From positions 16,487 to 80,486 of the forward strand of contig CAZRXF010000006.1 in NCBI GenBank assembly GCA_964604015.1: a stretch of DNA of 64,000 nucleotides, given 5' to 3'. The stretch is from an uncultured Pseudomonadota bacterium. Its GTDB lineage: Bacteria; Babelota; Babeliae; Babelales; CAIQNR01. The translations under genes were made by a program, and so were the position numbers. This document shows, piece after piece, positions 1 through 64,000 of this stretch (within the stretch, counting starts at the first letter, position 1; every line of letters begins with the position of its first letter). The notes under the pieces were generated by a model. That model made no database searches. It was not told the DNA's origin and saw only the letters and a list, made by a program, of their open reading frames with translations.

Positions 1-3
1 TTA

Positions 4-1800
4 ATGTCCAAAGAGGTCATACGTCCCAGCCAGTTTGGGAAAGTTGATGTCGTAGAGCTTGAAGAGCTTGATACAGCCCTCAATGATGAGCAGTTAGAAG
101 AACTTTCTAATCTGTTCGAAGGCTTTTTTTCTGTAAATAAGCCTGGAAAAATCGTTGAAGGTAAAGTCATTGACGTCAACAACGACGGTATCCGTGTTGA
201 TATCGGATACAAATCAGAAAGCTTGATCCCTCGCTACGAGTTCTCTCAATTTGAACTCAAAAAGTACAAGGTCGGCGATCAAATCGAAGTTATTCTCGAT
301 CAACTTGAAAGCCCTGAAGGGGAGCTCGTTCTTTCCTATGAAAAGGCAAAAGCTCTCAAGGCATGGGATACCATCCTCAAGTACTTCGAAAAAGGTGAAG
401 CTATCGAAGGCGCGGTAACTCACAAAGTTAAGGGCGGTTTGTCTGTTGATATTGGTATTCCTGCATTCTTGCCAGGATCTCAAGTTGATATTCAACGCGT
501 TACCAATTTTGACCAATACGTAGGTCAAACCATCACGGCAAATATTATTAAAATTAATAAAAAACGAGGGAATGTGATTATTTCTCGTCGCAAATTCCTC
601 GGTGACCAACGCACTGAAGTACGTAAGAAGATTCTTGATACGGTCAGCGAAGGTCAAATTATCCAAGGTCAAGTAAAGAACATTACCAACTACGGTGTCT
701 TCATTGACATAGGCGGCGTTGACGGCCTCTTGCACATCACCGATATGACCTGGGGTAGAATCTCTCATCCAAGCGAAATCGTGAAAATTGGCGATAACAT
801 TAACGTCAAAGTTCTTTCATTTGATAAAGATAATGAAAAGATTTCTCTCGGCCTTAAACAACTTTCTGATAACCCATGGGAATCTATGGACAAGTCAATT
901 GTTCCTGGAAGCCGTGTTAAGGGCAGAATTTCAAACATCACCGAATACGGGCTGTTTGTTGAAGTTGAAAAAGGTGTTGAAGGGCTCATCCACATTTCTG
1001 AAATTTCATGGGTTGACCGCATTACCGATCTGAAACGTCACTTTAAAGTAGGCGATGAGATCGAAGCGCTCGTTATTTCCTTGGATAAAGAAAATCGCCG
1101 TATGTCCTTGAGTATCAAGCAACTTGAAAAGAACCCTTGGGAAACAGTTGCTGCTGAATTCAAAGTTGGCGAAAAGATCAAAGGTACCATCAGCAACATT
1201 ACTGACTTTGGTATCTTCGTACTCTTAAAGCCAGGCATCGACGGATTGGTTCACGTTTCAGATCTTTCATGGACTGAACACATCGAACACCCAGGTGACA
1301 TGTTCAAACGTGGTGATGAAATCGAAGCGGTCGTGCTTTCTGTTGATACAGAAAACAAGAAAATTTCCCTTGGTATTAAGCAATTAGCACAAAATCCATG
1401 GGAAAATATCGATACCACCTACCGCGTTGGCGACATCATCAAGGGTACCATTTCACGCATCACCAACTTCGGTCTTTTTGTAAAGCTTGAAACTGGTATT
1501 GAAGGGCTCGTGCATATTTCTGAATTGAGCGATCTCAAGAAAGATGACGCGAAGATTGAAGACCTCTTCAAAGTTGGCGAAAAACGTGATTTCCGCGTGA
1601 TCAAAGTAAGCAAAGACGAACATAAGCTCGGCTTGACTACTCGCTTAAGCGGTGACTTACCTCGCGAACGAGAAGAAAAACGCCAACCACGTGCTCCTCG
1701 AGAAGAGTTTGCTGATCACTCATCTGCGGTAAAACCAAAGAGTGCGTTCCAACTTGAACTTGAAAGAGCATCTGCTCGTCAGAAAAAAGACAACAAGTAG
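4..1800 (+). CDS. rpsA: 30S ribosomal protein S1
   Basis: 598-aa ORF with six tandem S1/OB repeats (GKVIDVNNDGIRVDIG, GQVKNITNYGVFIDIGGVDGLLHITDM, GRISNITEYGLFVEVEKGVEGLIHISEI, GTISNITDFGIFVLL..GIDGLVHVSDL, GTISRITNFGLFVKLETGIEGLVHISEL) and a charged C-terminal tail. Confidence 0.97.
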   Translation: MSKEVIRPSQFGKVDVVELEELDTALNDEQLEELSNLFEGFFSVNKPGKIVEGKVIDVNNDGIRVDIGYKSESLIPRYEFSQFELKKYKVGDQIEVILDQLESPEGELVLSYEKAKALKAWDTILKYFEKGEAIEGAVTHKVKGGLSVDIGIPAFLPGSQVDIQRVTNFDQYVGQTITANIIKINKKRGNVIISRRKFLGDQRTEVRKKILDTVSEGQIIQGQVKNITNYGVFIDIGGVDGLLHITDMTWGRISHPSEIVKIGDNINVKVLSFDKDNEKISLGLKQLSDNPWESMDKSIVPGSRVKGRISNITEYGLFVEVEKGVEGLIHISEISWVDRITDLKRHFKVGDEIEALVISLDKENRRMSLSIKQLEKNPWETVAAEFKVGEKIKGTISNITDFGIFVLLKPGIDGLVHVSDLSWTEHIEHPGDMFKRGDEIEAVVLSVDTENKKISLGIKQLAQNPWENIDTTYRVGDIIKGTISRITNFGLFVKLETGIEGLVHISELSDLKKDDAKIEDLFKVGEKRDFRVIKVSKDEHKLGLTTRLSGDLPREREEKRQPRAPREEFADHSSAVKPKSAFQLELERASARQKKDNK

Positions 1801-1808
1801 GAGTCACC

Positions 1809-2228
1809 ATGACAGAAAGAACACTTGCCATTATCAAGCCTGATATCACCAAAGCTGGCCGTGAGTTTGAAGTAATTCAAGCAATCACCGATCGTGGATT
1901 CAAAATCGTCCGTTGTGAACAGAAGAACCTCACAGCTCATGAAGCTGAAGAGTTCTATGCTGAACACAAAGGTCGTCCTTTCCTTCCTGAACTGGTTGAA
2001 TTTATGACCTCCGGTCCTGTTATTGTTATGGTTCTTGAAAAAGACAATGCAATTGCAGGCTGGCGTGAACTGATGGGTGCAACTGACCCTGCACAAGCAG
2101 CAGAAGGCACCATCCGCAAACGCTTTGGCACCAGTAAAGGAACGAATGCTACTCACGGTTCTGACTCGCTTGCGAGCGCAACCCGTGAAATAGACTTCTT
2201 CTTTCCTATTCGTGGCTGCTGCAGCTAA
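1809..2228 (+). CDS. ndk: nucleoside diphosphate kinase
   Basis: 139-aa ORF with TLAIIKPD, GPVIVMVLE, WRELMGATDP and the active-site NATHGSD motif. Starts 9 nt after the rpsA stop. Confidence 0.95.
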   Translation: MTERTLAIIKPDITKAGREFEVIQAITDRGFKIVRCEQKNLTAHEAEEFYAEHKGRPFLPELVEFMTSGPVIVMVLEKDNAIAGWRELMGATDPAQAAEGTIRKRFGTSKGTNATHGSDSLASATREIDFFFPIRGCCS

Positions 2229-2260
2229 GCATTAGAAATTGAACGAGAGAGGGATAGTGC

Positions 2261-3106
2261 ATGCTTTTTACATCTTGTCGAACAACAACAGTACGTCTCT
2301 CTCTCGTTTTTCTTTGTGCGTTTTTATCACACACAACCTTCTCCAAAATTGTACCGAAAACTGAACATTGGATTATCATCCATGGAACGTTTGCCCGCTC
2401 AATCCCTTTTATCAAATGGTGGAAAAAAGGTGGCGACGGCTATCAAGCACTTTCTCAAGCGCTTTCTCACAAAAAAGAATCTATTGTCATCCACGCTTTT
2501 GGATGGACAGGACATAACAACCATCAGGCCCGTAAAGATGCCGCTCGCCAATTAGTCAAACTTGCCCAGACTTACCTCACTGATAGTTCACATTCATTGC
2601 ACATCGTTGCTCACAGTCATGGCGGAACGGTCGCACTTCTTGCTGCTCAAATGCTTGCAGAACAAAAAAGTCATCTTAAAATTGCTCAGCTTTTTAACCT
2701 AGGAACACCCGTTCATGCCCAGTGGTACCCACAAGCTTTCTCAATCATTCAAACAACGTACCATCTCTTTTCCTACGGTGACATGGTGCAACCGGTTATC
2801 ACGATGTTTGAACGAACTCTGCCTGCTGCTCAGCATATTTATAATCTGCAAGTCAAAAAAGATTATGGCTGCCCCTGGCATGAGACCTTACGTAGCGCCG
2901 AACTGATTTCACAGCTTCCTACCTTGTCAGCTTTAATTACTGAACCTGGCGAATACTGCTTGCACCTTGATACCAAAAGTAAAACCAGTCCTTTTTTTAC
3001 GATCAGCAAAGATCTCACTCGTGCGCAGGATCTTGAAATTGACCATGCAGCTATCAAACAAATTCTTACGCTCTATGCTGAGTCGCGAAAACGATCAACC
3101 CTATGA
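2261..3106 (+). CDS. secreted alpha/beta-hydrolase (lipase/esterase-like), family unassigned
   Basis: 281-aa ORF with a hydrophobic N-terminus, an IIIHGTF oxyanion-type motif and a nucleophile elbow IVAHSHGG (GxSxG variant). Its stop forms an ATGA overlap with murI. Confidence 0.6.
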   Translation: MLFTSCRTTTVRLSLVFLCAFLSHTTFSKIVPKTEHWIIIHGTFARSIPFIKWWKKGGDGYQALSQALSHKKESIVIHAFGWTGHNNHQARKDAARQLVKLAQTYLTDSSHSLHIVAHSHGGTVALLAAQMLAEQKSHLKIAQLFNLGTPVHAQWYPQAFSIIQTTYHLFSYGDMVQPVITMFERTLPAAQHIYNLQVKKDYGCPWHETLRSAELISQLPTLSALITEPGEYCLHLDTKSKTSPFFTISKDLTRAQDLEIDHAAIKQILTLYAESRKRSTL

Positions 3107-3885
3107 GCCTCATGCTCCCTTCCAAGATAGGAATGATGGATTCTGGAGTCGGAGGTTTTTCTGTTCTTAACGCACTACTCCCTGTTCTTCCTCCAGAAGT
3201 GATCTATGTTGCAGATGCAGCTCATCTTCCCTACGGAGAAAAAAGTGTTGAATTCTTGCTCAAGCGCGCAACTGCCATCACACATTTTTTTGAAAAAGAA
3301 GGCATTACCACAATCTTTGTGGCCTGCCATACGCTGAGTGCCACCGTAATCCCCACACTGCAAAAACAGTTCCCGCATATCACGTACATTGACCTACTTC
3401 CGTTGACCGTGCAACGGGCACTTACCTGCACTAAAAATAATCGTATCGGTATCATGGCTACACCAGCCACCATAGCAAGCCATGTACATCAGCGCTTAAT
3501 TGAAGCTCTCTCATCCTCAACAGTAACCGCTATCGAGCAAGCGTGCCCTGATTTTGTTCCCCTTATCGAAAGAAAAGCATCTCCTGCTGAATGCATGCCT
3601 GCAATTACTGCGTACCTCACCCCTCTGCTTGCTGCATCGGTCGATACCATCATTTTGGGTTGCACACACTATCCTTTTTTGCAAAATTTATTGCAAGAAC
3701 AGGCTCCACAGGTCACCTTTGTCAGTGCAGCTAACGCATTGCCTCCATTTGAAAAAGCAAAAGACACTCCGTCTATTCACTTTGTAACCACAGCTCCGGT
3801 TTCCTATCTTGAACAAGCTGTCGATCATTTCTTACGCAAAGATCACGAATACACCCTTACATTTACGTCAAATCAAGACCTTTGA
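3103..3885 (+). CDS. murI: glutamate racemase
   Basis: 260-aa ORF with IGMMDSGVGGFSV and both catalytic-Cys motifs (FVACHTLS and ILGCTHYPF). Confidence 0.9.
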   Translation: MSLMLPSKIGMMDSGVGGFSVLNALLPVLPPEVIYVADAAHLPYGEKSVEFLLKRATAITHFFEKEGITTIFVACHTLSATVIPTLQKQFPHITYIDLLPLTVQRALTCTKNNRIGIMATPATIASHVHQRLIEALSSSTVTAIEQACPDFVPLIERKASPAECMPAITAYLTPLLAASVDTIILGCTHYPFLQNLLQEQAPQVTFVSAANALPPFEKAKDTPSIHFVTTAPVSYLEQAVDHFLRKDHEYTLTFTSNQDL

Positions 3886-3898
3886 TCACAAAAACTAA

Positions 3899-3928
3899 GT
3901 GGGAGCAGTTACTGGTAACTGCTCCCAC
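3899..3928 (-). terminator. intrinsic terminator hairpin between the convergent murI and the 1037-aa gene
   Basis: Perfect 14-bp inverted repeat gtgggagcagttac/gtaactgctcccac with a 2-nt spacer. On the minus strand it is followed by ttagttttt. Confidence 0.7.
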
Positions 3929-3958
3929 AAATTTACATCACAATAAAAACTTTCGCTG

Positions 3959-6900
3959 CTACTGCAGTACAAGAAGCCCGTTTGATGTACTCATCATCAG
4001 ACAACCCGTATCCCCAATCAAACTCATCCAATAAAACTGATCCGCTTCCGCCACTACTGCCTCTTGCATTGGAGGCTTTCCGCTTGTTCCAACGTTGTAG
4101 TTGTAGAGGTTATAGGGCAGAACGACAACCTGATATTTTCTGTCATTGTCTGGATTTTTCTGTACAAAATAGCGCCGTATACCATCATCGTAAAAACAAC
4201 GAGCAAGGACAGGGAAATTCTTATAAGAAGTAGCAGTTGTCGGCACAAACGACATGGTCCCGTTATAGTTAGGGGTCGGCAATTTTGCATACGTAATAGC
4301 GTTTGTCAGGGTTGGAGCAGCAGTTAAAAAGCCCTGCCGTAACATCTGATAGGATGTATTGTTGTTGTAGACTGCGCCCAATGCTGGGTTAGAAACAAAA
4401 TTTGAGAACCAGAACGTTTGCGGATCCCGTGTATAAGCAGGAACTTGAATATAATCAGTAAAGAACATACGCGTAATGACTGGTGAAGTACTGTCTATCA
4501 CCTGCCATCCAGCACTTGTTTGGTTCAGATTTCCCGAATTTGCAGCCTGCATGCCAATGCTTGATGAACTTGTATAAATACCATCACTGGTGAGTAACAA
4601 CAGCTGTTCATAGCCGGTTGCCGGGGTTGCTCCTGCAACAGCGGGTGTTGCCGATACGGATACTACAAAATCATAGATCTGACGCGCAGTTGCGAGATTA
4701 TCCGTGGCAGAAACTGCTGTTACCACAAATCCATTAACCACACCTGACCCGGTAGCCTGAGCCGCAGCACTATAAAGACGATCAACTGTTCCGGTTCGTG
4801 CCAGAACATGAAGCCCACCACCCATGCTTTGAATTTTAACTGGCATACCGGTGACACTCGTAACCAAATTCCACTTACCCGTTCCCGGAGCGCCTGCAGA
4901 TGTGACCAGGCCTAGATCCACCATGGCTCCTGCACCAGAACCACCAACGGCGGCTGAAGCTCCGAGCGTGACTGGATTAAATCCAGCCCCCGCCAACGTT
5001 CCTGAGGGAGTATAGATATAGAGTCCCGGAGCCACGGTTGCAGTACCGGCACATCCAGCAAAGAAAAATCCTGTCGTTGCACCAGTTGTAGTATTTGGAT
5101 CCCATCCAGACCACCCAAGGCTCACCACAGCACCAGCCCCTGCAGGAAGCGATGACGTGTAGAACGTTGCAGTATTGGTAAAATCATACAAAGTATCTGC
5201 AAACGAATTATTAATGGTTGTGTACGTACCATTGGCCGTAATTGCTGTAATGCCTCTTGATCCTGTGATGGCAAAACATACTTTTTCTTCCCCTCCAAAA
5301 AGGGTCATCCGCATAGGTGTTGCAGAGCCCCACCCGGTCGTTGATGCATTTAAATCAAGAACAGAGTAACAAGTATCATTCAAAGCGTTGTTCACCGCTG
5401 ATGCAAGGTACGGCAAACTGTTAGGAGTAGCAGTTGTTGGTTTTGACCATTGGGTCAGATTCACCTTTAAACTCACTGAGTTATAGGTAGCAATGTACCC
5501 GGTGTACCCATCAATCGCTGCAAAATCCACACGCGGGTCACTGCCATCAGAGGCAACACCATTGCCCGACTGTCCGCCCATATCGTTTGGCGCAGCTTTT
5601 TGCCAATCGGTCCAGTGATCAATTTGGCCCAGCTCATTAAAGACTGCCTGGGACATCCAAAATCCCGGTTCATTGATACTGCTTGCAGGATTTGACCCTC
5701 CCGTTGCGGCATAGACCGTATCACCATCACAGGAAATCAGATTCAGGAAATTTGGTGCAGGTTGCCCGTTAAGTAGACTATTGGTTACTGGAAGAATCCC
5801 TGTTCCTCCGACCAGAGCTGCTGGAGATGCCGTGGTGATCAGGTCCCCTGCAACTGTAGCAATAAGAGTACGGTCTCCTGAATGAACATTGGCAAAGCAA
5901 CCAACATTCGGATTTACATTCGGATCACCATTAACCAATGGTATTGCATAGATCTGATTAGCAACAGCCTGCTGCGCGTTCGCCACCGTATCAGAAGCAA
6001 TGACAGCTCCGCTTATAATTAAATACCCCATTCCCGTTGACGTATGCATAACCGCTATATCACCTGCTGCTGACACTGTTGTTGCACCATTTTGCGAATA
6101 TCCAATAATGCTATTTGCTACGGTCACCGGAGCTGTACTTGCACACGGGGCAAGTTGATTTCCCACAGTAACAGTTTGTCCACTCGTACTAAATGGATAA
6201 ATCCCAACACCATATAAGCCATTTGTCCTTCCCACGTTAGCCGCAACTGTCCCCTCTACTGTCACGTAAAATCGTTGAAAGGGAGCATCAACATGGAAAT
6301 GTGTCGCACCAACACTCGTGAGAGGAGTGGCTCCATCGCTAATAAGAAACGAACCTGTCGCGGTTAGATCAAATGCAGTAGCAACATTAGTTGCCCCATT
6401 TGCCCCTACATAGTTCCACACCGGAACGCCTGCACTTGTTTGTGTAATGTATGCAGCGCTAATGCCATCCGTTTTCACCCCCGTAGTTCCAGCAACTCCA
6501 GCTCCAAAAGGAGTTGCCAACGTACCTCCCTGAACTTTAAGCGGAACAATGGTCACATTTGCTGCGCTTGGGGTAACATCATAGGCACAGTGAGCGTATA
6601 CCAATGCACCATTTGGATTTCCTGCAGGATCATTAAAGACGGGACTTTGTACCGCTGCCGTGTGAGTTTTTGTAATGGCTTGTAAGACCGTAGCATTGTT
6701 AACCAAAGCAACAATAGTTGGAGCATCAAGATCTGACGAGTTTTGTACGGGAGACAACGCACGAATATACTGATCGGTTAGCGCAGGATCTGTTGCTAGG
6801 GGGATTAAAGAATGATCCGTCGAGCGCAATGACCCGTAGCACACTGCATAAGTTCCATTATTGGGAAACAACCCTAGATACGCCTCAGAAAGTGGAAAAT

Positions 6901-7072
6901 AGGTATGGCCCGTGTTTATGCCATTATTTCCCAGAGAGAAGGTTGTCCCATTGGCTGTCCCCGGATAGGTACCATTCCCCGCAATCGTCACATAAGCAGC
7001 TGCCTGCTGCGAAATACACAATAGCCCTACTACCATTCCAAGTGCTGTAATTTTGTTCAGCAGTCCTTTCAT
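3959..7072 (-). CDS. very large secreted G/T/A/N/S-rich protein, candidate major surface (S-layer/adhesin-like) protein
   Basis: 1037-aa ORF with a signal peptide (MKGLLNKITALGMVVGLLCISQQAAA|YV). Composition is strongly biased with few charged residues and no recognisable catalytic motif. It is monocistronic, with its own terminator and a 135-bp upstream region. Confidence 0.8.
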   Translation of the reverse strand: MKGLLNKITALGMVVGLLCISQQAAAYVTIAGNGTYPGTANGTTFSLGNNGINTGHTYFPLSEAYLGLFPNNGTYAVCYGSLRSTDHSLIPLATDPALTDQYIRALSPVQNSSDLDAPTIVALVNNATVLQAITKTHTAAVQSPVFNDPAGNPNGALVYAHCAYDVTPSAANVTIVPLKVQGGTLATPFGAGVAGTTGVKTDGISAAYITQTSAGVPVWNYVGANGATNVATAFDLTATGSFLISDGATPLTSVGATHFHVDAPFQRFYVTVEGTVAANVGRTNGLYGVGIYPFSTSGQTVTVGNQLAPCASTAPVTVANSIIGYSQNGATTVSAAGDIAVMHTSTGMGYLIISGAVIASDTVANAQQAVANQIYAIPLVNGDPNVNPNVGCFANVHSGDRTLIATVAGDLITTASPAALVGGTGILPVTNSLLNGQPAPNFLNLISCDGDTVYAATGGSNPASSINEPGFWMSQAVFNELGQIDHWTDWQKAAPNDMGGQSGNGVASDGSDPRVDFAAIDGYTGYIATYNSVSLKVNLTQWSKPTTATPNSLPYLASAVNNALNDTCYSVLDLNASTTGWGSATPMRMTLFGGEEKVCFAITGSRGITAITANGTYTTINNSFADTLYDFTNTATFYTSSLPAGAGAVVSLGWSGWDPNTTTGATTGFFFAGCAGTATVAPGLYIYTPSGTLAGAGFNPVTLGASAAVGGSGAGAMVDLGLVTSAGAPGTGKWNLVTSVTGMPVKIQSMGGGLHVLARTGTVDRLYSAAAQATGSGVVNGFVVTAVSATDNLATARQIYDFVVSVSATPAVAGATPATGYEQLLLLTSDGIYTSSSSIGMQAANSGNLNQTSAGWQVIDSTSPVITRMFFTDYIQVPAYTRDPQTFWFSNFVSNPALGAVYNNNTSYQMLRQGFLTAAPTLTNAITYAKLPTPNYNGTMSFVPTTATSYKNFPVLARCFYDDGIRRYFVQKNPDNDRKYQVVVLPYNLYNYNVGTSGKPPMQEAVVAEADQFYWMSLIGDTGCLMMSTSNGLLVLQ

Positions 7073-7146
7073 ACGAAACCCCTTTTTTGGTTGTATCTTT
7101 ATTTTTCAGGTCGTAAGCGCCTTCTCATAATAGGTCTACCATTTTT

Positions 7147-7180
7147 ACAAAAACAAACAAAAAACCGGCAGGACGCCGGC
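7147..7180 (-). terminator. intrinsic terminator after nusB
   Basis: On the minus strand, ccggc-gtcct-gccgg is followed by ttttttgtttgttttt. Confidence 0.65.
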
Positions 7181-7207
7181 TTTTAATTTTGGAACAACTT
7201 TTGATGC

Positions 7208-7690
7208 TTACTGAATAGACGAAAGGTCTTTGTAGTCGTATTTCTTGTGCTTTTCCATGTTCTTAGCAACCTCGTCTAAGATCCCATTGATGAACTTGTA
7301 AGCATCTTTTTCTGAATAACTTTTAGCAAGTTCAATCGCCTCGTTGATGATGATCGTAGCAGCTATTTCCGTATTGATAAGTTCCCACAAGGCAAGACGC
7401 AACACGAGACGTGTGCACGTACCAAGACGCTCAAGGCGCCAATTTGCAAGAAGCGGTTTGACCGTTTCATCAAGCACTTCCCGCTCATTGATGATAGCAC
7501 GCGCAATGGTTGCCACCTCCCCATCAAGAGGAATTTGCATATCATACGCACGATTGAAATTCTCGATGACCGATTCAAGAGAAACGGTGTACTCAAACGA
7601 TTCCATCGCATACAGAATCTGAATGATCAATGATCGAAAATCGCGCCGTGTTGTTGCTAAAAGAGGTGTAGTCCCCGTCGTCTCTTCCAT
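7208..7690 (-). CDS. nusB: transcription antitermination factor NusB
   Basis: NusB-like helices (RRDFRSLIIQILYAMES, LERLGTCTRLVLRLALWEL, IINEAIELAKSYS). The ORF track opens at 7774 inside efp; the ATG at 7690 is preceded by GGGAAG and avoids that overlap. Confidence 0.88.
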   Translation of the reverse strand: MEETTGTTPLLATTRRDFRSLIIQILYAMESFEYTVSLESVIENFNRAYDMQIPLDGEVATIARAIINEREVLDETVKPLLANWRLERLGTCTRLVLRLALWELINTEIAATIIINEAIELAKSYSEKDAYKFINGILDEVAKNMEKHKKYDYKDLSSIQ

Positions 7691-7709
7691 GCTTCCCTGC
7701 CCGTTCCTG

Positions 7710-8270
7710 TTAAACGCGTTCAATGTATGAATTGTCGCGCGTATCAACTTTGATCTTCTCGCCTTCGTTAACAAACAAAGGAACTTGAATGGTTACCCCT
7801 GTTTCCAACTTAGCTGGCTTTGTTGCACCACCTTGTGCTGTATCGCCACGAACACCAGGGGGCGTTTCTGTAACCTGAAGAATCATGAATAACGGAGGGG
7901 TAACACCGATCGGACGTTCTCTGAAATAGAGCATTTCGTACGCTTCTTGTTCCTTGAGGTACCCGAGCACGTCTTCAAGAACATCTTTGTTCAGAGCAAC
8001 TTGATCGTAACTTTCCTGGTCCATAAAGTTATACAGGTCACCATCTGAATAGAGGTACTGCATTGACCGACGTTCAAGCTGGGGATTTTCGAATTTTTGT
8101 TCAGAACGGAAGTTTTCTTCAAAGCTCGAACCGGTAATTAGATTTTTAAGCTTAGCGCGAACAAGAGCACCACCACGCCCCATTTTATTGTGCTGGAAAT
8201 CGAGCACCACATGTGGTTCATCGCGCAGCAAAATCTTTGTACCTTTGCGAAAATCGGTAGCTGATATCAT
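7710..8270 (-). CDS. efp: elongation factor P
   Basis: 186-aa ORF with the N-terminal KOW-like region FRKGTKILLRDEPHVVLDFQHNKMGRGGALVRAKLKNL, followed by two OB domains. Confidence 0.95.
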   Translation of the reverse strand: MISATDFRKGTKILLRDEPHVVLDFQHNKMGRGGALVRAKLKNLITGSSFEENFRSEQKFENPQLERRSMQYLYSDGDLYNFMDQESYDQVALNKDVLEDVLGYLKEQEAYEMLYFRERPIGVTPPLFMILQVTETPPGVRGDTAQGGATKPAKLETGVTIQVPLFVNEGEKIKVDTRDNSYIERV

Positions 8271-8427
8271 CGGGTCTCCTTATAACTTAAATTTATTGAG
8301 CAAAAAGACGTACCAATCAGTATAAAACGCCTGCCATAAAAAGCAATTACGCTGCCCCGTCTTTCACAAAATGCCCAAAAGCGCTAGCCTACAAAGGCCT
8401 AAACAGCCCCTAAAGAAAGAAGCGTCC

Positions 8428-9681
8428 ATGGACATGAAATTTTTAAAAAACATAGACCCAACCGTTGCAACCATTATCGATCACGAAGCAGAACGTCTTG
8501 AGAAAACGATTAATCTTATCGCCTCAGAAAATTACACGTGGCCTGCAGTCATGGAAGCAAGCGGCTCGGTACTCACCAACAAATACGCTGAAGGATATCC
8601 CGGTAGACGCTACTACGGCGGCTGCACGTATGTTGATGAAGTGGAAGATGTTGCCCGTCAGCGCTGCGCTCAACTGTTTGGAGCTGAACATGTGAACGTA
8701 CAACCACATGCAGGTTCGCAAGCAAACATGGCAGTCTACTTTGCTGCACTCAAACCAGGCGATACGATCCTTGGGATGAACTTAGCAGCAGGTGGACACT
8801 TAACCCATGGCTATCCGATTAATTTTTCAGGCACCTTTTACAAGTACGTGAACTACGGCGTGAACCGAGACACTGAAGCACTTGATTACGATGAAATTCA
8901 GAAACTTGCAGTTGAACATCGCCCCAAGATCATTGTGTGTGGCGCTTCTGCCTATTCACAAATTATCGATTTTGAAAAATTTGCTGCCATTGCACGATCT
9001 ATCGATGCATTCTTACTTGCTGATATTGCCCACATTGCAGGGCCTATCGCCGCAGGTTTGCACCCTTCACCAATTGCACATGCCGATTTTGTCAGCAGCA
9101 CCACACACAAAACATTACGCGGTCCTCGCGGTGGCTTGGTGATGTGTAAAGAACCCTATGCCCAACAACTTGATAAAGCAGTCATGCCGGGGCTTCAGGG
9201 CGGTCCTTTGATGCAACAGATCGGAGCAAAAGCGGTTGGATTTCTGTATGCACTCCAACCAGAATTTAAAACGTATCAAAAACAGATTCTTGAAAATGCC
9301 CAAACCATGGCCGAAGCATTCACCGACCTTGGCTACCGCATTGTTTCAGGTTCAACAAAAAATCATTTGATGGTGATTGATCTACGTGCACAAAACATTA
9401 CCGGCAAAGAAGCGGAAGAACTCCTAGGAAGCATCGGCATAACGCTCAACCGCAACTGCATTCCGTTTGACCCGCAAAAACCATTGATCACCAGCGGTAT
9501 CAGAATAGGGACACCCGCCATCACTACCCGTGGTTTTAAAAAACAAGAAGCGCAAGAAGTCGTCCATATCATTCATGAAGCATTACACAAGAGGACTGAT
9601 CTTCACGCGCTTAACGTTTTGGCAGAGCGGGTACAACAACTGTGTGCTGCGCACCCGATCTATGCACAAGGTACTTATTAA
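8428..9681 (+). CDS. glyA: serine hydroxymethyltransferase
   Basis: LIASENY, GYPGRRYYGG and the PLP-lysine motif SSTTHKTLRGPRGG. The ORF opens at 8371, but the ATG at 8428 (MDMKFLKNIDP) matches normal SHMT N-termini and follows a purine-rich AAAGAAAGAAG. Confidence 0.93.
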   Translation: MDMKFLKNIDPTVATIIDHEAERLEKTINLIASENYTWPAVMEASGSVLTNKYAEGYPGRRYYGGCTYVDEVEDVARQRCAQLFGAEHVNVQPHAGSQANMAVYFAALKPGDTILGMNLAAGGHLTHGYPINFSGTFYKYVNYGVNRDTEALDYDEIQKLAVEHRPKIIVCGASAYSQIIDFEKFAAIARSIDAFLLADIAHIAGPIAAGLHPSPIAHADFVSSTTHKTLRGPRGGLVMCKEPYAQQLDKAVMPGLQGGPLMQQIGAKAVGFLYALQPEFKTYQKQILENAQTMAEAFTDLGYRIVSGSTKNHLMVIDLRAQNITGKEAEELLGSIGITLNRNCIPFDPQKPLITSGIRIGTPAITTRGFKKQEAQEVVHIIHEALHKRTDLHALNVLAERVQQLCAAHPIYAQGTY

Positions 9682-9684
9682 GAA

Positions 9685-11832
9685 TTAATCAACTTCTTCC
9701 ATAGTGGCTGAAGCAACAGTACCTGAGCCTTGAGAAAGCTCACGCCCCCCCAAGATTGGTCTCATTTTTGCTCCGTAGTTGTTAGTGCGTCCATACGTTG
9801 ACAGAGGATTATCAGTGAAATACTTTTTAATGGCAGCTTCTTTTTTTGCAGCAGCAGCAACAGCTTCCTGATAGGCACCAAAATCATTTTCAGCATCCAT
9901 TGCCGTTTGTAAGAATTGTGCAGTAGCAAATTCTGCTAAAAGCGCTTGCTGCTCAGGCGTCATCCCACCTACAACTACTCCTGTAACAGCGTCTCTAACT
10001 GGAAATTTTCCTTCAACCATCTCGTTTTGAAGATCAACAAGATGCTGCGCAAGCAGGTTTACCGCTGTTTCAAACGTCTGTTCAGACAAAGCAAGTTTTT
10101 TCAAATCACTCAGCAGATGGCGCTTAAATTCAGCAGGGGTTAAATTCTTTTTGTGTCTACCGTACAATCCTTCAATTTTGCTTTGAAGGTTATCTCGATA
10201 CAATTCAAAAAAGGTCCTTAATGTTTCAGCATCTGAAAATGCTAGTCCGTTTAATTTCGTCAAAAATTCTCGATACTGCTGTGCGCGAGCCGCTTGTTTT
10301 GCTTCGTTTTGCTCAGCTTCTTGCAACGCTGCAACCAAACTATCAAGATCAAATTCAGAGGCACTAAGTGGTAAGGCTACATTTTCACGGATCTGAGCTC
10401 TTGATTGAGCGAGAGCTTCCTCAGCTCTTCTCAAAACTGTTGCTGCATCAAGCTCTTCTTCCATCTTCAGACGCTTTACTTTTCGCCCAGCTACCTTGTT
10501 GGTATGTTTTCGTTTACCTGAAGGCGACGGCTGTGCTTCATAGACTGGCGTAAGTTCATCCCACATAACATCCTGCAACGTAGCAAACGCATTTACAAAA
10601 GCATCAACTGCCAAGGCATATTCTGCTTCATTGAGTTGATGTTTCCCCAACTGCGCAAGCATCTCTTGTCGTATCTCATCGCGCGTTAAAATGCGGCCAA
10701 GGTCATCCCATCTAGACTCAATTCTTGCTCGAATGGCTTCCTGACGAGGAGCAAAAAACGCTTCCACAGCCGCAGCATCTGCAGCTATACGATTCAATGT
10801 TTTTAAATCTTCTACAACCACTGATCTTCGAGTTGGCATTCCTTGGTCAATCCATTGCAACAACTCTCCTGCTTGCGCTTCTGTAAGTCGTGCAAAAAGT
10901 TCTTCATCTTCAATATCTGACAATAGTCGTGCTGCTTGTGCCTCTGTAAGTTGGGCAAGAAGCGTATCCAGATCTTCTTCTTTAGCACGATGTACTTGTG
11001 CCAGCTTTCGTGCCTCTTCAAATAAAGCAACATCAGTTGCCATAAGGTGATTTATACGCTCTTCAAGAGCAGTATCTACGATTGAAATCTGTGGACCATT
11101 ATCTTCAAATTCAGGGAGCATCATCGGGTTATACCTCTTTTGCGGTAAAAGACTTGGATGCATTGGAAGGTCTAGATCAATGCTTTCTAAAATATTTCCC
11201 TTATCTTTGATCAATTCGGGGGATATTTCTTCACCAAATGATTCTTCAGATACCTTTCCGCGAGCTTCTTCAAGCTCTGTATCTCTTGAGGGTAAATACG
11301 CATACGGAAGCCCCTCCATATCTCCTCCATAAAGAGCTTGTAACTCCTCATCAGTCAATCCTTCGATTCCTAATGTATCTGCATCAGTTTGGCCAGAAAC
11401 TCCTTGCACATGTAAGACGGGCTGCCCCGATTTATTGGTTGTAACAACCGATGCTTGTGGCGCCTGCTTTGGACCAACGAGCATTTCTATTTGTGACTTT
11501 AAAGCACCAACAGAAGAATCAACAGCGGTAGCCGCTTGTGCTCTATTCAATCTTTTAAGAGCTTCACCAACCACATTTGCAAAGTCATCCAACTTAAAGA
11601 CAACCCCTTCTAATTGCTCTTTGGAAACGTCGCCAATATTCTTTTTAACCGTTTTACCAAGTGATGTTAAAAACATTTGTTGACCAGGCGTCAAAACACC
11701 CTGAACAGAGCTCTCTTTGGTCATTGCAACGAAACTTGCATACGTATCCCCCAGCTTATTTTCTACTGTTTCTGCAGAAAGCTTTGTGCTTACAATAAGC
11801 AGCGCAGCTACCATCCACCATTTCTTCATCAT
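9685..11832 (-). CDS. secreted helical E/A/L/Q-rich protein of unknown function ending in MEEVD
   Basis: 715-aa ORF with a signal peptide (MMKKWWMVAALLIVSTKLSA|ETV). Contains internal duplications (LTEAQAARLL / LTEAQAGELL, and two ~75-aa related modules), the basic cluster KRKHTNKVAGRKVKRLK and the C-terminal ...ATMEEVD*. Its stop lies 3 nt from the glyA stop (convergent). Confidence 0.8.
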   Translation of the reverse strand: MMKKWWMVAALLIVSTKLSAETVENKLGDTYASFVAMTKESSVQGVLTPGQQMFLTSLGKTVKKNIGDVSKEQLEGVVFKLDDFANVVGEALKRLNRAQAATAVDSSVGALKSQIEMLVGPKQAPQASVVTTNKSGQPVLHVQGVSGQTDADTLGIEGLTDEELQALYGGDMEGLPYAYLPSRDTELEEARGKVSEESFGEEISPELIKDKGNILESIDLDLPMHPSLLPQKRYNPMMLPEFEDNGPQISIVDTALEERINHLMATDVALFEEARKLAQVHRAKEEDLDTLLAQLTEAQAARLLSDIEDEELFARLTEAQAGELLQWIDQGMPTRRSVVVEDLKTLNRIAADAAAVEAFFAPRQEAIRARIESRWDDLGRILTRDEIRQEMLAQLGKHQLNEAEYALAVDAFVNAFATLQDVMWDELTPVYEAQPSPSGKRKHTNKVAGRKVKRLKMEEELDAATVLRRAEEALAQSRAQIRENVALPLSASEFDLDSLVAALQEAEQNEAKQAARAQQYREFLTKLNGLAFSDAETLRTFFELYRDNLQSKIEGLYGRHKKNLTPAEFKRHLLSDLKKLALSEQTFETAVNLLAQHLVDLQNEMVEGKFPVRDAVTGVVVGGMTPEQQALLAEFATAQFLQTAMDAENDFGAYQEAVAAAAKKEAAIKKYFTDNPLSTYGRTNNYGAKMRPILGGRELSQGSGTVASATMEEVD

Positions 11833-12040
11833 GATCCGTTCTCCATTTATGTTAGATCAATCATATAATATTTCTAATTGAATTATAAACGAGAGAAAAA
11901 CAGGAAAACAAGGGTCTTGTCTTTTTAAGCTCGGGGAATGCTTAAAGTACATGTTCAGACATTTTTACAATGACGTGTGATAGAATTCACCCGGTAGAGA
12001 CCCTAAAAAATTAAAAATAAGCTCAAAAAAGGAGAATCGT

Positions 12041-12727
12041 ATGAAAGCAGAATTTGATAAGTTCGCAAAAGAGTACCGCACCACCCATAGCACCCCCCTT
12101 GCACTGACCGGAGAAACGAGTGATTTTTTTGCCGAGTACAAGGCGCAAAAATTAGCCGAATGGCTTCCCGAGCTTCTTACCCACGCCCCACGCACCATCC
12201 TTGATTTTGGTTGCGGCGATGGGCTCATGACCAACTACATCCACCAACGATTTCCTGCCGCAAAATTGTACGGCTGCGATCCATCAGCAGAAAGCATTGA
12301 GGTGGCACAAAAAAATCACCCTTCAATCTCTTTTGCCGTTTCAGGCACAACACTCCCTTTCAAAACGGCACAGTTTGACGTGATAGTAGCAGCAGGAGTT
12401 TTCCATCACATTCCGTTTGAAGAACATACAGCGTATTTACAGGAACTGGACCGCGCACTTGCACCAGATGGAGTACTGGTCCTTTTTGAACTCAATCCAT
12501 TTAACCCTGGCACTCGATATATTTTTAAGCATGCCCCGATGGATGCGAACGCAACGATGCTCTATCCCCAGTATGCTCGTAGAATTTTGCAGCCCTATGG
12601 CACCATATCGACAAAATTTTATGGTTTCTTTCCCCACTTTTTACGAAAGTTACGTTGGACTGAGAAGTTTTTGACCAAGGTGCCGCTTGGTGGGTTGTAT
12701 GCTGTGTTTTTACAAAAGACGCCGTAG
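12041..12727 (+). CDS. class I SAM-dependent methyltransferase
   Basis: 228-aa ORF with SAM motif I ILDFGCGDG, post-I LYGCDPS and GVLVLFELN. AAGGAG lies 7 nt upstream of the ATG. Confidence 0.85.
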   Translation: MKAEFDKFAKEYRTTHSTPLALTGETSDFFAEYKAQKLAEWLPELLTHAPRTILDFGCGDGLMTNYIHQRFPAAKLYGCDPSAESIEVAQKNHPSISFAVSGTTLPFKTAQFDVIVAAGVFHHIPFEEHTAYLQELDRALAPDGVLVLFELNPFNPGTRYIFKHAPMDANATMLYPQYARRILQPYGTISTKFYGFFPHFLRKLRWTEKFLTKVPLGGLYAVFLQKTP

Positions 12728-12791
12728 GAGTGTATTACCACCCCTTTCTACAACCTTACTCTTTTAAGTACAAGACGCATGCATGCGCTCT

Positions 12792-13225
12792 GCGCGCAGC
12801 ACCAAAGGTATGCTTGTCCATACCTTTGGAATCAAGACACAAGCATGCTGCTTGACTGCCTCTACGGCTCCAATCCTCGTTGCCTCCTATCGGTGGACAA
12901 CTCAGTTCCGCCTGAGAGGGAATAAATTACTAGAGCATTTGTGAACGAGTGAGATGCTTTAAGTGCAATCACATGGCAAACATCCCCCCGGGATAGGAGG
13001 GGGAGAGGATCAGACCAAGAAGTCCATATAGGAGGTTTGGAGGAACAACCAAGTGAGACAAGGTAAAGAGGAACTGAAGGTTCCTGTGTCTTTATCAGGG
13101 CTTCTGTCTGAGGGTCATCGCCCAGAGGGCGTGACGCGAGTTGATGCCCGTCGTAGCGATCAATCCGCAGGATTGTGCCTTGCTTCCAAAGTAATGGGCA
13201 AGCATTACTTTGGCGCCTGCCCTGC
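12792..13225. other. unassigned structured non-coding element bounded by inverted ~50-bp hairpin-containing repeats
   Basis: The left arm 12792..12844 and right arm 13171..13225 are reverse complements of each other (about 43 of 50 positions by hand alignment). Each arm holds a perfect 11-bp hairpin (12802..12829 and 13186..13213). The interior looks GC-richer by eye and is full of short hairpins. It lies between two convergent gene ends. Confidence 0.4.
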
Positions 13226-13260
13226 GTAAGGGCACACATACTTCTTGTGTAAAAGAAAAA

Positions 13261-14388
13261 TTATCTAAAAAAGCACGTTTGTTGTAGCGCCCACAACAAA
13301 GAATGAATACCATAGAACGTTGCGATCGTACAAAAACCGATAAGATACGGAATAATAGGAATCGTTGCCAGACCAGGAAGTGCGCAAAATCCAAGTGCAA
13401 GGGCATAGGAAAGATCGAGGTACCACGGCTTGCGATAAAAAAACGCAGCAAGAAGACCGATGTTAGCAAACAACAGCAGGTAGTAAAAAAGAATGCCCGT
13501 TTTAGCAAACAGCTGCCGTAGCACATAGTTTTGATGGGTCATGCAGATGGCAAAAACTTCATTACGCAAAACGCGATCATACTCAGGAGAACAGTACTTG
13601 ATGTCAGGATCAATCTGACGCGCTCGAGCTAAAGCACAACTGTCGTTGTACGCAATGCCATAATCATTTGAAATAAATCCAAGGCCAACGTAGATGCTGT
13701 GCCAAAAGGCATGCTGCAATTCAAAGTGCCCATACGGAATATTCTGGGACTGCAAATATGCGTTGCGCGCTGTCATGACCGAATTAAACCAGGTATGATA
13801 CGTGCCCATACCACAGACAAGCAGCACACAGACCAACAAACTTTTTTTCATCTGACGTGTGTAAAAAAGCACGGTACACACGAGCATGATACCCAAACCC
13901 CACCCGCCAAAAAGACGGATCGAATTTACAAAGCTCACCACAAACCCAGACACAAAACTGAGACAAAAGAGCCCTGGATTGCTCTTTTTTTCGAGACAGA
14001 CAAAGATCCAGGGAATAAAAGCGCAGGCAAAAAATGGCGCGAGATAGGTATCACCGACCAACCATGCAACTGTCCCTACTCCGATAACTCCGACACTAGC
14101 TACTGCTCGTCCAGGCCAGGTCTTTGCAAGGAACCAAAATCCTGTACAGGCAATGAGTGCTCCTGTTGTAACAAACGCAAGATCCCACCACCACAATGCT
14201 TGTTCTATCGACAGCGCAAACATACGAGCGAGCCGAGGAACAAAGTAAAAAAGTTCCGCGTCGCTGCCAAAACTGTTTTCAAGCGGGGTCACAACTCCAT
14301 CTCGCAAACGAAGGAACGGAAATTCGGTAAGATTCCAGGCTTCAAGCGTCTCTTGCAATGCACGTAGTCGGCAGGAAGAAATCGGCAT
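13261..14388 (-). CDS. polytopic integral membrane protein, possible GT-C-type glycosyltransferase or polymerase partner of the upstream GT2
   Basis: 375-aa ORF with about 9-10 hydrophobic helices. It starts 3 nt after the GtrB/ArnC-like GT2 stop. No motif could be assigned. Confidence 0.6.
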   Translation of the reverse strand: MPISSCRLRALQETLEAWNLTEFPFLRLRDGVVTPLENSFGSDAELFYFVPRLARMFALSIEQALWWWDLAFVTTGALIACTGFWFLAKTWPGRAVASVGVIGVGTVAWLVGDTYLAPFFACAFIPWIFVCLEKKSNPGLFCLSFVSGFVVSFVNSIRLFGGWGLGIMLVCTVLFYTRQMKKSLLVCVLLVCGMGTYHTWFNSVMTARNAYLQSQNIPYGHFELQHAFWHSIYVGLGFISNDYGIAYNDSCALARARQIDPDIKYCSPEYDRVLRNEVFAICMTHQNYVLRQLFAKTGILFYYLLLFANIGLLAAFFYRKPWYLDLSYALALGFCALPGLATIPIIPYLIGFCTIATFYGIHSLLWALQQTCFFR

Positions 14389-14391
14389 TTC

Positions 14392-15345
14392 TTAGCCCTT
14401 CTTTTTTTCCGGGGTAAACCCAACTGTTTCATCAACCACGTAGAGCGGCCGCTCTTTTTGTTGGTCGTACATTCTGCCGATGTATTCCCCCAAGAACCAC
14501 ATCAAAATGCATTGCACTCCCATGAAGATGTAGATGATAGTTACCAGCCATTTAAAAAGTGGATATCGAACGCCGCGCAAAAATGCATCAAAAGCGATGT
14601 AAACAAACATCAGCGATCCAGTAAGGATGATGAATACACCAGCAAAGGCAGCTATCCGTAACGGGAAGAGCGAAAATCCGGTAAACCCATCAAATCCCAA
14701 TTTCAGGATTTTGAACCAACTATAGCCAGAACTTCCAGCTGCTCGTTCAGGTCTATTAAAGTCGACATAGGTATGTGTAAACCCGGTCCAGGCAACAATG
14801 CCACGCAGATAGCGAGCACGTTCTCGGCACAACCGAACTTGCTCAAGTACACGCTTATCGATAAGCCGAAAATCTCCCACGTTGCGCGGAATGGAAACAT
14901 CGGCAACAGAATGCAAAAGCTTGTAATACAATGTTGCAGTCATATCTTTTAAAAAACCGTCATTGCGTGAAATGCGACGTGCATACACAATGGCAAATCC
15001 TTCTTCCCATTTTTTGACCATTTCATAGATCAGCTCAGGTGGATCTTGAAGATCAGCATCGAGTCCTATGATCGCATCCCCATCAACCGCATCATATCCA
15101 GCGGTTAATGCCATTTGGTGACCAAAGTTACGGGTAAAACAGATACCCTTGATGCGAAAATCTTGACGCGCCAATTCCTGTATGATCTGCCATGATCGAT
15201 CTCGGCTCCCATCGTTCACCAACACCACTTGCGCATCATAGTTTTCGGTGCAAGAGTTCATCAACTCAGACAGTTTTTTATAAAGCAGCGGCAGATTTTG
15301 CTCTTCGTTATACACGGGAACAACAAAAGAAAGTTTCTTTTTCAT
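14392..15345 (-). CDS. GT2 polyprenyl-phosphate glycosyltransferase (GtrB/ArnC/DPM1-like)
   Basis: SFVVPVYNEEQNL, VLVNDGSRDRS, RNFGHQMALTAGY and GLDADLQDPPELI, plus two C-terminal TM helices. The ATG at 15345 makes an ATGA overlap with the upstream stop (the ORF track starts at 15360). Confidence 0.88.
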   Translation of the reverse strand: MKKKLSFVVPVYNEEQNLPLLYKKLSELMNSCTENYDAQVVLVNDGSRDRSWQIIQELARQDFRIKGICFTRNFGHQMALTAGYDAVDGDAIIGLDADLQDPPELIYEMVKKWEEGFAIVYARRISRNDGFLKDMTATLYYKLLHSVADVSIPRNVGDFRLIDKRVLEQVRLCRERARYLRGIVAWTGFTHTYVDFNRPERAAGSSGYSWFKILKLGFDGFTGFSLFPLRIAAFAGVFIILTGSLMFVYIAFDAFLRGVRYPLFKWLVTIIYIFMGVQCILMWFLGEYIGRMYDQQKERPLYVVDETVGFTPEKKKG

Positions 15346-16385
15346 ACAAGTGAGGGACATGACGTTGTACGGGCTGCAGGCAGTAGCGTTTGATACGGAT
15401 GCTCTTCAAAAAAATTACGATACCAAGTACACGTTTCTTGAAGGCCCTTTTCTGCACCAAAAACAGCTTTCCATCCAAGTAGTTCACGTGCTTTTTTACA
15501 GGAAAGATACTGTTCAGGAATTTCACCCGATGCATTATTTTGAATAATAGGTTCGTACTGCTCTTTACCCATTGCTTGCGCAATCAGTGCTACCATTTCA
15601 AGAACCGCCAACGGACGCTCTTCACTCAAGTTGAATATCTGCCCAACTACTGCTGGATTATCCATCTGCTGTGCAATCGTCAGATAGCCATCTACGACAT
15701 CTTTTACGTAGACATAGTCACGCACCAAAAGACCATTTGAACGAATAATGGGACGTTCATCATGAAGCAGTGAACGAATGGTGGCTGGTACGATACGGTT
15801 GAAATGCAAATCGCCACCACCAAAAATGTTACCACACCGCGTTACACAGACCGGTAACTGGTAGGTATGAAAATACGATTGTGCAAGAAGATCCGAACAA
15901 CTTTTTGAGACATCATACGGATGCTTAGCAAGCAGCGGCATATCTTCCGTGTAGGGAAGTATTTCAGCAGTTCCATATGCTTTATCGCTCGATGCAACCA
16001 CGATCTTTTTCACCCAAGGAGATAATCGGCACGCTTCAAGCAGGTTCCAGGTCCCTTCAATATTTGAATGAAAGGTCGAAAGGGGCGAACGATTGGCATA
16101 CCCAACAATTGCCTGAGCTCCAAGATGAAACACCGTTTCGATATCAAACTCATTAAGAATCCGGAGGAGTGACTGAAAATCACACAGATCACCAGTAACG
16201 TATGAAACTTTATCTTCAAGACTGTGCGTTGCTAACAATGAAAGCGGAACACGATCACGCACAAGCACCGTAACTGACGCACCCTGAGTAACAAGTTCTT
16301 CGACTAACCATCCACCCAGAAGCCCTGTTGCGCCTGTTACAAAAACCGACCGGTTTTTCCACAGAAACCTTTGCTCCTGCACCAT
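15342..16385 (-). CDS. SDR-family NDP-hexose 4,6-dehydratase (CDP-glucose 4,6-dehydratase-like)
   Basis: 347-aa ORF with the N-terminal FLWKNRSVFVTGATGLLGGWLVEEL Rossmann motif, SSDKAYG and the catalytic YDVSK (YxxxK). rfbF is present in the same cluster. Confidence 0.8.
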   Translation of the reverse strand: MVQEQRFLWKNRSVFVTGATGLLGGWLVEELVTQGASVTVLVRDRVPLSLLATHSLEDKVSYVTGDLCDFQSLLRILNEFDIETVFHLGAQAIVGYANRSPLSTFHSNIEGTWNLLEACRLSPWVKKIVVASSDKAYGTAEILPYTEDMPLLAKHPYDVSKSCSDLLAQSYFHTYQLPVCVTRCGNIFGGGDLHFNRIVPATIRSLLHDERPIIRSNGLLVRDYVYVKDVVDGYLTIAQQMDNPAVVGQIFNLSEERPLAVLEMVALIAQAMGKEQYEPIIQNNASGEIPEQYLSCKKARELLGWKAVFGAEKGLQETCTWYRNFFEEHPYQTLLPAARTTSCPSLV

Positions 16386-16485
16386 TTTTTTAGACCTTTT
16401 TAAAATCTACAATCCTTTTTTCCACCGCGTGTGGACCTTAGTTTTCTCTTTTTTAGGAAAAAAAGCAAAGCCTTTTTAGCTGCAA

Positions 16486-17097
16486 TTAGAGCTCACTATG
16501 ATCGACAATTTTCTGAACATGCGAGCGCCACGTATACTGATTCAATGCCTTCTTGCGCGCATTTTCTCCCATTTTTATTCGTTCATGTTCTGAAAGTGCT
16601 GCAACGTATAAACAGGCATCCACAAATCCTTGAATATCGTGATGGTTCACCAAAATTCCCACTTCATCAGTCACTGGTTTTTGCTCCTTACGAATATCGG
16701 ACACGTACAACGCAGGGCTTACAATTTCTGCAACTTGCTCAAGATCGGATGCAATGACGGGACGGGCCATACTTAAATATTCAAACAATTTGGTCGGAGA
16801 ACCAAAAAACCGAGAACCATCACTGTTTGGTTGTGTAGGACATAAAAAGGCATCACAGTGCACGAGATGCGAAGGTACTACACTCGGTACAATTTTTCCC
16901 GTAAACGTAACGTGTGGCAGTACTCCTTCACGGCGCAACTGTTCTTCAAGAGCCACCCGACCAGCGCCCTCCCCCACCAACAAAAAATGAGCTGCATGTT
17001 CCTGCTTTACCACCTGAGGAATAAGTTCCTGAAGCACGTCCACACCATGCCAGGGACCAAAAGTTCCTAAAAAACCGAACGTTATTTTTGTACGCAT
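16486..17097 (-). CDS. C-terminal (donor-binding) half only of a GT4/GT-B glycosyltransferase, either a split gene or a disrupted remnant
   Basis: 203-aa ORF starting at the post-linker motif TKITFGFLGTFGPWHGVDVL, followed by FLLVGEGAG, VTFTGKI and FLCPTQ...FGSPTKLFEYLSMARPVIASD. There is no N-terminal Rossmann domain and no obvious SD. The matching N-terminal half is at 27979..28608. Confidence 0.7.
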   Translation of the reverse strand: MRTKITFGFLGTFGPWHGVDVLQELIPQVVKQEHAAHFLLVGEGAGRVALEEQLRREGVLPHVTFTGKIVPSVVPSHLVHCDAFLCPTQPNSDGSRFFGSPTKLFEYLSMARPVIASDLEQVAEIVSPALYVSDIRKEQKPVTDEVGILVNHHDIQGFVDACLYVAALSEHERIKMGENARKKALNQYTWRSHVQKIVDHSEL

Positions 17098-17205
17098 AGC
17101 GCAGTCACTTTTAAGGCAAAAAGGTTTATAAACGAAATGGACTTTTTCCTGCTTTTGGAATAAGTACTGTAATCTCTTAAATTTTTTTTGAAAGAAAGGA
17201 GCCGT

Positions 17206-17394
17206 ATGAAAATCGTAACGCTCGCACTTCTTTTGCTCCCCTCACTTGCTCACGCCTATATTGATCCAGGTACTGGCAGCTATCTCCTTCAACTTCTGCT
17301 TGCAGGCGGATTGGGAGCACTGTACACCATCAAGACCTACTGGAGTTCGATCAAGGCATATTTTTCAAGCTTTGGTAGAAAAAAGGATAAGTAA
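17206..17394 (+). CDS. small membrane protein with a YIDPGTGS motif
   Basis: 62 aa from the ATG at 17206 (AAGGAG 4 nt upstream; the ORF track uses a TTG at 17188). It has a signal-like N-terminus, a second hydrophobic helix and a basic tail. Its stop TAA overlaps the next gene's ATG (TAATG). Confidence 0.6.
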   Translation: MKIVTLALLLLPSLAHAYIDPGTGSYLLQLLLAGGLGALYTIKTYWSSIKAYFSSFGRKKDK

Positions 17395-18752
17395 TGGAAA
17401 AAGTTGCAGGATCTTTCCGTGACCCAAGTGGCTATCTCTTTTGGTCCGAAGGTACTCTTAACCGCTCGATAGCCCCTTCGTACTTTCCTCACTATGACGC
17501 ACTCATGTCATCAGGACTGTATCAAAGCCTCATCGATAAAAAATTACTGATTTCTCATACTGAAAAAACGGAGCATTGGTCGAAACAACAACGAGTCATT
17601 GCGCCACAGCTTGTGCCATTCATCTCGTATCCGTATGAGTGGTCCTTCAGTCAACTGAAAGACGCTGCTCTTCTAACCCTTACCATCACCAAAGAAGCAC
17701 TTTCACATGGCATGATCCTCAAAGACGCCTCTGCTTACAATGTCCAGTTTATAGGGTCACACCCGATCTTTATTGATACGCTTTCTTTTGAAAAGTATGA
17801 AGCAGGAAAGCCATGGATTGCATACAAACAGTTTTGTGAACAGTTCTTGGCTCCTCTGGCACTCATGGCATACACAGACATCAGACTTAACTCTTTATTA
17901 AAAGTTAACACACAAGGGGTTGCGCTCGATCTGGCAGCAAAACTTTTACCGTTCAAAACGTATTTTAAACTCCCACTCCTCCTGCATATTCACCTCCATG
18001 CTAATGCACAAAAAAAGTATGAATCTCAGTCAACCAAGAAAACTACTGCTACCGTTTCTCAGACACAGCTTTTAGGACTTCTTGATAACCTGGAAAGTGG
18101 CATAAAAAACTGTACCTACCATGCAACTGGTACCGAATGGGCGGACTATTACAACGACGACAGCTACACCACCACAGGATTTGCAGATAAAAAACGCCTG
18201 GTTGGAGAATTCTTTGCCCTGGCCCAACCAAAAACAACGTGGGACTTGGGAGCAAACAATGGAGAATTTAGCCGCTTAGCAACACAGCACAGCGATCTCG
18301 TTCTTTCCATGGATATCGACCCAGCCTGTGTTGAAAAAAATTATTGTGCCGCCAAGAAAGAACAAAATCAGAAACTTTTGCCTTTGCTTATCGATCTGAT
18401 GAACCCAAGCTGTGCGCTTGGATGGGCAAACAAAGAACGTCAGAACTTGCAAGAACGTCCTCACCCTGATTGCATCCTTGCACTTGCGCTGATACATCAC
18501 CTTGCCATTTCAAACAACGTGCCCCTGGAAGCAGCTGCCGCGTATTGTGCTTCATTAACAACCTGGCTCATCATTGAGTTCGTACCTAAAGAGGATAAAA
18601 AGGTAAAAACATTGTTACAAAGCAGAGCCGATATTTTTGACACCTACGACCAAGACAATTTTGAACACAGTTTTTCCCAATATTTTACCGTTCTTTCAAA
18701 AGAACAAATTAAAGAATCGAAGCGAGCAGTATATTTGATGAAAAAATTATGA
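17394..18752 (+). CDS. two-domain SAM-dependent methyltransferase-like protein
   Basis: 452-aa ORF with an N-terminal SFRDPSGYLF domain and a C-terminal Rossmann-type motif TWDLGANNGEFSRLA ... LSMDID ... ILALALIHHL. Confidence 0.7.
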   Translation: MEKVAGSFRDPSGYLFWSEGTLNRSIAPSYFPHYDALMSSGLYQSLIDKKLLISHTEKTEHWSKQQRVIAPQLVPFISYPYEWSFSQLKDAALLTLTITKEALSHGMILKDASAYNVQFIGSHPIFIDTLSFEKYEAGKPWIAYKQFCEQFLAPLALMAYTDIRLNSLLKVNTQGVALDLAAKLLPFKTYFKLPLLLHIHLHANAQKKYESQSTKKTTATVSQTQLLGLLDNLESGIKNCTYHATGTEWADYYNDDSYTTTGFADKKRLVGEFFALAQPKTTWDLGANNGEFSRLATQHSDLVLSMDIDPACVEKNYCAAKKEQNQKLLPLLIDLMNPSCALGWANKERQNLQERPHPDCILALALIHHLAISNNVPLEAAAAYCASLTTWLIIEFVPKEDKKVKTLLQSRADIFDTYDQDNFEHSFSQYFTVLSKEQIKESKRAVYLMKKL

Positions 18753-20329
18753 ACACACAGCGATATCATTGGCTTATTCCCCTCTTTTCTGCCTGGTTAT
18801 TTGCTTCCTATCCTGTCATTTTTATGTGGTCAAAAAACTGGGAAGACGTTTTTGTTAGAGAAGTAGCACTCGATCTTTCTCTCATTTTTACAGCAACTAC
18901 GGTTCTTTATGTTGCCTACCGCACGTATTTCAAAAATTCAGTCAAGGCAAGCATTGCAGCAAGTCTCAGTAACTTCATGTTCTTTTCGTTTGGGTACATT
19001 TTTAACCATGCATCGCCTACTTTTATTTTGCTCAAAGAAACAACCAAGATATGGAACTACAATGTTCTCATTCCTTTATGGATCGTTCTTTTCTTTGCAT
19101 GTTTATACCGCCTCAAAAGCACTTCAGAAAAATTATGCAGCTTCTTGTACAATCTACAGAACATTCTCAGCCTTGGATTGCTCTTGTCCACATCATTTCC
19201 TCTCTTTGCCCGGTTGTTCCAGAACGATAGGGCTTCTGATGCCACGCCAAAACTGCAGGCATCGGCAAGAAAACGTCCCAATATCTACTACATCATTCTT
19301 GATGAATACGCCCGGCATGACGTTTTAGAGAATTTGTACGATTTTGACAACACCCCCTTTCTCGAAAAGCTTGAGCAACAAGGATTTTTTATCGCACGAA
19401 AAAGTTGTTCTAATTATTCAATGACATCACTCTCATTACCATCGTCTCTTTCTATGAACTTCTTGGATGTTCCCGAAGAAGACAAACAAAAGCCCTATTA
19501 CTCACCATGGCGCTACTCACCTTCCTTAACCATCTCACGCAGTCCCCTCATACAACTTCTCAAAGAGTACGGATATCAATTTGTGCATATATCGAGTGGA
19601 TTCGGGTTTACACTCCAACTAAAAATTGCCGACCTTGAACTGGGAGACTACTATTTTTCATCCTTCACCTCATTTCTTCTTGATAGAAGCCTTTGGGGAC
19701 CCTTTGCTCGACGATTCCCTCGTATAAGCTTAGAAAAAACCCCTGCAAAAACTATTTTAGACCAACTCCATTACCTGGAAGAATCGGCAACCCTTCCCTC
19801 CCCTCATTTTGTTTTTTGTCACATCCTCTGTCCTCATGATCCTTTTGTCTTTGATGAAAATGGAAATGAGGTACCGGAGTACGAAAAGGTCCTTGATCAT
19901 TCAGTCGACTACAGTGAGCCTTACAAAAAACAACTCACTGCTCTTAACCAAAAGCTCCTCCCTACCCTCACTACAATGCTTACCCATGATCCTGACTCTA
20001 TCATCATCATTCAAAGTGATCATGGAGTTGCATGGTACAAAGGGGATTTTAAATATTTTTATGAAAAAGATGGGCGCTTTCAAAGCCGACTTTTACCAGA
20101 ACGCATGGGTATTTTAAATGCCTATCATTTTCCCGAAAACGACAAGCCCTCTATCCCAGAGGACGTAACTCCCGTCAACAGTTTCCGCATCATTCTGAAC
20201 CATTATTTAGGAACAAAGCTCCCTCTCTTACCCAATACATGCTGCTGGTCAATGGTTCCAAGACCTTTTGAATTCATTGAATACCCATCAGAAGAAATTA
20301 ATAAAATCGAAATTAAAAAAGATGAATAA
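18749..20329 (+). CDS. membrane-anchored alkaline-phosphatase-superfamily (sulfatase/LTA-synthase-like) transferase
   Basis: 526-aa ORF with about 5 N-terminal TM helices, then PNIYYIILDEYARHD, HFVFCHILCPHDPF and IIIQSDHG. It overlaps the upstream gene by 4 nt. Confidence 0.65.
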   Translation: MNTQRYHWLIPLFSAWLFASYPVIFMWSKNWEDVFVREVALDLSLIFTATTVLYVAYRTYFKNSVKASIAASLSNFMFFSFGYIFNHASPTFILLKETTKIWNYNVLIPLWIVLFFACLYRLKSTSEKLCSFLYNLQNILSLGLLLSTSFPLFARLFQNDRASDATPKLQASARKRPNIYYIILDEYARHDVLENLYDFDNTPFLEKLEQQGFFIARKSCSNYSMTSLSLPSSLSMNFLDVPEEDKQKPYYSPWRYSPSLTISRSPLIQLLKEYGYQFVHISSGFGFTLQLKIADLELGDYYFSSFTSFLLDRSLWGPFARRFPRISLEKTPAKTILDQLHYLEESATLPSPHFVFCHILCPHDPFVFDENGNEVPEYEKVLDHSVDYSEPYKKQLTALNQKLLPTLTTMLTHDPDSIIIIQSDHGVAWYKGDFKYFYEKDGRFQSRLLPERMGILNAYHFPENDKPSIPEDVTPVNSFRIILNHYLGTKLPLLPNTCCWSMVPRPFEFIEYPSEEINKIEIKKDE

Positions 20330-21086
20330 CTTCCCAAACAGCAATTCAACGTATAATTCGTTTTTCGCTCAACATTACGATTTTTTTTACACTACCAAAA
20401 AGCCCTATCAGCAAGAGGCTCAGAATCTTATTTCTCTTTTTAAACAACAGAGACTCACGGTAGAAAAACCAATCCTCGATATCGGTTGCGGGACAGGTGA
20501 ACATGCACTCCATATTGCACGCCAAGGATATGTGGTGAAAGGAATCGACATTTCGCCTCACATGATACGGCAAGCGCAAGAAAAACAAGGAACACTACAA
20601 AACGTCCACTTCCAATGCCAATCAGTTGAGAAAGAACAAGGCACCTATAGTTATGCTTACGCTCTTTTTAATGTTATCAACTGTCTGAGTGATGAAACAG
20701 CACTCAAGGCATTTTTCGAAGCAGTGGCAAATGCACTTCAACACAACGGTATCTTTGTATTCGATTGTTGGCACACCAAAGCCATCTTAGCAACCCCGCC
20801 AAGGTACTTGGAAGACGACATATCGTTTCCCACCGAAATTGTAAGACGAAAAGTTACTCCCTCTTTTTCTCCTGAAACACTTGAATGCGTACTTACCTAT
20901 CAGTACGCATTCAAAAAAGGCACTGAAGAGGTTATTCACCACATTAGACTTTTTAAAGAGGAAACAATCCTCACTCTTCTTGCTGATTGCGGATTCAAGC
21001 TTGTGGCGTCCATGGGACCTCTCAGCGAATGCCGATCTCTCCTTGAGGCTGACCGGTACAGCACCTACGTTGTACAAAAATGCTAG
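20322..21086 (+). CDS. class I SAM-dependent methyltransferase
   Basis: ILDIGCGTGEHALHIA (motif I), VKGIDISP and GIFVFDCW. The ATG at 20322 overlaps the upstream stop by 8 nt (the ORF track starts at 20268). Confidence 0.85.
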   Translation: MNNFPNSNSTYNSFFAQHYDFFYTTKKPYQQEAQNLISLFKQQRLTVEKPILDIGCGTGEHALHIARQGYVVKGIDISPHMIRQAQEKQGTLQNVHFQCQSVEKEQGTYSYAYALFNVINCLSDETALKAFFEAVANALQHNGIFVFDCWHTKAILATPPRYLEDDISFPTEIVRRKVTPSFSPETLECVLTYQYAFKKGTEEVIHHIRLFKEETILTLLADCGFKLVASMGPLSECRSLLEADRYSTYVVQKC

Positions 21087-21099
21087 ATTTGGTGGTTTC

Positions 21100-21630
21100 A
21101 TGATTTTTCAAGAACTTTCAATACCTGGGGCCTTTCTTCTCACGCTCGAAAAGCACACCGATGAGCGCGGATTTTTCGCACGAACATTTTGTAAAAAAAT
21201 GTTTCAAGAGCATGGCCTGTGCACAGACTTTGTGCAAGACAGTATGTCATATAGTAAAAAACGGGGAACATTGCGCGGACTTCACTATCAAGATCCCTAC
21301 CCAGAAATAAAACTCATTCAATGCATTCAGGGTGAGTTATTTGATGTCATGGTAGATCTGCGCAAAGACTCACCATCATTTGGAACATGGATCTCAGTCA
21401 TCTTAGATGCACAAAACCCACAAGCGCTCTATATCCCCACAGGCATTGCTCATGGATTTCAGTCGTTGAAAGACGACACTATCCTTCTTTATAAAATTTC
21501 AGAATATTACCATCCTGAAACAGCACGAACCCTTCATTGGAATGACCCAACACTTGCCATCACGTGGCCTCTCAAAGAAAACCTCATTATTTCACAAAAA
21601 GATCAATCAGCACCCTTTTTCTCAATGTAA
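21100..21630 (+). CDS. NDP-4-keto-6-deoxyhexose 3,5-epimerase (RmlC-like cupin)
   Basis: 176 aa from the ATG at 21100, with DERGFFARTF, RGLHYQ, KLIQCIQGELFDVMVDLR and GIAHGFQSL. The ORF track's 20881 start runs through the preceding gene. Confidence 0.85.
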   Translation: MIFQELSIPGAFLLTLEKHTDERGFFARTFCKKMFQEHGLCTDFVQDSMSYSKKRGTLRGLHYQDPYPEIKLIQCIQGELFDVMVDLRKDSPSFGTWISVILDAQNPQALYIPTGIAHGFQSLKDDTILLYKISEYYHPETARTLHWNDPTLAITWPLKENLIISQKDQSAPFFSM

Positions 21631-21642
21631 GAAAGGATTTTT

Positions 21643-22818
21643 ATGCAGTACAAAGAAACGGTATTTGGATCGTTCATTGAACAGGTCGACCTTGACGCAG
21701 TCTCAAAAGCACTTGAACTTGGATGGCTTGGACAAGGCAGCTATACCAAAGAGTTTGAAGACAAAGCACAGGCCTATTGTCAGGCATCTGATCGCTATTT
21801 TGTCGGAGTCAGCACTGGTTATGCAGCCATCCACCTTGCACTTGTTCTTGCCGGAGTTAAAAAAGGCGATGAAGTCATCACTCCTTCGCTTAACAACATT
21901 GCTGATTTTCAAGCAATTGAACATACAGGGGCCGATATCGTGTTTTGCGATAGCAGAGATGACAATTTCTGCATCGATTTAGACAAAGCAGAACAACTGA
22001 TTACCCCAAGAACAAAAGCTATCATCATCATCGATTATGGATGCTGGCAACCAGATTATGAAAAAGCTGAATACCTTGCCAAAACATATAATCTTCGGAT
22101 TATTCACGACGCCTGCCACTCATTTGGCTGGAAATACAAGGGAAAAATGATCGGAAGTTTTTCTGATTTTGCAGCATTCAGTTTTGACCCTGTTAAAACC
22201 ATTACCTGCATTGATGGGGGAATCCTTGCTGTTAAAACAGAAGAAGAACAACGCCACGCTCAAGAACTAAGAATTATGGGAATGACACAACCATCAGCCG
22301 TAAATTATCAAAACAGACGCGCCTGGGGATACGACGTTACTAAAGAAGGATTCAGGTACCATCTTGCAAACGTTCACGCCGCGCTTGGTATTGCACAGTT
22401 AGAAAAAATAGACCGTATCACTGCCATCCAGCGCTCTCTTTTTGAGTTATACACTCAGGAACTTTCCGGCATTGAAGAAATGCGCATCCCACATTGCAAT
22501 CTTGATGACATTATTCCGCTTTTATATGTTCCTCGCCTTCCTAAAGATCGCCGCGATGAATTTAGAAAAGTGATGCAAGAACAAGGGTTTGAGACAGGAA
22601 CGCATTGGAAGCCAGGACATCTTTTTACGTACTTCTCTGATCGCAAGAAAGGTGATTTAACCGTTATAAACAACATTTACGAAGAGTTCGTTTCACTTCC
22701 TTTCCACTGTCGCGTAAAACCGGAAAGCATCAAGGAAATAGGCACACTCTGTAAAAAGTTCTTCGCACAACAAGTTTTTACCGGGGTGCAGGTAACAGGA
22801 AGTCAGCCTCAATTATAA
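21643..22818 (+). CDS. DegT/DnrJ/EryC1-type PLP-dependent sugar aminotransferase
   Basis: 391-aa ORF with VGVSTGYAAIHLAL, IIHDACHSFG and FSFDPVKTITCIDGG, where the Schiff-base lysine is retained. Confidence 0.85.
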   Translation: MQYKETVFGSFIEQVDLDAVSKALELGWLGQGSYTKEFEDKAQAYCQASDRYFVGVSTGYAAIHLALVLAGVKKGDEVITPSLNNIADFQAIEHTGADIVFCDSRDDNFCIDLDKAEQLITPRTKAIIIIDYGCWQPDYEKAEYLAKTYNLRIIHDACHSFGWKYKGKMIGSFSDFAAFSFDPVKTITCIDGGILAVKTEEEQRHAQELRIMGMTQPSAVNYQNRRAWGYDVTKEGFRYHLANVHAALGIAQLEKIDRITAIQRSLFELYTQELSGIEEMRIPHCNLDDIIPLLYVPRLPKDRRDEFRKVMQEQGFETGTHWKPGHLFTYFSDRKKGDLTVINNIYEEFVSLPFHCRVKPESIKEIGTLCKKFFAQQVFTGVQVTGSQPQL

Positions 22819-22831
22819 TTCACGCAGAATG

Positions 22832-23698
22832 TTACAATGTTCCTTGGGAAATTTTGTTAAGCGGTGAGCTTTTTACGGCAGCTCTGAATATCTGCTCATC
22901 ACCCCACACTTTCCAGGGAGCATTGTTTTTTTGCCACAGCGCCTCAAGGTGCTCCTGATCACGAACAGTGTCCATACAGTACCAAAACCCATCATGCTGA
23001 TACGCCATAAGTTGCTTTTCTGCAGAAAGCATAGGAAGGACATCGGTTTCAAAAACTGCTTGTGATCCTGATGGACAGTAGTCAAATATGGCTCGATCAC
23101 AGACAAAAAACCCACCATTAATTCTTTCAAGAGCAAGTGGTTTTTTTTCTAAAAATGAAGTCACCAGACCATTTTCTTCTATGCGCAAGTTCCCAAATCG
23201 AGAGGGAGGACACACGCTCGTAAGGGTCGCTATTTTTTTATGAGAAAGATGGAAGTTCATCGTATCTTCAATATTTACATTAGAAAGACCATCACCGTAC
23301 GTCAGGAGAAAGGTATCAGTATCAATGTAAGGAGCTATCTGCAACACTCGTGAACCGGTTTGATCAAGAAGTCCAGTATTTACCAACGTAACTTCCCACT
23401 CTTCCTCATTCTGTTGGTGCTCAATAATGCCACCCGTTCTTGTATTAATCGTGCAATCAACTCCCTGTAACCGATACTGCAAAAAGTATTCTTTTATCAT
23501 TTCACCTTTGTATCCAAGGCAAATAATAAATCGATAGAATCCATACTGAGCATACACTTTCATAATGTGCCAGAGCACCGGCTTTCCACCGACAGGAACC
23601 ATAGGTTTTGGACGAAACTGCGTTTCTTCTCGTAACCGAGTCCCCAAACCACCTGCCAAAATGACTACTGGATTTTCATATTTCTTTTTCATCAACAT
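22832..23698 (-). CDS. rfbF: glucose-1-phosphate cytidylyltransferase
   Basis: VVILAGGLGTRLREETQFRPKPMVPVGGKPVLWHIMKVYAQYGFYRFIICLGYKG, INGGFFV and DGFWYCMDTVRDQEHLEALW match the RfbF pattern along the whole length. There is a ~25-aa C-terminal extension. Confidence 0.9.
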   Translation of the reverse strand: MLMKKKYENPVVILAGGLGTRLREETQFRPKPMVPVGGKPVLWHIMKVYAQYGFYRFIICLGYKGEMIKEYFLQYRLQGVDCTINTRTGGIIEHQQNEEEWEVTLVNTGLLDQTGSRVLQIAPYIDTDTFLLTYGDGLSNVNIEDTMNFHLSHKKIATLTSVCPPSRFGNLRIEENGLVTSFLEKKPLALERINGGFFVCDRAIFDYCPSGSQAVFETDVLPMLSAEKQLMAYQHDGFWYCMDTVRDQEHLEALWQKNNAPWKVWGDEQIFRAAVKSSPLNKISQGTL

Positions 23699-24795
23699 CT
23701 TATAAGCCTCCAGGTATCTTCAAATCCACCTCTTGTTGCCTCAACGTGCGATCCTTTAATTGCCTTAGTAATTTCCTTGAATTCCAAAGAATAAGGCGAT
23801 GTTTCATCAAAAAGGTAGTGCTGTCCGGCGTCTATCTTTCTGTTTCTCACAGTACTCATGAACTCAACAATGGCTTTTTTTACAAACTGAGGAGCCAATG
23901 CTTTTATTCGCATTTTCTGTCTTGCAAGGAAAGGAAGTTCACGAGGTTCCAAACAAAAGGATTCAAAGACCCCGTCAATAAATGCATTGGAAGCTCTTAC
24001 AGCCTCCCTCATCGCGTCTGCCTCTGATAAACCAACAGATTCCCTAAAACTTTCTGCCAACCCTTGCTCCAACATTCTTTTGTGCTTTTCAAAATCTTTT
24101 CCCAAAAGCCAGGTCACGTTGTAAGTGACGGAAGTGGCCAAGTCACTCATCTCTTTGAAATAAAAAGGCTCTGCAGAAAAATGTCCCTTGCCCCTGATGA
24201 GAGCCTGCATCCCAAACATATTATCGAAAAAGACCAGGCACGGAGCATAGCGATAAGAGCTCATCACACACTCACGAAACTTGTCTGTCCTCAGAACCAT
24301 ATAAAAGAGTCCAATGTTACTTGTCAGAAAGGAATTTAAGCGCTCTAGCGGATTATTTTGTTCAAATGATCGAGGGTTTTCATAATATCCAGAACAAAAC
24401 CAATCGACCATGCCACCCTGAAAACTAAAGCCATACTGATATCCATAGAAAAAACTGTAATCAGGATGATTTTTTAAAAAGGTTGCAGCCTCAGTAATTG
24501 CATGGGGAGAAAAAAAATCGTCATCCCCTGCAATAAGCGTATAGGGAGTGGTCAGGGCATCAAGGCATCCTGCTACCTTCTGGGCAAACGAGGTACTTGG
24601 ATCAAATTCAAGGTGCACAGGAGAATAAGATGTATCTGATATAGCTTGTACAAAGCTTCTTGTGTACTTCTTGTCCTCTTCCTTGTTTGAATCAACAACA
24701 ACTACTTTTGCCTGAGGGATCATTTTTTTATAAAAAGAAAGTGCTCGCTTTAGATGTTCAGGATTTCGGTACGTTAACAATACGATGGTAACCAT
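23692..24795 (-). CDS. GT-A-like glycosyltransferase-domain protein, paralogue A
   Basis: 367 aa from the ATG at 24795 (GGAGGAG upstream), with MVTIVLLTYRNPEHLKRAL and IAGDDDFF (DxD-like). It is clearly paralogous to the next gene. Confidence 0.65.
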   Translation of the reverse strand: MVTIVLLTYRNPEHLKRALSFYKKMIPQAKVVVVDSNKEEDKKYTRSFVQAISDTSYSPVHLEFDPSTSFAQKVAGCLDALTTPYTLIAGDDDFFSPHAITEAATFLKNHPDYSFFYGYQYGFSFQGGMVDWFCSGYYENPRSFEQNNPLERLNSFLTSNIGLFYMVLRTDKFRECVMSSYRYAPCLVFFDNMFGMQALIRGKGHFSAEPFYFKEMSDLATSVTYNVTWLLGKDFEKHKRMLEQGLAESFRESVGLSEADAMREAVRASNAFIDGVFESFCLEPRELPFLARQKMRIKALAPQFVKKAIVEFMSTVRNRKIDAGQHYLFDETSPYSLEFKEITKAIKGSHVEATRGGFEDTWRLIRC

Positions 24796-24802
24796 GCTCC
24801 TC

Positions 24803-25882
24803 CTAAATGCGTTTTGTGTACCTAAAATCATCTGTTCGAAGCGCCATGATACCCGATGAAGCAATCTCATGTTTCATGATTTCAAATTCCTTTGCGTACA
24901 CTGACTTTTTATCTAAAAGAGCAGAGCGATTTGCTGAAATGAAGAAATTTTTTATTCCAAATTTTACCTGTGCCAAAGCATCTTGCACTCGTTGAGGCAG
25001 TTTTCCCTTGATCACTTTTTTCAATGAATGCTCCTGTTCAAAAGTCAAAGCAGTTCGGTGCTCTATAAACTCATCGATACATTGCGAACTTACAGTCTCA
25101 GCCTGTTCAGAAGAACAGAGATTTTTTTCAATAAAAACTTCTTTCAAACACGCCTTCATGCGAACAAAGTCCTGCTTAAATTTTTCACCAATGAGCCACT
25201 CTTGCAAGTAGATCATTCCATACGAATCATCGCTCAACTCCCTCCAATGAAACGGCAGAGGGAGGAATTTCGCCTTTCCTTCAAGAAGAAGAAGCATCGT
25301 TGCGAAATTATCAGAGGTAGCATACTCCCTTGCAACCTTGGCACTACGAGAAAGAACATTTTGAAAAATAGAAGTACGAAAGACACTGTAAAAAGAAGCA
25401 CTGTAGCGCGGGAAAAAGTCTCTAAGCCGTTCAAGCGGTGAATCTTTTTCAAATGAGATCATGCCATCAAAGTAACCGATATAATAGGAAGAAATATCCC
25501 TGCCATCATAGGTAAATCCGTACATTCTTCCATAGGCAAAAGCGTAATCAGGATGAGATTTAAGAAAGTGCATAGCCTCAAGCATTCCTCGTTGCGAAAA
25601 GAAATCATCAACCCCAGCAAGCAGCAGATATGATGTGACAACTTCCCGGCTTACTGCAGCAATCTTCTCGATATAAGAGAGATCTTTATCGTATTCAAAA
25701 AGTACTGGTGCAAAAAGACGTTCCTCAGCTGCTACAAGAACATCCCTCACTTGTTGCCGAAATTCATCTTTGCTTGAATCGGCAATTAAAATGCGCCCCT
25801 TAAATTCGATCTGTTTATAGTATGAAAGTGCACGTTTAAGGTGATCTGGATTATTGTGAGAGAGCAAAAGAATCGTAATCAT
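24803..25882 (-). CDS. GT-A-like glycosyltransferase-domain protein, paralogue B
   Basis: 359 aa from the ATG at 25882, with MITILLLSHNNPDHLKRAL, LAGVDDFF and HPDYAFAYG. It is collinear with paralogue A (HPDYSFFYG, SPLERL/NPLERL). Confidence 0.65.
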   Translation of the reverse strand: MITILLLSHNNPDHLKRALSYYKQIEFKGRILIADSSKDEFRQQVRDVLVAAEERLFAPVLFEYDKDLSYIEKIAAVSREVVTSYLLLAGVDDFFSQRGMLEAMHFLKSHPDYAFAYGRMYGFTYDGRDISSYYIGYFDGMISFEKDSPLERLRDFFPRYSASFYSVFRTSIFQNVLSRSAKVAREYATSDNFATMLLLLEGKAKFLPLPFHWRELSDDSYGMIYLQEWLIGEKFKQDFVRMKACLKEVFIEKNLCSSEQAETVSSQCIDEFIEHRTALTFEQEHSLKKVIKGKLPQRVQDALAQVKFGIKNFFISANRSALLDKKSVYAKEFEIMKHEIASSGIMALRTDDFRYTKRI

Positions 25883-25890
25883 TGTTCCCC

Positions 25891-27159
25891 TTAGGATCGT
25901 ATCTGCCACGTTACTCGTGGTTTTATTTTTCCCTTTTGGTCCTGCCAAAATGTTTCATCAAGCATGAAATCGTTTTGTTGTTCTTGTCGCATAGTAAAGG
26001 AGACTAACTCTTTTTCGGCAAACACCGTTGCTTCATCAAAATCCATCATTTCCCCTTCATTGCCACGATTAAAAATACTCAGACCAACAGCTATCGTTCC
26101 TTCTTGGAAAATATGCTCTGGGATACTGCAAAAGAGCGAAGTCTTTTGTGCCTGTTGGTCAGATGCATAAGAATGCAACAGGTAGGAAGTTGAAAATAAA
26201 AGAGTGCCCGTTTCGTCATAGAAAAAGAGAATGGCAAGGAGTTCCTTTTGCTTATCAACCACCTCATACACAACTTCAATGGTGACTTTTTCTTCCAAAT
26301 TGAATTGCTCAGTTTCTTGCAGCGATGCATTCACCACTTTTACCGCATACAAGGTGATTACCGAGCCAAGGACCAAGCCATCGTGCCCCCACAGCATCGA
26401 ACTGCGTGATAAGGTATTTACTCCCAAATAGGTTTTAATAGCATCAGCAGGCGCTCCCATAAACTGTTGTTGCCCTTTACTGAGCACCATGACACGGGAA
26501 CACAATTTTCTGACCGCTTGAAGTTGATGGGAAACGAAGATAATCGTACGCCCTTCTTTTCCCAATGCACCCATCGAATCAATACATTTCTTTTCAAACT
26601 CATAGTCCCCTACCGCAAGCACTTCATCAATCAACAAGATTTGAGAGCCCAAATGTGCGGCAATCGAAAACGCAAGGCGTAATCGCATACCTGAGGAATA
26701 TTTTTTAACCGGAATTTCAAGAAACTTTTCGATCCCTGAAAATGCCACAATTTCATCGAACTTTTGGCTTACTTCCCAGCGACGCATACCTAAAATGACA
26801 CCGCTCAGATAAATATTTTCTCGGCCCGTCAGTTCTGCATGGAACCCTGTCCCCACTTCTAAAAGGCTTGAAACTCTGCCTCGAATAATCGCTCGACCGC
26901 TGGTGGGAGTCGTAATTTTGCTCAAAATTTTAAGGAGGGTACTTTTGCCCGAACCATTTTTACCAATGATGCCTAGAACCTCTCCTTGCTCGACATCGAA
27001 AGAAACATCATTAAGAGCATAAAAGGTTGATTGCTTAGTTTTACGTCTAAACAACGCTGAAGCCTGCGAAAGAAGCAATTCACGAAAACTCATATCTCGT
27101 TTTTCATACGCATCGATTTCATACGTCTTTGAAAGATGTTCAACAATAATCTGTTTCAT
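25891..27159 (-). CDS. wzt: polysaccharide ABC exporter ATP-binding protein with a C-terminal extra domain (Wzt/TagH-like)
   Basis: Walker A GKNGSGKST, signature YSSGMRLRL and Walker B ILLIDE, followed by a ~170-aa C-terminal beta-rich extension. Confidence 0.85.
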   Translation of the reverse strand: MKQIIVEHLSKTYEIDAYEKRDMSFRELLLSQASALFRRKTKQSTFYALNDVSFDVEQGEVLGIIGKNGSGKSTLLKILSKITTPTSGRAIIRGRVSSLLEVGTGFHAELTGRENIYLSGVILGMRRWEVSQKFDEIVAFSGIEKFLEIPVKKYSSGMRLRLAFSIAAHLGSQILLIDEVLAVGDYEFEKKCIDSMGALGKEGRTIIFVSHQLQAVRKLCSRVMVLSKGQQQFMGAPADAIKTYLGVNTLSRSSMLWGHDGLVLGSVITLYAVKVVNASLQETEQFNLEEKVTIEVVYEVVDKQKELLAILFFYDETGTLLFSTSYLLHSYASDQQAQKTSLFCSIPEHIFQEGTIAVGLSIFNRGNEGEMMDFDEATVFAEKELVSFTMRQEQQNDFMLDETFWQDQKGKIKPRVTWQIRS

Positions 27160-27166
27160 ATGCTTC

Positions 27167-27991
27167 CTAAATCAGATCCGCAAAACTTTCTTCTGCTTTT
27201 TTAAAGTACAGAAGCGCCACCCCACAACTAGCCACCGTGATACCACAAGAAACAAGGACCGGCCCCAGATACAACGGTTCTGAAAGCAAACTGTAACGAA
27301 ATCCATTGATAATTCCCGCTAACGGATTCAAGGCCAGAAGGTATCGCAGGCCATGAGGCACTGCAGAAAGTTCAAACCCAACCGGCGTGCAATAAATCCC
27401 AAGCTGCACAACAAACGGCAAAATGTGACGAAAATCACGATAGCGAACAATGAGCGTAGCAAAAAGAAGGCTCACCACAAATGAGAAAATACACAACCAA
27501 CCAACAAAAAGTGGGAGTAACAAGAATTTTGACGAGGGCCACACCCCATAGCGAACAATTGATAAGATGACATAGAAAAAGAAGGCAACTCCAAAATCAA
27601 CCAAGCTGCAAAAGATTCTGCTTGCCGGTAAAATCATGCGAGGGAAATAGACTTTTGAAACAAGTTCGACGTTAACGACAAAACTACTACTTCCATACAT
27701 CAACGTATCGGCAAAAAATTGCCATGCTAACATCGCCGAAAAGACTACCAGTGGATATGGAGCACCGCTACTTGGAATATGCGCAATGCGGCTGAAAATA
27801 ATCGTAAAAATAGCAACGGTCAACAAAGGACGAAGCAACACCCACACAATCCCGATAACTGTTTGGCGATAGTGAACCAAAATATCACGCCATCCTAAAA
27901 AGAGAAAAACCTCTCGGTAATCCCATAGTTCACTCAGGACCGTTTTCCATGTTTTTTTTGAGGAAATGACCGTCTCATTCATTGCATACAC
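27167..27991 (-). CDS. wzm: ABC-2 type polysaccharide exporter permease (Wzm/TagG-like)
   Basis: 274-aa ORF with six hydrophobic helices and an N-terminal REVFLFLGWRDILVHYRQTVIGIVW motif. Start is the GTG at 27991 or the ATG at 27982. It lies immediately upstream of wzt. Confidence 0.85.
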   Translation of the reverse strand: MYAMNETVISSKKTWKTVLSELWDYREVFLFLGWRDILVHYRQTVIGIVWVLLRPLLTVAIFTIIFSRIAHIPSSGAPYPLVVFSAMLAWQFFADTLMYGSSSFVVNVELVSKVYFPRMILPASRIFCSLVDFGVAFFFYVILSIVRYGVWPSSKFLLLPLFVGWLCIFSFVVSLLFATLIVRYRDFRHILPFVVQLGIYCTPVGFELSAVPHGLRYLLALNPLAGIINGFRYSLLSEPLYLGPVLVSCGITVASCGVALLYFKKAEESFADLI

Positions 27992-28608
27992 TCTCTTTTT
28001 ACTCGTTCAGGATCAAACTGATCGGTATCAACGCCATTGGGATTTACGAGGATTTTGTGTTCAGGAATTCCCCACCCAATAAGCTCATTTTTTAAGATTT
28101 CTGAAACTACCACAAGATAATCTGCTTGTCTTATTGTCCATCGTTCAATCCACGAAAAAGGCCGTATAAGAAAAGCTAATTTTTTTTCAGACACCCAGGT
28201 GAAAGCGGTCCACACTTCAGAACAGTTGTATTCCAAGATAAGTTTTTTTTTGTACCACCAGGCAAGCAACACACCAGTAAAATTCAGAAGTGTGTAGCGC
28301 TGATAAATGCACGAAACGGGATAGTTTTTTACCAATGGCCGTGTTTGGAAAAAGAAAAAGAATGAGGACAGAAAACAGTTTGCTTTCCACTTTAATGGCC
28401 GTAACCAGGAAGGATTGGAAAGTTTTATCAGTGATTCAAGTTGAACATTATTCAGAACAGAATCAAGGCATGAACAGGCGCAGACCACTGGGTACCCCAG
28501 ATCATTAAATCCTTTTATGACCCCCAAGGTATGCGTAACTGAACCTCCTGCCACGAGTTCTTCGTCCCAGATATCAGCACGCAGATAGAGAATATGCCCT
28601 CTTTTCAC
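27979..28608 (-). CDS. N-terminal (acceptor-side) half only of a GT4/GT-B glycosyltransferase
   Basis: 209-aa ORF with VAGGSVTHTLGVIKGFNDLGYPV, LILEYNCSEVW and ADYLVVVSEILKNEL, ending ...ILVNPNGVDTDQFDPERVKRECMQ*. The GTG start abuts the asnB-like stop, and the 3' end overlaps the wzm start by 13 nt. The C-terminal half is at 16486..17097. Confidence 0.7.
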   Translation of the reverse strand: MKRGHILYLRADIWDEELVAGGSVTHTLGVIKGFNDLGYPVVCACSCLDSVLNNVQLESLIKLSNPSWLRPLKWKANCFLSSFFFFFQTRPLVKNYPVSCIYQRYTLLNFTGVLLAWWYKKKLILEYNCSEVWTAFTWVSEKKLAFLIRPFSWIERWTIRQADYLVVVSEILKNELIGWGIPEHKILVNPNGVDTDQFDPERVKRECMQ

Positions 28609-30564
28609 TCAAAAGACCTCAGTTGCCAACACATTCTGCACCACCCACAACTGCGTGGCATAATTAGCCCGCGTTGTTTGCGTACGAGAAAGAAGCATCT
28701 CAATAGCTTGCTTTTCAAATACAACCGAAAGTGCATCCCGTTTTCTTTCCACAAGGTCGACAAAATAATCCCTAAAATAGGTACCTTGCTTAAACCAGCG
28801 CGTTGTTGGAGCGGCAAATCCCACTTTTTTACGATAGATGACATCGTCGGGCAAAATCCCCTCGCACGCCTTTTTAAGAATGTACTTGGTCATGCCATTA
28901 CGATATTTCAACGAAGTCGGAACCTGAAATGCAAATTCAACATGTGCATGATCAAGAAAAGGAACACGACCTTCCACTGATGTTGCCATGGTCATTTTAT
29001 CAACCCGCATCAATAGCAATTCTGGTAGCCGTTGCTTGAGTTCCAGGTAAATCATCGACTGTAAAAAATCACCGCCCGGCAATGTTTCATAAAATTTTTT
29101 AAGGTGATAATCAACGATCGCGTAACTATCGTACGCCTGATCAAGCCCTGGATAGATTTTCCTGACCACAGGATCTTCAAAAATATTTGTATTCGCTCCT
29201 GTTAAAAGTTCTTGTTTCCACCCTTCAGTAAACGCCAAAGCGCCAGACCAGAAAAGATGATGTCCCGATGCCCACTGTTCTAAAAGTCCAAGCCGTGAAT
29301 ATTTGTGAGGGAAGAGGCGAGAGGCAAGCCAGGTTCCTGCTTGTTTCACCGCACCAGGAACTCCAACAGTAGGCCGATAGTATCGACGGTACACATCAAG
29401 ATACTGTCCATAGGTTTGATAGCCGCAATAGAGCTCATCAGACCCCTCTCCTACCTGCACTACCGTCACTCCGGCATCACGCAGCAATTTCGAAACGTAG
29501 TACAGCGGGATGCAGACAGAGTCAGCTAACGGTTCATCTTGGTGGTAGACCATGGTTTGAAAAAATTCGAATGCTTCTTTTTCTGAGATGGTAATTTCGT
29601 GATGCTCGGTGTTAAAAAGCTTTGAGACCTTACGCGCCCACGCAACTTCACTGTATTCAGGCCCATCGGAAAACGACACATTGAACGTTTTGACTCGATC
29701 GGTAAACCGAGACATTAAGGCCGTGATTAAGCTTGAATCGATCCCCCCCGATAAAAATACGCCAAAAGGAACGTCCGATATCATGCGTTTTTGAACAGCA
29801 TCTGTCAGAAGAGTACGAATCTCACTCACACAAAACTGTTCATTGGTAAGATCTTCTTGACGATAAAATTGGGCAGAAATAAGGGGCGAATACCATTCAT
29901 GGAATGACACTTCTCGTTGCTTATCAAGCTTGAGATACATGCCTGCCGGAAGTTTGTAGACCCCTTGGTACAAGGTATAAGGAGCAGGAGTAACCAGAAA
30001 AGTGAGGTAGTGATACAACGCTTGTGAATTCAATTTTTTAGTAAGCCACGGTAAATTCCAGAGCGTTTTAATTTCTGATGCAAAACTGAAATAGCCACCC
30101 TCGAGTGAAAAATAAAAAGGTTTTACCCCAATGCGATCGCGCACACAGTACCATTCATCGTTAACCAGATCGCCCAGTACTGCAGCAAACATGCCTTCAA
30201 GTTTTTCAAGACAACCAATTCCCCATTCCTTGAATGCGTACAAAAAAACTTCCGTGTCACTTTGGGAGATAAACTCATACCCTCTGCCTTCAAGTTCAGT
30301 GCGCAGTTTTCGATAGTTGTAAATCTCTCCATTAAATATAATGACCACCGTTTTATCTCGATCAAACATGGGCTGTGATCCTGCCTGCGTCAAATCAATG
30401 ATGCTTAAGCGACGATAGGCAAATACTGCACGATAGCGCTCAGAAACCCAGGTTCCAGCTCCATCAGGCCCTCGGTGGGCAATCGTGGTGTGCAATTTTT
30501 CAAGAAGTACGTCATCAACTATAAACTGCTTGCCTGTGGCAAGGTACCCCGCAAATCCACACAT
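28609..30564 (-). CDS. asparagine synthase (glutamine-hydrolysing)-family amidotransferase
   Basis: 651-aa ORF with MCGFAGY (Cys2 Ntn nucleophile), SDTEV and the PP-loop FLSGGIDSS. The glycan-locus context suggests sugar-carboxylate amidation rather than Asn synthesis. Confidence 0.85.
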   Translation of the reverse strand: MCGFAGYLATGKQFIVDDVLLEKLHTTIAHRGPDGAGTWVSERYRAVFAYRRLSIIDLTQAGSQPMFDRDKTVVIIFNGEIYNYRKLRTELEGRGYEFISQSDTEVFLYAFKEWGIGCLEKLEGMFAAVLGDLVNDEWYCVRDRIGVKPFYFSLEGGYFSFASEIKTLWNLPWLTKKLNSQALYHYLTFLVTPAPYTLYQGVYKLPAGMYLKLDKQREVSFHEWYSPLISAQFYRQEDLTNEQFCVSEIRTLLTDAVQKRMISDVPFGVFLSGGIDSSLITALMSRFTDRVKTFNVSFSDGPEYSEVAWARKVSKLFNTEHHEITISEKEAFEFFQTMVYHQDEPLADSVCIPLYYVSKLLRDAGVTVVQVGEGSDELYCGYQTYGQYLDVYRRYYRPTVGVPGAVKQAGTWLASRLFPHKYSRLGLLEQWASGHHLFWSGALAFTEGWKQELLTGANTNIFEDPVVRKIYPGLDQAYDSYAIVDYHLKKFYETLPGGDFLQSMIYLELKQRLPELLLMRVDKMTMATSVEGRVPFLDHAHVEFAFQVPTSLKYRNGMTKYILKKACEGILPDDVIYRKKVGFAAPTTRWFKQGTYFRDYFVDLVERKRDALSVVFEKQAIEMLLSRTQTTRANYATQLWVVQNVLATEVF

Positions 30565-30577
30565 GATCCCCTCCTTT

Positions 30578-31600
30578 TTACAGGTATTCTTCGTTGCGTT
30601 CTTGTTTTAAAAGATCAAGAACATTTTTAACTTTATCGATCTGGTCACGATGTACAATGAGAAGAATCCCGTCACTTTGTACCACACACACGTTATCGAC
30701 TCCAACAAGTGCAACAAGAGAATCCTGTGCGTCAACAAGATTGTCATGCGCGTCGATGCAGACGACCCGTTTTTCTCCTGCTGCCCGCTTATGCACAGAA
30801 AGAAATTTTTCCAAATTGTTCACATCAAACCAGATAAAATCTGCCGGCAACACAGAAACACAAGGTACTTTTTCCAAAAAATCTTTTTTTATCGAAAGCT
30901 CGGGAATGCCGTAATAATCACCTTCTTGATACAGATAGGCATACACCTCTTCAAATACCTCTGGTATCACCGTATGGCACTGTTCTAAAAAAACTCCTAC
31001 TTGACACACCATAATGCCGCTATTCCACAAAAATCCTTGTTTGACGTATGCCTCACACAGCGAAGGAGGAGGATTTTCATGAAAAAATGCTACAGGCGCA
31101 GGATACTCCAGAGTGGCAGTATCATAAGCAAGATACCCATACTCTGAAGATGCACACAAAGCAGGAAGCCCCAAAACTACTAACCGTTCATGGCTTGTAG
31201 CAAAATCAACCGCATGCGAAAGAAATGCTAAAAATTTAGAAACTTGAGGAATATGGTGCTCAACAGGTAGAAAAACCACAACAGCATGCGGATCTTGGTC
31301 CGCAAGAACAAATGCTGCATGCACAAAGGTTGCTGCAGTACCTCGATCATCCGGTTCTGTAATAATCTTTCCTGCATGAGAAACGAGCAATGGAAGAAGA
31401 TCTTCAGCTTGCTCTTGTGTGGTAATAACCCAATGATGTTCGTACGGAACAAACGAATGCACACGTGTAATCGCCTGCCCAACTAATGACTCTTCAGGAG
31501 TACTGCCGAAAAGCTCTTTCTTACGTTTACGCACAAGAGGCCACAAAGACCCCTCCTGCCCCCCCGCTAGAGTGATTGCATAGACATGTTTGTTTTCCAC
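30578..31600 (-). CDS. sugar-phosphate nucleotidyltransferase (mannose-1-phosphate guanylyltransferase-like N-domain)
   Basis: 340-aa ORF with a divergent NTP loop YAITLAGGQEGSLWPL and WNSGIMV. It lacks a C-terminal cupin. Confidence 0.55.
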   Translation of the reverse strand: MENKHVYAITLAGGQEGSLWPLVRKRKKELFGSTPEESLVGQAITRVHSFVPYEHHWVITTQEQAEDLLPLLVSHAGKIITEPDDRGTAATFVHAAFVLADQDPHAVVVFLPVEHHIPQVSKFLAFLSHAVDFATSHERLVVLGLPALCASSEYGYLAYDTATLEYPAPVAFFHENPPPSLCEAYVKQGFLWNSGIMVCQVGVFLEQCHTVIPEVFEEVYAYLYQEGDYYGIPELSIKKDFLEKVPCVSVLPADFIWFDVNNLEKFLSVHKRAAGEKRVVCIDAHDNLVDAQDSLVALVGVDNVCVVQSDGILLIVHRDQIDKVKNVLDLLKQERNEEYL

Positions 31601-31629
31601 GGCATCTCTCTTTTTTGCGCATTCTCTTG

Positions 31630-33801
31630 CTATCCAGCAAAATCTCTCGTGCCTCCGCCTTTGCAGACAAGCTCATCAATGATGAGTGTTAATTCTGCAA
31701 CTCTTGTAAGGCGCTCAACAGGGATAGGCATTTTCCGTTGCTCAGTTTGAAGACCAGCAAAGAACTTCTCTATCAAAACTTGATGTCCTTTATCAGGGGA
31801 TCGCGTGCTTTCATTAAAACTATGTGGCAAGCCAAACCCTTGGAGGATCTTGTAATCATCCATCACGATAGATTTGGAGTCATAAAAAACTTCCATACGT
31901 TCCTTGCCAAGCCCTGCATGCCCCAGTGCGGTATACAACAAGGTACACACAGAACCATCATCAAAACTAATTTGCGCCGAAAAGTTATCGGTAGGGAAAA
32001 GATCATCAGTTCGTGGCTTTAATGATTCAACTGAAACAGCAACCGGCTTTGCACCTGTCAAAAAACAGAACATATCAAAGATGTGACACGCCTCACCAAT
32101 CACACGCCCCGCTCCCAAATCAGTTTGCGTCCAATGGTCCGCCGCAATATAGCCAACATTCATACGATAATGAATGACAACAGGAGATATGCGCGACACG
32201 AGCTCCCATTTTATTTTCTGAATAAAAGGCGCAAATGAGCGATTATAATCAACACAGAAAGGAACGTTTGGGTTTTCAGTTAAAAAGGTATTTAACTTTT
32301 TATATTGCTCAAAACTTGTTGCCATCGGTTTTTCAAGAAAGACCGCTTTACCATGAGAAAGTGCCTCTAATGCTTGATCACAATGAAATTTGTGAGGAGA
32401 TGCAATCACCACCGCATCAACCAAATCTCGTTCAACAAGATCCCGTGAATCAGTCAAGGCAACGGCAGCGCCATACGTACGACACACATTTTTTGCATTC
32501 GTAACATCCGCATCCACAATGGCTGATATTTTTGTATCTTTAAGCTGTGAAACAATAGGAAGAAGTTTTACTTTTGAAAACCCTCCTGCGCCCACAAAGC
32601 CAATACGTAGTTTTTTCCCTGGTGCAACCTTAAATGAGATAGGCTTTTCAAGAAGCGGCTTTTTAACAGCAGGAACAAAAAGAAGATCATTTTTTGGTGT
32701 GTAACGCAAAATAACACCCAAAACACCCTTACTTTTTATCAGATCATACGCCTTTGCCACATCTTCGATGTAAAATTCCTGCGTTGCCAATTTATCGACT
32801 GACAGCTTCTTTTTACTAATAAGATCGACAATCGCTTCCATGTTACGATTTTCGGTCCAACGAACGTAGTCAAAGGGATAGTCTCTTCCTTCAACTTCAT
32901 AACTTGTATCGTAACGACCCGGCCCATAGGAGCAAGAAATCAGAAAATCTATTTCTTTTTTGTACAGGGGATTGCGCTGCAGATTAAGACCTACATCTCC
33001 AACCACGACAACCTTCCCCTTGCGTCGCGTTACTTCCATTGCTTGCTGAACAATATCACTGCTTGAAGTTGCTGCAGTAATAATGGTGCAATCAACCCCT
33101 TTGTGATGAGTCAAAAAACTCAGGTCTTTTTCAAACGATTCTGACGTTCCATTAAACACATAATCGGCGCCCAGCTCTGTTGCTAAGGCCATGCGTTCAG
33201 GAAGAAGATCAACTCCCACCACCGTACATCCTGCTTGTTTTGCAAGCTGCACCGTAATTTGCCCCAAAAGACCAAGCCCCATCACACAAACCACCTCACC
33301 CAGTTGTACTTCAGCCCGACGTATTCCCTGTAACGCAATAGATCCTATGGTGGTGATGCTTGCATGTTTTACAAAGGCTTCATCTTTAACTGCCACGACC
33401 AGATTTTCAGGAACACATACTACATCAGCATGATTTGCCCACCCAGCTCCGGCACACGCAACAAAATCACCAGCACGAAATTTTGTTACTTTTTTACCAA
33501 CGGCAAGAACACGGCCTGAACAAGAATACCCAAGCGCCTGCAAATTGCCCTTAAGCTTACTTGCAATAAGGCCTCGAGTTCCTTCAAGTCCATGATCAGC
33601 CATCGATTGAAGAACCATTTTTATCTTATGAGGCACATTGCTAAAAATCATACTGCGCTGGGCATTCGATATTGTTGCAGCTTCGGTGCCAGAACTAATA
33701 AAGGAGTAATGAACAGAAATTAAAACCGACTTTTCATCAAGCGATGGTTGCGCCACCTCTTGTACAATCACCGCTCCTTTTTCTAGAAAAAGCTGTCTCA
33801 C
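31630..33801 (-). CDS. bi-domain oxidoreductase (MDR/zinc-ADH-like N-domain fused to a Gfo/Idh/MocA C-domain)
   Basis: 723-aa ORF with an N-terminal half containing the VCVMGLGLLGQ Rossmann motif, and a C-terminal half containing IGFVGAGGFSK and VFLEKPMA (EKP motif). The GTG start makes a GTGA overlap with the wecC stop. Confidence 0.8.
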   Translation of the reverse strand: MRQLFLEKGAVIVQEVAQPSLDEKSVLISVHYSFISSGTEAATISNAQRSMIFSNVPHKIKMVLQSMADHGLEGTRGLIASKLKGNLQALGYSCSGRVLAVGKKVTKFRAGDFVACAGAGWANHADVVCVPENLVVAVKDEAFVKHASITTIGSIALQGIRRAEVQLGEVVCVMGLGLLGQITVQLAKQAGCTVVGVDLLPERMALATELGADYVFNGTSESFEKDLSFLTHHKGVDCTIITAATSSSDIVQQAMEVTRRKGKVVVVGDVGLNLQRNPLYKKEIDFLISCSYGPGRYDTSYEVEGRDYPFDYVRWTENRNMEAIVDLISKKKLSVDKLATQEFYIEDVAKAYDLIKSKGVLGVILRYTPKNDLLFVPAVKKPLLEKPISFKVAPGKKLRIGFVGAGGFSKVKLLPIVSQLKDTKISAIVDADVTNAKNVCRTYGAAVALTDSRDLVERDLVDAVVIASPHKFHCDQALEALSHGKAVFLEKPMATSFEQYKKLNTFLTENPNVPFCVDYNRSFAPFIQKIKWELVSRISPVVIHYRMNVGYIAADHWTQTDLGAGRVIGEACHIFDMFCFLTGAKPVAVSVESLKPRTDDLFPTDNFSAQISFDDGSVCTLLYTALGHAGLGKERMEVFYDSKSIVMDDYKILQGFGLPHSFNESTRSPDKGHQVLIEKFFAGLQTEQRKMPIPVERLTRVAELTLIIDELVCKGGGTRDFAG

Positions 33802-35192
33802 GGGACCTCCTCATTTTCAACTGCTTGTTGGGTCAGATGAGCCATGCGAACCTGTTCTCGTTCCTGCACCTCATCATAACTGCACGCTGCCCAAAAGAAC
33901 TGCTCCTGAGATGGAGACTGTTGATGGGGGGTATGAAGCAGTCCACAAAAATCAATAAACTTTTTATGGGCCAATAGTTTTTTATCCAGAGACTTAAACG
34001 GCGAATGTGCCACCAAACAAGCCACAATGTCAGCAGCGTCAACACCATCCTGCAGAGAAACCGCATGACGCGCCAGATCAGTACCAAGTGCCTGCTTTGA
34101 AACATTTGGTTCACAAATCAAAATTTCCATTTCATTCTTTTTAATAAGATGGCGAGCTATTTGAAGCGCTGGAGACTCTCGTAAATCGTCAACGTCGGCC
34201 TTGTACGTTGCACCCAACAATAACACTCGACAGGTCCGACCAGGGTGTGTTTCTTTCCATTTTGCAACCTTATGCTCAAGAGCTGCTATCACCTCAAATG
34301 GTCTTTTTTCATTTACTTCTCGTGCCGCTTGTAAAAGCGCTGTCTGGTGTGGAAATGTTTCAATTAAAAAGTAAGGGTCTACTGCCAAGCAATGCCCACC
34401 GACACCCACCGTAGGGCGTAAAATTTTCACGCGAGGATGTTTATTTGCAAGGTCGATAAGATCATAAGGATCAAGACCTGCTTCTTGCGCCATGGAAGCA
34501 ACTTGGTGAGCGAATGCGATATTCACATCTCGGTAGCTATTTTCCACCAGCTTTGCCATTTCTGCAGCTTCTGCTGAGGTCAGATAGAGATCCCCACTTA
34601 CAAAGTATTTATAAAACTCAGCAACATGCTGCGTTGATGCTCTGTCGATTCCGCCGATAATGCGATCATTAACTTTTAGTTCGTGAAAAATATTTCCAGG
34701 AAGGACTCGTTCAGGACAATGAGCAACAAAGAAATCCTGTCCTATCGAAAGTCCCGTTTTTGACGCCAGAAGCTGAGCAACCAGTTTTGTTGTTCCTACT
34801 GGTACGGTCGATTCAAGAATAACGGTATCGCCCGCTTTCAAAACTCCTGCTACCGACGTAGCAGCTGCATAGACATAGGAAAGATCTGCTTTTTTGTCAG
34901 ACGTAAAGGGAGTAGGAACAGCAATGATGAAAAAATCGGCAGGCTCGTAAATGGTAGTTGCATAAAAATGTTTGTTATCAAGAACCGACTTTAATTTTTG
35001 TACGATTTCCGGCTCTTTGATGATAGGACAACACCGATTAACACATCCAGTCACTTCTTCATTGATATCAATTCCCACCACACGAAGCCCTGCCTGTGCT
35101 GCAAGAATTGCCGTAGGAAGACCGATATAGCCTAATCCTACAACACACACTTTTTTTGGAGTTTCAGATGCTTTTATTTTTTCCATACTCAT
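33798..35192 (-). CDS. wecC: UDP-N-acetyl-D-mannosamine dehydrogenase (UDP-sugar 6-dehydrogenase family)
   Basis: KVCVVGLGYIGLPTA NAD motif and catalytic-Cys motif VGVGGHCLAVDPYF. It lies directly downstream of wecB. There is a ~40-aa C-terminal tail. Confidence 0.8.
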   Translation of the reverse strand: MSMEKIKASETPKKVCVVGLGYIGLPTAILAAQAGLRVVGIDINEEVTGCVNRCCPIIKEPEIVQKLKSVLDNKHFYATTIYEPADFFIIAVPTPFTSDKKADLSYVYAAATSVAGVLKAGDTVILESTVPVGTTKLVAQLLASKTGLSIGQDFFVAHCPERVLPGNIFHELKVNDRIIGGIDRASTQHVAEFYKYFVSGDLYLTSAEAAEMAKLVENSYRDVNIAFAHQVASMAQEAGLDPYDLIDLANKHPRVKILRPTVGVGGHCLAVDPYFLIETFPHQTALLQAAREVNEKRPFEVIAALEHKVAKWKETHPGRTCRVLLLGATYKADVDDLRESPALQIARHLIKKNEMEILICEPNVSKQALGTDLARHAVSLQDGVDAADIVACLVAHSPFKSLDKKLLAHKKFIDFCGLLHTPHQQSPSQEQFFWAACSYDEVQEREQVRMAHLTQQAVENEEVP

Positions 35193-35213
35193 ATCCTTTT
35201 CCTTTTCATGCCT

Positions 35214-36362
35214 TCATTTCTGAGCGACCTGAGTCGCTTGCATGACCTTGATGACACGTGCTACACGATCTGCTGAATACCCGTCTCCGTACACCGATGT
35301 ACGTACTGGTGATTGCTTCACGTTCCCACCAAGAATCCTGTTGAGTGCCTGCATAATAGTTTCCTCCTGCGTTCCCACGATGGTAGCAAGTCCCTCCCAC
35401 ACCCCTTCCATTCTTTCACTTTTTTCACGTAATACAAGTACATCCTTACCAAGACTTACCGCCTCCTCTTGGATCCCTCCAGAATCAGTCATCACGCAAT
35501 CAGATGCATCAAGAATAAAGACTAGTTCGTGATAAGAAAGAGGAGAAAAGAGGAAAACATTTTTCTCTTTTTCAAGCTGCGCTTCTTTGACTGCCGCTAC
35601 CACAACCGGATTGGGGTGATACGGATAAAAGAAGGCACAGTCAGAATGCGCTTGTGCATAGCTTTTAACAACTTTGATGATGCGTGCAATTCCGTCGGGG
35701 AAAGATTCACGACGGTGTGCCGTTACAAGAATTTTTTTCTGGTGCCGTGTTTGAGCAAGCACCAAAGCATCTCGCACTGCCGGCCGCACCGCTGCCTCAC
35801 CTTTTTTTATTTTTCCCTCAACAATGCGAAGTGCGTCAACCACGGTGTTTCCAATACAAAAAACTTTTTCCCGTGGCTTTCCCTCAGCAAGTAGATTCCC
35901 CACCGCAAGAGACGTTGGCGCAAAGTGATATTCAGCAAGAAGACCCACAATCTCACGATTTGCTTCTTCTGGATAGGGACTGTATTTATCTCCTGTCCGT
36001 AACCCCGCCTCAATATGTCCCACAGGAATTTTTTCATAAAAGGCAGCAAGAGCTGCTGCCATCACAGTGGTAGTATCCCCCTGCACCAGCACCAAGGAAG
36101 GCTTATGCTCCTGATATACCCGCTTCATTGCCTCAAGCACGGCACACGTCACATAAGAAAGATCCTGCCCGGGCTTCATGAGAGAAAGGCGCAGATCGGG
36201 GACAACGTTAAAGAGATCAAAAACTTCCTGCAAAAGTTCATTGTGTTGACCTGTTGAACACAGAAAAACCGGAATTCCGGCACTCTTTAAAGAAAAGTAC
36301 ACCGGCAACATTTTAATGCCCTCGGGGCGTGTCCCAACAACTATCATGACCGGACGTTGCAT
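35214..36362 (-). CDS. wecB: UDP-N-acetylglucosamine 2-epimerase (non-hydrolysing)
   Basis: IVVGTRPEGIKMLPV, VQGDTTT, HIEAGLRT and TDSGGIQEEA. The ATG at 36362 is preceded by AAGGAGA (the ORF track opens at 36434). Confidence 0.9.
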   Translation of the reverse strand: MQRPVMIVVGTRPEGIKMLPVYFSLKSAGIPVFLCSTGQHNELLQEVFDLFNVVPDLRLSLMKPGQDLSYVTCAVLEAMKRVYQEHKPSLVLVQGDTTTVMAAALAAFYEKIPVGHIEAGLRTGDKYSPYPEEANREIVGLLAEYHFAPTSLAVGNLLAEGKPREKVFCIGNTVVDALRIVEGKIKKGEAAVRPAVRDALVLAQTRHQKKILVTAHRRESFPDGIARIIKVVKSYAQAHSDCAFFYPYHPNPVVVAAVKEAQLEKEKNVFLFSPLSYHELVFILDASDCVMTDSGGIQEEAVSLGKDVLVLREKSERMEGVWEGLATIVGTQEETIMQALNRILGGNVKQSPVRTSVYGDGYSADRVARVIKVMQATQVAQK

Positions 36363-36515
36363 ACTTTCTCCTTCACAGCTACTAAGAACTTTGTGAATGC
36401 GGATTACCATACCACGGCCCGCTCTGGTTAGCAAAACGAAAAAACTATTTTTAATCTTCTGACAACGGGAGTAAAATGGGTACTTATTTCCCTTTATTTT
36501 GGTAGGAAGTGAAAC

Positions 36516-37037
36516 ATGGATATCCTCTATGCTCCGTGGCGAGAAGAATACACAACATCAACAGCACAAGGGCCAAAAGGGCAGGAAACTGTTAGCCCTG
36601 AAGAATGTGTTTTTTGTGTACGTATCGCGCAAACAAATGATGAGGAAAATTTTATAGTCGCCCGTTACCGACACCATGCTCTTTTTCTCAATCGATATCC
36701 CTACAACCCCGGTCACCTTCTTATCATTCCACTTGAGCACAAATCGGGACTTGAAGATCTTTCTCTTGAAGCTCAACACGAACTTATTCAACTAAGTTCC
36801 CACTGTATAACCATCCTTAAAACTGAAGTAAAAGCTCAGGGAATTAATATTGGGCTTAATTTAGGTAAAGCAGCTGGTGCGGGTATCCCTGCCCATCTGC
36901 ACGCCCATGTATTACCTCGTTGGTATGGGGACACCAACTTCCTCCCAACGCTTGCCAACACCAAACAAGTATCCAGCGATTTGGGCAAGCTGTACAAACA
37001 GTTAAGCCCAAAATTCAAAGCCGTCACCCTTTCTTAA
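36516..37037 (+). CDS. HIT-family nucleotide hydrolase/transferase
   Basis: 173-aa ORF with the histidine triad HLHAHVLPR, CVFC and NRYPYNPGHLLIIP. Confidence 0.85.
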   Translation: MDILYAPWREEYTTSTAQGPKGQETVSPEECVFCVRIAQTNDEENFIVARYRHHALFLNRYPYNPGHLLIIPLEHKSGLEDLSLEAQHELIQLSSHCITILKTEVKAQGINIGLNLGKAAGAGIPAHLHAHVLPRWYGDTNFLPTLANTKQVSSDLGKLYKQLSPKFKAVTLS

Positions 37038-37153
37038 TACAATTAGAATTTGACACAAGATACCCAGTTGCCCCCCTTTTTGATTGCGGTATCTTAGTCC
37101 TAAATGTAATGCGTAGGTCTTTTCGATCGATATTAGCTGTGGAGGTTATGGTC

Positions 37154-38821
37154 ATGGAAAGCATTTCAAAAAAGATTTTATTTTTAGGGTTAGGCTTAGC
37201 TTTCGCTCAGCCCATGGCCACCCATGCGGCAGAACCACTTGCTCAAGCCAGTGCACAAGCAGCAAAAGTTATACTTGGCGCTACCTTGAGAACAAAAGTT
37301 ATCGAGAACTTTTTGGTTCCATTTGGCAGAGCTGCTAAAGACGCTCTTCTCAGAACAGGAGCTGCAGTTGGTACAGGTCTTGCGATAGAAGACATTTGTC
37401 TTTCCGATGATCCCGGCCCCCTTGGAGCGGGCGTAAAACATTTTTTTGCCGACAATCTGGGAATAATAATCCCATCTAATAAGTGTGAAGCAAGCACTAC
37501 TGCCCTAGTAGGCCCTCGAACAGTTTTTACAGCATCCACTACTGACTCAGCTCCTTCTGAACCATCACCACTACCGAACACCTCTCATTCAACTGAGACA
37601 TCAGCAACTGTTCCTGGAGGAGAAAATCATAGCTCCAGCAACCCTACCATCAGTGGAATACTACCCGCAACATCAACTGAGTCTAGTAACTCAGTACCCC
37701 AAGGTCTTTCCGTGGAATCGTTGGAAAACTCTGCTAGTTCACTAGAAGAACCATCATCACCTAGTGTTTCCATTTGGGACGTTTTAAAAATCTCACCAAA
37801 ATCAGGTGATCAAGCTTTCCCTTTAACTGATGACGAGAAAAAAGCATTCCTACAAACAGTTGGCAACAGAGTTCTCGAAAACCCAGTGGGTGGTTCTACA
37901 AAAACTGAACTTCATGAACTAGTAACCAAAAGTCTTCGTACAACAGAATTATCGGGCAATTTTGATGATTCATTAGAACCATCATCGCCAGGTGTTTCCA
38001 TTTGGGACGTTTTAAAAATCTCACCAAAATCAGGTGATCAAGCTTTCCCTTTAACTGATGACGAGAAAAAAGCATTCCTACAAACAGTTGGCAACAGAGT
38101 TCTCGAAAACCCAGTGGGTGGTTCTACAGGAGGAAGAATTTCTATTACGATAACTCCTGTCCCAAAACAAGCTGTCAGTGGCGCAGTTGGACATCTTGGA
38201 GGAAGTGCTGAAGCACCAACCACTCCACCAACTCAAACTTCGCCGACCCCACCAGTTCCAACCTCGACCATACCAACACCACCTGCTCCTACTCCTCCGC
38301 CAGCAAATTTAACTCCACCGCCAGTTACCCCTCCGGCACCTCCTGCGCCACCCGTTACACCCCCGGTTCCGCCGGCACCACCTACTCCTACTCCAGCTGA
38401 CACTGGATGGATAGCTTCACTTAAGAATGCCATTACGGCTAATCCACTCGTAACAACGATCTCTAACAATCCTAAAATGTCAGCCGCTGTGTACGTGGTA
38501 GGAGGAACTTTACTTATCAGACTCTACAAACAGCTAAAGCTTTACGGATACAGAGAAAATTTCCGACGAGATTTGGACGATTTTACACAACACAACAATC
38601 AAGCAAGCCTGGAAAAATGTGCTCGTTTAATGCATCAGGCTGATCCTCTTCGCTATCCGAACGTCGGTGCCGTAAATCGTCAAATGGCAACTGATTTTAT
38701 CGACAGATTCACCACCAAAGACATTCGTTTGCCATGGAAACATATATGGCCTCTTCTTGTTGCTCCCCATGCGCTTGTTTTCTCGGCATGTGGCAAGATA
38801 GCAAGTCTTGGTCTTGCATAA
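37154..38821 (+). CDS. surface-anchored repeat protein with a Pro/Thr-rich spacer and a C-terminal membrane segment
   Basis: The ATG at 37154 lies 8 nt after GGAGG. Signal peptide MESISKKILFLGLGLAFAQPMATHA|AEP, a S/T/E-rich region, two near-identical 51-aa repeats, 60 aa of PT/PPAP repeats and a hydrophobic C-terminal segment. The ORF track's 36920 start overlaps the HIT gene. Confidence 0.8.
   Translation: MESISKKILFLGLGLAFAQPMATHAAEPLAQASAQAAKVILGATLRTKVIENFLVPFGRAAKDALLRTGAAVGTGLAIEDICLSDDPGPLGAGVKHFFADNLGIIIPSNKCEASTTALVGPRTVFTASTTDSAPSEPSPLPNTSHSTETSATVPGGENHSSSNPTISGILPATSTESSNSVPQGLSVESLENSASSLEEPSSPSVSIWDVLKISPKSGDQAFPLTDDEKKAFLQTVGNRVLENPVGGSTKTELHELVTKSLRTTELSGNFDDSLEPSSPGVSIWDVLKISPKSGDQAFPLTDDEKKAFLQTVGNRVLENPVGGSTGGRISITITPVPKQAVSGAVGHLGGSAEAPTTPPTQTSPTPPVPTSTIPTPPAPTPPPANLTPPPVTPPAPPAPPVTPPVPPAPPTPTPADTGWIASLKNAITANPLVTTISNNPKMSAAVYVVGGTLLIRLYKQLKLYGYRENFRRDLDDFTQHNNQASLEKCARLMHQADPLRYPNVGAVNRQMATDFIDRFTTKDIRLPWKHIWPLLVAPHALVFSACGKIASLGLA
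37748..38128 (+). repeat. two near-identical 153-bp direct repeats (37748..37900 and 37976..38128), period 228 bp, inside a CDS
   Basis: The copies differ only in the first ~20 nt (tcacctagt vs tcgccaggt). Both encode EPSSP(S/G)VSIWDVLKISPKSGDQAFPLTDDEKKAFLQTVGNRVLENPVGGST. Confidence 0.95.
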
Positions 38822-38936
38822 TAAATATTCCTTTTGATCTCTTTGTGTAGGGTAAAAGTTTGTGTGAGGACTTTTACCCTACTTTTTTATACGCTTGGGA
38901 TGTACTGATACCCCTTATTAAATCAAGGTAAGTTCC

Positions 38937-39377
38937 ATGGAAGATAAAACGTTTCTTTCTCAAGTAACATCTTTACTAGCTGCTGGTGGCCTTGCTGTTG
39001 CACTCCTTCTTCTCGTATCAGAAATCAACGAACATGCTTTTCCCGCCCCTTTGTATAGCGATTGTGTTACTGTCAACGACTCTAATTCGAAAGAGTACAA
39101 GGAACAATACAAGCAGTACCAAGAAACAATCAAAGCCCCTGAACACAAACGTTTTTACGTACGTGCAGGAGTGGGACTTTTTTGTTTAGGCGCAGGCCTT
39201 CTAGCAGCGTCTGGCAGTGCCGCCATCGCTTTAACAGCCGTCGGGGTCGTACTCGTACCCTATGCACTTATTAATCATGCGGCCGAATCTCTACCTATTG
39301 CCCTTCGCTTTTTTGTCATTCTTATGGCCTTACTACTTTTGGTTCTCTTCTTTTACCGAGAGGCAAAAAGGCCTTAG
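38937..39377 (+). CDS. hypothetical membrane protein
   Basis: 146-aa ORF with three or four hydrophobic helices. No motif could be assigned. Confidence 0.5.
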   Translation: MEDKTFLSQVTSLLAAGGLAVALLLLVSEINEHAFPAPLYSDCVTVNDSNSKEYKEQYKQYQETIKAPEHKRFYVRAGVGLFCLGAGLLAASGSAAIALTAVGVVLVPYALINHAAESLPIALRFFVILMALLLLVLFFYREAKRP

Positions 39378-39446
39378 AGGGCGCTAAAACATTCTCTTTC
39401 TCGATTTCTATGGTATTCTCACCTAAAGTGCCTTAAACAGAAGGGA

Positions 39447-42044
39447 ATGCGTATGAAATCGATGGAAATCCGCAAGAAGTTTTTTGATTTTTTTACCAAA
39501 CATGGTCACAAGCAGATCGACAGCTCGTCTTTGATCCCCGCCCAAGACCCTACCCTCCTGTTTACCAACGCGGGTATGAATCAGTTTAAAGACCTATTTC
39601 TTGGTAACGAAAAGCAAAGCTACAAAACAGCGGTCACCATCCAAAAATGCGTACGCGCCGGTGGAAAACATAACGACCTTGATAACGTCGGTTTTACCAA
39701 ACGCCATCTGACTTTCTTTGAAATGATGGGCAATTTCTCCTTCGGCGATTACTTCAAGAAAGAAGCTATTTTTTACGCCTGGACATTTTTGACTAAAGAA
39801 TTGGGACTCAATCCTCAAGACATGTACGTCTCAGTCTATGAAAAAGACGATGAGGCATTTGAAATTTGGAAAGACCTTGGTGTCTCTCCTGATCGCATTA
39901 TGCGCTTTGGAAAAAAAGACAATTTCTGGCAAATGGGGAATTCAGGTCCCTGCGGCCCTTGTACCGAAATCTATGTCGACTTACGCCCAGCAGCAGAGCG
40001 CTCAAAAACTCCAAGCTACGAAGATTTTGATCAAGGCAGACTCCTTGAAGTGTGGAACAATGTATTCATGCAATTCGATCTGCAAGAGGACGGTACTTTG
40101 AACCCGCTCAAACAAACGGGCGTTGATACCGGTATGGGACTTGAACGTATCACCTGCATTTTGCAAGGAGTCGATACGGTCTACCAAACAGATCTGTTCT
40201 TGCCGTTGATTGCAGAAATTGAACGACTTACCGGCGTAAACTACGCACAACAAGATGAAAAAACTAAAGCAGCATTTCATGTTTTAGCGGACCACATTCG
40301 TTCTTCATCGTTGATTATCGCAGATGGTGGTTCTCCTTCAAATGAAGGCCGCGGCTATGTGCTTCGAAAAATCATCCGCCGAGCAGCACTTTTTGCTCAA
40401 AAACTGACTTCTAAAAATATCTTTCCTGACCTTGCAAGAGCATTCATCAAACAAATGTCTCCTGTCTATCCAGAGCTAAAAACCAACGAGACGATGATTG
40501 TGAATTTGCTCCATAACGAAATCGAACAGTTTGCACAAAATCTGATTCGGGGACAAAACATCCTTGGTGAGTTTTTTGAAGAACAAAAGGAATCGAAACA
40601 TATCTCAGGAGAACAAGCATTCAAATTGTACGACACGTATGGGTTCCCAATCGAGGTGACTATCCTTGCCGCACAAGAACGTGGCTATACGGTCGATTCT
40701 GTTGGTTTTGAAGAAGCGATGGAAAAACAGCGCCAACTTTCTGGCAAAAAGATGAAAACGGTTCTCAAAGAAATCGAACTTCCTGAATCGATCAAAACAA
40801 AATTCGTGGGATATCAACAAACCAACTGTCACTCAAAAATTATCGGGTTGCTTCACAACGACACATTAGTTAACGAAGTTCCAGCACAAACAAGCGTCTG
40901 GGTTATCACCCAAGAGTGTCCCTTCTTTGTGACCACCGGTGGCCAAGTTGATGACCAGGGATGGATCAATGTTGATGGCAAAAAAGCCAAGCTTGAAGGA
41001 CTTCGTAAGATCAGTGGGGCTATCGCTTTTGAGATAACAGCGCCAACCACACTCAAGGTCGGCATGGCAATCGAGCAACAGGTAGAACTTTCAAGCCGCA
41101 TCATGACGATGAATAACCACACCGCCACCCACTTACTGCAAGCAGCATTAATTCAGCTGCTTGGCAAACAAGTAAAACAAGCAGGGTCGGTCGTACATCC
41201 TGACTATTTACGCTTTGATTTCACGTTCCACCGTAACCTGACAGAAGAAGAAATTACCCACGTTGAAAATACCGTGAACGACAAGATCCGTGAAAACATT
41301 GGGGTTGAGGTTTTTGAAACCACCTACAAAGATGCACTTGACCGTGGGGTCATCGCCATTTTTGGGGAAAAATATAACCCTGAAAAAGTACGTGTTGTTG
41401 ATGTTCCTGGGTTTTCTGCAGAACTGTGCGGCGGTACGCACGTTCCTTCAACGGGTGTCATCGGTCTTTTTAAGATCACAGAAGTGGGTGCACTTTCTGC
41501 TGGTGTGCGCCGCATCTTTGCCGTTACCGGACCACGAGGGGTTGAACTTCTGCAAAAAAACTTCAACACAGTCAAACATTTAAGCCAAGAATTTAAAGTA
41601 AAACCTGAAGAAGTTTTGAATGCGGTGGAAAAACAACGGTGCTCACTCCAAGCATGTCAGTTACACATCCGTAACCTCAAAAAAGAAGTCGTAAAATCGC
41701 ATCTGCCTGTGTGGACTGCAAAAGTTGAAACCGTTAAGCATGTACCGTTTTTATTCCTTCATCTTGAAAATCAATCAATCGACGACTTGCGCGAAATCGG
41801 CACACAACTCCAAACACACAAGCAAGGCTTTTACTTCCTTGTTTCAAGTGAAGAAGGCACCTCAAATTTCTACGCAACCGTAGCACCAAGCTATGAAGCT
41901 CACGTGAATACCAAAGATTTTGGCGTGTGGCTTAAGACGGTTGCCGGACTTACTGGCGGTGGCAAACCAGGCACCCTGCAAGGGGGCGGGCCGCGTGTTG
42001 GCAAACAGCTTGAGCAGCAAATTAAGGATTATTTGTTGCAGTAA
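39447..42044 (+). CDS. alaS: alanine--tRNA ligase
   Basis: FTNAGMNQFK, QKCVRAGGKHNDLDNVG, FFEMMGNFSFGDYFK, GPCGPCTEIY, VDTGMGLERI, editing-domain HTATHLL/CGGTHV and a C-terminal GGGKPG. The start may be the ATG at 39453. Confidence 0.96.
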   Translation: MRMKSMEIRKKFFDFFTKHGHKQIDSSSLIPAQDPTLLFTNAGMNQFKDLFLGNEKQSYKTAVTIQKCVRAGGKHNDLDNVGFTKRHLTFFEMMGNFSFGDYFKKEAIFYAWTFLTKELGLNPQDMYVSVYEKDDEAFEIWKDLGVSPDRIMRFGKKDNFWQMGNSGPCGPCTEIYVDLRPAAERSKTPSYEDFDQGRLLEVWNNVFMQFDLQEDGTLNPLKQTGVDTGMGLERITCILQGVDTVYQTDLFLPLIAEIERLTGVNYAQQDEKTKAAFHVLADHIRSSSLIIADGGSPSNEGRGYVLRKIIRRAALFAQKLTSKNIFPDLARAFIKQMSPVYPELKTNETMIVNLLHNEIEQFAQNLIRGQNILGEFFEEQKESKHISGEQAFKLYDTYGFPIEVTILAAQERGYTVDSVGFEEAMEKQRQLSGKKMKTVLKEIELPESIKTKFVGYQQTNCHSKIIGLLHNDTLVNEVPAQTSVWVITQECPFFVTTGGQVDDQGWINVDGKKAKLEGLRKISGAIAFEITAPTTLKVGMAIEQQVELSSRIMTMNNHTATHLLQAALIQLLGKQVKQAGSVVHPDYLRFDFTFHRNLTEEEITHVENTVNDKIRENIGVEVFETTYKDALDRGVIAIFGEKYNPEKVRVVDVPGFSAELCGGTHVPSTGVIGLFKITEVGALSAGVRRIFAVTGPRGVELLQKNFNTVKHLSQEFKVKPEEVLNAVEKQRCSLQACQLHIRNLKKEVVKSHLPVWTAKVETVKHVPFLFLHLENQSIDDLREIGTQLQTHKQGFYFLVSSEEGTSNFYATVAPSYEAHVNTKDFGVWLKTVAGLTGGGKPGTLQGGGPRVGKQLEQQIKDYLLQ

Positions 42045-42050
42045 AAAGTA

Positions 42051-42080
42051 AGGGCACCTTCGGGGTGCCCTCTTTTATTT
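42051..42080. terminator. bidirectional intrinsic terminator between alaS and pth
   Basis: The hairpin agggcacc-ttcg-gggtgccct is followed by cttttatttt on the plus strand, and by a T-rich run on the minus strand. Confidence 0.8.
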
Positions 42081-42099
42081 TGTAGCTAATAGAATGCCC

Positions 42100-42609
42100 C
42101 TAGCTCATGAGCATTTCAACTGCTTTTTGTATCAACTCTTCCACCTGAGCACTGCTCTCTTTGAATGACGCAAGTACATAGTCAGGGACTTCATTTTTGT
42201 CTTCAGGGCGACCGATGCCAAAACGCAAACGCCAGAAATCAGGGCCGTAGACGCCAATGATCGATTTTAAACCGTTATGGCCTTTTGCACTCCCGCCCTG
42301 CTTGATCGACAGGTTACCAAATGGTTTTTCAAGCTCGTCATGCACCACCAAAAGCTGTTCTGCTGTAACGCCCTTCTTTTGCAAGAACGGACATACACGA
42401 CCAGAGTTGTTCATAAACGTCTGCGGTTTGATGACGATTACCGGATGGTCATGAAGTGTAATTTCCGCATAGTCCATTTCATCGCGCTTTTTCCAATTGC
42501 CTCCGGCAGATGCGACAAGCTCATCAACAATACGAAAGCCAATGTTATGGCGGGTAGAAAAAAAACGAGGGCCGGGATTACCCAGCCCTATGATTGCTTT
42601 GTAATTCAT
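42100..42609 (-). CDS. pth: peptidyl-tRNA hydrolase
   Basis: 169-aa ORF with IIGLGNPG, TRHNIGF, NNSG and GHNGLKS. Confidence 0.92.
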   Translation of the reverse strand: MNYKAIIGLGNPGPRFFSTRHNIGFRIVDELVASAGGNWKKRDEMDYAEITLHDHPVIVIKPQTFMNNSGRVCPFLQKKGVTAEQLLVVHDELEKPFGNLSIKQGGSAKGHNGLKSIIGVYGPDFWRLRFGIGRPEDKNEVPDYVLASFKESSAQVEELIQKAVEMLMS

Positions 42610-42619
42610 TCCAAAAGAC

Positions 42620-43165
42620 TTATTTTTTAGCCTTTGGCATAGCTTCTTTTGCTACGGCAGGTGCATTTTTATCCATTTCAGCTATCACCTGATCAGTAAC
42701 ATCAAAATGCTTAGAATCTTTTACGTAAAGTGCTCCTGGGATCGCAATATCGCAGCAATCTAACTTCTTGCAAGCAGCTTGAATGTCTCCAACCAAAGAT
42801 TCTTCAGCTGAGCGCATTTCTCGTTCAGCATATGCTTGCAAACCTTGTTGTTTCACTTCGATTTGCCCTTTAAGACTTGCCAATTTTTCCTGATGCTCTT
42901 GGACAACACTTTGCTTCATGTCTTTTCCACCATTTTGTAGCTTTTCTACAATCTGCTGGATTTGAGTTTTAAGTGCCTCAATTTCATTACCACGCTTTTT
43001 GATTTCAGCTTCAATTCGTTTTTGAACAGCAGCAAATTTTTGAGATTTCTGTGCAACATCAGGAATGCGCACCACTGCTATGCGGGGACCTTGCACACTA
43101 CCTGCGCTTATGAATGAGAAAGAAGAGAGCAATACAATGGTTAAAAAATGGGTTCGTTTTAACAT
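42620..43165 (-). CDS. OmpH/Skp-like periplasmic chaperone
   Basis: 181-aa ORF with a signal peptide, followed by a long coiled K/E/Q-rich region typical of the OmpH family. Confidence 0.7.
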   Translation of the reverse strand: MLKRTHFLTIVLLSSFSFISAGSVQGPRIAVVRIPDVAQKSQKFAAVQKRIEAEIKKRGNEIEALKTQIQQIVEKLQNGGKDMKQSVVQEHQEKLASLKGQIEVKQQGLQAYAEREMRSAEESLVGDIQAACKKLDCCDIAIPGALYVKDSKHFDVTDQVIAEMDKNAPAVAKEAMPKAKK

Positions 43166-43239
43166 CTAAGTTCCTTTTCTTAAGACCGACAAGACGGATA
43201 AAAACAAGCAAAATAACTCTATAAGTATTGGAAATAATG

Positions 43240-45909
43240 TCAATGAGCCTTTACAGAGCGTCTTTTTACATATTTCTTGAGTTCTTCTACAGCTAGAAGA
43301 ACACATCCACTTGCTAGCACCACCACCCAATCACCACTGACAAGAGGAACTGTTTTAAAAATCGCTTGCAGAAAAGGCACATAAACCAACGCTATTTGTG
43401 TTATTAAAATTCCACCCAATGCAAGAGCTAACCAACGATTTGAAAAAGGCGAAAGAGAAAAAAGAGAACGATCAAGAGAACGACAATTAAGCGCTGTTAC
43501 CCACTGACAGCAGGTAAGTGTTACCATCGCCATGGTCCGCGCAAGCGCAAGGTCCGTCTGCAAATACCATACAAACACTGCACAGGAAACTCCTGCAGCC
43601 AAAAAACCGCTGTACAAAACTTGTGCAGCAAGCGATTTTGTCATCAACGTTGCCTGATTATCTAACCACGTTTTATGCATAAGATTTTTTTCAAGCGGTT
43701 CTAGTGAAAGTGCAGTATCTAAGAATCCATCTGTTACTAGATTGAGCCACAAAATCTGACAAGCAAGCAACGGTACCGGATATCCGCCAGCAAGCGAAAA
43801 AAGCATGACCAACACTTCAGCAAAATTTGTCGCAAAAAAGTACAAAATAACTCGTTTAAAGGTATAAAAAATGTGGCGCCCATACGCAATTCCGTAAGGA
43901 ATTTTTTCGCATGCATCATCAAGAAGCAAGATATGGGCTGTTTCTTTTGCAACTTCAGATCCTGTTGCACCGAGAGAGATGGAAACATTTGCTAAAGCAA
44001 GTGCAGGCACATCATTTATCCCATCACCAATAACCAGTACTACTTTGCCTTGCTGTTGATACGCAGCTACCAAGCGCGCTTTATCAGCAGGCAAAAGACG
44101 TGCATACACGGTTGTTTTTTCAAGATGAGGAATAAACTCTTGGTCAGAAAGGTGGTGCAGAGTGGGGCCCTCCATAATCTCAGACGAATGCCTAAAAATA
44201 CCAGCAAGTCGCCCCATGTATGACGCCGTTTTAAGACTATCTCCTGTTGCCATCACAACCTGAATCCCAGCCTGCTGCATCTCATGTATCACTTGTACAA
44301 TGTTTGGACGTAACGTATCGCTAATTCCCGCAGTTCCTAAAAACGTAAGCCCTTCATCAAAAAGACCGGTAAAAAACGTTTCTTTATAACTACCAACTGC
44401 AAGATCGGTTAATGAGAATTCCTTTGAAGCAAAAGCCAACACACGCAGCCCCTCTTTGAGCATTGTTTCAGCACCAGCACGTTGTTCAACTGTTAACTGA
44501 GAACAACGTCGACTGATTGCTTCAAACGAGCCAATCCCAAACAAAATTCCCTTACCATTTTTTTCATAGAACCCTGCATGATACTGATGTGCTGCACCAA
44601 AAGGAATCTCATACAGCTTTGTGTATTGTAGCTCAACTTGCTCAAGCGGGACCCCATATTTTCGGGCACAAATTCGAAGCGCGACCTCATTTGGACTGCC
44701 TTTAACCGCCCACTTGTGCTTGTGTTCATGCCATTCAAGCACTGAACGATCAAGAAGGATTGAAGCTTCCATCATGTCATGCAATGGATCAGACCCAGAA
44801 GCATGATAATTGACAGATTTCCCCTCACACAACAAACCACCTTCTGGATGATACCCAGTTCCTGTTACCTGGTACTGTTTGCCCCCAGCATTGAGAGCAA
44901 CTACCATCAATTCATTCTTGGTTAACGTTCCTGTTTTATCAATAAGCGCAACATGTGCCCTTCCCAGCGCTTCAATTGCTTGTAGCCGCTTTGCAACTAT
45001 TTTATGACGAGCAAGAACATACGCCCCACTGACCAAAATGATTGTCATGATTACCGGCAATCCCTGCGGAACCACACACATAAAAAGAGCAAGTAATGCT
45101 GCCAAAAGTTCAGGAAATGGTTTTCCTGCTAAGACACCAATGATAAAAAGACTCACACAAATAAAGACGATGAGCCACAGTACAAAGTTTAGAACACGAG
45201 AAAGATCTCGTTGAAGCGGCATCTCTTGGGAAAACACTTCCATGCCCTCGGCTGTTTTTCTCCCTGTTGTTTGTGCTCCTGTAGCAACCACCACGGCACG
45301 AGCAGATCCCGTAATTATGTGAGAGCCACAAAAAAGCATGTTCGATTGCTCAGAAAGCTCATATTTTTGCGTAAGAGCATCACTTTTTTTCTGGACTGGT
45401 TTTGATTCACCGGTCAACACTGCTTCATCAACAGTCACCCCGTATGATTCAAGAATGCGGGCATCTGCAGGAACATGCTCCCCTTCTTGCAAAAGAAGAA
45501 TATCCCCAGGAACTAATTCTTCGTCATCGACCAAGATCTTCGTCCCTTCTCTGACAACCACCGATTGCTGTTTTTTAAACGTACGCAAACGAGCAACCAT
45601 ATGAGAAATGCGACGCTCCTGAAACGCTCCGATGGTAGCATTCAGAAGAATAACCCCCACGATAATGAAGGCATCAAACGAGTCACCGGCAAAAAAAATG
45701 ATACCTGAAGCTGCAGCAAGAAGGAATATCAACGGCTCACACAGCAAACCAAGAAACGTTTTTACAAATGAAAAAGGTTTTACTCTATAAGGGATATGAG
45801 GCCCAAATCGTGCTTTGCGCGCTTTGACATCCTGCACCATCAATCCCTGACGTTCATCAGTCTTCAACTCTGCGAGAATGTCTTGTTCTTTTTTTTTATA
45901 CCAATCCAT
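43240..45909 (-). CDS. cation-transporting P-type ATPase (P2-like)
   Basis: 889-aa ORF with the TGES actuator motif (LTGESKPV), the phosphorylation site DKTGTLT, MATGDS, GDGINDVPAL and about 10 TM helices. Confidence 0.9.
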   Translation of the reverse strand: MDWYKKKEQDILAELKTDERQGLMVQDVKARKARFGPHIPYRVKPFSFVKTFLGLLCEPLIFLLAAASGIIFFAGDSFDAFIIVGVILLNATIGAFQERRISHMVARLRTFKKQQSVVVREGTKILVDDEELVPGDILLLQEGEHVPADARILESYGVTVDEAVLTGESKPVQKKSDALTQKYELSEQSNMLFCGSHIITGSARAVVVATGAQTTGRKTAEGMEVFSQEMPLQRDLSRVLNFVLWLIVFICVSLFIIGVLAGKPFPELLAALLALFMCVVPQGLPVIMTIILVSGAYVLARHKIVAKRLQAIEALGRAHVALIDKTGTLTKNELMVVALNAGGKQYQVTGTGYHPEGGLLCEGKSVNYHASGSDPLHDMMEASILLDRSVLEWHEHKHKWAVKGSPNEVALRICARKYGVPLEQVELQYTKLYEIPFGAAHQYHAGFYEKNGKGILFGIGSFEAISRRCSQLTVEQRAGAETMLKEGLRVLAFASKEFSLTDLAVGSYKETFFTGLFDEGLTFLGTAGISDTLRPNIVQVIHEMQQAGIQVVMATGDSLKTASYMGRLAGIFRHSSEIMEGPTLHHLSDQEFIPHLEKTTVYARLLPADKARLVAAYQQQGKVVLVIGDGINDVPALALANVSISLGATGSEVAKETAHILLLDDACEKIPYGIAYGRHIFYTFKRVILYFFATNFAEVLVMLFSLAGGYPVPLLACQILWLNLVTDGFLDTALSLEPLEKNLMHKTWLDNQATLMTKSLAAQVLYSGFLAAGVSCAVFVWYLQTDLALARTMAMVTLTCCQWVTALNCRSLDRSLFSLSPFSNRWLALALGGILITQIALVYVPFLQAIFKTVPLVSGDWVVVLASGCVLLAVEELKKYVKRRSVKAH

Positions 45910-45915
45910 AGCGTT

Positions 45916-46719
45916 CTATTCATCACGTTCAGTCAATGCCGGAAGAAAATTTCTCGTTATGCCAGAACAGAAAGCAGCAAGATCCTCCCTTGCCCCCGGC
46001 ATAGGAGTCGATCCAGGAGCACCAGCAAATGATAATTCACGAAACCTTCTTGTCAGAGTCCCTGCCGATGCCGGTTCTGGAAGAACGGTAGCATCAATCG
46101 TGGGAGTAACTGGAGATAATTCCATTGGTCTATGATAGGTAGCTGGGGCTGCTCCACAATGGGAGAATTCCCCTGGCTTAGCAGGATGGGTTAAAGACTC
46201 TCCTAAATAGGTGAGCTCACGGTAGCTTATGCTCTTTTGGTGTCCAGAATTTTCTCTAAGCTGAGATCTTATACCTAAAAGAAGTTCATCATTTCCTTCA
46301 ATGATAACTTTTTTTTGATCTGCCTTTACCGCTGAAAGAATCATACAACCAAGATGCCTTTTAAAAAGAGCGAAGGAAGCAACTCCATTGGCTACTTTTC
46401 TTTTCGGAAAGACAAGAATGTATCCCTTATTTGGGCAATAGTATCCAGCCAAACTACCTATCGATCGGCGCAAAATTTTACTCTCCTCATGAGGCATTCC
46501 TGGATCACAATTGAATGTATAGACATCAAGATTAGTTGCCATTTTGCTACGGGATGTTTTTTTACGCACAGAACGATACAATTGGTCCTTCCAATGAACA
46601 GCCACATGAAACGCTGTCGCTTGCCCTTCTGTTAATGATTGAATTGCTGATTGTTCAGCCCCATGCGTTACTACCTGAGCAGCGAATAACACCCAGAAAA
46701 AACTTTTTTTAAACAACAT
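45916..46719 (-). CDS. hypothetical secreted protein
   Basis: 267-aa ORF with a signal peptide (MLFKKSFFWVLFAAQVVTHGA|EQ). Its stop lies 6 nt before the ATPase start. No motif could be assigned. Confidence 0.55.
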   Translation of the reverse strand: MLFKKSFFWVLFAAQVVTHGAEQSAIQSLTEGQATAFHVAVHWKDQLYRSVRKKTSRSKMATNLDVYTFNCDPGMPHEESKILRRSIGSLAGYYCPNKGYILVFPKRKVANGVASFALFKRHLGCMILSAVKADQKKVIIEGNDELLLGIRSQLRENSGHQKSISYRELTYLGESLTHPAKPGEFSHCGAAPATYHRPMELSPVTPTIDATVLPEPASAGTLTRRFRELSFAGAPGSTPMPGAREDLAAFCSGITRNFLPALTERDE

Positions 46720-46755
46720 ATGTACGCCCCTTCCTGTTTATTTTTATAAAATTTA

Positions 46756-47364
46756 CTAAAAAAGCCGCATAGCATCCAAAACTGCAGCAAGCCTTTTCTT
46801 TTCAACACAACCACTGCGCGATGCCGGGTAGCATACCATTTGTACGAGAGTAATGCTTAAAAACAATGGCTGCCACGAACATTCGACAATAACCTGTTCG
46901 GGTAACGTCAGCTGAGCAATAACCATATTTTTTTCTGGTAGCTCAAGAAGTATTTCTCCCTGCTGTGCCACAATCATTTTCACGATTTCTTGGGCAAGCG
47001 TTGATACATCTCCTACAGAAAACACCATTCTTTCTGCGCAAAACGCAGGCGCGTTGATAACCAACCCTCCAGTGGCGCAATAAAAACTGCCCATCAGAAG
47101 CCCGGTCACACATGCAAAAACAAAAAACATTTGTTGCCACACACCAGGAAATAAAACACCTTCAAAAAAAAGAAATGCTTTTCCTATAGCTAAGAATGCG
47201 CACAGGTAAAAAACGAAAAATATGCCCGTTAAACGAACATCAATAAGACGGGTATCATAGATACGCAACCAACGGCTTATGCGAGGCAAGGAAAAGAAAA
47301 AATAAGAAAAAAGAGCGATGGGTATACAAAATACTGCAAACAAAACTACCTGCGAACTGGTCAT
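46756..47364 (-). CDS. hypothetical membrane protein
   Basis: 202-aa ORF with four N-terminal hydrophobic helices and a soluble C-terminal ~80 aa. Confidence 0.5.
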   Translation of the reverse strand: MTSSQVVLFAVFCIPIALFSYFFFSLPRISRWLRIYDTRLIDVRLTGIFFVFYLCAFLAIGKAFLFFEGVLFPGVWQQMFFVFACVTGLLMGSFYCATGGLVINAPAFCAERMVFSVGDVSTLAQEIVKMIVAQQGEILLELPEKNMVIAQLTLPEQVIVECSWQPLFLSITLVQMVCYPASRSGCVEKKRLAAVLDAMRLF

Positions 47365-47494
47365 GGCTACCTTAATAAACTAAAAAAGTACGAACTCTCT
47401 TAGTTTTATAAAAATTCAGGACATGTCTAGAGAAAGAAAATTTCGCTTGGCGAGATCTGGAACTGCAGCTTCTGCGAAAGTTCCAGATAAAGGT

Positions 47495-47888
47495 TGGTGG
47501 AGGCGATGGGAATCGAACCCATGTCCGCACTACCGTTGTCAAAAGACGCTACATGCTTAGCCCTTACGAATACTCATTCATCTTAGTAAAGGCGAAAAAA
47601 TGAATGAGCCAGGTTGGTATACACACTTTTTACGAACCTATTGAACCTACAAAGTGAGTTCTATCTTGTATAATACGTGATAGAACAGCTGATAGACACG
47701 CTATTCCATCAAGACGTCACTGTTTAGGCAGCAAGTACGGCATGACTGCCGTAAGAGTAGTCCATAACAGGGACATGCTTACCAGATTGGTCTGCATTTA
47801 TTGGTTGACCATTTTTTTTACGAGTTCCCGGACAAAACTCGGCATGCTTCCTTCAACGCCAATAACACGTCGAAACCAGTACGCCCCC
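47495..47888 (-). ncRNA. ssrA: tmRNA (SsrA)
   Basis: On the minus strand the 5' end is GGGGGCGUACUGGUUUCGACG and the 3' end is GCGGACAUGGGUUCGAUUCCCAUCGCCUCCACCA. These form a tRNA-Ala-like acceptor stem with a G3:U70 pair. An internal tag frame ends ...GSHAVLAA-UAA (47724..47810). It lies immediately downstream of smpB. Confidence 0.95.
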
Positions 47889-47922
47889 GAAATTTCAAAG
47901 ATATAACCTTATTCAAATACTG

Positions 47923-47952
47923 ATTGTAACCGGCATGAGCAATTACTGTCAA
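47923..47952 (-). promoter_or_regulatory. sigma70-type promoter for ssrA
   Basis: On the minus strand, TTGACA-(18 nt)-TACAAT lies about 35 nt upstream of the mature tmRNA 5' end. This is consistent with a processed precursor. Confidence 0.6.
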
Positions 47953-47973
47953 CCGCCCTACCGCTTAAACACG

Positions 47974-48435
47974 CTACTCATCGTAGCCTTTAAGCTCGCG
48001 CTCTGTATCGCGTTTGATATCACGTTCACGCAAGAGGTTCTTTTTACCTGCCGCGTTGCGGTGCTTACATAAGCCTAAATGTACCTTAACCAAGCCTTTT
48101 TCATTGAAGTAGAGCTTGAGCGGCACCAAGGTAATCCCTTTGCAAGACACATCGCCTACTAAGCGCATCAGCTCACGCCTTTTAAGAAGTAGTTTGCGAG
48201 TACGCCTACTTGCTTCTTCTTCTTTCTTGTACGCCTTTTCATAAGGAGAAATATGGCAATTTAAAAGAAACAACTCCCCGCGATTGAACGTAGCAAACGA
48301 CCCTGTCAGGTTTGCATTACCAGCTCGCAGCGATTTTACCTCATCACCGGTAAGCACAATACCCGCTTCAAGTGAATCAATCACGTGATAGTCAAAGGAT
48401 GCTTTTTTGTTCTGAGTAATAATTTTCATCGTCAT
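47974..48435 (-). CDS. smpB: SsrA-binding protein
   Basis: 153-aa ORF with NKKASFDYHV, GIVLTGDEVKSLR, LLLKRREL and a basic C-terminal tail. Confidence 0.95.
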   Translation of the reverse strand: MTMKIITQNKKASFDYHVIDSLEAGIVLTGDEVKSLRAGNANLTGSFATFNRGELFLLNCHISPYEKAYKKEEEASRRTRKLLLKRRELMRLVGDVSCKGITLVPLKLYFNEKGLVKVHLGLCKHRNAAGKKNLLRERDIKRDTERELKGYDE

Positions 48436-48908
48436 GAGTCTGACCTTTCAAGAGCTACAAGCGCTTTAAAAAGGCGATGAAGCAACGGATACGAAACAAT
48501 GGCAACCACCAAGCCAACCAGGTTTCCCCCCAGCATCCAGGCCCAAAAAGAGATATCTTTAAGGCCAATGTACTGATGAATATAAGCGTTCACCGTCTGC
48601 ATGATTGGTGGATTAAGTGCCGCAACACTTAGTCCCAGCCAGACATGCAAAATTTTATATCCCACCCAGTATCCGCCAACCATAAGTGGCACCATCGTCC
48701 AGGGATTATTAACCGTGTAACTGACCAAAATTAAGACCGGAATATTGAGTCTAAACAACCATCCTGCCACGACTAACATCATGGTATGAAGGCCTAAAAA
48801 TGGGCTAATTGCCACATACAAGGCAATCGACGTAGCGAGAGCCAACTTTTTAGGAGAGCGTTCATGCAAAAGGAGGCGTTTGCCGTGGCGAGTAATAAAG
48901 TGACGCAT
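48432..48908 (-). CDS. small polytopic membrane protein (DUF2062-like)
   Basis: 158-aa ORF with RSPKKLALATSIALYVAISPFLGLHT...NNPWT, a pattern resembling DUF2062. It overlaps smpB by 4 nt. Confidence 0.55.
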   Translation of the reverse strand: MRHFITRHGKRLLLHERSPKKLALATSIALYVAISPFLGLHTMMLVVAGWLFRLNIPVLILVSYTVNNPWTMVPLMVGGYWVGYKILHVWLGLSVAALNPPIMQTVNAYIHQYIGLKDISFWAWMLGGNLVGLVVAIVSYPLLHRLFKALVALERSDS

Positions 48909-49026
48909 CTAAAACCTCAAACCATCATGTTTTTGAAAAATATCAGTTGTCAGGTATAGTCTAACAGGAGGCTTTAGGGGGAACAAGGCCCGGCACAAAA
49001 CATGAGAATCTTGAGGATAAGACTTT

Positions 49027-50049
49027 ATGGAAAACTACACGCTTCTTGCACTTGAAACTTCTTGCGACGAAGTTGCCGCCGCGGTCTACAACACCGAAAA
49101 AAAGCTTCTTTCTCATCGCCTTTACTCTCAAACTGAGCACCATAGGCGGTTTGGCGGTGTCGTTCCCGAAATAGCTTCCCGCACCCATATCGTCAAAATT
49201 AATGGAATCGTTGAAGAGGCACTTACTGCCTCTGGGTGCACGCTTGATGATATTGATGTCGTCGCCGTTACGAGCAAGCCAGGTCTTTTAGGATCACTTC
49301 TTATCGGTATTAGCTTTGCCAAAGCAATTGCAGGATCACGTAATAAAAAATTGGTAGCAGTTGATCACCTTGAGGGACATGCGTTTTCAGCATGTTTAGA
49401 AAATGATATCCCCTTTCCTTTTTTATGTATGACTGCATCAGGTGGACACACCAGCTTATACCGTGTTACCGATTACGGTGTTTTTGAAACATTGGGAACT
49501 ACGTCTGATGACGCAGCAGGTGAAGCATTTGATAAAGTTGCCAAGATGCTCAAGCTTGGATACCCGGGTGGACCTATCATTGAAAAACTTGCAGGGGAAG
49601 TTGGATTTCAAGACTTCTTTGACTATCCACGCAACAAGATGAACGATCTCACGTTTAGTTTTTCTGGTCTTAAGACGGCAGTACTCTACGATCTGGTTAA
49701 AAAAGGTGCCTACAGCATGGAAGAAAAGACCATTCTGACCGATGATCTGGAACTTAAAAAGCACGTTGCTAGTTCTTTCCAGGTGTGTGTCGCTGACATT
49801 TTTGTGAACAAAATTACCAAAGCACTGCAAGAAGATAGAAGCTACAAAGCGATCGTATTTGTAGGCGGTGTTGCCTGCAACAAATACATCCGTCAACAAA
49901 TCCAAACGCGTGTTGCCGACAGATTTGGATTACCCTTCTTTTATCCCTCCCCTCAATTTTGCACTGACAATGCTGCCATGATCGCTTTCGTCGGTCATTA
50001 CAAAGCACAGCGCGGTGAGTTTAGTTCTTTAGATTTTGAAGCGTACTAA
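49027..50049 (+). CDS. tsaD: tRNA N6-adenosine threonylcarbamoyltransferase
   Basis: 340-aa ORF with LALETSCDE, GVVPEIASRTH, the metal site VDHLEGH and VGGVACN. Confidence 0.93.
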   Translation: MENYTLLALETSCDEVAAAVYNTEKKLLSHRLYSQTEHHRRFGGVVPEIASRTHIVKINGIVEEALTASGCTLDDIDVVAVTSKPGLLGSLLIGISFAKAIAGSRNKKLVAVDHLEGHAFSACLENDIPFPFLCMTASGGHTSLYRVTDYGVFETLGTTSDDAAGEAFDKVAKMLKLGYPGGPIIEKLAGEVGFQDFFDYPRNKMNDLTFSFSGLKTAVLYDLVKKGAYSMEEKTILTDDLELKKHVASSFQVCVADIFVNKITKALQEDRSYKAIVFVGGVACNKYIRQQIQTRVADRFGLPFFYPSPQFCTDNAAMIAFVGHYKAQRGEFSSLDFEAY

Positions 50050-50163
50050 CAACAGATACATATTTTTAAACTAGCACGCCCCCTCTAAACACATTTGTCA
50101 AACAAGGCAGTTTTTTTTAGTGTTATTCATAAAGTTTCACCCCTTCTAAAAAAGGAGATCTGT

Positions 50164-51363
50164 ATGAAAAAACTGACGCTGTTGGCACTTCTTGCCTGCA
50201 TGCCTCTAATGGCACCGACAGGTAAGCGGTATATCCCAACTTTGGACGAAATCAGGAAGGCATTCCTAGAATATTTCATGAAGGAAGGGTTTGTTCGCGT
50301 AGAACCAAAATCAGTTGTTACGCCAGATGGTAAAATAATTGGATCTGCTGCCACCGCATTCAAAGATTTCATCATGCATCCAAAGGGCAACCCTTCCGAT
50401 ATTATCACTATCCAATACTGCATTCGGGCTTATGGCCATTTTGATGACAAACCCACTGTTCGCGCATCAGAACACCATGTTACCTATTTTCCTTCCCTTG
50501 CCTTCTTTTCCCAAAACAAAGGTAGTTATCGAAGAAATATTTACCGCATGGTGCTCTTTTTAATTGAACACTTGGGCCTTGATAGAGACCGTTTCTACGT
50601 GACTATGCACAAAGATGATAGAGAAGCAGCATTGGCCATACAAGGACTCATGCAAGAAGGAAAACTTCTACAAGGGCATTCTTTTGCTTTCGACGAAGAA
50701 AATATGTGGAAAGAAGAAGAACATGGAGGATTACGAGGTTTTTCTACAGAATTTTTTATCGACCAACGACCAGAAAAAATGCGTCAAAAAAGACCTATCA
50801 AAAAAGATTTCATGAACGGTAATCTCCTTGAATTAGCTAGTATTGTGAGCTACAAGGAAATGGTCTCCCCAGCTCCTTATGGAACGCCACCCCCTGCTCC
50901 AATGCCTGTTCCTTGCTGCATGAACGGCAAGAGCCTCAGCCCCTATCGCATACCTTCCGCTTTGAACCCTGTCTCTTCAACCACTCCGCCTCCTTCTCTC
51001 TATGACCTTCCAGAAATTAAACCGATCATGCACTCTGTAGAAAAAGCAACAAGCAAAAACTACAACACAGCTGATAAAGAAACCCGTGCAGCCATGAGGG
51101 TTATCACCGATCACATGCGTACTGCAGTGGTGCTCATGGCCAATGGAGTCAAAACTTCTGATAAAACAGAAGCAGGTACATGTTTGCGTGGATTATTAGA
51201 AGAAGCTCAAAACGCTGCAAAAACAATCGCCCCTAAGAAAGCCATACTCCCACATGTAACACGTGCTGTTATCAAAGTGATGAAACCAACACATCCTGAA
51301 ATTGGAAAGAAAAGCAGCATGATCATCAAAGCAGTGCAGAAGGAAACCAACCACAAAAAATAG
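50164..51363 (+). CDS. signal-peptide-bearing, degenerate paralogue of the AlaRS aminoacylation domain (pseudo-synthetase)
   Basis: The ATG at 50164 lies 6 nt after AAGGAG. Signal/lipobox-like MKKLTLLALLAC. It is collinear with the window's own AlaS N-terminal ~440 aa (details in the finding at 50164..51363), but the WN..F and DTGMGLER regions are lost. Confidence 0.75.
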   Translation: MKKLTLLALLACMPLMAPTGKRYIPTLDEIRKAFLEYFMKEGFVRVEPKSVVTPDGKIIGSAATAFKDFIMHPKGNPSDIITIQYCIRAYGHFDDKPTVRASEHHVTYFPSLAFFSQNKGSYRRNIYRMVLFLIEHLGLDRDRFYVTMHKDDREAALAIQGLMQEGKLLQGHSFAFDEENMWKEEEHGGLRGFSTEFFIDQRPEKMRQKRPIKKDFMNGNLLELASIVSYKEMVSPAPYGTPPPAPMPVPCCMNGKSLSPYRIPSALNPVSSTTPPPSLYDLPEIKPIMHSVEKATSKNYNTADKETRAAMRVITDHMRTAVVLMANGVKTSDKTEAGTCLRGLLEEAQNAAKTIAPKKAILPHVTRAVIKVMKPTHPEIGKKSSMIIKAVQKETNHKK

Positions 51364-51370
51364 CTTCGGC

Positions 51371-51399
51371 AAAAAAGAAGGGGTGCGTAACACCCCTTC
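51371..51399 (-). terminator. intrinsic terminator (minus strand), hairpin possibly shared with the AlaRS-like gene
   Basis: The hairpin gaaggggtg-cgtaa/ttacg-caccccttc is followed on the minus strand by tttttt. Confidence 0.6.
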
Positions 51400-51425
51400 A
51401 AAACTGCGTCAACGTCTTAACGACA

Positions 51426-51659
51426 CTAACTTCTCCATAACGAAAATTTCTTTGTAAGTGCCGCAAGCTGCTCGCCCTCAGCGAATGTAACCACCCCCCA
51501 ATACTCTAACTCTGCTTCTGGGGTTTGTTTTGTTCGCTCATGCTGTTCTGTATACGTCCCTTCTACCATCGTATGGGTAAAATCAGTAAAGGGAATCCCC
51601 ACATCTATAAGCGCCTGACGAAATGCACGTACTTTGTTTGAATTATCGGCCTGAAGCAC
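51426..51659 (-). CDS. small hypothetical protein (uncertain)
   Basis: 77-aa ORF with a GTG start and no well-placed SD, but a terminator follows it. The sequence is not low-complexity. Confidence 0.3.
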   Translation of the reverse strand: MLQADNSNKVRAFRQALIDVGIPFTDFTHTMVEGTYTEQHERTKQTPEAELEYWGVVTFAEGEQLAALTKKFSLWRS

Positions 51660-51743
51660 AATCCAAAAACTTCTTGCTCCCTAATTTCAGCAATTCCTAC
51701 ACTAAACAAAGTTTTCAAACATCGAACCCTTGGAGAGAAACCT

Positions 51744-52442
51744 ATGGAACAAAAAGCTTTCATGCTCATTATGTTTATGGTGAATTCTTCATTTGTCCAA
51801 ACAGCAGAGCAAAATCCCCTTCTTGTACGACCAATAGGATTACCCGTCATAGACGCAATAACGCGTCAGGATCATGAGGGTCTTCAGAGAATTTTGGATG
51901 CTGGACACAACCCAAACGAATCTTATGATGATAACGCTTATTCGTCACAGACCTTACACCGAAAGTCATGCGGCCCTGTAACACCACTCATACACGCAGC
52001 CCGTCTTTCTGATAGTTCAATAGCAATCATAGAACTTCTTCTGGCAAGGGGTGCCCACGCAAATGCAGAACATATTCATGGAATACCTACCCCTCATGCA
52101 ACACGAAAAGATCTGAGACATCATTGTTTTGTTATGACCCCTATCCTTGCTGCTATTTTAAGTCTCAACGCAGGAGCTGTTATAGCAATTGCACAGCACC
52201 GCTCTTTTGTAAGGCCAGAAAACCTCGATGCCAATTTTGAAAAAGCTGCTCTTTTTTTGCTTTCAGGTGATACCCAATCCAAAGCACGGGATCTTTTGGC
52301 CTACACTAAAACATGGGGAGTCCAGTCGATTGAGTCCCTTACACAAGCTCTTGAACTCCTTTCTCTAAGCAAACATACAGATTTTTCTAGCGTACTTATG
52401 GGCAATATCACTGACCGGCTCACAAAGCTCACCTTTAAATAG
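51744..52442 (+). CDS. secreted ankyrin-repeat protein
   Basis: 232-aa ORF with GGAGAG 6 nt upstream, a hydrophobic N-terminus, and ankyrin-type repeats (DAITRQDHEGLQRILDAGHNPNE; TPLIHAARLSDSSIAIIELLLARGAHANA; TPILAAILSLNAGAVIAIAQH). Confidence 0.8.
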   Translation: MEQKAFMLIMFMVNSSFVQTAEQNPLLVRPIGLPVIDAITRQDHEGLQRILDAGHNPNESYDDNAYSSQTLHRKSCGPVTPLIHAARLSDSSIAIIELLLARGAHANAEHIHGIPTPHATRKDLRHHCFVMTPILAAILSLNAGAVIAIAQHRSFVRPENLDANFEKAALFLLSGDTQSKARDLLAYTKTWGVQSIESLTQALELLSLSKHTDFSSVLMGNITDRLTKLTFK

Positions 52443-52453
52443 TAATAAAAAAA

Positions 52454-52480
52454 GGCGCTGAGAAAGCGCCCTTTTCTTTT
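52454..52480 (+). terminator. intrinsic terminator after the ankyrin gene
   Basis: The hairpin ggcgct-gagaa-agcgcc is followed by cttttctttt. Confidence 0.7.
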
Positions 52481-52503
52481 AAACATAGATTTCAAGCCAC
52501 ATA

Positions 52504-53001
52504 TTACGCCGCATTACCAGTTGCTACGGAACTCGTTTTTGCAGGCGCATACTTCTGAATAGCTTCTTGAAGATGTCTCTTGCGTTCTTCTTCACTCACT
52601 GGTTTTTGATAGGGAAGTGTAAGAGTAGCCAATGCCATCCAATTTTTCTTTTTGCTTACTTCCAAGGCATGTTTAAGACTTTTTTCGTAGGCCTTATCGA
52701 CCGGTTGCACAGGACGAATGGTTAAGACAAATTGCTCTCCATCCTGCTGCACAAAATGCTTTGCAAGCAATGCTCTTCTCATGTCGTAAGCAGCCCAATT
52801 TGGCTTGAATGGCTTCTTTTTAAACTTAAAAAATTTTGGATTACTCAAAACCTTAGCTGTACCTGCCTTATGATCAGCGACCAATTTTGAGAAAAAACCA
52901 TGCACACATGGCAAGTTGGCAATAATGCCAGCCGGCTTTATATGAGCTGAAAAAAACAGCATAAACGGGAAAATTTTTATTAATTTTTTTGAGGACATCA
53001 T
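52504..53001 (-). CDS. hypothetical secreted basic protein
   Basis: 165 aa from the ATG at 53001 (GGAGAAG upstream) with signal peptide MMSSKKLIKIFPFMLFFSAHI. No motif could be assigned. Confidence 0.5.
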   Translation of the reverse strand: MMSSKKLIKIFPFMLFFSAHIKPAGIIANLPCVHGFFSKLVADHKAGTAKVLSNPKFFKFKKKPFKPNWAAYDMRRALLAKHFVQQDGEQFVLTIRPVQPVDKAYEKSLKHALEVSKKKNWMALATLTLPYQKPVSEEERKRHLQEAIQKYAPAKTSSVATGNAA

Positions 53002-53112
53002 AAGCGCTTCTCCATTTTTAAAGCCCCACTTAATCGGAGCTTTCACCTATTATTTAGGATAGCTCTGCCTCATAAAAGCGCAACAGGTCGGCGTTTACCT
53101 CTATTTTTAAGC

Positions 53113-53799
53113 TTATTTAGCAATAAACCCAATAAGTCGAATGGGAGACTCAGAGCCACCCTTAAGCTTTAAAGGAAATATCCCGACAAACGCACCTACA
53201 GGGGGCAATTGATCGCTATGAGCAATGTTTTCGACAAGATACTTACCAGCACCAAGCACTGCTTCATGCACACGAAATTCATCAATAGGACGGTCAGCCG
53301 AGAACGTATCCACACCTAAACCCACGATGCCGCGCGCAAGCAAAAATCGAGCAGCTTCAACAGTTATTGAAGGGAATTGATAGTTGTTACGGTAGTGCTC
53401 AGGATCAGACCAATACCTATCCCAGCCTGTCCGAATAATAACCAACGATCCTTCAGGAATAACGCCATGCACATTTTCAAAAGCCTCTACGGCAACAACT
53501 GAAACACGGTACCGTTCATCAGCTTGTGCCGATACATCAATCACCACGCAGGGAACAATTAACGACTCAAGAGGAAGCATATCGATGGTTGCTCCACCGG
53601 GAGAGCAATGAACAGGAGCATCCATATGAGTACCCATACCCGCTGTTGTAGCAATTCTGTGTGCTCGGAACTTTACATCAGTAGAACAATCACCATAATC
53701 GATCGCCATAGGCATTCTAAAAGAACATGACTCATTCCATCCTGGTGCGTTTTCATCAAGCGTATGAGTAAGATCGATAAGAGTGTAGGGAAAACTCAT
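53113..53799 (-). CDS. cyclase-family protein (kynurenine formamidase-like)
   Basis: 228-aa ORF with DLTH and the metal motif GMGTHMDAPVHC (HxGTHxDxPxH type). Confidence 0.8.
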   Translation of the reverse strand: MSFPYTLIDLTHTLDENAPGWNESCSFRMPMAIDYGDCSTDVKFRAHRIATTAGMGTHMDAPVHCSPGGATIDMLPLESLIVPCVVIDVSAQADERYRVSVVAVEAFENVHGVIPEGSLVIIRTGWDRYWSDPEHYRNNYQFPSITVEAARFLLARGIVGLGVDTFSADRPIDEFRVHEAVLGAGKYLVENIAHSDQLPPVGAFVGIFPLKLKGGSESPIRLIGFIAK

Positions 53800-53813
53800 C
53801 TTCTCTACTTATT

Positions 53814-55466
53814 CTATGAGTTTGACGAACCGCTTCCACCACCAACAGGAACATTCAATACCGTTGTTCCATTCTTTTTGGCGTTCATTGATTCGAAGAA
53901 TTCCTCGTTGGTTTTGAACTTCTTCATCTTATCGATCAAGAACTCCATACCTTCAATAACGTTCATGTTAGAAAGGAACTTCTGCAAGACCCATGTACGT
54001 TTAAGTTCGGCTTCAGGAAGCAGGAGATCTTCACGACGCGTACCAGAAACAAGCAAATCGTAAGCCGGATAGACACGACGATTTGCCAATTTACGGCTCA
54101 TGTGCATTTCCATGTTACCGGTACCTTTAAACTCTTCGAAAATAACTTCGTCCATACGAGAGCCGGTTTCGATAAGTGCGGTAGCGATGATCGTTAAAGA
54201 ACCGCCCTCTTCAGTATTACGTGCCGCACCAAAGAAACGTTTTGGACGTTGTAATGCATTGGCATCAATACCACCAGTTAACACCTTACCAGACGCTGGA
54301 GCAGTAGTGTTGTAGGCACGAGCAAGACGAGTAATCGAATCAAGGAGAATGACTACATCCTTGCGAGATTCAACCAGGCGTTTTGCTTTTTCAAGAACAA
54401 CTTCTGCAACTTGCACATGTCGTTCTGCTGATTCATCAAAGGTTGAGCTGATCACTTCAGCATGCGCACCTTTGACACAACGCTTCATGTCAGCAACTTC
54501 TTCTGGCCGTTCATCAACAAGAAGAACAATAATGAAAACTTCAGGGTGGTTGCCAATCAAACTTTGTGCAATTTCTTTAAGAAGAACCGTTTTACCAACA
54601 CGTGGCGGAGCAACAATCAACCCGCGCTGTCCCTTACCAACTGGCGTAAAGATGTCCATGATACGGGTAGATACAAATGTTGGATCATATTCGAGTTTGA
54701 ATTTTTTGTCCGGATGCATCGGAGAAAGTCGATCAAAGAAGGGACGTTCATTGAGCTTTACCGGATCTTCAAAGTTAACCTTTGTTACCTGATTCAGGGC
54801 AAAGTACTTTTCACCATCTTTTGGCTTACGAATAGTACCTACAACGTTATCGCCAGTACGTAATCCAAGACGACGAATTTGTGAAGGAGAAACATAAATA
54901 TCGTCAGGGCTTGAAACGTAATCAAACTTACTTGAACGCAAGAATCCAAAGCCATCAGGCAGTCTTTCAAGCACCCCTTCAACGTCAATTTCACGATCTG
55001 GGTTTTGCTGAACCTCAAGAATTTTGGCGATGAGATCTTTGTGAGACATCAAGCTTGCGCCAATGATGCCAAGGCGACGAGCATGTACATTAAGCTCTTG
55101 CATAGAAAGCTCAACCATTTGCTCTTCTGTAAGATTCTTTAATGGAGGTAAATCAACCTGTTTGTGTTGTGGTGGATTCTCCCCACCACCACGATTTTCA
55201 CGGCGTTGATTTTGTTGAGCATGACTCGACGTACTATGAGGGCGTCTTTGATGTTGGCGATCCTGACGAGAATCATCCTGACGGTTATCCCCATCACGAG
55301 AACCACCTTGGCCCTGATGGGACGGATTACCGCCCGTGCCACGCTTATTATTACTACGACTGTAGCTTCGTTTTTTTGCTTTTTGTTGCTGTTGCTGCTG
55401 TGACTGCGAAGACGCAGATCCATCAGAAGAAACAGGAGTTGGTAATATTGGTGTATCATCTTGCAT
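53814..55466 (-). CDS. rho: transcription termination factor Rho with a ~105-aa low-complexity N-terminal extension
   Basis: 550-aa ORF with a Rho_N-like [15 protein letters not shown], the RNA-binding FGFLR, Walker [11 protein letters not shown], and the C-terminal [14 protein letters not shown]. It is preceded by a Q/R/G/S/N/D-rich segment that includes QQQQQQ. Confidence 0.93.
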
Positions 55467-55594
55467 TTATATATACCTCCCTAACAGTAGTAGAACGCCC
55501 ATCATGAAATACTTTCACAAAACCAAACACTCCACCCATATGAAGGATTCAGCTTTTCAGACACAACTTAAAAATTCAAGGAACTCAGGTGCTC

Positions 55595-56476
55595 TTATAT
55601 ACGACGACGCAACGCCAACATTACAGGACTTGCGACGTAGATGGAAGAATACGTCCCGATAATAATCCCAATCAAGAACGAAAGTGAAAGCGTATGAAGC
55701 GCTTCACCACCAAACACAAAGAGCGCTCCTGCTGCCAACGTAGTAGCAAAGCTCGTCATCAACGTTCTTCGTAATGTTTGGTTGATACTTTCATTTACAA
55801 TAACTTCAAGGTTTTTGCCTTTTTCTTTGGCAGTGTTTTCACGGATACGGGCATAGATGATGATCGTGTCGTTAATTGAGTAGCTCAACATTGCCAAAAT
55901 AGCACAGATCACGTTTGGTGAAATTTCAAGACCGAAACAAGCAAAGACCGTCAAAATAGCTACTGCATCATGGAAGATTGCAACAACAGCACCCATCCCA
56001 AAAGAAAACGACCAAAAACGCCATGCAATATAAAGAAGCATCAACAGAAGACCGAGCAAAAGCGCCATGACCGCATTGAAGAACAACATCTGACCCGCAA
56101 GTGGCCCGACTGCATTTGCTTCTTGGACAGTAATAGTAGTATCAGGAAACTCTGCTTGAAGGCCTGCCTGCATCTTTTGAGCTAAGCCTGCCACATCAGT
56201 AGTAAAATCTTTTACACGAATAGCAACATCTGAGTTGCCAAGTTCACGGATAACAGCATCGCCCCATCCCTGTTTCATCAATGTTGTTTTAAGGTGTTCA
56301 GAACCAACTGGCTTACTAAATTTGTAAAGCACTTGAGTCCCACCGCTAAAATCAACGCTGTAGACAAAACCGCCACGGTACACATACCCAGCGATCCCCG
56401 CAGCCAGCAAGGCACAGGAAAAAAATGCTGCAAAATAACGATATTTCAAAAAATCAATGCGTGTATATTCAGCCAT
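55595..56476 (-). CDS. secF: protein translocase subunit SecF
   Basis: 293 aa from the ATG at 56476 (GGAGAG upstream). Six TM helices, a periplasmic loop and YSINDTIIIYARIRE. There is no secD next to it. Confidence 0.85.
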   Translation of the reverse strand: MAEYTRIDFLKYRYFAAFFSCALLAAGIAGYVYRGGFVYSVDFSGGTQVLYKFSKPVGSEHLKTTLMKQGWGDAVIRELGNSDVAIRVKDFTTDVAGLAQKMQAGLQAEFPDTTITVQEANAVGPLAGQMLFFNAVMALLLGLLLMLLYIAWRFWSFSFGMGAVVAIFHDAVAILTVFACFGLEISPNVICAILAMLSYSINDTIIIYARIRENTAKEKGKNLEVIVNESINQTLRRTLMTSFATTLAAGALFVFGGEALHTLSLSFLIGIIIGTYSSIYVASPVMLALRRRI

Positions 56477-56560
56477 CCTTACTCTCCGTGGGATACGTAA
56501 CACTTCACTCGTTTCTCAAAACGGAAACTACCACTACTATTTTCATATTTCAAAAATGAA

Positions 56561-56824
56561 CTACTGACCACTTACTGGATCAATAGAAACAAACCTACGA
56601 CCGCGAGGACCGTAATGGAATCGAAGGACCCCAGAACCTACCGCATAAAGAGTATGATCTTTACCCATACCAACCAGCTTACCTGGATGAATGCGGGTAC
56701 CGCGTTGTCTTACGATGATCTCACCACCGGTCACTTCTTGCCCTGCAAAAAGCTTAACACCCAGGCGTCTACCCCTACTATCACGACCGTTTTGAGTGGA
56801 ACCACCCGACTTACTCGTTGCCAT
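56561..56824 (-). CDS. rpmA: 50S ribosomal protein L27
   Basis: 87-aa ORF with [21 protein letters not shown] and [13 protein letters not shown]. Confidence 0.95.
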
Positions 56825-56994
56825 CGAAAACCCTTAGATTTTTAATAAAGACTGACTGTTTTCAAAAATAAGCACATTATCTTCAAAAATTGACGTTTTT
56901 GAGTATGACAGCATACCGCTAAAAGTCAATACCACCATCTGGATGCTCCCCCTAATCAAGCTTTTTGTAGTAATAACCTGCACAAAAAACGAGC

Positions 56995-57339
56995 TCATTT
57001 TTTTGCCGCCTGTTGGCCTAAAAAAAAGCCAAGAAGCTCTAACCCAGCCCGCCAATACTCTTCCTGACACGCCTTAACAACAACTCCTACGCAGGAACAG
57101 AGCCCACAGGGGTTACACATCCCCCCTTTATCGCACAACTGATCCTTTTTTTGAGGATCCGCTGCACCCTCAAGCTCTCTTTTTACTTCTGCTATCTCAA
57201 TTTTCTGTCCAATTCTGTTCACCTCCGCATCTTGTAGATCTTGAACAGTAATCACAACCCCCGTGGGGAAATCACTTGCATCACACCATGACGTCCCACC
57301 AATCAACAACCCCACAAATAAACATGCCTCTTTTCCCAC
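56995..57339 (-). CDS. small Cys-rich secreted/membrane protein (hypothetical)
   Basis: 114-aa ORF with a hydrophobic N-terminus, a cysteine cluster CDKGGMCNPCGLCSC and a hydrophobic C-terminal segment. It fills the thyX-rpmA gap. Confidence 0.4.
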   Translation of the reverse strand: MGKEACLFVGLLIGGTSWCDASDFPTGVVITVQDLQDAEVNRIGQKIEIAEVKRELEGAADPQKKDQLCDKGGMCNPCGLCSCVGVVVKACQEEYWRAGLELLGFFLGQQAAKK

Positions 57340-57350
57340 ACTCGCCCCTT

Positions 57351-58121
57351 TTATCGATTATCGCCCAATTGTTCCGTCCACTCTTTCACTGTAGCATTCC
57401 ACGCCTCTGTGGTGAGATATTTTTTTCTCCACGCTTCAAGGGTAAGCGGAAAGTGAGGGAGCGCAAGACGCAATAATGCTCCTGCATACATTCTAATTTC
57501 CCATTGCGCGCCTGAAGAAAGACGAAGTTTCAAAAAGTGCATAAGAGAGTGCAAATTGCAGGTAAAAATAAACTCGGTGTATGTTGCAACCGGCATGACT
57601 GCTCGTGCTTGCTCTCTACACACACCAGCGGCAAGAAGTTGCTCATATGCCTGATATGAATTTTCTAACGTCTTCTTATACACCTCACGCAACACATCAT
57701 CTGAAAAAGAACCGACAGACCCTTGTTTATTAACCGTATCTTGATACCTGAATGACGTTGGAATATAAAATTCCGTCTTTATTTCTACGTACCGATAACT
57801 GATTTCGTTGTAAGAATTCATCCGATGACGCATCCATTGACGTGCTACAAAAATTGGAGCCTTAACTCGAAACGAAAGCTGGTTATGCTCAAAGGGGCTG
57901 GTATGTTCATGCTCCATCAAAAATTCAATTAATTTTTTATCGCGTTCGCTAATAGCTGTCGAAACCCTGCCATACGAAACACGGGCAGCATTAGCAATAT
58001 CAAGATCAGAACCAGAAACACGAAGTAGCTCCACAGAACTTACGCCATCTTGAAGCGGATCTAGTTTCGTGTCTTTCTCTGCAAATACCGACTGCTTCTC
58101 CAAAAGTTGTTCTTGTTTCAT
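57351..58121 (-). CDS. thyX: flavin-dependent thymidylate synthase
   Basis: 256-aa ORF carrying the ThyX signature RHRMNSYNEISYRY (RHRxxSxxxxSxR). Confidence 0.93.
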   Translation of the reverse strand: MKQEQLLEKQSVFAEKDTKLDPLQDGVSSVELLRVSGSDLDIANAARVSYGRVSTAISERDKKLIEFLMEHEHTSPFEHNQLSFRVKAPIFVARQWMRHRMNSYNEISYRYVEIKTEFYIPTSFRYQDTVNKQGSVGSFSDDVLREVYKKTLENSYQAYEQLLAAGVCREQARAVMPVATYTEFIFTCNLHSLMHFLKLRLSSGAQWEIRMYAGALLRLALPHFPLTLEAWRKKYLTTEAWNATVKEWTEQLGDNR

Positions 58122-58135
58122 TTCTTTCCTTACTT

Positions 58136-60841
58136 TTAACTTACTTCTTTCCAGTTTTTACCGGTCGCCCTATGTACCGTCAGGGGAACTTCCCAGGACA
58201 CGACATGCTCTAGTTCATGAATAACCATTTTTTCTACCTCGTCGATTTGCGATTTTGCAACGGTCAATAAGAGTTCGTCATGAATCTGAAGAACAATTCC
58301 CGCGTCATATCCCCCTTTTTTTAACGCTGCATGCACGCGTAACATCCCCATTTTCATAATTTCAGCAGCTGTTCCTTGCGCAACAGTATTGACCGCAATC
58401 CGACACGCTTCTTCATAGAGATGTTTATTGCGCTCATGAATGGCAGGAACCGGCCGTCTTCTTCCAAATACTGTTTCTGTGTAACCATATTTTTTCGTCT
58501 TTTCAATAACCTCATCCATCCATTCTTTTACTTTGGGATACCGAGCAAAATATGTCTCTATATACTTTTTTGCATCCTTATGAGGGATATCCAAATCTTT
58601 TGAAAGACCATACGCAGTCAACCCGTACAAGATACTAAAGTTAATGCGCTTGCCAATATTGCGCTGGTGCTTCGTAAGTTCTTTGGCTGGAATACCAAGC
58701 AACGCCGAGGCTGTTTCTGCGTGAATGTCATGCCCTTCCTTAAACGCGCGAATAAGATTTTCGTCTTTGCAAAGATGAGCCAAAATGCGTAGTTCAATCT
58801 GCGAATAGTCAGCCGACAAGAACACATGTCCCTTTTCCGCTACAAACGCCATTCTGACCATGCTTCCTAACCCATCGGTCGGAATATTTTGCATGTTTGG
58901 TTCTGAACTTGCCAAACGGCCAGTCGCCACCCGTGTTTGACTGTACGTTGTATGAATACGTCCCGTGCGTGGATTGATGTACTCAGGCAATGCTTCAAGG
59001 TACGTGCTCTTTAATTTGTACAGTTCCCGGTACTGAATAATGTAACTCGGAATCGGGTGCTCTTTTGAAAGTTCCATGAGCACCTCATTATCCGTTGCGT
59101 ACCCTGTTCCTTTTGCACTCTTTTTTTGCGGGGGAAGTTTTAAGTATTCAAACAGTAACTCGGCAACCTGACGCGGAGAATTGAGATTAATAGCCGCATA
59201 GCGAGGATCAAGAAGACCGGTAATCGTTCGATAGATTTCGGCAAGTTTCTTTTCAACTGAAACGTGAAGCTCTTTCAAAACCTCGCGATCACACAAAATA
59301 CCACGCGCTTCCATCTCAAAAAGAACCTCAACTAAAGGAAGCTCGATATCATAGTAGAGCCTTTCAGCACCCTTTTCCTTGAGCAGTTTTTTAAGAGGTT
59401 CATACAGCTTTAACGTTTGGTGCGCATCAGCTGCTGCATACTCAGTTGCTCGCTTCAGCGGCACATGAGAAAAATCTTTAAATTTATGCGCCGTAACCAC
59501 CTCGTCAAAGGTAAGCATCGGTTCTTGTAAATAATGGGCAGAAAGTTCTTTAAGTGAATTTTTTTGCCATTCATCTTTGACCAACGCTGCAGCAAGAATG
59601 GTGTCAAAGATCAATCCCCTTTCTCTGACATCATTTTGATACAACACTAATTGATCAAATTTTGCATGGTGAGCAATTTTTTTAATTGATGGACTTTCAA
59701 AAAGGGGTTTTAATGCCGCAAGTACCTCATCTCGTGAAAGTTGCTGCTCTTGCGTTACATGCCCACACGGAATGTAGTAGGAAATTCCTTCTTCACAACA
59801 AACCGAAACCCCCACCAGATTTAAAAGGAGTGGATTAAGCCCGTCACCTTCTGTGTCATAGGCAAAAACCTTTTTCGTATGCAGTTCCTTCACCACAGCA
59901 TCTAACTGCTCTTTGGTTGTCACCGCTTCAAACGTGTATCCTTTTTCAAGTGAAGACCGGACGCGATGCTCCCCTGATGCTGAAACTGGCATTCCCTTCA
60001 GGAGACTCTTGAAATGTAATTTTTCAAAGAAATCACGCGCCTTTGTCCAGTTAGAAAAATCAAAGACAACCTCTTTGTCTTCAGTCGCAAGCACATGTTT
60101 ATGAAGCGTAAATAATTTTTCACTCAAAAACGCATCATCTTTATGCGCTTCCAATGCCTTTCTGACCCCTGGCTGAGCAACACGATGAATGTCTTTGTAC
60201 ACATCTTTTAATGAGTCAAACTGCGTAACCAGTTCAAGTGCACGCTTTTGCCCTACCCCTTTTACTCCCGGAATGTTATCCGACGTATCTCCCAGCAGCG
60301 CAAAATAGAAAGCAGTCTTTGCAACAGGGAATCCCATTTTTTCCTCAAAGGCCTTCTCATTAACAAACATGTCCTTGAATGAGTCATAGATGATAACTGA
60401 TGGAGAAAGCATTTGCCCCATATCTTTATCGGAGGTAACCACCACCACGGTACCCTTTTTTTCTTGCCACCACAGGCCCAAGGAATACATGAGATCATCC
60501 GCTTCTACCCCCGTTTGAGCAACCTGATGGAGCCCAATGAGATCTGCAAATTTCTGTATAAGTTCCTTTTGCTCAAAAAGATCACTCGGTGGTGCCTGGC
60601 GCGTCGCCTTGTACTGATCATACATTTCATGGCGTGTCGTTTTACCCTTGCTATCCCATACCAACACCATGTGTGTAGGCGCAAATTGCTCTGCTATCTT
60701 TTTGATCATCCGGCAAAAACCATAGACCGCCTGAACCGGTTTGCCCTCCGGGGTATGCAGCGGCTGCAATCCATAATAGGCCCGGTAAAGGAATGACGAC
60801 CCATCAATCAAAAAAAGACTTTTTTTCGTATCAAAGCTCAT
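58136..60841 (-). CDS. polA: DNA polymerase I
   Basis: 901-aa ORF with the 5'-nuclease motif LIDGSSFLYRAYY, the 3'-5' exo motif FAYDTEGDG, pol motif A LSADYSQIELR, motif B RNIGKRINFSILYG and motif C VLQIHDEL. Confidence 0.96.
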   Translation of the reverse strand: MSFDTKKSLFLIDGSSFLYRAYYGLQPLHTPEGKPVQAVYGFCRMIKKIAEQFAPTHMVLVWDSKGKTTRHEMYDQYKATRQAPPSDLFEQKELIQKFADLIGLHQVAQTGVEADDLMYSLGLWWQEKKGTVVVVTSDKDMGQMLSPSVIIYDSFKDMFVNEKAFEEKMGFPVAKTAFYFALLGDTSDNIPGVKGVGQKRALELVTQFDSLKDVYKDIHRVAQPGVRKALEAHKDDAFLSEKLFTLHKHVLATEDKEVVFDFSNWTKARDFFEKLHFKSLLKGMPVSASGEHRVRSSLEKGYTFEAVTTKEQLDAVVKELHTKKVFAYDTEGDGLNPLLLNLVGVSVCCEEGISYYIPCGHVTQEQQLSRDEVLAALKPLFESPSIKKIAHHAKFDQLVLYQNDVRERGLIFDTILAAALVKDEWQKNSLKELSAHYLQEPMLTFDEVVTAHKFKDFSHVPLKRATEYAAADAHQTLKLYEPLKKLLKEKGAERLYYDIELPLVEVLFEMEARGILCDREVLKELHVSVEKKLAEIYRTITGLLDPRYAAINLNSPRQVAELLFEYLKLPPQKKSAKGTGYATDNEVLMELSKEHPIPSYIIQYRELYKLKSTYLEALPEYINPRTGRIHTTYSQTRVATGRLASSEPNMQNIPTDGLGSMVRMAFVAEKGHVFLSADYSQIELRILAHLCKDENLIRAFKEGHDIHAETASALLGIPAKELTKHQRNIGKRINFSILYGLTAYGLSKDLDIPHKDAKKYIETYFARYPKVKEWMDEVIEKTKKYGYTETVFGRRRPVPAIHERNKHLYEEACRIAVNTVAQGTAAEIMKMGMLRVHAALKKGGYDAGIVLQIHDELLLTVAKSQIDEVEKMVIHELEHVVSWEVPLTVHRATGKNWKEVS

Positions 60842-61048
60842 AAGCCACCTCGTACAGTACTATAATTTTAAGGCAGTTTACCTCAGCCCGTAAAATACAC
60901 CATATACCATTATTTTTATGCGATCATAAGCTCAAAAATCAGCACTCCAAAAAACAAACTATTGCTTTTCGCTGATCCAGAGCGCTAAATTGATACTAAG
61001 TGCATGGGAAACAGAAAGTTCTGCCCCCTGTAAAAATGGAGGATACAT

Positions 61049-61570
61049 ATGAAGAAGAACAAATTTTTATTATTGGCACTTGGAGCCGCTTTACTCTGTA
61101 CGCAGATTGATACCCGCGCAGGGCAACAAGGGCCAGATGCTATGGAAGTCATTGGGGCAACGCTTAATGATTTGAGAGTCGCTTTTAACGCACTGGATGA
61201 GTGTGTAACAGACTGCAAAAGAAACAAAAATTTTCACTACGAGTCTATCGCTAGATTGGTTCCCGCACCAATTGTTCCCCCTCGTGGTCCTGTTCCACCC
61301 GTGTTCCATGATATTTTTGGCAGAATCAATACTATGGAATCACTGCTTCTTACTTTGAATAAAGCAATGGGAGAAGTAATGTCTGACTCAAAGAATTTTT
61401 CTTATGTCTCGATTACCGCACAAATCCCAGCATCTCTACCCCCAGCAACCGCCTCTGGCCCAGTACCTCTTCCATTTGTAAGCATCTTTGATGCAATCAA
61501 TGAGATGGAAACAAGGCTGCATGGTTTAGACCACGCGATTGAAGAACTTTCAAAAACTAGAAATAAATAA
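61049..61570 (+). CDS. small secreted protein, family member 1 (internally triplicated helical motif)
   Basis: 173-aa ORF with GGAGG 7 nt upstream and signal peptide MKKNKFLLLALGAALLCTQIDTRA. Two ~57-aa repeats (KNFHYESIARLVPAPIVPPRGPVPPVF / KNFSYVSITAQIPASLPPATASGPVPLPF) each follow an I..IN.ME helix. Confidence 0.7.
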   Translation: MKKNKFLLLALGAALLCTQIDTRAGQQGPDAMEVIGATLNDLRVAFNALDECVTDCKRNKNFHYESIARLVPAPIVPPRGPVPPVFHDIFGRINTMESLLLTLNKAMGEVMSDSKNFSYVSITAQIPASLPPATASGPVPLPFVSIFDAINEMETRLHGLDHAIEELSKTRNK

Positions 61571-61613
61571 GAAAAGTTAGTCCACTTTGTTAATTTAAAA
61601 ATGGAGAATCCGG

Positions 61614-61946
61614 ATGAAGAAAAATAAATTTCTACTGCTTGCCTATTTGGTAACAACATTTACAGGTGCTTCACTAAACGCGGGTGAACAGCTACCACGT
61701 GACGGATACTACGATGGTCCCCCTATGCCGTATCAGTTTAAAGGACGTATGGGAGAGCCTATGCCCATGAGACCAATGCCAGCTGGAGAACCTATGCCAA
61801 TGCCTATGCCACGTGAAGGAATGGCTATGCCTTCAATGCCTATGGACAATGCCCACAGAGAAATCATCAACCGACTCAATCGCATAGAAGCTATGCTTTC
61901 TAAAATCTTGAAGATTGAAGAAGAACGCGAAAGAAATCGTCAGTAA
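61614..61946 (+). CDS. small secreted Met/Pro-rich protein, family member 2
   Basis: 110-aa ORF with GGAGAA upstream and the same MKKNKFLLLA start as member 1. Contains GEPMPMRPMPAGEPMPMPMPREGMAMPSMPM, then the helix IINRLNRIEAMLSKIL. Confidence 0.7.
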   Translation: MKKNKFLLLAYLVTTFTGASLNAGEQLPRDGYYDGPPMPYQFKGRMGEPMPMRPMPAGEPMPMPMPREGMAMPSMPMDNAHREIINRLNRIEAMLSKILKIEEERERNRQ

Positions 61947-61987
61947 TTTTTAAAAGACTTTTATCCTAAAAAAAAGGAGGATATCAC

Positions 61988-62368
61988 ATGAAGAAATCGT
62001 TCAAAAAACTCAGCGTCGTTTTGCTTGCTTTTGCAGCAGGACAGGTACAAGCAAAAGATGTTTATCAACCTAAGACCCCATGGCCATTTGCGCCTTTTGA
62101 AGACGCAGCTGTAGGTGCTGGTTCAGTTACCGCTGAAGTTGTTACTGCAGGTCACGCAGACACAGGTAACGGAGCTAGTGGTCTAGCTGTTGCAGTTCCT
62201 GATGCTGTTCCAGGTGTTTCTTATGCTCGTGGTAAAGACCGAGACGAATCAGAAGAAAAAACAACCAAAAGACAAAAACGCAAAAATAAAAAAGAAACGT
62301 CATCATCCAAGTCATCAAAAAACAAGAAGAAAAAGAGAAGCAACGATGACGACGACAGTTCTTACTAA
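61988..62368 (+). CDS. small secreted protein with a K/S/R-rich basic tail
   Basis: 126-aa ORF with AAGGAGG upstream and signal peptide MKKSFKKLSVVLLAFAAGQVQA|KD. C-terminal KRQKRKNKKETSSSKSSKNKKKKRSNDDDDSSY. Confidence 0.7.
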   Translation: MKKSFKKLSVVLLAFAAGQVQAKDVYQPKTPWPFAPFEDAAVGAGSVTAEVVTAGHADTGNGASGLAVAVPDAVPGVSYARGKDRDESEEKTTKRQKRKNKKETSSSKSSKNKKKKRSNDDDDSSY

Positions 62369-62393
62369 GAACGTTCTTTTGACTAGAAACTAA

Positions 62394-62427
62394 AGAGGGG
62401 CAGTTGCCCCTCTTTTATTTTTTTACA
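62394..62427. terminator. intrinsic terminator between the convergent small-protein operon and the PP2C gene
   Basis: The hairpin agaggggca-gt-tgcccctct is followed by tttatttttt. Confidence 0.8.
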
Positions 62428-62430
62428 GTT

Positions 62431-63402
62431 TTATTTATTAAATTCAGGCGTCTTTTTATAGCGCACACAAAGAACGGTAATGTCATCTTTGCTTTTACGC
62501 ACACGTGCTGTCTCTGCCAATCGTTTAGCAAGCGCCTTACAATCTAGCCCTTCAGCAATTCCCTGCATAACCAGTTCATAGGTTTGCTGATTGGTTACCA
62601 CATCCCAATAGCCATCAGACGCCAAAATAAGAACATCATTTTCTTCAAGCGCTAGACGTGTAAGTTCTGGTTCGGCACTCAATCCATAAAGTTTGTGCAT
62701 TTCTACATCGCCCAAAGAACGTCCTAAAGCAAGTGATGTCCCTGGAGCTCCTTTATGATCTACTGTAGAAAAAGCAATGCTATTGCGTGATGGTCGAATT
62801 ACCACAAGTCGCGAATCGCCCACGTTACCAACCACCAACTCTTTTCCTTGAATAACACCACACACCAAAGTGGTTCCCGATTGCTGAGCATAGGCAGTTC
62901 GTGTGTAACGCTCTTGTGTACTTTTACAAGCGCCTTTAATCCCCTGTTCCACATCTTTGTGTTTGAGAACATCGAGAGGAAGATTTTTTGCTACCTCTTG
63001 CGCTATTCGTTCTCCGAACTTTCCATGACCATCAAATACTCCAAAGAATGCTTTACCGACCAAAGCCCCTACAAAACCAGCATCTTGGCAAGAATACGCA
63101 GGACGGTTGTTACCCCCACGAATATTCTCAATCATGTACACACCATAGGTAATCTCAGGACCTAAGCGATGCTCATTGAGCGTATGAACTTTAGAAACAG
63201 GGGTATACACCACCACATCCTGTTCTGGAATTTTTTTCATCGGAGGAATTTTATAAGGAGCAGCCTTCACTGCTGCAGCACGCGATACAAGGCGCCCTGA
63301 AAGCGCAGTGTTTAAAGAATTCGCGGTAACTGTTTGCGCAGAAAGCAAACTGTAAGTAATGCCAACAGTGGCAAGAAGCAATAATGTAAAAGCTTTTTTC
63401 AT
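62431..63402 (-). CDS. secreted PP2C-family Ser/Thr protein phosphatase
   Basis: 323 aa from the ATG at 63402 (GAGGGG upstream) with signal peptide MKKAFTLLLLATVGITYSLLSA|QT. PP2C motifs FGVFDGHG, GTTLVCGV, ILASDGYWDV and DDITVL. Confidence 0.85.
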   Translation of the reverse strand: MKKAFTLLLLATVGITYSLLSAQTVTANSLNTALSGRLVSRAAAVKAAPYKIPPMKKIPEQDVVVYTPVSKVHTLNEHRLGPEITYGVYMIENIRGGNNRPAYSCQDAGFVGALVGKAFFGVFDGHGKFGERIAQEVAKNLPLDVLKHKDVEQGIKGACKSTQERYTRTAYAQQSGTTLVCGVIQGKELVVGNVGDSRLVVIRPSRNSIAFSTVDHKGAPGTSLALGRSLGDVEMHKLYGLSAEPELTRLALEENDVLILASDGYWDVVTNQQTYELVMQGIAEGLDCKALAKRLAETARVRKSKDDITVLCVRYKKTPEFNK

Positions 63403-63582
63403 GATAAACCCCTCAGAGTAAAGAGTATGCTTTCCCTTATAGTACCGATTACCAGGCACTTTAGCAAAAGCTCCTATCTGAAAATGACTTTTCTTGGCTT
63501 ATTTTGATGATTCAATAAAAGTAGAAATTCCCTAATAAATAAGCTCAATTTGCCTTAAGGTTTATTCGCTATCCCCCCATAA

Positions 63583-63756
63583 CGTCATCCCCAGCGATAC
63601 GACTTGTCCTCTGAAACCTTGGTGAAAGAGGAAGTAAGCGTCGGGGATCCAGTCAATTGGTTAAAATGTCCTCTGTGTCACCTCAGAGAGTAAAGCGCAC
63701 TGAGTGAGAGTCTTTTAATTTTACTGGATCCCCGACGCCTCCGGCTGGGGACGACG
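63583..63756. other. nested long-range inverted repeats (candidate structured RNA or MITE-like element) in a divergent intergenic region
   Basis: The outer arms cgtcatccccagc (63583..63595) and gctggggacgacg (63744..63756) pair over 13 bp with one mismatch. The inner arms gcgtcggggatccagt (63638..63653) and actggatccccgacgc (63723..63738) are a perfect 16 bp. Confidence 0.4.
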
Positions 63757-63842
63757 TAGAAAATCAATATCCCTGAGAAATGATCCAGAAAGATTTATCT
63801 TGAAGCGCAACAAGCCCGTCGAACTGTGCTACACTTAAGGCC

Positions 63843-64000
63843 ATGTTTATTGATGTAAAGCTTATTTCCGGATTTTCAAAACCCCTGACCTACAAGGTTC
63901 CTGAGGGGTGGCACAACATCTGTCCAGGCACCATAGTTCGTGTCCCTCTACGCGCAGGCCGCGTTCTTGGCCTGGTACTCAAAACCTACGCAGAGCAGCC
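63843..64000 (+). CDS. priA: primosomal protein N' (PriA), N-terminal fragment truncated by the window end
   Basis: The open frame from the ATG at 63843 reads MFIDVKLISGFSKPLTYKVPEGWHNICPGTIVRVPLRAGRVLGLVLKTYAEQ. This matches the PriA N-terminal pattern (..ltY.vp.....G..V.VP...r...G.v). Confidence 0.7.
   Translation, partial: MFIDVKLISGFSKPLTYKVPEGWHNICPGTIVRVPLRAGRVLGLVLKTYAEQ

Follow-up and report, generated by a model that had tools for sequence, protein, structure and literature searches.

A Secreted Helical Protein Ending in the Hsp90-Type Pentapeptide MEEVD: A Candidate Ligand of Host TPR Proteins from an Uncultured Bacterium

Results

Gene Locus and Boundaries

The window, a stretch of 64,000 nucleotides of DNA from an uncultured bacterium, carries an open reading frame (ORF) of 715 codons that converges with glyA and diverges from a methyltransferase gene (Table 1). 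Translation of the ORF (9685..11832, minus strand) yields a product of 715 aa whose last residues, ...SATMEEVD, are followed by TAA, and the position of MEEVD directly before the stop was thus as the initial annotation had described it. The same protein with the same stop was found on five independently assembled contigs from several wastewater samples; because these contigs agree, an assembly or stop-codon artefact was rejected as the origin of the ending. None of the RNA sequencing runs searched for the gene contained it, and the contigs of partly matching runs held no allele with an alternative C-terminus, only a fragment of about 82% identity corresponding to part of module 1. The N-terminus is kept in all relatives, which supports the gene start together with the GGAG element. 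Promoter-like sites carry no statistical weight, as two were observed against 4.4 expected in shuffled sequences.

The window also encodes several ORFans with Sec signals and a secreted PP2C. The PP2C gene, noted earlier, is real, and a Sec signal appears when it is read from an internal start. The secreted ankyrin protein claimed for the same stretch is a weak case, the ORF at 51744..52442 giving only a sub-threshold Ank match (E 0.024).

Table 1. Positions of the gene, its elements and its neighbours in the window, in the direction of the gene's transcription; a slash marks the signal peptide cleavage site.
Feature	Position	Strand	Basis or remark
SAM-dependent methyltransferase, divergent neighbour	12041..12727	+	Context gene
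Promoter-like TTTATA-18-TATGAT, within 208-bp divergent intergenic region	11860..11889	-	Consensus match only; weak
Shine-Dalgarno-like GGAG, 8 nt 5' of ATG (ATG at 11832)	11841..11844	-	Read directly off the sequence
Whole gene, 715 codons + TAA stop (9685..9687)	9685..11832	-	ORF translation; identical product on 5 independent contigs
Sec-type signal peptide, aa 1-20, MMKKWWMVAALLIVSTKLSA/ETV	11773..11832	-	Inspection; cleavage junction kept family-wide
N-terminal helical domain, aa 21-120	11473..11772	-	AF2 pLDDT 75-87; dN/dS 0.26
Acidic linker, predicted disordered, aa 121-257, net charge -17	11062..11472	-	pLDDT <50
Short motif LDLPMHPSL inside disordered linker	11149..11175	-	Family consensus L[DA]LP[MIV]H[PH]SL
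Duplicated helices LLAQLTEAQAARLL and LFARLTEAQAGELL, aa 291-325	10858..10962	-	z = 7.4 against shuffles
Helical module copy 1, aa 336-428, end ...TLQDVMWDEL	10549..10827	-	pLDDT 73-84
Basic cluster KRKHTNKVAGRKVKRLK, aa 440-456, net +9, bipartite-NLS-like	10465..10515	-	Shortly behind module 1, in a predicted-disordered segment
Helical module copy 2, aa 522-606	10015..10269	-	pLDDT 60-72
C-terminal tail, predicted disordered, aa 675-715	9688..9810	-	pLDDT 31-34; likewise in P0007
Terminal pentapeptide M-E-E-V-D-COOH	9688..9702	-	ORF translation; proposed ligand of clamp-type TPR domains
glyA (SHMT), convergent; stop 3 bp from target's stop	8371..9681	+	Same layout in orthologous contig L001

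Protein Architecture

By inspection, the protein begins with a Sec-type signal peptide composed of the n-region MMKK, the hydrophobic core WWMVAALLIVSTK and the cleavage junction LSA/ETV. The n-region is basic, the core has a mean Kyte-Doolittle value of 1.45, and a small residue stands at -1. The junction ..A/[EQ]T[VL] is common to all family members, and the clear Sec signal peptide of the initial annotation is therefore backed by conservation across the family as well as by inspection; alternatively, the segment may act as an uncleaved signal anchor. The N-terminal helical domain that follows is shared more widely in the family than any other part and occurs in P0003-P0009 and the neighbour gene on contig L087, including paralogues with other C-terminal halves. 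The acidic linker is the most variable part, with 31% identity to the orthologue and with indels. The duplicated LTEAQA helices are kept in the family as LLAxLTxxQ, and the two helical modules, of about 90-95 aa each, align with z = 14.4 against shuffles and occur in one to three copies per family protein, confirming that the internal duplications reported for the gene are genuine in both cases.

Disorder was read from low pLDDT in models built on shallow alignments of 9 and 5 sequences, and by this measure large parts of the protein are low-complexity or disordered. Several short motifs are nonetheless conserved within the predicted-disordered regions across the family. Scans of the protein against Pfam and NCBIfam gave no domain above threshold, nor did a Pfam scan of the family members and neighbouring paralogues. 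A profile-based sequence search of the PDB returned no match, and the Foldseek matches in the PDB were all generic helical bundles with E >2.

The basic cluster behind module 1 had been described as NLS-like. The segment KR-KHTNKVAGRK-VKRLK (aa 440-456) lies in a low-pLDDT region and fits KR-X10-(3 of 5 basic), in line with the bipartite definition of (K/R)(K/R)-X10-12-(at least 3 basic of 5) in an accessible segment. Its basic density was matched in 1.4% of shuffles, and some bipartite match arose in 15% of them. In most family members, a dense basic cluster stands behind a module at the same relative position; some bipartite match was found in all nine members examined, but also in 5-17% of their shuffles. 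The closest orthologue keeps KRKR and lacks the bipartite form at the cluster site, and dN/dS at the cluster is about 1, over only 20 codons. The position of the cluster is thus retained, whereas its exact bipartite form is absent from the closest orthologue.

A Secreted Family with a Conserved Tail

An exhaustive HMMER search yielded a family of secreted helical proteins with about 10 members. A scan of GTDB genomes with the protein found no relative, a word-index search with a 9-sequence profile found only two proteins already known, and a metagenome scan with a 5-sequence alignment added one further member only, L091, which lacks the tag. Tandem paralogues adjoin a secreted ankyrin gene, and clusters of secreted paralogues are also present. 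Five members end in [M/W]-[E/D/N]-[E/D]-[V/I]-[D/N] (MEEVD, MEDID, WNEVD, MDEVN and MEDVD), with P5, the fifth residue from the end, being M, M, W, M and M, although these proteins are otherwise only 20-30% identical overall. The mean pairwise BLOSUM62 score of the five tails is 1.7-4.0 at P1-P5 versus -1.5 to +0.5 at P6-P20, that is, conservation of the tail reaches precisely as far as P5 and no further.

A single MEEVD ending would prove little, because EEVD-like endings arise by chance, in free-living bacteria included. The chance rate, which the initial annotation had proposed to estimate, was determined here in unrelated genomes: among 1370 ORFs, the relaxed motif occurred once, in an Exiguobacterium ORF ending in LMEDVD, and strict EEVD did not occur. 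What goes beyond chance is the conservation of the tail across the family and not one ending. Conservation among homologues, also raised at the outset, is partial. Of the roughly 12 family members and paralogues, 5 carry the tag, and its absence from about half of the family counts against host docking. P0004, for instance, is the positional orthologue of the MEDVD-tailed P0007, yet it ends in WWDQIY.

The gene evolves rapidly. Its dN/dS is 0.46, versus 0.034 for glyA and 0.055 for the methyltransferase gene at equal dS (0.53-0.60), corresponding to non-synonymous evolution at about 10 times the rate of its neighbours, and many indels are present. Such values might be expected of an envelope or periplasmic structural protein with no host target, in which the ending would be inherited but neutral and the fast evolution a sign of weak constraint. 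A dN/dS of 0.46, being below 1, can be explained by relaxed constraint without invoking positive selection, the domain searches identified nothing of known function, much of the protein is low-complexity or disordered, and an ending that half of the family lacks, of a kind that occurs by chance, would need no function. Drift, however, would not hold just P1-P5 while P6-P20 are scrambled at 20-30% identity, and the last 30 aa, with a dN/dS of 0.28, are among the most constrained parts of the protein and more constrained than its average. Short motifs kept in disordered regions are, moreover, typical of interaction motifs, and the family adjoins ankyrin genes in an apparently host-dependent lineage with RING-finger genes elsewhere in a sister genome. 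Taken together, these data make a purely structural role rather unlikely.

Fit of the Tails to TPR-Ligand Specificity

The specificity of the eukaryotic TPR proteins that receive EEVD ends has been described at the level of single residues. CHIP needs a free carboxylate, Asp at P1, Val at P2 and Ile or Met at P5, with P3 and P4 being dispensable (PMC8913300). PP5 favours a bulky P5, Trp above all, together with Glu or Asp at P4 and P3 and Val, Ile, Pro or Leu at P2, and WEEVD and WDDVD bind PP5 better than the natural tail (PMC11259706). [quoted passage not shown] The end of the window protein, VASATMEEVD, agrees with all four, as do those of P0002 and P0003. The last residue is Asp or Glu in these three proteins and in P0007; P0005, which ends in ...MDEVN, has Asn at P1, and P0007 and P0005 have one Lys each among the last 10 residues. 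A hydrophobic P5 was found in all five tagged members. Apart from two Asn replacements, the substitutions within the family are those that clamp-type TPR profiles tolerate or prefer. P0005 is a misfit because CHIP and PP5 depend on a side-chain carboxylate at P1, which Asn does not offer, and this residue counts against host docking.

The same residue bears on the idea that the tail acts in the host, or within the protein itself, through something other than a clamp-type TPR domain: the CTD I of class B J-domain proteins, a masking of the basic cluster, or mimicry of an Asp-protease product. Class B J-domain proteins recognise EEVD tails by their carboxylate and P5, with no need for the Asp side chain at P1, so that ...MDEVN would be accommodated, but DnaJB4 prefers IEEVD to MEEVD (PMC8913300), and P5 in the family is Met or Trp. 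Masking would suit the charges of the basic cluster (+9) and the tail (-3), both in flexible segments, although a charge mask alone needs neither Val/Ile at P2 nor a hydrophobic P5. As for a protease product, protist metacaspases cleave after basic residues, not after Asp. We regard all of these non-TPR routes together as improbable.

Export and the Role of the Tag

Since Sec delivery leads to the periplasm, envelope proteins would be met first, and the pentapeptide might be read by a bacterial partner, either as an outer-membrane sorting or secretion signal or as the place where a tail-specific protease, or a TPR or PDZ protein of the periplasm, would dock; later action in the host would still be possible. 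Bacterial secretion and quality control often rely on signals recognised at the C-terminus, and an N-terminal domain common to paralogues with different cargo suggests a common handling step. Paralogues that share this domain and the signal peptide lack the tag, however, indicating that the tag is unneeded for export of the family. The tail is also unlike a type I signal, which is about 50 aa long and goes with a missing Sec signal, and unlike a beta-sandwich CTD or a hydrophobic sorting helix. Tail-specific proteases prefer a non-polar ending, which the tag does not offer, and the substitutions permitted in the tail closely fit eukaryotic clamp-TPR profiles. Recognition by a bacterial partner is, on this evidence, doubtful.

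Other identities of the tail were considered and rejected. KDEL, PTS1 and PDZ-binding endings were dismissed by inspection, the tails being neither xDEL nor SKL nor [ST]-x-Phi. Type I, T9SS CTD and sortase/exosortase signals were rejected in view of a tail predicted to be disordered, without a hydrophobic helix, and the presence of a Sec signal, and a Dot/Icm-like C-terminal signal in view of the Sec signal and of a lineage that is not Legionellales.

Lineage and Lifestyle

The bacterium is most likely a member of the Dependentiae with a life inside protists, an assignment that was made from relatives of about 58% identity and a sister genome and not from this genome itself. The two AlaRS relatives with a credible name, 58% identical, are from 'Candidatus Babeliales bacterium'. 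One AlaRS match at 70% is labelled Alteromonas, but its source, a 17-kb MAG contig, is probably a binning error. The best GlyA match is a Dependentiae MAG, only marginally nearer than others, with 55-61% identity to many phyla, and a search of the related loci for an rRNA gene found none. A contig of 1.05 Mb (L095) is syntenic with the window, has housekeeping proteins 76-92% identical to those encoded there, and carries RING-finger genes. A contig of equal length carries the WNEVD-tailed paralogue. The locus of this paralogue was read on the 662-kb contig L087, where an ATP/ADP translocase gene (TLC, near P0010) is about 10 kb away. These hallmarks of parasitism, ATP/ADP translocase and RING-finger genes, were thus seen in the sister genome and not in the window; they suggest a lineage that appears host-dependent.

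To our knowledge, the Dependentiae are widespread, almost uncultured, and without a recognised injection system. In Chromulinavorax, a cultured member, signal peptides are found on 44% of CDS and 78% of ankyrin proteins, and Sec signals on presumed effectors are the rule in the phylum (PMC6561590). The signal peptide of the window protein is a weak discriminator for this reason, as 44% of CDS have one. Chromulinavorax also sheds vesicles and sits in the host cytoplasm wrapped by a mitochondrion (PMC6561590).

Discussion

The window protein shares with cytosolic Hsp90 an identical MEEVD, a free carboxy-terminus and a tail end predicted to be flexible, and the tagged family reproduces the binding determinants of the Hsp90 and Hsp70 tails, namely a hydrophobic P5, Val or Ile at P2 and, P0005 excepted, Asp at P1. 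The likeness ends there. The ATPase, middle and dimerisation domains of Hsp90 and the domains of Hsp70 are absent from the window protein, which is bacterial and Sec-exported, and an identity as an Hsp90 or Hsp70 homologue was rejected because only the pentapeptide is shared. The bacterial chaperones HtpG and DnaK have, as far as we know, no EEVD.

We propose, with a probability of roughly 0.4, that the product of the gene is modular, is exported through Sec and interacts with the host, its free C-terminal tag docking to TPR co-chaperones or receptors there. It would serve a parasite living within protist cells, either as an effector or as a factor exposed on the surface, and after export by Sec it would reach the host cytosol by outer-membrane vesicles, surface exposure or another outer-membrane step. 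Contact with the host cytosol is plausible, because at least one cultured member of the Dependentiae lies in the host cytoplasm. We know of no recognised mechanism, however, that takes a Sec-exported protein past the outer membrane into a host, and this counts against host docking. Once there, the free MEEVD carboxy-terminus would enter the two-carboxylate clamp with which TPR proteins of the host ordinarily take up Hsp90 or Hsp70 tails, candidates being Hop/Sti1, PP5, CHIP, FKBP-type immunophilins, SGT and Tom70-type receptors. The TPR protein might then be drawn to the site bound by the helical modules, or host chaperones might face competition for it, and the basic cluster may contribute import into the nucleus or binding to membranes or nucleic acids. 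Of the earlier suggestion of a chaperone-mimicking effector, this retains what the motif confined to the last five residues, the predicted-disordered tail and the apparently host-dependent lineage favour; chaperone homology is absent, and about half of the family is untagged.

Non-chaperone proteins that dock TPR domains through EEVD-like ends have precedents. USP19, Bcl-G, Tom20, Rpn13, ELP1 and caspase-generated ends bound by CHIP are of this kind (PMC6212638, PMC11259706). Proteins of the USP19 type are, however, host proteins already in the cytosol, whereas the window protein is foreign and secreted, and its binding is a prediction. Intracellular microbes are well known to secrete proteins that act by motif mimicry: in C-terminal PDZ-binding motifs, CaaX boxes and KDEL-like toxin ends, a few C-terminal residues likewise copy a eukaryotic docking signal. 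The window protein resembles such effectors in fast evolution, modularity and disorder, the imitated signal here being the EEVD tag. A further parallel is Hsp70-x of Plasmodium falciparum, a true Hsp70 that is exported into the host cell and ends in EEVN; it has Asn at P1, as does P0005, but the present family is without chaperone domains. Full-text literature searches for a bacterial protein copying the EEVD tag found no precedent. Within the same likely phylum, the ankyrin proteins of Chromulinavorax destructans and Babela massiliensis bear the same Sec-type signal (PMC6561590). The family described here is, like the presumed effectors of the Dependentiae, ORFan-like, expanded and adjacent to ankyrin genes; unlike the ankyrin proteins, it has no ankyrin or other eukaryote-like domains, its marks being an N-terminal domain peculiar to it, a helical module of about 90 aa in repeated copies and short motifs.

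In a more specific and rather speculative variant, which we hold to be improbable, the tail would tether receptors on the surface of host organelles, such as Tom70-type receptors on mitochondria, or other Hsp90/Hsp70 co-chaperones, and so pull the ATP-producing organelle or the chaperone machinery onto the parasite; a bacterium in the host cytoplasm would for this purpose display the protein or release it, and the free MEEVD end would fit the chaperone-docking clamp of the receptor. Amoebae possess Tom70, and the N-terminal clamp of Tom70 binds EEVD (PMC7583919). If true, this tethering would provide a molecular handle on the mitochondrial wrapping around Chromulinavorax and would be the first known bacterial mimic of the chaperone EEVD code.

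The EEVD tag is a common address label of the eukaryotic Hsp70/Hsp90 system. Should host docking fail, the proteins described here would still form a new secreted family that is restricted to one lineage, evolves fast and conserves several short motifs. If the tail does bind host TPR proteins, it would represent a new class of host-manipulation signal and the first known mechanistic lead on Dependentiae effectors, and its five-residue signature would be searchable in the proteomes of symbionts and pathogens.

Target gene and its product

The target protein ends ...GTVASATMEEVD, followed by TAA, in agreement with the initial annotation, which had placed MEEVD directly before the stop. Exactly the same protein and the same stop are carried by five contigs independently assembled from several wastewater samples; the C-terminus is therefore not an assembly artefact. 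A GGAG lies 8 nt 5' of the ATG, and the 208-bp divergent intergenic region contains a TTTATA-18-TATGAT match, although such matches are no commoner than in shuffles. The glyA gene is convergent with the target gene, with a stop-to-stop gap of only 3 bp.

The N-terminus, MMKKWWMVAALLIVSTKLSA|ETV, shows all three regions of the proposed Sec signal peptide, and its A|[EQ]T[VL] junction is kept in every relative. The protein is acidic (D+E, 112; K+R, 79) and contains no cysteine. The reported internal duplications proved to be real, as the ~95-aa modules (aa 336-428 and 522-606) gave z = 14 and the LTEAQA helices z = 7 against shuffles, and the basic cluster KRKHTNKVAGRKVKRLK (aa 440-456) does match the bipartite NLS pattern. 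In AlphaFold2 models of the target and its relative P0007, built on shallow alignments, the N-terminal domain and modules form helical bundles (pLDDT 70-87), and the C-terminal pentapeptide lies at the end of a stretch of 40-70 residues modelled with very low confidence.

A rapidly evolving protein family

Nothing significant was found for the target protein in Pfam, NCBIfam, PDB sequences or Foldseek, and a word-index search returned a single full-length homologue, P0002, on a 4.3-kb contig with glyA and a methyltransferase gene as neighbours, as in the window. When 1.84 billion representatives were searched exhaustively with HMMER, seven further relatives of 445-766 aa were recovered, and a metagenome scan contributed one more member (L091). 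Common to all members are a signal peptide, an N-terminal helical domain of ~100 aa and LLAxLTxxQ helices; a ~90-aa helical module with 'LQxEMW' at its end occurs one to three times per protein, and a basic cluster usually lies just downstream of a module. The L[DA]LPxH[PH]SL motif is family-wide except in P0008 and P0009, where it is absent, and is shifted in position in P0005; as L[DA]LP[MIV]H[PH]SL it is shared with P0002-P0007 and L091, and in several members it follows directly on a module ending 'LQNEMW'. Tandem family paralogues adjoin a secreted ankyrin gene in GCA_040384165.1, and in another genome secreted paralogues form a cluster. This protein family is without an earlier description.

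Between the window and the orthologous contig L001, the glyA and methyltransferase products are each 96% identical (dN/dS of 0.034 and 0.055, respectively); the target protein is 51-62% identical, with several indels (dN/dS 0.46), at the same dS of 0.53-0.60 across the three genes. Other secreted ORFans showed 33-38% identity to the syntenic sister contig L095 (1,051,688 bp), and housekeeping proteins 76-92%. Fast divergence of this kind is expected for host-interaction or surface proteins; with dN/dS below 1, the target's rate is not proof of positive selection. Over window 10497..10644, part of module 1, wastewater runs X1 and X3 also contain a low-depth second contig that is ~82% identical (27 of 148 bases differed); a diverged allele or a paralogue is therefore present in the same samples.

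The C-terminal tag and its fit to TPR specificity

The tagged tails of the family are MEEVD (window protein), MEDID (P0002), WNEVD (P0003/P0010), MDEVN (P0005) and MEDVD (P0007). When the five tagged members of this small family were aligned from the C-terminus, the mean pairwise BLOSUM62 score was 1.7-4.0 at positions P1-P5 (P1 being the last residue) and -1.5 to +0.5 at P6-P20, a fall indicating that selection acts on exactly five terminal residues. Five residues are also the size of the peptide gripped by clamp-type TPR domains, the host co-chaperone domains that read Hsp90/Hsp70 tails. Constraint over the last 30 residues is among the strongest in the protein (dN/dS 0.28 vs. 0.46 for the whole protein, two closest orthologues).

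Conservation of EEVD in homologues, a point raised in the initial annotation, held in part: five members are tagged, but about half of the family lacks the tag, including P0004, whose genomic position matches that of the MEDVD-tailed P0007 but which ends WWDQIY. The tag is thus an optional module that has been gained or lost. That the target is purely an envelope protein with a neutral ending seems to us rather unlikely. Among 1370 ORFs from unrelated genomes, one fitted the relaxed family motif (an Exiguobacterium ORF ending LMEDVD); by itself, a single such ending is too common to carry meaning.

Binding by CHIP is dominated by the free carboxylate, P1 Asp, P2 Val and P5 Ile/Met, with Glu at P3/P4 dispensable (PMC8913300). 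PP5 favors a bulky P5, especially Trp, Glu/Asp at P4/P3 and Val/Ile/Pro/Leu at P2, needs P1 Asp, and binds WEEVD and WDDVD tighter than the natural tail (PMC11259706). The substitutions within the tagged family, Trp for Met at P5, Asp for Glu at P4/P3 and Ile for Val at P2, follow the directions allowed by these profiles, with two exceptions: P4 Asn in WNEVD, outside PP5's Glu/Asp preference, and P1 Asn in P0005. All four published sequence features of clamp-TPR ligands (PMC6212638) are present in the window protein, P0002 and P0003; judged by its sequence, the target fits the definition of such a ligand. A bacterial partner reading the tag is an unlikely alternative in our estimate, and use of the tail otherwise than through TPR domains appears improbable.

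Membership of the target in the Hsp90/Hsp70 family was rejected, because the defining feature was looked for and is absent.

Lineage and lifestyle

The window bacterium is a diderm, judging from Skp/OmpH and the O-antigen-like cluster. It comes from wastewater, and family relatives come from lake and other fresh water. For GlyA, a Dependentiae MAG was nearest, only by a slight margin. Two of the three AlaRS relatives with an organism name are 'Candidatus Babeliales bacterium' (58% identity); the third (70%) is labelled Alteromonas and lies on a 17-kb MAG contig that is probably mis-binned. These data indirectly suggest that the genome belongs to Dependentiae. L095 has an AlaRS 85% identical to the window's and is syntenic with it over ~28-50 kb. 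On L087, a 662-kb contig of another assembly, an ATP/ADP translocase gene lies ~10 kb downstream at the P0010 locus; translocases of this type are characteristic of energy parasites.

In Chromulinavorax, a cultured member of Dependentiae, 44% of all CDS encode a signal peptide, as do 78% of those for ankyrin proteins, and export is presumed to run through Sec. The cell sheds vesicles and resides in the cytoplasm of its host, with the mitochondrion wrapped around it (PMC6561590). The main worry, that a Sec signal would tell against an effector role, is removed by this widespread occurrence of signal peptides and by Sec being the presumed route.

Between alaS and pth, L095 carries three inserted genes (12733..15422) that are absent from the window (42044 to 42100). 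Genes 1 and 2 have eukaryote-type RING-finger domains, gene 1 also with a weak DUF5122 match, and gene 3 has a faint DUF5122 match only. The interval resembles a hotspot at which host-manipulation genes are gained or lost.

Other features of the window

Features of the window and their positions
Feature	Position	Strand	Remarks
Surface protein (possible), 1037 aa	3959..7072	-	Sec signal; Gly/Thr/Ala/Asn/Ser-rich; no Pfam match
Target ORF	9685..11832	-	715 aa
L[DA]LP[MIV]H[PH]SL motif, PxxP core	11149..11175		target aa 220-228; inside linker predicted disordered
O-antigen-like cluster	~13000..36500		sugar-nucleotide synthesis, glycosyltransferases, ABC transporter, asparagine synthase
Secreted repeat protein	37157..38821	+	near-exact ~55-aa internal duplication; ...SIWDVLKISPKSGDQAFPLTDDEKKAFLQTVGNRVLENPVGGST... 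present twice
alaS, full-length	39447..42044		separate from the AlaRS paralogue
P-type cation ATPase	43240..45909	-	N- and C-terminal domains of the eukaryotic-style Ca2+/cation pump type
AlaRS catalytic-domain-only paralogue, 422 aa	50095..51363	+	PF01411, E 1.5e-37
Secreted protein, 173 aa	61049..61570	+	two internal repeats; sub-threshold HSBP1 match, E 8e-4
PP2C phosphatase ORF	62431..63459	-	internal ATG gives MKKAFTLLLLATVGITYSLLSA|QTV

The secreted repeat protein has a PPxPP tract rich in proline and, at its C-terminus, a hydrophobic helix, and is only 38% identical to its L095 counterpart (neighbours, 76-92%). The P-type ATPase is 76% conserved and syntenic in the sister genome, and the O-antigen-like cluster, a sizeable biosynthetic outlay for a lineage thought to be very metabolically reduced, is partly kept in L095. 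The PP2C ORF probably begins at the internal ATG, giving a Sec signal with the A|[EQ]TV junction seen in the target family; for the longer ORF, no database record matches the product exactly. The match to HSBP1 (heat shock factor binding protein 1) probably reflects coiled-coil similarity only. GC skew over 1..64000 (2-kb bins) is negative in all but the first bin, even though both strands carry genes, and a position inside one replichore is therefore probable for the window.

Proposed role

What the analysis shows is a fast-evolving modular protein with a Sec-type signal and a conserved five-residue tag at the C-terminal end of a tail predicted to be flexible, in a bacterium whose relatives appear to depend on a host. 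The initial annotation had proposed a host-chaperone-mimicking effector, and we give a probability of roughly 0.4 to docking of the MEEVD end on host TPR proteins after exposure to the host cytosol. The exported protein would meet the host cytosol, where its free end would enter the two-carboxylate clamp of TPR proteins, candidates being Hop/Sti1, PP5, CHIP, immunophilins, SGT or Tom70-type receptors. These might be recruited to whatever site the helical modules bind, or the tail might compete with Hsp90/Hsp70. Nuclear import may be a further function, conferred by the basic cluster, although support for it is weaker than for tail docking.

The target is predicted to be a candidate motif mimic, secreted by an intracellular microbe and using C-terminal short-motif mimicry. 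It is paralleled most closely by those non-chaperone proteins of the host that have EEVD-like ends, and by Plasmodium Hsp70-x. Full-text literature searches returned no bacterial protein reported as an imitator of the EEVD tag. Taken together, the computational case for tag mimicry is a coherent prediction, and one that is cheap to test.

Follow-up and report, generated by a model that had tools for sequence, protein, structure and literature searches.

The 64-kb stretch of DNA analysed here (the window) contains two open reading frames (ORFs), 10.9 kb apart on one strand, which judging by their sequences are complementary N- and C-terminal halves of a single GT4/GT-B glycosyltransferase fold. 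Both ORFs, termed the N-half and the C-half, are present with the coordinates and peptides given for them in the original prediction. They belong to a Wzm/Wzt (ABC-transporter-dependent) surface-glycan locus of an uncultured wastewater bacterium, probably a member of the Dependentiae/Babeliales, with the following features.

13261..16385, minus strand, conserved block downstream of the C-half (Pfam, NCBIfam, synteny)
13261..14388, minus strand, polytopic membrane protein
14392..15360, minus strand, PgfS/ArnC-like polyprenyl-phosphate GT2
15342..16385, minus strand, CDP-glucose 4,6-dehydratase-like SDR enzyme
16486..17097, minus strand, GT4 C-half gene; 203 aa; C-terminal (nucleotide-sugar donor-side) Rossmann domain only, C-terminal helix included
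17098..17187, no strand, AT-rich divergent intergenic region, 90 nt (sequence)
17188..22818, plus strand, cargo on the opposite strand (ORF list, Pfam)
22832..25948, minus strand, cargo on the operon strand (Pfam)
22832..23698, minus strand, rfbF-like nucleotidyltransferase
24803..25948 and 23692..24870, minus strand, two paralogous GT2-like proteins, 381 and 392 aa
25891..27159, minus strand, wzt (ABC ATPase with C-terminal extension; Pfam ABC_tran, NCBIfam Wzt/TagH-like)
27167..27982, minus strand, wzm (ABC-2 permease; NCBIfam Wzm/RfbD-like match; start in the ORF list GTG 27991)
27979..28608, minus strand, GT4 N-half gene; 209 aa; N-terminal (acceptor-side) Rossmann domain only
28609..30564, minus strand, asnB-like glutamine amidotransferase (Pfam Asn_synthase and GATase_7)
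30578..36434, minus strand, upstream sugar-nucleotide genes of the same cluster (Pfam)

Pfam coverage of each ORF agrees with the prediction that one is N-terminal only and the other C-terminal only. Glyco_transf_4 (PF13439) covers the N-half over profile positions 2-170 of 170 (E=3e-17), and no C-domain was found in a Pfam search of the 209-aa ORF. The C-half matches Glyco_trans_1_4 (PF13692, E=9e-22) and Glycos_transf_1 (PF00534, positions 15-171 of 172), with no N-domain found in a Pfam search of its 203 aa, and its profile matches also include C-domains in solved structures of GT4/GT5 enzymes. The N-half has the invariants of the family (GGSVxHTxGV, YQRY, EYN(G/C)SE, VVVS and NPNGV) and ends 15 residues past NPNGVD; it retains motifs found in catalytically competent GT4 N-domains, the glycine-rich GGSxxH loop among them. 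The C-half starts 6 residues ahead of its first beta-strand motif, FGFxGTFGxWHG, and carries the invariant FFGSPTKLFEY motif. Compared separately, both halves land on the same full-length relatives at adjoining coordinates, and these alignments bear out the claimed order, common strand and break in the interdomain linker. In a 418-aa relative (L020, ORF 9992-11248), for example, residues 3-206 of the N-half align to 4-207 and residues 1-203 of the C-half to 217-416. The nearest named model, and the best NCBIfam match of both halves, is the 'stp3' PEP-CTERM/XrtA-system glycosyltransferase TIGR04063 (397 positions), with residues 152-202 of the N-half on positions 148-198 and residues 4-127 of the C-half on positions 213-334; the scores of 30 and 47 bits against a cut-off of 442 signify resemblance to this model, not membership.

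The asnB-like protein (a TIGR03108-like NCBIfam match of 454 bits, under the cut-off) is a conserved neighbour whether the GT4 is split or fused (L001-L034 and many metagenome loci). As predicted, its TGA (28611-28609) directly abuts the GTG of the N-half at 28608. The 13-nt overlap claimed between the N-half and wzm shortens to 4 nt with the more likely wzm start, ATG 27982 rather than GTG 27991, which is favoured because relatives align from wzm residue 3-4 onward. This ATG overlaps the N-half stop codon as ATGA, an arrangement that suggests translational coupling. The upstream genes encode a ManC-like nucleotidyltransferase, an ADH_zinc_N/GFO_IDH_MocA fusion oxidoreductase, a UDP-sugar 6-dehydrogenase and a UDP-GlcNAc 2-epimerase, in the same order as in L001, L004 and L011, and the downstream block follows either the C-half or a full-length GT4 in L006, L008, L009, L011, L016-L018 and L045.

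Eleven genes in two convergent groups lie between the halves, in line with the original count. On the operon strand, the GT2-like pair follows wzt in several relatives (homologues in L001, L012, L013, L015 and L036). The opposite strand encodes a small signal-peptide protein, a 452-aa protein and a sulfatase-like transferase, followed by a methyltransferase, an RmlC-like epimerase (true start probably ATG 21100) and a DegT aminotransferase. Of the two methyltransferases originally proposed here, the first (17394..18752) has a sub-threshold Pfam match only. The 452-aa and sulfatase-like proteins have homologues in L004 (64% and 44% identity), where the pair is on the operon strand and co-directional, whereas it is inverted in the window; this homology covers the pair and not the small 77-aa ORF that precedes it. 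The block is not the complete CDP-sugar module once envisaged, as the dehydratase-like gene that goes with the rfbF-like one (15342..16385) is beyond its border. Cargo is variable at the slot between wzt and the C-half. In the window the C-half heads its own transcription unit and the N-half lies in another, while in four relatives (L006, L008, L009 and L011) the upstream gene runs into the C-half start or ends shortly before it. There is no match to a consensus sigma-70 promoter in 17098..17187 and, as originally observed, no GGAGG-type Shine-Dalgarno sequence ahead of the C-half ATG. The single match of the sigma-70 scan falls inside the C-half gene (16698-16725).

The halves bracket wzm-wzt and variable cargo in at least 10 genomes or contigs, and in at least 10 the locus has no GT4 N-domain or C-domain besides these two; as the window covers 64 kb of its host genome, another GT4 partner may lie elsewhere in that genome. 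Both halves share a contig in the window, L001/L006, L004/L008, L009, L010, L011, L012+L125, L015+L126 and L045, and on all of these wzm-wzt lies between them; L013 is counted as carrying both halves by inference only. The distance between halves is 1.6, 2.3, 3.7, 10.9, 12.2, 12.7 or 14.0 kb, and the smallest arrangement is asnB-like gene, N-half, wzm, wzt, C-half. At the syntenic locus, relatives keep the split around differing content, and an intact GT4 is found in deeper Babeliales MAGs.

The 67 best N-half homologues (E ≤2.3e-45) are 196-231 aa long, bar one of 286 aa, and the 40 best C-half homologues 201-222 aa, bar two; standalone C-half homologues reach down to about 46% identity. Intact, standalone halves (~200-230 aa) occur in dozens of protein clusters, to about 45% identity, and no frameshifts or stops were found in the halves across these clusters. 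All aligned N-halves stop at most ~25 residues after NPNGVD, and all aligned C-halves start just ahead of FGFxGTF. Estimates of dN/dS were 0.07-0.13 (N-half) and 0.17-0.20 (C-half), with 0.10 for the unsaturated pair L012/L013 (dS 0.6); by this measure both halves are under purifying selection, and both appear to be functional genes. Co-inheritance is seen in the correlated pairwise identities of N- and C-halves across genomes (r=0.75) and in their congruent trees. On these comparisons the split layout is old, and selection has preserved it within one group of uncultured, Dependentiae-like bacteria, which points to a probable two-subunit enzyme, not a broken gene.

Outside the split clade the family is nearly always fused in the sequences compared, and fused genes make up ~74 of its 80 metagenome loci. 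Deeper-branching Babeliales/Dependentiae MAGs carry ancestor-like intact single genes (409-442 aa) adjoining the asnB-like gene. These full-length GT4 proteins (e.g. L019, L020, L023, L029 and metagenome loci) are 41-50% identical to each half and share GGSxxH, YQRY, EYNGSE, NPNGV, FFGSPTKLFEY and the asnB-like neighbour, but are one polypeptide, whereas here two genes stand apart with wzm-wzt and cargo between them. Five or six sister genomes (L016, L017, L018, L026, L036, L014+L037) have a conserved N-only gene beside a full-length GT4, with no C-only gene within 10 kb; the N-half is therefore not strictly dependent on a C-only partner, and may have another partner or role. The full-length GT4 of these intermediate genomes sits at the syntenic position of the C-half, and its C-domain is orthologous to the C-half. 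Mean pairwise identity among these genomes is 0.61 for the N-only protein, 0.56 for the fused N-domain and 0.61 for the fused C-domain. Given this coexistence, the halves may descend from two tandem paralogues, and to speak of 'one gene in two pieces' may oversimplify; the split may also have originated when wzm-wzt alone entered the linker long ago.

The original prediction had offered a scar as one of two readings, in which a 10.9-kb export/CDP-sugar cassette recently interrupted a GT4 gene and left the halves behind as inert remnants. We regard this as very improbable. It would fit the correct order of the halves on a single strand, their boundary in the linker, the existence of intact relatives and the slightly lower GC of the block (0.415-0.43 versus ~0.44 for the window), but the shared split, variable content and selection refute it: relatives with halves 44-80% identical have the same split with different cargo, and both halves begin and end at conserved positions. 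Composition does not set the block apart (tetranucleotide z-scores -1.4 to +0.8), the sugar pathway crosses its borders (rfbF-like gene inside, CDP-glucose dehydratase-like gene outside), and no border repeats or integrase, transposase or recombinase genes were found in or flanking it. A recent insertion is ruled out by the dozens of intact standalone clusters, dN/dS of 0.07-0.20 and spacing of 1.6-14 kb. Genes interrupted by elements such as skin or nifD likewise keep both halves conserved across relatives, so that conserved halves would also be expected if the intervening DNA were a programmed excisable element whose excision rejoins them. However, the block contains essential exporter genes (wzm, wzt) and no recombinase gene, direct repeats at its borders are chance-level imperfect matches of 14-24 nt, contigs from four metagenome runs contain no joints, and each half has a conserved terminus of its own at the break (a stop in the N-half, an ATG in the C-half), with ends that overlap or abut neighbours; such an element is likewise very improbable. 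An assembly or binning artefact that brought the halves together, or split one gene, is conceivable for a metagenome assembly, but has next to no probability here, as Logan contigs of two wastewater metagenome runs independently cover 15500-29500 with zero differences and no joints, and assemblies made independently in many studies show the same architecture.

A weightier alternative, although we think it unlikely, is that both halves are functional without being dedicated partners. The N-only protein might then have a role of its own, such as binding the acceptor or serving as an adaptor while coupled to Wzm/Wzt or the amidotransferase, modulating chain length, or borrowing the C-domain of another GT4, and the C-only protein might have a different N-domain partner or act as a donor-binding module. 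In favour are the N-only genes without a nearby C-only gene, which are as constrained as the neighbouring full-length GT4, and the fact that the N-half is tightly coupled with wzm and the asnB-like gene instead of the C-half; in addition, one study reportedly overexpressed a truncated N-terminal form of the glycosyltransferase EpsF to examine how it affects exopolysaccharide chain length (PMC7023835). Set against this are the co-variation of the two halves where they are the sole GT4 domains of the locus, the motifs of catalytic competence in the N-half, and the lack of an acceptor site in a lone GT-B C-domain, which makes the strong conservation of the C-half hard to explain without an N-domain partner.

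Sequence and model together favour, with some confidence, a non-covalent two-subunit GT-B enzyme in an ABC-transporter-dependent glycan pathway. The split-enzyme reading is thus the better supported of the original two; its physical association and catalytic activity, and which sugar is transferred, are what we infer. The two proteins would assemble non-covalently into a heterodimer, the N-half binding a lipid-linked acceptor at the membrane, and the C-half binding the donor and supplying the C-terminal helix, which is normally packed back against the N-domain. Production of the N-half would be in step with the asnB-like amidotransferase and Wzm, and sugar-modification genes have accumulated in the slot between wzt and the C-half. 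AlphaFold2 returned a confident GT-B fold for the concatenated halves (pLDDT 95.7, pTM 0.93); the modelled chain was covalently joined and its alignment included fused homologues, so the result indicates compatibility and not docking in trans. Foldseek matched this model over ~410-430 columns (TM about 0.64-0.73) to solved GT4 retaining glycosyltransferases that superpose on both of its domains, namely GlgM (6tvp), MshA (3c4q), BshA (5d01/3mbo), PimB' (3oka), PglA (8dqd) and WaaG (2iv7). Unlike the halves these are all single chains, at 12-18% identity, and their donor and acceptor specificities are not transferable.

ABC-transporter-dependent assembly of O-antigens and other glycans combines Wzm/Wzt with cytoplasmic GT4 polymerases. 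The locus resembles such systems in having wzm, a wzt with a C-terminal extension, several glycosyltransferases, putative chain-capping methyltransferases and nucleotide-sugar genes together, but differs in that the Wzt_C match of the extension is weak (21.6 bits, below its cut-off). We know of no described ABC-dependent glycan system with exporter genes nested between glycosyltransferase halves.

Natural split GT-B genes reported so far are all Alg13/14-related (PMC10937113), whereas the pair here is GT4-type. In the Alg13/Alg14 UDP-GlcNAc transferase of eukaryotes, and its split bacterial and archaeal relatives, the two domains are likewise separate, associating polypeptides, Alg14 being the counterpart of the N-domain and Alg13 of the donor-binding C-domain (PMC10937113). 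That enzyme is MurG-like, however; the halves match PF13439, PF13692 and PF00534, neither matches the Alg14 or Glyco_tran_28_C families in Pfam, and their genes are non-adjacent and flank an ABC exporter. In PDB entries, the C-domain of P. abyssi glycogen synthase stands as a folded unit by itself. Separately expressed GT-B N- and C-domains, even from different parents, auto-assemble into an active dimer (PMC10937113), and these engineered 'mix and match' enzymes resemble the present pair in being Rossmann domains cut at the linker and encoded by separate genes. The cleaved parent enzyme NB1//CB1 was inactive (PMC10937113), so assembly is no guarantee of activity. The engineered heterodimer of the UGT74B1 N-domain and UGT74C1 C-domain (Bretagne et al. 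2024, PMC10937113) is an artificial plant GT1 enzyme with soluble acceptors, unlike the pair described here, but its mixed parentage parallels the possible two-paralogue origin of the halves.

Both glycosyltransferase half-genes proposed in the original prediction are real open reading frames (ORFs) encoding the peptides quoted for them, and are listed here as established by ORF and Pfam analysis.

27979..28608, minus strand: N-half, 209 aa, GT4 N-terminal domain only
16486..17097, minus strand: C-half, 203 aa, GT4 C-terminal domain only

The N-half matches PF13439 at 63 bits (cut-off 28.5) across profile positions 2-170 of 170, with PF13579 as its second Pfam match, and the C-half matches PF13692 at 78 bits and PF00534 at 53 bits (positions 15-171 of 172). 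Pfam detected neither a C-domain in the N-half nor an N-domain in the C-half, confirming that each gene encodes one half of the enzyme only. The N- and C-terminal Rossmann domains are therefore separate polypeptides, as in Alg13/Alg14, and are encoded 10,881 bp apart instead of on the single chain typical of GT4 and other GT-B enzymes. At E ≤0.01 both halves matched only GT4-type Pfam families, and neither matched Alg14 or Alg13/Glyco_tran_28_C (MurG-like). A phmmer search of PDB sequences returned no match for either half; matches required profile searches, in which the C-half profile matched C-domains of solved GT4/GT5 enzymes.

The halves are complementary, with the break in the interdomain linker and few residues missing, as had been claimed. 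Against the full-length ORF (418 aa) of the related locus L020, N-half residues 3-206 align to 4-207 and C-half residues 1-203 to 217-416, leaving ~6-10 linker residues unaccounted for between the aligned halves. TIGR04063 (397 positions, a GT4 of PEP-CTERM systems) is the best NCBIfam model for both, with the N-half ending at position 198 and the C-half starting at 213; scores were far below the family cut-off, so the match serves as a coordinate check and not as evidence of membership. AlphaFold2 modelling of the directly concatenated halves, from an alignment that included fused as well as half-size homologues, gave a mean pLDDT of 95.7 and a pTM of 0.93 (junction block 84). The concatenated halves are thus modelled as a confident single GT-B fold, a result that addresses compatibility and not docking in trans. 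The C-terminal helix of this model (H399-410) is carried on the C-half. Foldseek aligned the model over both domains with six solved GT4 enzymes, GlgM, MshA, BshA, PimB', PglA and WaaG, at TM ~0.7 and E values of 6e-20 to 1e-13.

Half-size proteins are the norm among close relatives. The best 67 homologues of the N-half (92% to ~43% identity) are 196-231 aa long, with one exception of 286 aa, and the best 40 of the C-half (100% to ~46% identity) are 201-222 aa long with two exceptions. In the homologue alignments all N-halves end no more than ~25 residues past NPNGVD..F.P and all C-halves start just ahead of FGFxGTFGxWHG; invariant columns are numerous in both, including a glycine-rich GGSVxHTxGV loop in the N-half and FFGSPTKLFEY in the C-half. 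Estimated dN/dS was 0.07-0.13 (N-half) and 0.17-0.20 (C-half), and 0.10 for the unsaturated pair of loci L012/L013 (dS 0.6); dozens of protein clusters contain the halves in intact form. Purifying selection acts on both halves.

The split architecture is common to at least 10 genomes or contigs, in the order asnB-like (the glutamine amidotransferase gene), N-half, wzm, wzt, variable cargo genes, C-half, in some cases a dehydratase, GT2, membrane protein, SHMT, EF-P and NusB. In L009 asnB-like and the N-half are separated by an extra methyltransferase gene; in L001, L004, L014 and L018 such a gene separates the N-half from wzm. How far apart the halves lie differs widely among these loci.

Intervening content, with the gap between the N-half end and the C-half start in brackets
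Nothing but wzm and a short wzt: L009 and L010 (1.6 kb)
wzm, a short wzt and a further ~0.7 kb: L045 (2.3 kb)
wzm, wzt and a pair of methyltransferases: L011 (3.7 kb)
wzm, wzt and cargo: window and L001/L006 (10.9 kb), L015+L126 (12.2 kb), L012+L125 (12.7 kb), L004/L008 (14.0 kb)

Cargo varies by genome, and the window and L001 have the segment from wzt through rfbF in common. In L010 (5712-6437) wzm is called as two short ORFs of 74 and 124 aa, across both of which residues 10-274 of the window Wzm align by tblastn, suggesting a frameshift or assembly error in that contig.

In the window, the block between the halves (17098..27978) contains 11 genes in two convergent groups, in agreement with the two operons originally described.

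Plus strand, cargo: 68-aa signal-peptide protein, 452-aa protein, sulfatase-like transferase, methyltransferase, RmlC-like epimerase, DegT aminotransferase
Minus strand: rfbF-like nucleotidyltransferase, two paralogous GT2-like proteins, wzt, wzm

Most gene identities assigned from the sequence alone held up, except that the first supposed methyltransferase is the 452-aa protein, which has no family match. The wzt product matches ABC_tran at 78 bits and Wzt_C at 21.6 bits, below the cut-off of 30.4, and L009 and L010 encode a short 261-aa Wzt without the C-terminal extension. The wzm products of relatives match Pfam ABC2_membrane, and NCBIfam matches to Wzm/RfbD-like and Wzt/TagH-like models are below equivalog cut-offs. 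A Wzm/Wzt/TagGH-type permease and ATPase thus lie beside glycan synthesis genes, as in export loci. The block does not hold the complete ABC-exporter/CDP-sugar module once attributed to it: the rfbF-like gene is inside and the CDP-glucose 4,6-dehydratase-like gene outside, adjoining the C-half, so the block is not self-contained. Two paralogues of 381 and 392 aa with weak GT2 matches only (23692..25948, minus strand) lie directly 3' of wzt; homologues occur 3' of wzt in L001, L012, L013, L015 and L036, in the last not immediately. Polymerisation or termination of the exported glycan is a candidate role for the two.

Junction sequence shows the GTG start of the N-half directly abutted by the asnB-like stop codon, as described. 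The N-half also overlaps wzm, though probably by 4 nt and not by the 13 nt proposed: relatives' Wzm proteins align from residue 3-4, so the ATG at 27982, which overlaps the N-half TGA as ATGA, is a more likely wzm start than that of the listed ORF (27167..27991). The C-half is preceded by a 90-nt AT-rich divergent intergenic region in which no GGAGG motif occurs, consistent with the reported lack of a visible Shine-Dalgarno sequence. Elsewhere in the block, the domain of the RmlC-like ORF (20881..21630) begins at residue 79, with ATG 21100 as its likely start, and the methyltransferase ORF (20268..21086) overlaps the sulfatase-like gene by 62 nt; the mechanical starts of these two ORFs and of 27167..27991 are probably too long. 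The plus-strand trio at 17188..20329 comprises the small signal-peptide protein (YIDPGTGS motif), the 452-aa protein without family match and the sulfatase-like transferase. The latter pair is shared with L004 (64% and 44% identity), where it is co-directional, lies between the N-half and wzm and is preceded by a small 77-aa ORF. As the trio is inverted in the window, the C-half is the first gene of its own unit. Upstream of asnB-like, a 723-aa ADH_zinc_N and GFO_IDH_MocA fusion oxidoreductase (31630..33801, minus strand) is kept 5' of that gene in L001, L004, L009, L010 and L011.

One of the two original readings was that a 10.9-kb cassette had recently been inserted into a GT4 gene, leaving the halves as inert remnants. 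This is refuted, and we regard it as very improbable. Inert remnants are at odds with dN/dS values of 0.07-0.20 and with halves intact in dozens of clusters, and a recent event with a split found in at least 10 genomes or contigs, where both standalone halves bracket 1.6 to 14.0 kb of differing content. The block is not compositionally distinct from the window (tetranucleotide z of -1.4 to +0.8, no anomaly), a repeat search at its borders gave chance-level matches only, no recombinase gene or domain was found among its 11 genes, and, as noted, it is not self-contained. The lack of border repeats and of a recombinase domain also argues against a programmed, skin- or nifD-like element whose excision would rejoin the halves, as does the absence of excision joints in contigs from four runs, although contigs can miss rare forms; we consider such an element extremely unlikely. 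The chance that the arrangement is an assembly artefact is close to negligible, as positions 15500-29500 are covered by independent Logan contigs of two wastewater metagenome runs with zero differences and zero joints.

A scan with the N-half profile, using one genome per species, recovered 33 loci, the labelled records of which are mostly Candidatus Babeliales, Dependentiae or Babelota metagenome-assembled genomes (MAGs). The asnB-like gene of the window nests among these loci in the asnB-like gene tree; together with the housekeeping flanks that they share, this suggests a Dependentiae-like source for the window. Three arrangements were distinguished.

Type i: asnB-like followed by full-length GT4 (409-442 aa), often in 2-3 tandem copies; deeper-branching Babeliales
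Type ii: asnB-like, N-only gene, wzm, wzt, cargo, full-length GT4; L016, L017, L018, L026, L036 and L014+L037
Type iii: both halves standalone, including the window

The type-ii N-only gene lies at ~10001-10670 of the respective loci, with the full-length GT4 3-6 kb 3' at the position of the C-half. The N-domain of this full-length GT4 is a different one, sharing 40-47% identity with the N-only protein encoded in its own genome. Distant fused homologues were found in Bacteroidetes, Nitrospinaceae and Desulfobacterales MAGs. Outside the clade, ~74 of 80 metagenome loci in a C-half profile scan carry a fused gene, in most cases close to an asnB-like one. Four matches that look C-only are contig-end cuts, and only L045, which brackets wzm-wzt, is truly split. 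Among 1.84 billion library representatives, the closest relatives of the N-half that are not split measure 398-440 aa, and others are larger and multidomain. Second tandem Babeliales GT4 copies occupy stop-to-stop frames of ~865-930 codons (L020 11249-13981, L023 8516-11308, L025 8666-11263, L035 5661-8405), with the GT4 module beginning near codon 445-495; library proteins P0210, P0217, P0220, P0222 and P0224 (909-927 aa) belong to the same long class. The 452-aa cargo protein had no match to the ~490-aa N-terminal extension of these ~910-aa paralogues, and an inversion-breakpoint origin was therefore dropped.

Whether the halves derive from one parent gene or two was assessed with neighbour-joining trees of the N- and C-domains, bootstrapped with a fast distance. 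The trees place standalone N-halves with the N-domains of full-length genes that adjoin asnB-like. The N-domains of type-ii full-length genes form a separate clade (95% bootstrap) and join the N-only genes in 2% of replicates; monophyly of all N-only genes received 24% support. C-halves are interleaved with the C-domains of type-ii full-length genes (48% support) in a tree that does not separate paralogues and has weak deep nodes, and both occupy the same syntenic slot before the GT2 and membrane-protein genes. On the basis of this clustering and shared slot, the C-half is probably orthologous to the C-domain of the downstream GT4, the N-domain of which differs from the N-only gene. Movement of wzm-wzt into the linker of the asnB-adjacent gene, with later fusion of a paralogous N-domain onto the C-half in some lineages, fits these data. 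The alternative, which fits them too and is rated less likely than not, is reciprocal domain loss from two tandem GT4 paralogues: the asnB-adjacent copy would have lost its C-domain and the downstream copy later its N-domain, possibly more than once, leaving the standalone N-half as a portable acceptor module able to function in trans with a C-domain carried on a different polypeptide. Such portability would explain why intermediate genomes still have N-only genes beside full-length GT4. Each history needs two changes on the asnB-like gene tree, and the direction of change between types ii and iii is equally parsimonious both ways.

The best-supported reading, and in our judgement a reasonably probable one, is that the halves form a two-subunit heterodimeric GT-B enzyme. 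The halves are co-inherited, their divergence is correlated across genomes (r=0.75) and both retain catalytic-type motifs; conservation of a lone C-domain without an acceptor site implies a partner. A GT-B C-domain can fold alone, as that of P. abyssi glycogen synthase is an autonomous unit in PDB entries, and GT-B domains that were severed at the linker and produced as independent chains self-assembled into an active dimer, even when taken from different parent enzymes (PMC10937113). In the proposed enzyme, binding of the acceptor, presumably a polyprenyl-linked glycan at the membrane, would fall to the N-half. Nucleotide-sugar binding would fall to the C-half, which would also contribute the C-terminal helix normally packed on the N-domain. 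Both would serve the Wzm/Wzt pathway whose genes they enclose. That the halves are functional without being dedicated partners is rather unlikely, with some evidence in its favour from type-ii genomes, which have no C-only gene within 10 kb and in which the N-only gene is as constrained as the neighbouring full-length GT4 (mean pairwise identity 0.61 for N-only, 0.56 for fused N-domains and 0.61 for fused C-domains). These genomes are the main caveat to the heterodimer: in them the N-half would use a C-domain on another chain or may have a role of its own, e.g. tied to Wzm through putative translational coupling.

GT-B glycosyltransferases are almost always single chains, and GT4 is a very large family. 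Literature searches on split GT4 enzymes and on Dependentiae glycosyltransferases yielded neither a split GT4 nor an account of exporter genes nested between glycosyltransferase halves. The predicted heterodimer resembles Alg13/Alg14 in being a GT-B enzyme of two polypeptides but differs in that its halves are GT4-type by Pfam, and it shares the family of GT4 enzymes but not their single chain. According to PMC10937113, all natural split GT-B enzymes reported are close relatives of Alg13/14. In GT4, a split that is conserved and under selection would show independent, viable fission of the GT-B fold, here with the unusual feature of halves separated by exporter genes and a variable cargo slot. 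It would offer a natural system for testing how acceptor and donor domains assemble in trans, a matter relevant to glycoengineering, and a pair arising by reciprocal loss, if true, would parallel in nature the engineered 'mix and match' GT-B heterodimers, wired to a Wzm/Wzt exporter. The extant intermediates in sister genomes provide a worked example of how a gene is split or how domains are reciprocally lost, and make the case attractive in evolutionary terms. A practical consequence for annotation is that half-size 'glycosyltransferase' ORFs in glycan loci of Dependentiae are not to be marked as pseudogenes. The value of the case is as a lead: comparative evidence for it is solid, its organisms are uncultured and it is known from sequence.

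Elsewhere in the window, three large ORFs of 1037, 715 and 633 aa (3959..7072, minus strand; 9685..11832, minus strand; 36920..38821, plus strand) had no Pfam match at E ≤1e-5. Composition is most atypical at 2501-7500 (tetranucleotide z=3.3). An Rfam scan of the window found nothing near the halves and a single RNA gene, a tmRNA at 47495..47888 on the minus strand (RF00023, 148.7 bits) with the tag peptide ADQSGKHVPVMDYSYGSHAVLAA.

Follow-up and report, generated by a model that had tools for sequence, protein, structure and literature searches.

What might a second, shortened copy of the aminoacylation half of alanyl-tRNA synthetase (AlaRS) be doing behind an export-type signal, in a genome that also carries a complete alaS? 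This question is raised by a gene at 50164..51363 (+ strand) of the 64,000-nucleotide stretch of DNA that was analysed (the window), which the first-pass annotation had described as an exported, catalytically degenerate AlaRS paralogue. As judged from its sequence, the paralogue is probably an exported protein that binds nucleotides and has acquired a new role.

The open reading frame is real and encodes 399 aa plus a stop codon. The same gene was found on 11 independent metagenome contigs, and its sequence was identical in all eight contigs compared, with 0-4 base differences in the flanks. The mechanical ORF opens at a TTG at 50095; the ATG at 50164 was preferred to this longer version because of the Shine-Dalgarno site and the orthologue N-termini, all of which read MKK or MKR. 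The strong Shine-Dalgarno sequence noted earlier was read as AAGGAG at 50152..50157 (+), 6 nt 5' of this ATG. The conserved upstream neighbour is tsaD (49027..50049, +; PF00814), an arrangement also seen in L089, L170 and the P0003 contig; it lies on the same strand, across a 114-bp spacer. For tsaD and the paralogue, a promoter-like site was found upstream of tsaD only, no terminator was found between the two genes, and they are probably co-transcribed. A GC-rich palindromic hairpin (51377..51399, no strand assigned), 14 nt past the paralogue stop codon, separates the gene from a convergent DUF2000 remnant, a 77-aa fragment, and has a T-run on the - strand only. Further signal-bearing ORFans surround the paralogue, one of them with a weak ankyrin match.

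Homology of the paralogue to the N-terminal region of AlaRS is genuine. Pfam PF01411 matched aa 29-396 over profile positions 1-356 of 552 (E=1.2e-37; 130.1 bits against a gathering cut-off of 30.3), and BLASTP against the AlaS of the window gave 28% identity over 377 aa (E=3e-39), so that the proposed paralogy with the AlaRS catalytic domain stands far beyond chance. The bona fide alaS, which represents the parent gene type, encodes 865 aa at 39447..42044 (+) and matches PF01411 (E=4e-193) as well as tRNA_SAD. On the NCBIfam alaS equivalog TIGR00344 (cut-off 457 bits) it scored 853 bits, while the paralogue (110.5) and its relatives P0002 (199.7) and P0151 (161.2) all fell below the cut-off. 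The tRNA_SAD family (PF07973) was matched by the window AlaS and not by the paralogue, which matched PF01411 alone, in agreement with the stated absence of the editing and C-Ala domains; likewise, the AlaXM model matched only the true AlaS of the window and not the paralogue.

The structural comparison proposed in the first-pass annotation gave a consistent picture. An AF2 model of the paralogue (pLDDT 85.5, pTM 0.86) found AlaRS catalytic fragments (1riq, 3hxu, 9jc7) as its top Foldseek matches, with E=1e-22 to 1e-25 and TM 0.77-0.78, a fold match that is partly built in since the alignment behind the model consisted mostly of AlaRSs. All of the segments aligned by eye earlier were reproduced by BLASTP and by the multiple alignment. 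The collinearity runs from residue 5 to E. coli residue ~367; in the window AlaS it stops at about 358-362, short of the ~440 aa first proposed.

Catalytic core and helical domain

Conservation was tabulated from a multiple alignment of the paralogue family with 81 AlaRSs, and AlaRS residues are numbered as in E. coli. The class II catalytic core (aa 27-234; 50242..50865, +) was delimited from the alignment, the conservation table, the AF2 beta-strands and the Foldseek match (TM 0.78). It contains motif 2, QYCIRA...HHVTYF (aa 84-109), in which R88 corresponds to R69 and F109 to F90; further equivalences are W182 with W170, E196 with E183, E223 with E209, S226 with N212 and V228 with V214.

The paralogue retains 32 of the 65 near-invariant AlaRS positions, including those that contact ATP. 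The crystal structure of AlaRS with ATP and alanine defines the roles of its own Arg68, Phe89, Arg232, Val204 and Asp225 (PMC12143591); in AlaRS the adenine is sandwiched between Phe90 and Arg242, Arg69 contacts the alpha-phosphate, and Glu183 and Glu209 are the acidic residues (PMC12143591). The counterparts of these five residues (R88, F109, E196, E223 and R262, for R69, F90, E183, E209 and R242) are invariant in all four family members and were thus kept despite 60-65% divergence within the family. The same invariance across the four members was seen for Trp170 and Val214, which belong to the small-side-chain pocket, and Asn168, Asp76, His86, Gln65 and Cys67 are retained as well. The label "catalytically degenerate" was therefore an overstatement, and the non-conservation described for the substrate-binding segments holds for many of their residues but not for the ATP contacts.

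The losses concern other functions. Asp235, the AlaRS residue that anchors the alanine alpha-amino group (PMC12143591), is M253 in the paralogue and F, F and S-F in the relatives, and in none of the family members do the 16 residues before the motif-3 Arg include an Asp or Glu. Lys73, a contact to the tRNA 3'-end that is needed for transfer to tRNA and not for activation (PMC6209979), is replaced by H, P, T or A across the members. Of the two residues that read G3:U70 in AlaRS, Asn303 and Asp400 (PMC8583063), the first is changed to Asp, and the block that contains the second (LYDTYGFP) is absent, as the paralogue ends at E. coli ~367, before it. With a hydrophobic residue for Asp235, substitutions at Lys73 and Asn303, and the Asp400 block missing, the sequence argues that the paralogue cannot be an alanyl-tRNA synthetase. 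The loss of AlaRS function proposed earlier is upheld by the loss of Asp235 and by a score of 110 bits where the equivalog cut-off is 457.

Three AlaRS residues were exchanged for one and the same residue in every member (N95F, F215S and D33G). The altered conserved positions of motif 2 and the pocket comprise Met92, Gly94, Asn95, Trp211, Phe215, Thr236, Gly239 and Glu241, and the change of WNNVFMQF to ASIVSYKE was recovered in the multiple alignment. A Pro-rich loop, SPAPYGTPPPAPMPVP (aa 235-250; 50866..50913, +), occupies the place of the variable loop preceding motif 3; it was placed from alignments and modelled with low confidence (pLDDT 55-66). It is followed by a degenerate motif 3, CCMNGKSLSPYRI (aa 251-263; 50914..50952, +), identified from the alignment and the conservation table, in which G255 corresponds to Gly237, a 2-residue insertion is modelled at low confidence, and R262 corresponds to Arg242. 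R262 is invariant in the family and begins the helix 262-267 of the AF2 model. The VDTGMGLERI segment had been taken as replaced by a Pro-rich insert: its Asp is indeed gone, but motif 3 is present in degenerate form and keeps its Arg. A second insertion rich in Pro, Ser and Thr, NPVSSTTPPPS (aa 268-278; 50965..50997, +), was seen in the alignment as 6 additional residues relative to orthologues and AlaRS, in the window member only. With these changes in motif 2 and the pocket and the insertion in motif 3, the pocket may be closed or remodelled.

The C-terminal helical domain (aa 285-399; 51016..51360, +), defined by alignment, charge and identity and modelled with pLDDT 94-98, matches the beginning of the AlaRS tRNA-recognition domain. 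Conservation within the family is highest here (40-50% identity, vs 34-43% for the core), and the net charge of the domain is +8 to +12, compared with an AlaRS mean of +2.3. The change of RRIIRRA to RGLLEEA was considered as the loss of a basic tRNA-binding surface and was rejected, since the helical domain as a whole is more basic than in AlaRSs.

These features could also be explained by an exported protein devoid of ligand chemistry, in which the AlaRS fold serves as a scaffold and the basic helical domain and Pro-rich loops bind the envelope or the host; it would then be a mere pseudoenzyme, an adhesin or a decoy. The many changed pocket-lining residues, the interruption of motif 3 and its low-confidence Pro-rich flanks, the better preservation of an unusually basic helical domain relative to the core, and a very high nonsynonymous rate (see below), typical of surface or host-interaction proteins, would all fit such a scaffold. 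However, it is exactly the ATP-contacting residues that survive in every member, and a structural role alone seldom preserves both class II arginines together with both acidic residues, so we regard a pure scaffold as rather unlikely, and a nucleotide-binding core remains the preferred reading.

N-terminal extension and putative export

The first 26 residues (50164..50241, +) form an extension that is absent from AlaRS, as seen in the alignment, in the hydrophobicity profile and in the low pLDDT. Its signal-peptide-like part (approximately aa 1-20) consists of MKK, a hydrophobic stretch from L4 to P18, and LLAC at positions 9-12, with an n-region charge of +2 and a hydrophobicity maximum of 2.63. 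In the AF2 model residues 1-16 have a pLDDT <50, and helical structure begins only at residue 27. The extension is present in 4/4 members, with 2-3 basic residues followed by an uncharged stretch of 14-23 residues, and is maintained as a feature in all of them while its sequence drifts. A simple signal heuristic was positive for all four (Kyte-Doolittle maxima of 2.3-2.7, 2-3 basic residues among the first five); in its controls Skp was flagged and none of the cytosolic enzymes were. The signal peptide described earlier is thus supported as a signal-peptide-like extension, which AlaRS lacks.

Sites of the A-x-A type occur in the three relatives (LDA|K, LEA|K and APA|Q). In the window member the c-region, PLMAPTG|KR, lacks a clean AxA site, and in all members the hydrophobic stretch is followed by basic residues (KR, KK or K..KK), which makes cleavage, and even topology, uncertain. 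The LLAC sequence described earlier as lipobox-like is present; just 7-8 hydrophobic residues precede its Cys (position 12). The orthologues do not conserve a canonical lipobox: they have LVLC, FLVC or no Cys, and a -1 residue other than G, A or S. Lipoprotein status is therefore unsupported by orthologue conservation, although the window member itself may still be a lipoprotein.

Cultured Dependentiae are diderm and Sec-using, carry signal peptides on 44% of their CDSs and import host ATP; for many of their signal-peptide-bearing effectors, release in outer-membrane vesicles has been proposed (PMC6561590).

The basic residues behind the hydrophobic stretch, together with the short hydrophobic run before Cys12 in the window member, could instead point to a protein that is not exported, its N-terminal segment being an uncleaved inner-membrane anchor or irrelevant and the protein a cytoplasmic regulator or adenylate-forming enzyme comparable to AsnA, PoxA or HisZ. 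The characterised aaRS-like paralogues are all cytosolic (PMC9437257), and ATP is normally cytoplasmic. Yet the uncharged segment, with Pro, Gly or Ala near its end, has the length of a signal peptide and not of a transmembrane helix, the orthologues have A-x-A-type sites, the positive N-flank would place the domain outside the cytoplasm even if uncleaved, and the phylum routinely puts Sec signals on non-envelope domains (PMC6561590). A cytoplasmic protein is for these reasons very unlikely, and export continues to be the favoured location.

Origin, distribution and rate of evolution

A loop with the pattern D-x-RP..R..P..DF..G is common only to the paralogues and the AlaS of the window, L009, L010, L011 and L012; at the same position a 4-Cys loop is found in other Babeliales and IWGGPPGSPEEDGD in Proteobacteria. 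The best non-self tblastn matches of the paralogue were the AlaS of the same sub-clade (132-137 bits), all others scoring <=105. As the window/L009-L012 sub-clade alone has this clade-specific loop in its AlaS, sequence comparison assigns the origin of the paralogue to a duplication of the sub-clade's own alaS.

The family is small: four members were found in ~15 billion proteins, all of them from close relatives. An exhaustive HMMER search of 1.84 billion representatives returned only P0002 and P0003 above the AlaRS background, and a profile search added a third relative, P0151. A word-indexed protein search with the single sequence found the query alone, a pattern scan with the single protein against 185,579 species-representative genomes recovered no member of the family, and a scan with the family alignment of the 185,579 genomes and JGI metagenome contigs found only ordinary AlaRSs (<=28% identity). 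The paralogue is thus limited to a genus-level group of uncultured Dependentiae (TM6/Babeliales-related) and, because it is absent outside this group, is non-essential.

In every member the gene follows closely after tsaD, within a tsaD-rho island of variable content, and the phylogenetic profiling suggested earlier yielded one genus-level clade of four members with a common location. The tsaD linkage proposed in the first-pass annotation holds in this sense but looks positional: the paralogue was absent from the tsaD loci of the more distant Dependentiae L090 and L091 and from one L010-genome locus. A functional tie to tsaD was set aside, as each relative has different genes between tsaD and rho, and in more distant genomes the two are directly adjacent.

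Across relatives the flanking genes are 81-95% identical, compared with 36-40% for the paralogue, whose dN (0.58-0.66) is 5-9 times that of its neighbours (0.05-0.14). Its pN was 0.40-0.44 against a pS of 0.68-0.76; dS is saturated, so that dN/dS could only be bounded, at ~0.3 or less. The ORF is intact in 3/4 orthologues (392-399 aa) and split by a frameshift in P0003, which together with P0151 forms the closest pair; in view of this split the gene may be dispensable. In simulations of neutral evolution to 40% identity, 0/300 sequences remained stop-free, the average being 12.9 stops. In the family 56 columns are invariant, family-specific replacements included. The paralogue is a fast-evolving but constrained protein under purifying selection.

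This constraint bears on the possibility of a decaying, non-functional alaS duplicate with an accidental signal peptide. Decay would account for the extreme divergence relative to the neighbouring genes, the frameshifted P0003 orthologue, the narrow distribution and the position in a variable island next to the DUF2000 remnant. Against it stand three independent full-length ORFs that the neutral simulations never left open, a pN well under pS, the invariant columns with their family-specific replacements, the strong Shine-Dalgarno sequence, and a signal-like extension in every member, which together make decay highly improbable. A second functional AlaRS subunit or a split AlaRS, suggested by the PF01411 domain and by an end point close to that of the E. 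coli fragment 368N, reportedly the minimal adenylate-synthesis fragment in deletion work of the Schimmel laboratory, is effectively refuted by the substituted Asp235, Lys73 and Asn303, the missing Asp400 block, the sub-threshold TIGR00344 score, the complete alaS in the same window and the export-type signal.

Proposed role and known systems

The best explanation, towards which we lean with modest confidence, is an exported AlaRS-derived class II nucleotide binder in Dependentiae with a basic docking domain. The gene derives from the first ~360 residues of AlaRS, copied from the alaS of the sub-clade; it has shed the final portion of the tRNA-recognition domain together with the editing and C-Ala domains, and has gained an N-terminal extension of ~25 aa laid out as n-h-c regions like a Sec signal peptide. 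In the proposed scenario, Sec would move the protein to the periplasm, from where it might be released further, perhaps within outer-membrane vesicles. ATP or another adenine nucleotide would occupy the retained class II pocket, possibly for the adenylation of a small ligand without an alpha-amino group, while the basic helical domain would dock on a polyanionic partner. The high rate and the variable-island site would fit a host-interaction or envelope role and not a housekeeping one. The first-pass suggestion of a ligand- or nucleotide-binding scaffold or host-directed factor thus appears to be the best available reading.

A more specific version, which we consider improbable, is a secreted adenylate-forming effector that would use host ATP to activate a carboxylate without an alpha-amino group and transfer it to an acceptor in the host or the envelope. 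Such a substrate would be feasible because Asp235 is replaced by hydrophobic residues while the Val214/Trp170 pocket and the ATP contacts are kept. Lactate activation and lactyl-transfer have been reported for AlaRS itself (PMC12143591), and the chemistry of such an effector may resemble them. If this is true, bacteria would have their first exported enzyme of synthetase origin.

The paralogue could be of interest since duplicated synthetase cores are a recurring source of ATP-dependent enzymes (AsnA, PoxA, HisZ and the carrier-protein ligases). A 2022 review of aaRS duplications lists no paralogue of the AlaRS catalytic core (PMC9437257), consistent with the earlier statement that no exported pseudo-catalytic AlaRS paralogue was known; a stand-alone derivative of the AlaRS aminoacylation half is new relative to this review, none of whose known examples has an export signal. 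Its birth is also very recent and datable, with the parent-shared loop marking the origin, and involved domain loss, gain of a signal-peptide-like extension and loss of the tRNA and amino-group contacts while the ATP contacts were kept. The bacterium that carries it is an obligate intracellular energy parasite, for which host ATP is available outside the bacterial cytoplasm. Should ATP be bound or used by the protein extracellularly, the functional range of synthetase-derived proteins would extend to host interaction. The weight of this is limited by a basis of four sequences from one genus-level uncultured clade, and the protein is perhaps a dispensable accessory one.

Among known systems, the closest in fold is the AlaRS catalytic fragment (E. 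coli AlaRS441/461N, A. aeolicus AlaRS453; PDB 3HXU, 1RIQ and 9JC7), from which the paralogue differs by its N-terminal export-type signal, its Pro-rich loops near motif 3, its 28% identity and the missing Mid2/Asp400 block. AlaX/AlaXp is also a stand-alone protein derived from AlaRS, but it represents the editing half, whereas the paralogue represents the aminoacylation half and lacks tRNA_SAD.

The same evolutionary route (duplication, loss of tRNA modules and retention of the ATP core) was followed by several free-standing proteins with a class II catalytic core, namely AsnA (from AspRS), PoxA/EpmA (LysRS), HisZ (HisRS) and the SerRS-like amino acid:carrier-protein ligases (PMC9437257). By analogy with these proteins, the retained core suggests ATP-dependent ligand binding or activation. 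In contrast to these known families, which are cytosolic, widespread and conserved, the paralogue has an export-type signal, is restricted to a genus-level group and evolves fast.

In these last respects it resembles the putative effectors of Dependentiae such as the ankyrin-repeat proteins and hydrolases of Chromulinavorax destructans (PMC6561590), whose Sec-type signals have a probable counterpart on its normally cytosolic domain; like them, it is lineage-specific, fast-evolving and found among signal-bearing ORFans. Unlike these putative effectors, the paralogue derives from a translation enzyme and not from a eukaryote-like repeat protein or a hydrolase.

Gene call, homology and origin

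The longest open reading frame at this locus, 50095..51363 on the + strand, begins with TTG, and an in-frame ATG at 50164 gives a 399-aa protein (MKKLTLLALLACMPLMAPTGKRYIP...). This start and length, proposed in the first-pass annotation, were right, since AAGGAG is found at 50152-50157, 6 nt upstream of the ATG, and all orthologues of this alanyl-tRNA synthetase (AlaRS) paralogue start with MKK or MKR. The relationship to AlaRS, initially seen by eye, is real: residues 29-396 matched positions 1-356 of 552 of the Pfam profile PF01411 (tRNA-synt_2c; E=1.2e-37, 130 bits, cut-off 30.3 bits), BLASTP against the product of the true AlaRS gene of the window (alaS, 39447..42044, + strand; 865 aa, with PF01411 and tRNA_SAD) gave 28% identity over 377 residues (E=3e-39), and AlaRS catalytic fragments were the sole matches among PDB sequences in phmmer. 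The collinearity, previously placed as far as AlaS residue ~440, ends at about residue 358-362 (E. coli about 367); the Pfam domain search likewise showed neither an editing nor a C-Ala domain. In deletion work from the Schimmel laboratory, 368N was reportedly the minimal E. coli AlaRS fragment still making alanyl-adenylate, and the C-terminal end of the paralogue (~367) presumably coincides with the end of that fragment.

When 75 AlaS N-termini were aligned together with three paralogues, a loop between the C(T/S)EI and E-x-W-N strands proved informative. The form D-x-RP-xxx-R-xx-xP-xx-xDF-xxG was restricted to the paralogues and the AlaS of the window and of the related loci L009, L010, L011 and L012, while the loop is of a four-cysteine type (GC...C.P.C.CD) in other Babeliales AlaS and IWGGPPGSPEEDGD in Proteobacteria. 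In the true AlaS of the window and L009-L012 (about aa 178-200), a Cys-free RP..ER..P..DF segment replaces the four-cysteine loop. The best non-self matches of the paralogue were AlaS of the same sub-clade (132-137 bits, vs at most 105 for the rest). The shared loop and these matches indicate that the paralogue was born by duplication of its own sub-clade's alaS; acquisition by transfer and an ancient split were both rejected on this evidence.

Active site, tRNA determinants and predicted fold

Four paralogues, the window protein and its orthologues P0002, P0003 and P0151, were aligned with 81 AlaRSs using E. coli K-12 AlaS as numbering reference (D235, R69 and K73 as in the literature, without the initiator Met; N303 and D400 Met-inclusive). 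The window paralogue keeps 32 of the 65 AlaRS-conserved positions (at least 90% conserved) within its span. Residues kept in all four paralogues are F15, F46, Q65, C67, R69, D76, V80, H86, F90, D135, N168, W170, G179, E183, D187, E209, V214, R242 and R288; those lost in all four are H20, P30, D33, G81, M92, G94, N95, K103, W111, C178, W211, F215, D235, T236, E241, N302 (Asn303 of the literature), Y307, V308 and R314, and also K73.

In the AlaRS-ATP-Ala crystal structure, the motif-2 Phe and motif-3 Arg sandwich the adenine, the motif-2 Arg contacts the alpha-phosphate, Val204 (E. coli V214) touches the methyl group of alanine, and Asp225 (E. coli D235) holds the alpha-amino group (PMC12143591). 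The paralogues retain the motif-2 Phe and Arg, the motif-3 Arg and V214, with Asp235 changed to Met or Phe; none of the 16 residues preceding the motif-3 Arg is acidic in any member, so this loss is independent of alignment register. The Pro-rich insert (aa 235-250) described earlier as replacing VDTGMGLERI aligns instead with the variable loop before motif 3, which is degenerate but present (CCMNGKSLSPYRI vs VDTGMGLERI) and keeps its arginine; the Asp is nonetheless lost. Substituted, too, is Lys73, a contact of the tRNA 3' end on which transfer, though not activation, depends (PMC6209979). In AlaRS, G3:U70 is read by Asn303 and Asp400 (PMC8583063); the first is Asp in the paralogues, and the LYDTYGFP block with Asp400 lies beyond the protein end. 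The description "catalytically degenerate" is an exaggeration, since the part of the active site preserved most faithfully is its nucleotide half, with the ATP contacts.

An AlphaFold2 model, computed from an alignment of the four paralogues and AlaRS N-termini, had a mean pLDDT of 85.5 and a pTM of 0.86. Its pLDDT was <50 for residues 1-16, 55-78 in residues 230-280 (Pro-rich loops and motif 3) and 94-98 in the helical domain, and residue 27 begins the first helix. Foldseek against the PDB, the check envisaged at first pass, placed AlaRS fragments on top (1riq, 3htz, 3hxu and 9jc7; E=1e-22 to 1e-25, TM 0.77-0.78), followed by GlyRS-alpha, ThrRS and HisRS (E about 1e-5 or weaker); since the model alignment consists mostly of AlaRSs, this confirms fold compatibility but is no independent test. 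Conservation within the family is highest in the helical domain (40-50% identity, 35/115 positions invariant), which is unusually basic, at a net charge of +8 to +12 vs an AlaRS mean of +2.3. A reading of the RRIIRRA to RGLLEEA change as a lost basic surface was refuted by this domain-wide charge count.

Distribution and the tsaD-rho neighbourhood

The window AlaS is 83% identical to that of one uncultured MAG, 64-67% to those of three others and 51-58% to those of Babeliales/Dependentiae (TM6) MAGs. These values place the window in a bacterium of the Dependentiae, a phylum whose members live as obligate intracellular parasites of protists. An identical paralogue protein was found on 11 metagenome contigs from several samples, in a constant context; these gene copies are clonal, with zero differences within the gene. 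When 1.84 billion cluster representatives were searched exhaustively with HMMER, only P0002 (392 aa, 40% identity to the window paralogue, aligned end to end) and P0003 (329 aa, 33% identity) exceeded the AlaRS background, P0002 scoring 262 bits vs 106 bits for the best ordinary AlaRS. A profile search added P0151 (399 aa, 36% identity), and no further members were detected in species-representative genomes or JGI metagenome contigs scanned with the family alignment. P0003 (JGI 3300050046 contig) carries a frameshift, either a sequencing error or a real inactivation, that yields overlapping 329-aa and 92-aa PF01411 ORFs; its close relative P0151 is intact. The family comprises four sequences, all from a single genus-level clade of uncultured bacteria; the gene could be an accessory one that is dispensable, and the P0003 frameshift suggests that some lineages may do without it. 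Two further Dependentiae, with TsaD 53-55% identical, lacked the paralogue at tsaD, which adjoins rho there, and it was not found after tsaD in the L010 genome (TsaD 69%), where an unrelated convergent ORF is located; its distribution is narrower than its AlaS sub-clade.

The genes for P0002, P0003 and P0151 all lie directly downstream of tsaD. The tsaD-rho interval (50050-53813) is a variable island, composed in the window of the paralogue, a DUF2000 remnant, two signal-bearing ORFans and a cyclase. At L089, the P0002 locus, rho follows the paralogue immediately; L170, the P0151 locus, has an extra 157-aa ORF and a 206-aa ORF; and the P0003 contig has a cyclase and an NTP_transf_2/NTase_sub_bind nucleotidyltransferase pair. 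Among more distantly related Dependentiae, rho sits right beside tsaD, oriented differently. The tsaD linkage raised at first pass is best read as positional, because the content of the interval differs in every relative. The two genes are probably co-transcribed, given that the sole promoter-like site is upstream of tsaD and no terminator was found between them.

Between the paralogue and the convergent DUF2000 remnant lies a GC-rich palindromic hairpin with a 10-bp stem (51377-51399), which looks like the terminator of the - strand gene because its T-run is on that strand only. That gene, a 77-aa ORF (51426-51659, - strand), covers only the C-terminal part of DUF2000 (profile 58-133 of 133, E=1.8e-13) and is probably a remnant. 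Two lineage-specific ORFans follow, both with signal-peptide-like N-termini: one at 51744-52442 (+), with a sub-threshold ankyrin-repeat match (E=0.024), and one at 52504-53001 (-). Among the putative effectors typical of Dependentiae are ankyrin proteins with signal peptides (PMC6561590). The 550-aa Rho (53814-55466, -) has a low-complexity Gln/Arg/Gly/Ser-rich N-terminal extension of ~100-120 aa before its RNA-binding domain. Elsewhere, a tmRNA gene (Rfam RF00023, 148.7 bits; 47495-47888, -) adjoins smpB (47974-48435, -), which encodes its protein partner. GC skew is negative over all 64 kb, indicating that the whole window is on one replichore.

Predicted export, constraint and proposed role

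All four members carry an N-terminal extension of about 25-35 residues relative to AlaRS, with basic residues at two or three of the first five positions and then an uncharged stretch of 14-23 residues (10-residue hydropathy maximum 2.3-2.7); three have A-x-A-type sites (LDA↓K, LEA↓K and APA↓Q). This simple signal heuristic flagged 9 of the 37 larger window ORFs, including the Skp/OmpH periplasmic chaperone and none of the cytosolic enzymes. The extension is kept as a feature while its sequence drifts to about 30% identity, which argues that it is functional. The lipobox-like LLAC noted at first pass is there but doubtful: only 7-8 hydrophobic residues precede its Cys at position 12, and relatives carry LVLC, FLVC or no Cys. 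Export of the paralogue, as predicted from these features, would fit the phylum: Chromulinavorax destructans is a diderm that uses Sec, sheds outer-membrane vesicles and imports host ATP, with predicted signal peptides on 44% of its CDSs and 78% of its ankyrin proteins (PMC6561590).

We propose that the paralogue is exported by Sec, that its pocket, having lost the alanine alpha-amino determinant and retained those for ATP, binds ATP or another adenine nucleotide and possibly activates a ligand without an alpha-amino group, and that it docks through the helical domain. An energy parasite that takes up host ATP has this nucleotide available beyond its own cytoplasm. A ligand-free scaffold or decoy is a possible, somewhat doubtful alternative. 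A non-exported or membrane-anchored cytoplasmic protein is unlikely.

Slightly less probable still is a decaying duplicate, which the P0003 frameshift might recall. In L089 and L170, flanking products are 84-86% (TsaD), 81% (SmpB), 84% (DUF2062) and 90-95% (Rho) identical to those of the window, and the paralogue only 36-40%, with dN of 0.58-0.66 vs 0.05-0.14 for neighbouring genes (Nei-Gojobori; dS is saturated in all genes compared). However, its pN (0.40-0.44) is well under pS (0.68-0.76), and simulated neutral evolution down to 40% amino-acid identity introduced 12.9 stop codons on average and left the frame open in 0/300 runs, while three orthologues retain 392-399-aa frames. At lost AlaRS-invariant positions, all members also share their replacement (N95F, F215S, D33G, W111H/V). 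This pattern indicates a fast-evolving yet selected gene rather than a decaying copy. A second AlaRS is highly improbable, since Asp235 and the tRNA determinants Lys73 and Asn303 are lost, the editing and C-Ala domains are gone, and the paralogue scored 110 bits on the NCBIfam alaS equivalog model (cut-off 457 bits; 853 for the true AlaS); by these measures it is not an AlaRS.

A 2022 review of synthetase duplications includes neither a derivative of the AlaRS catalytic core nor examples bearing an export signal (PMC9437257). Among proteins that descend from synthetases, the paralogue is unusual both in its parent domain and in its predicted location, and it offers a clean case with a datable origin. 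AlaX derives from the other half of AlaRS and does not include it. In its likely mode of action it comes closest to AsnA, PoxA, HisZ and the carrier-protein ligases, all free-standing paralogues built on a class II core, but it is a member of none of them.
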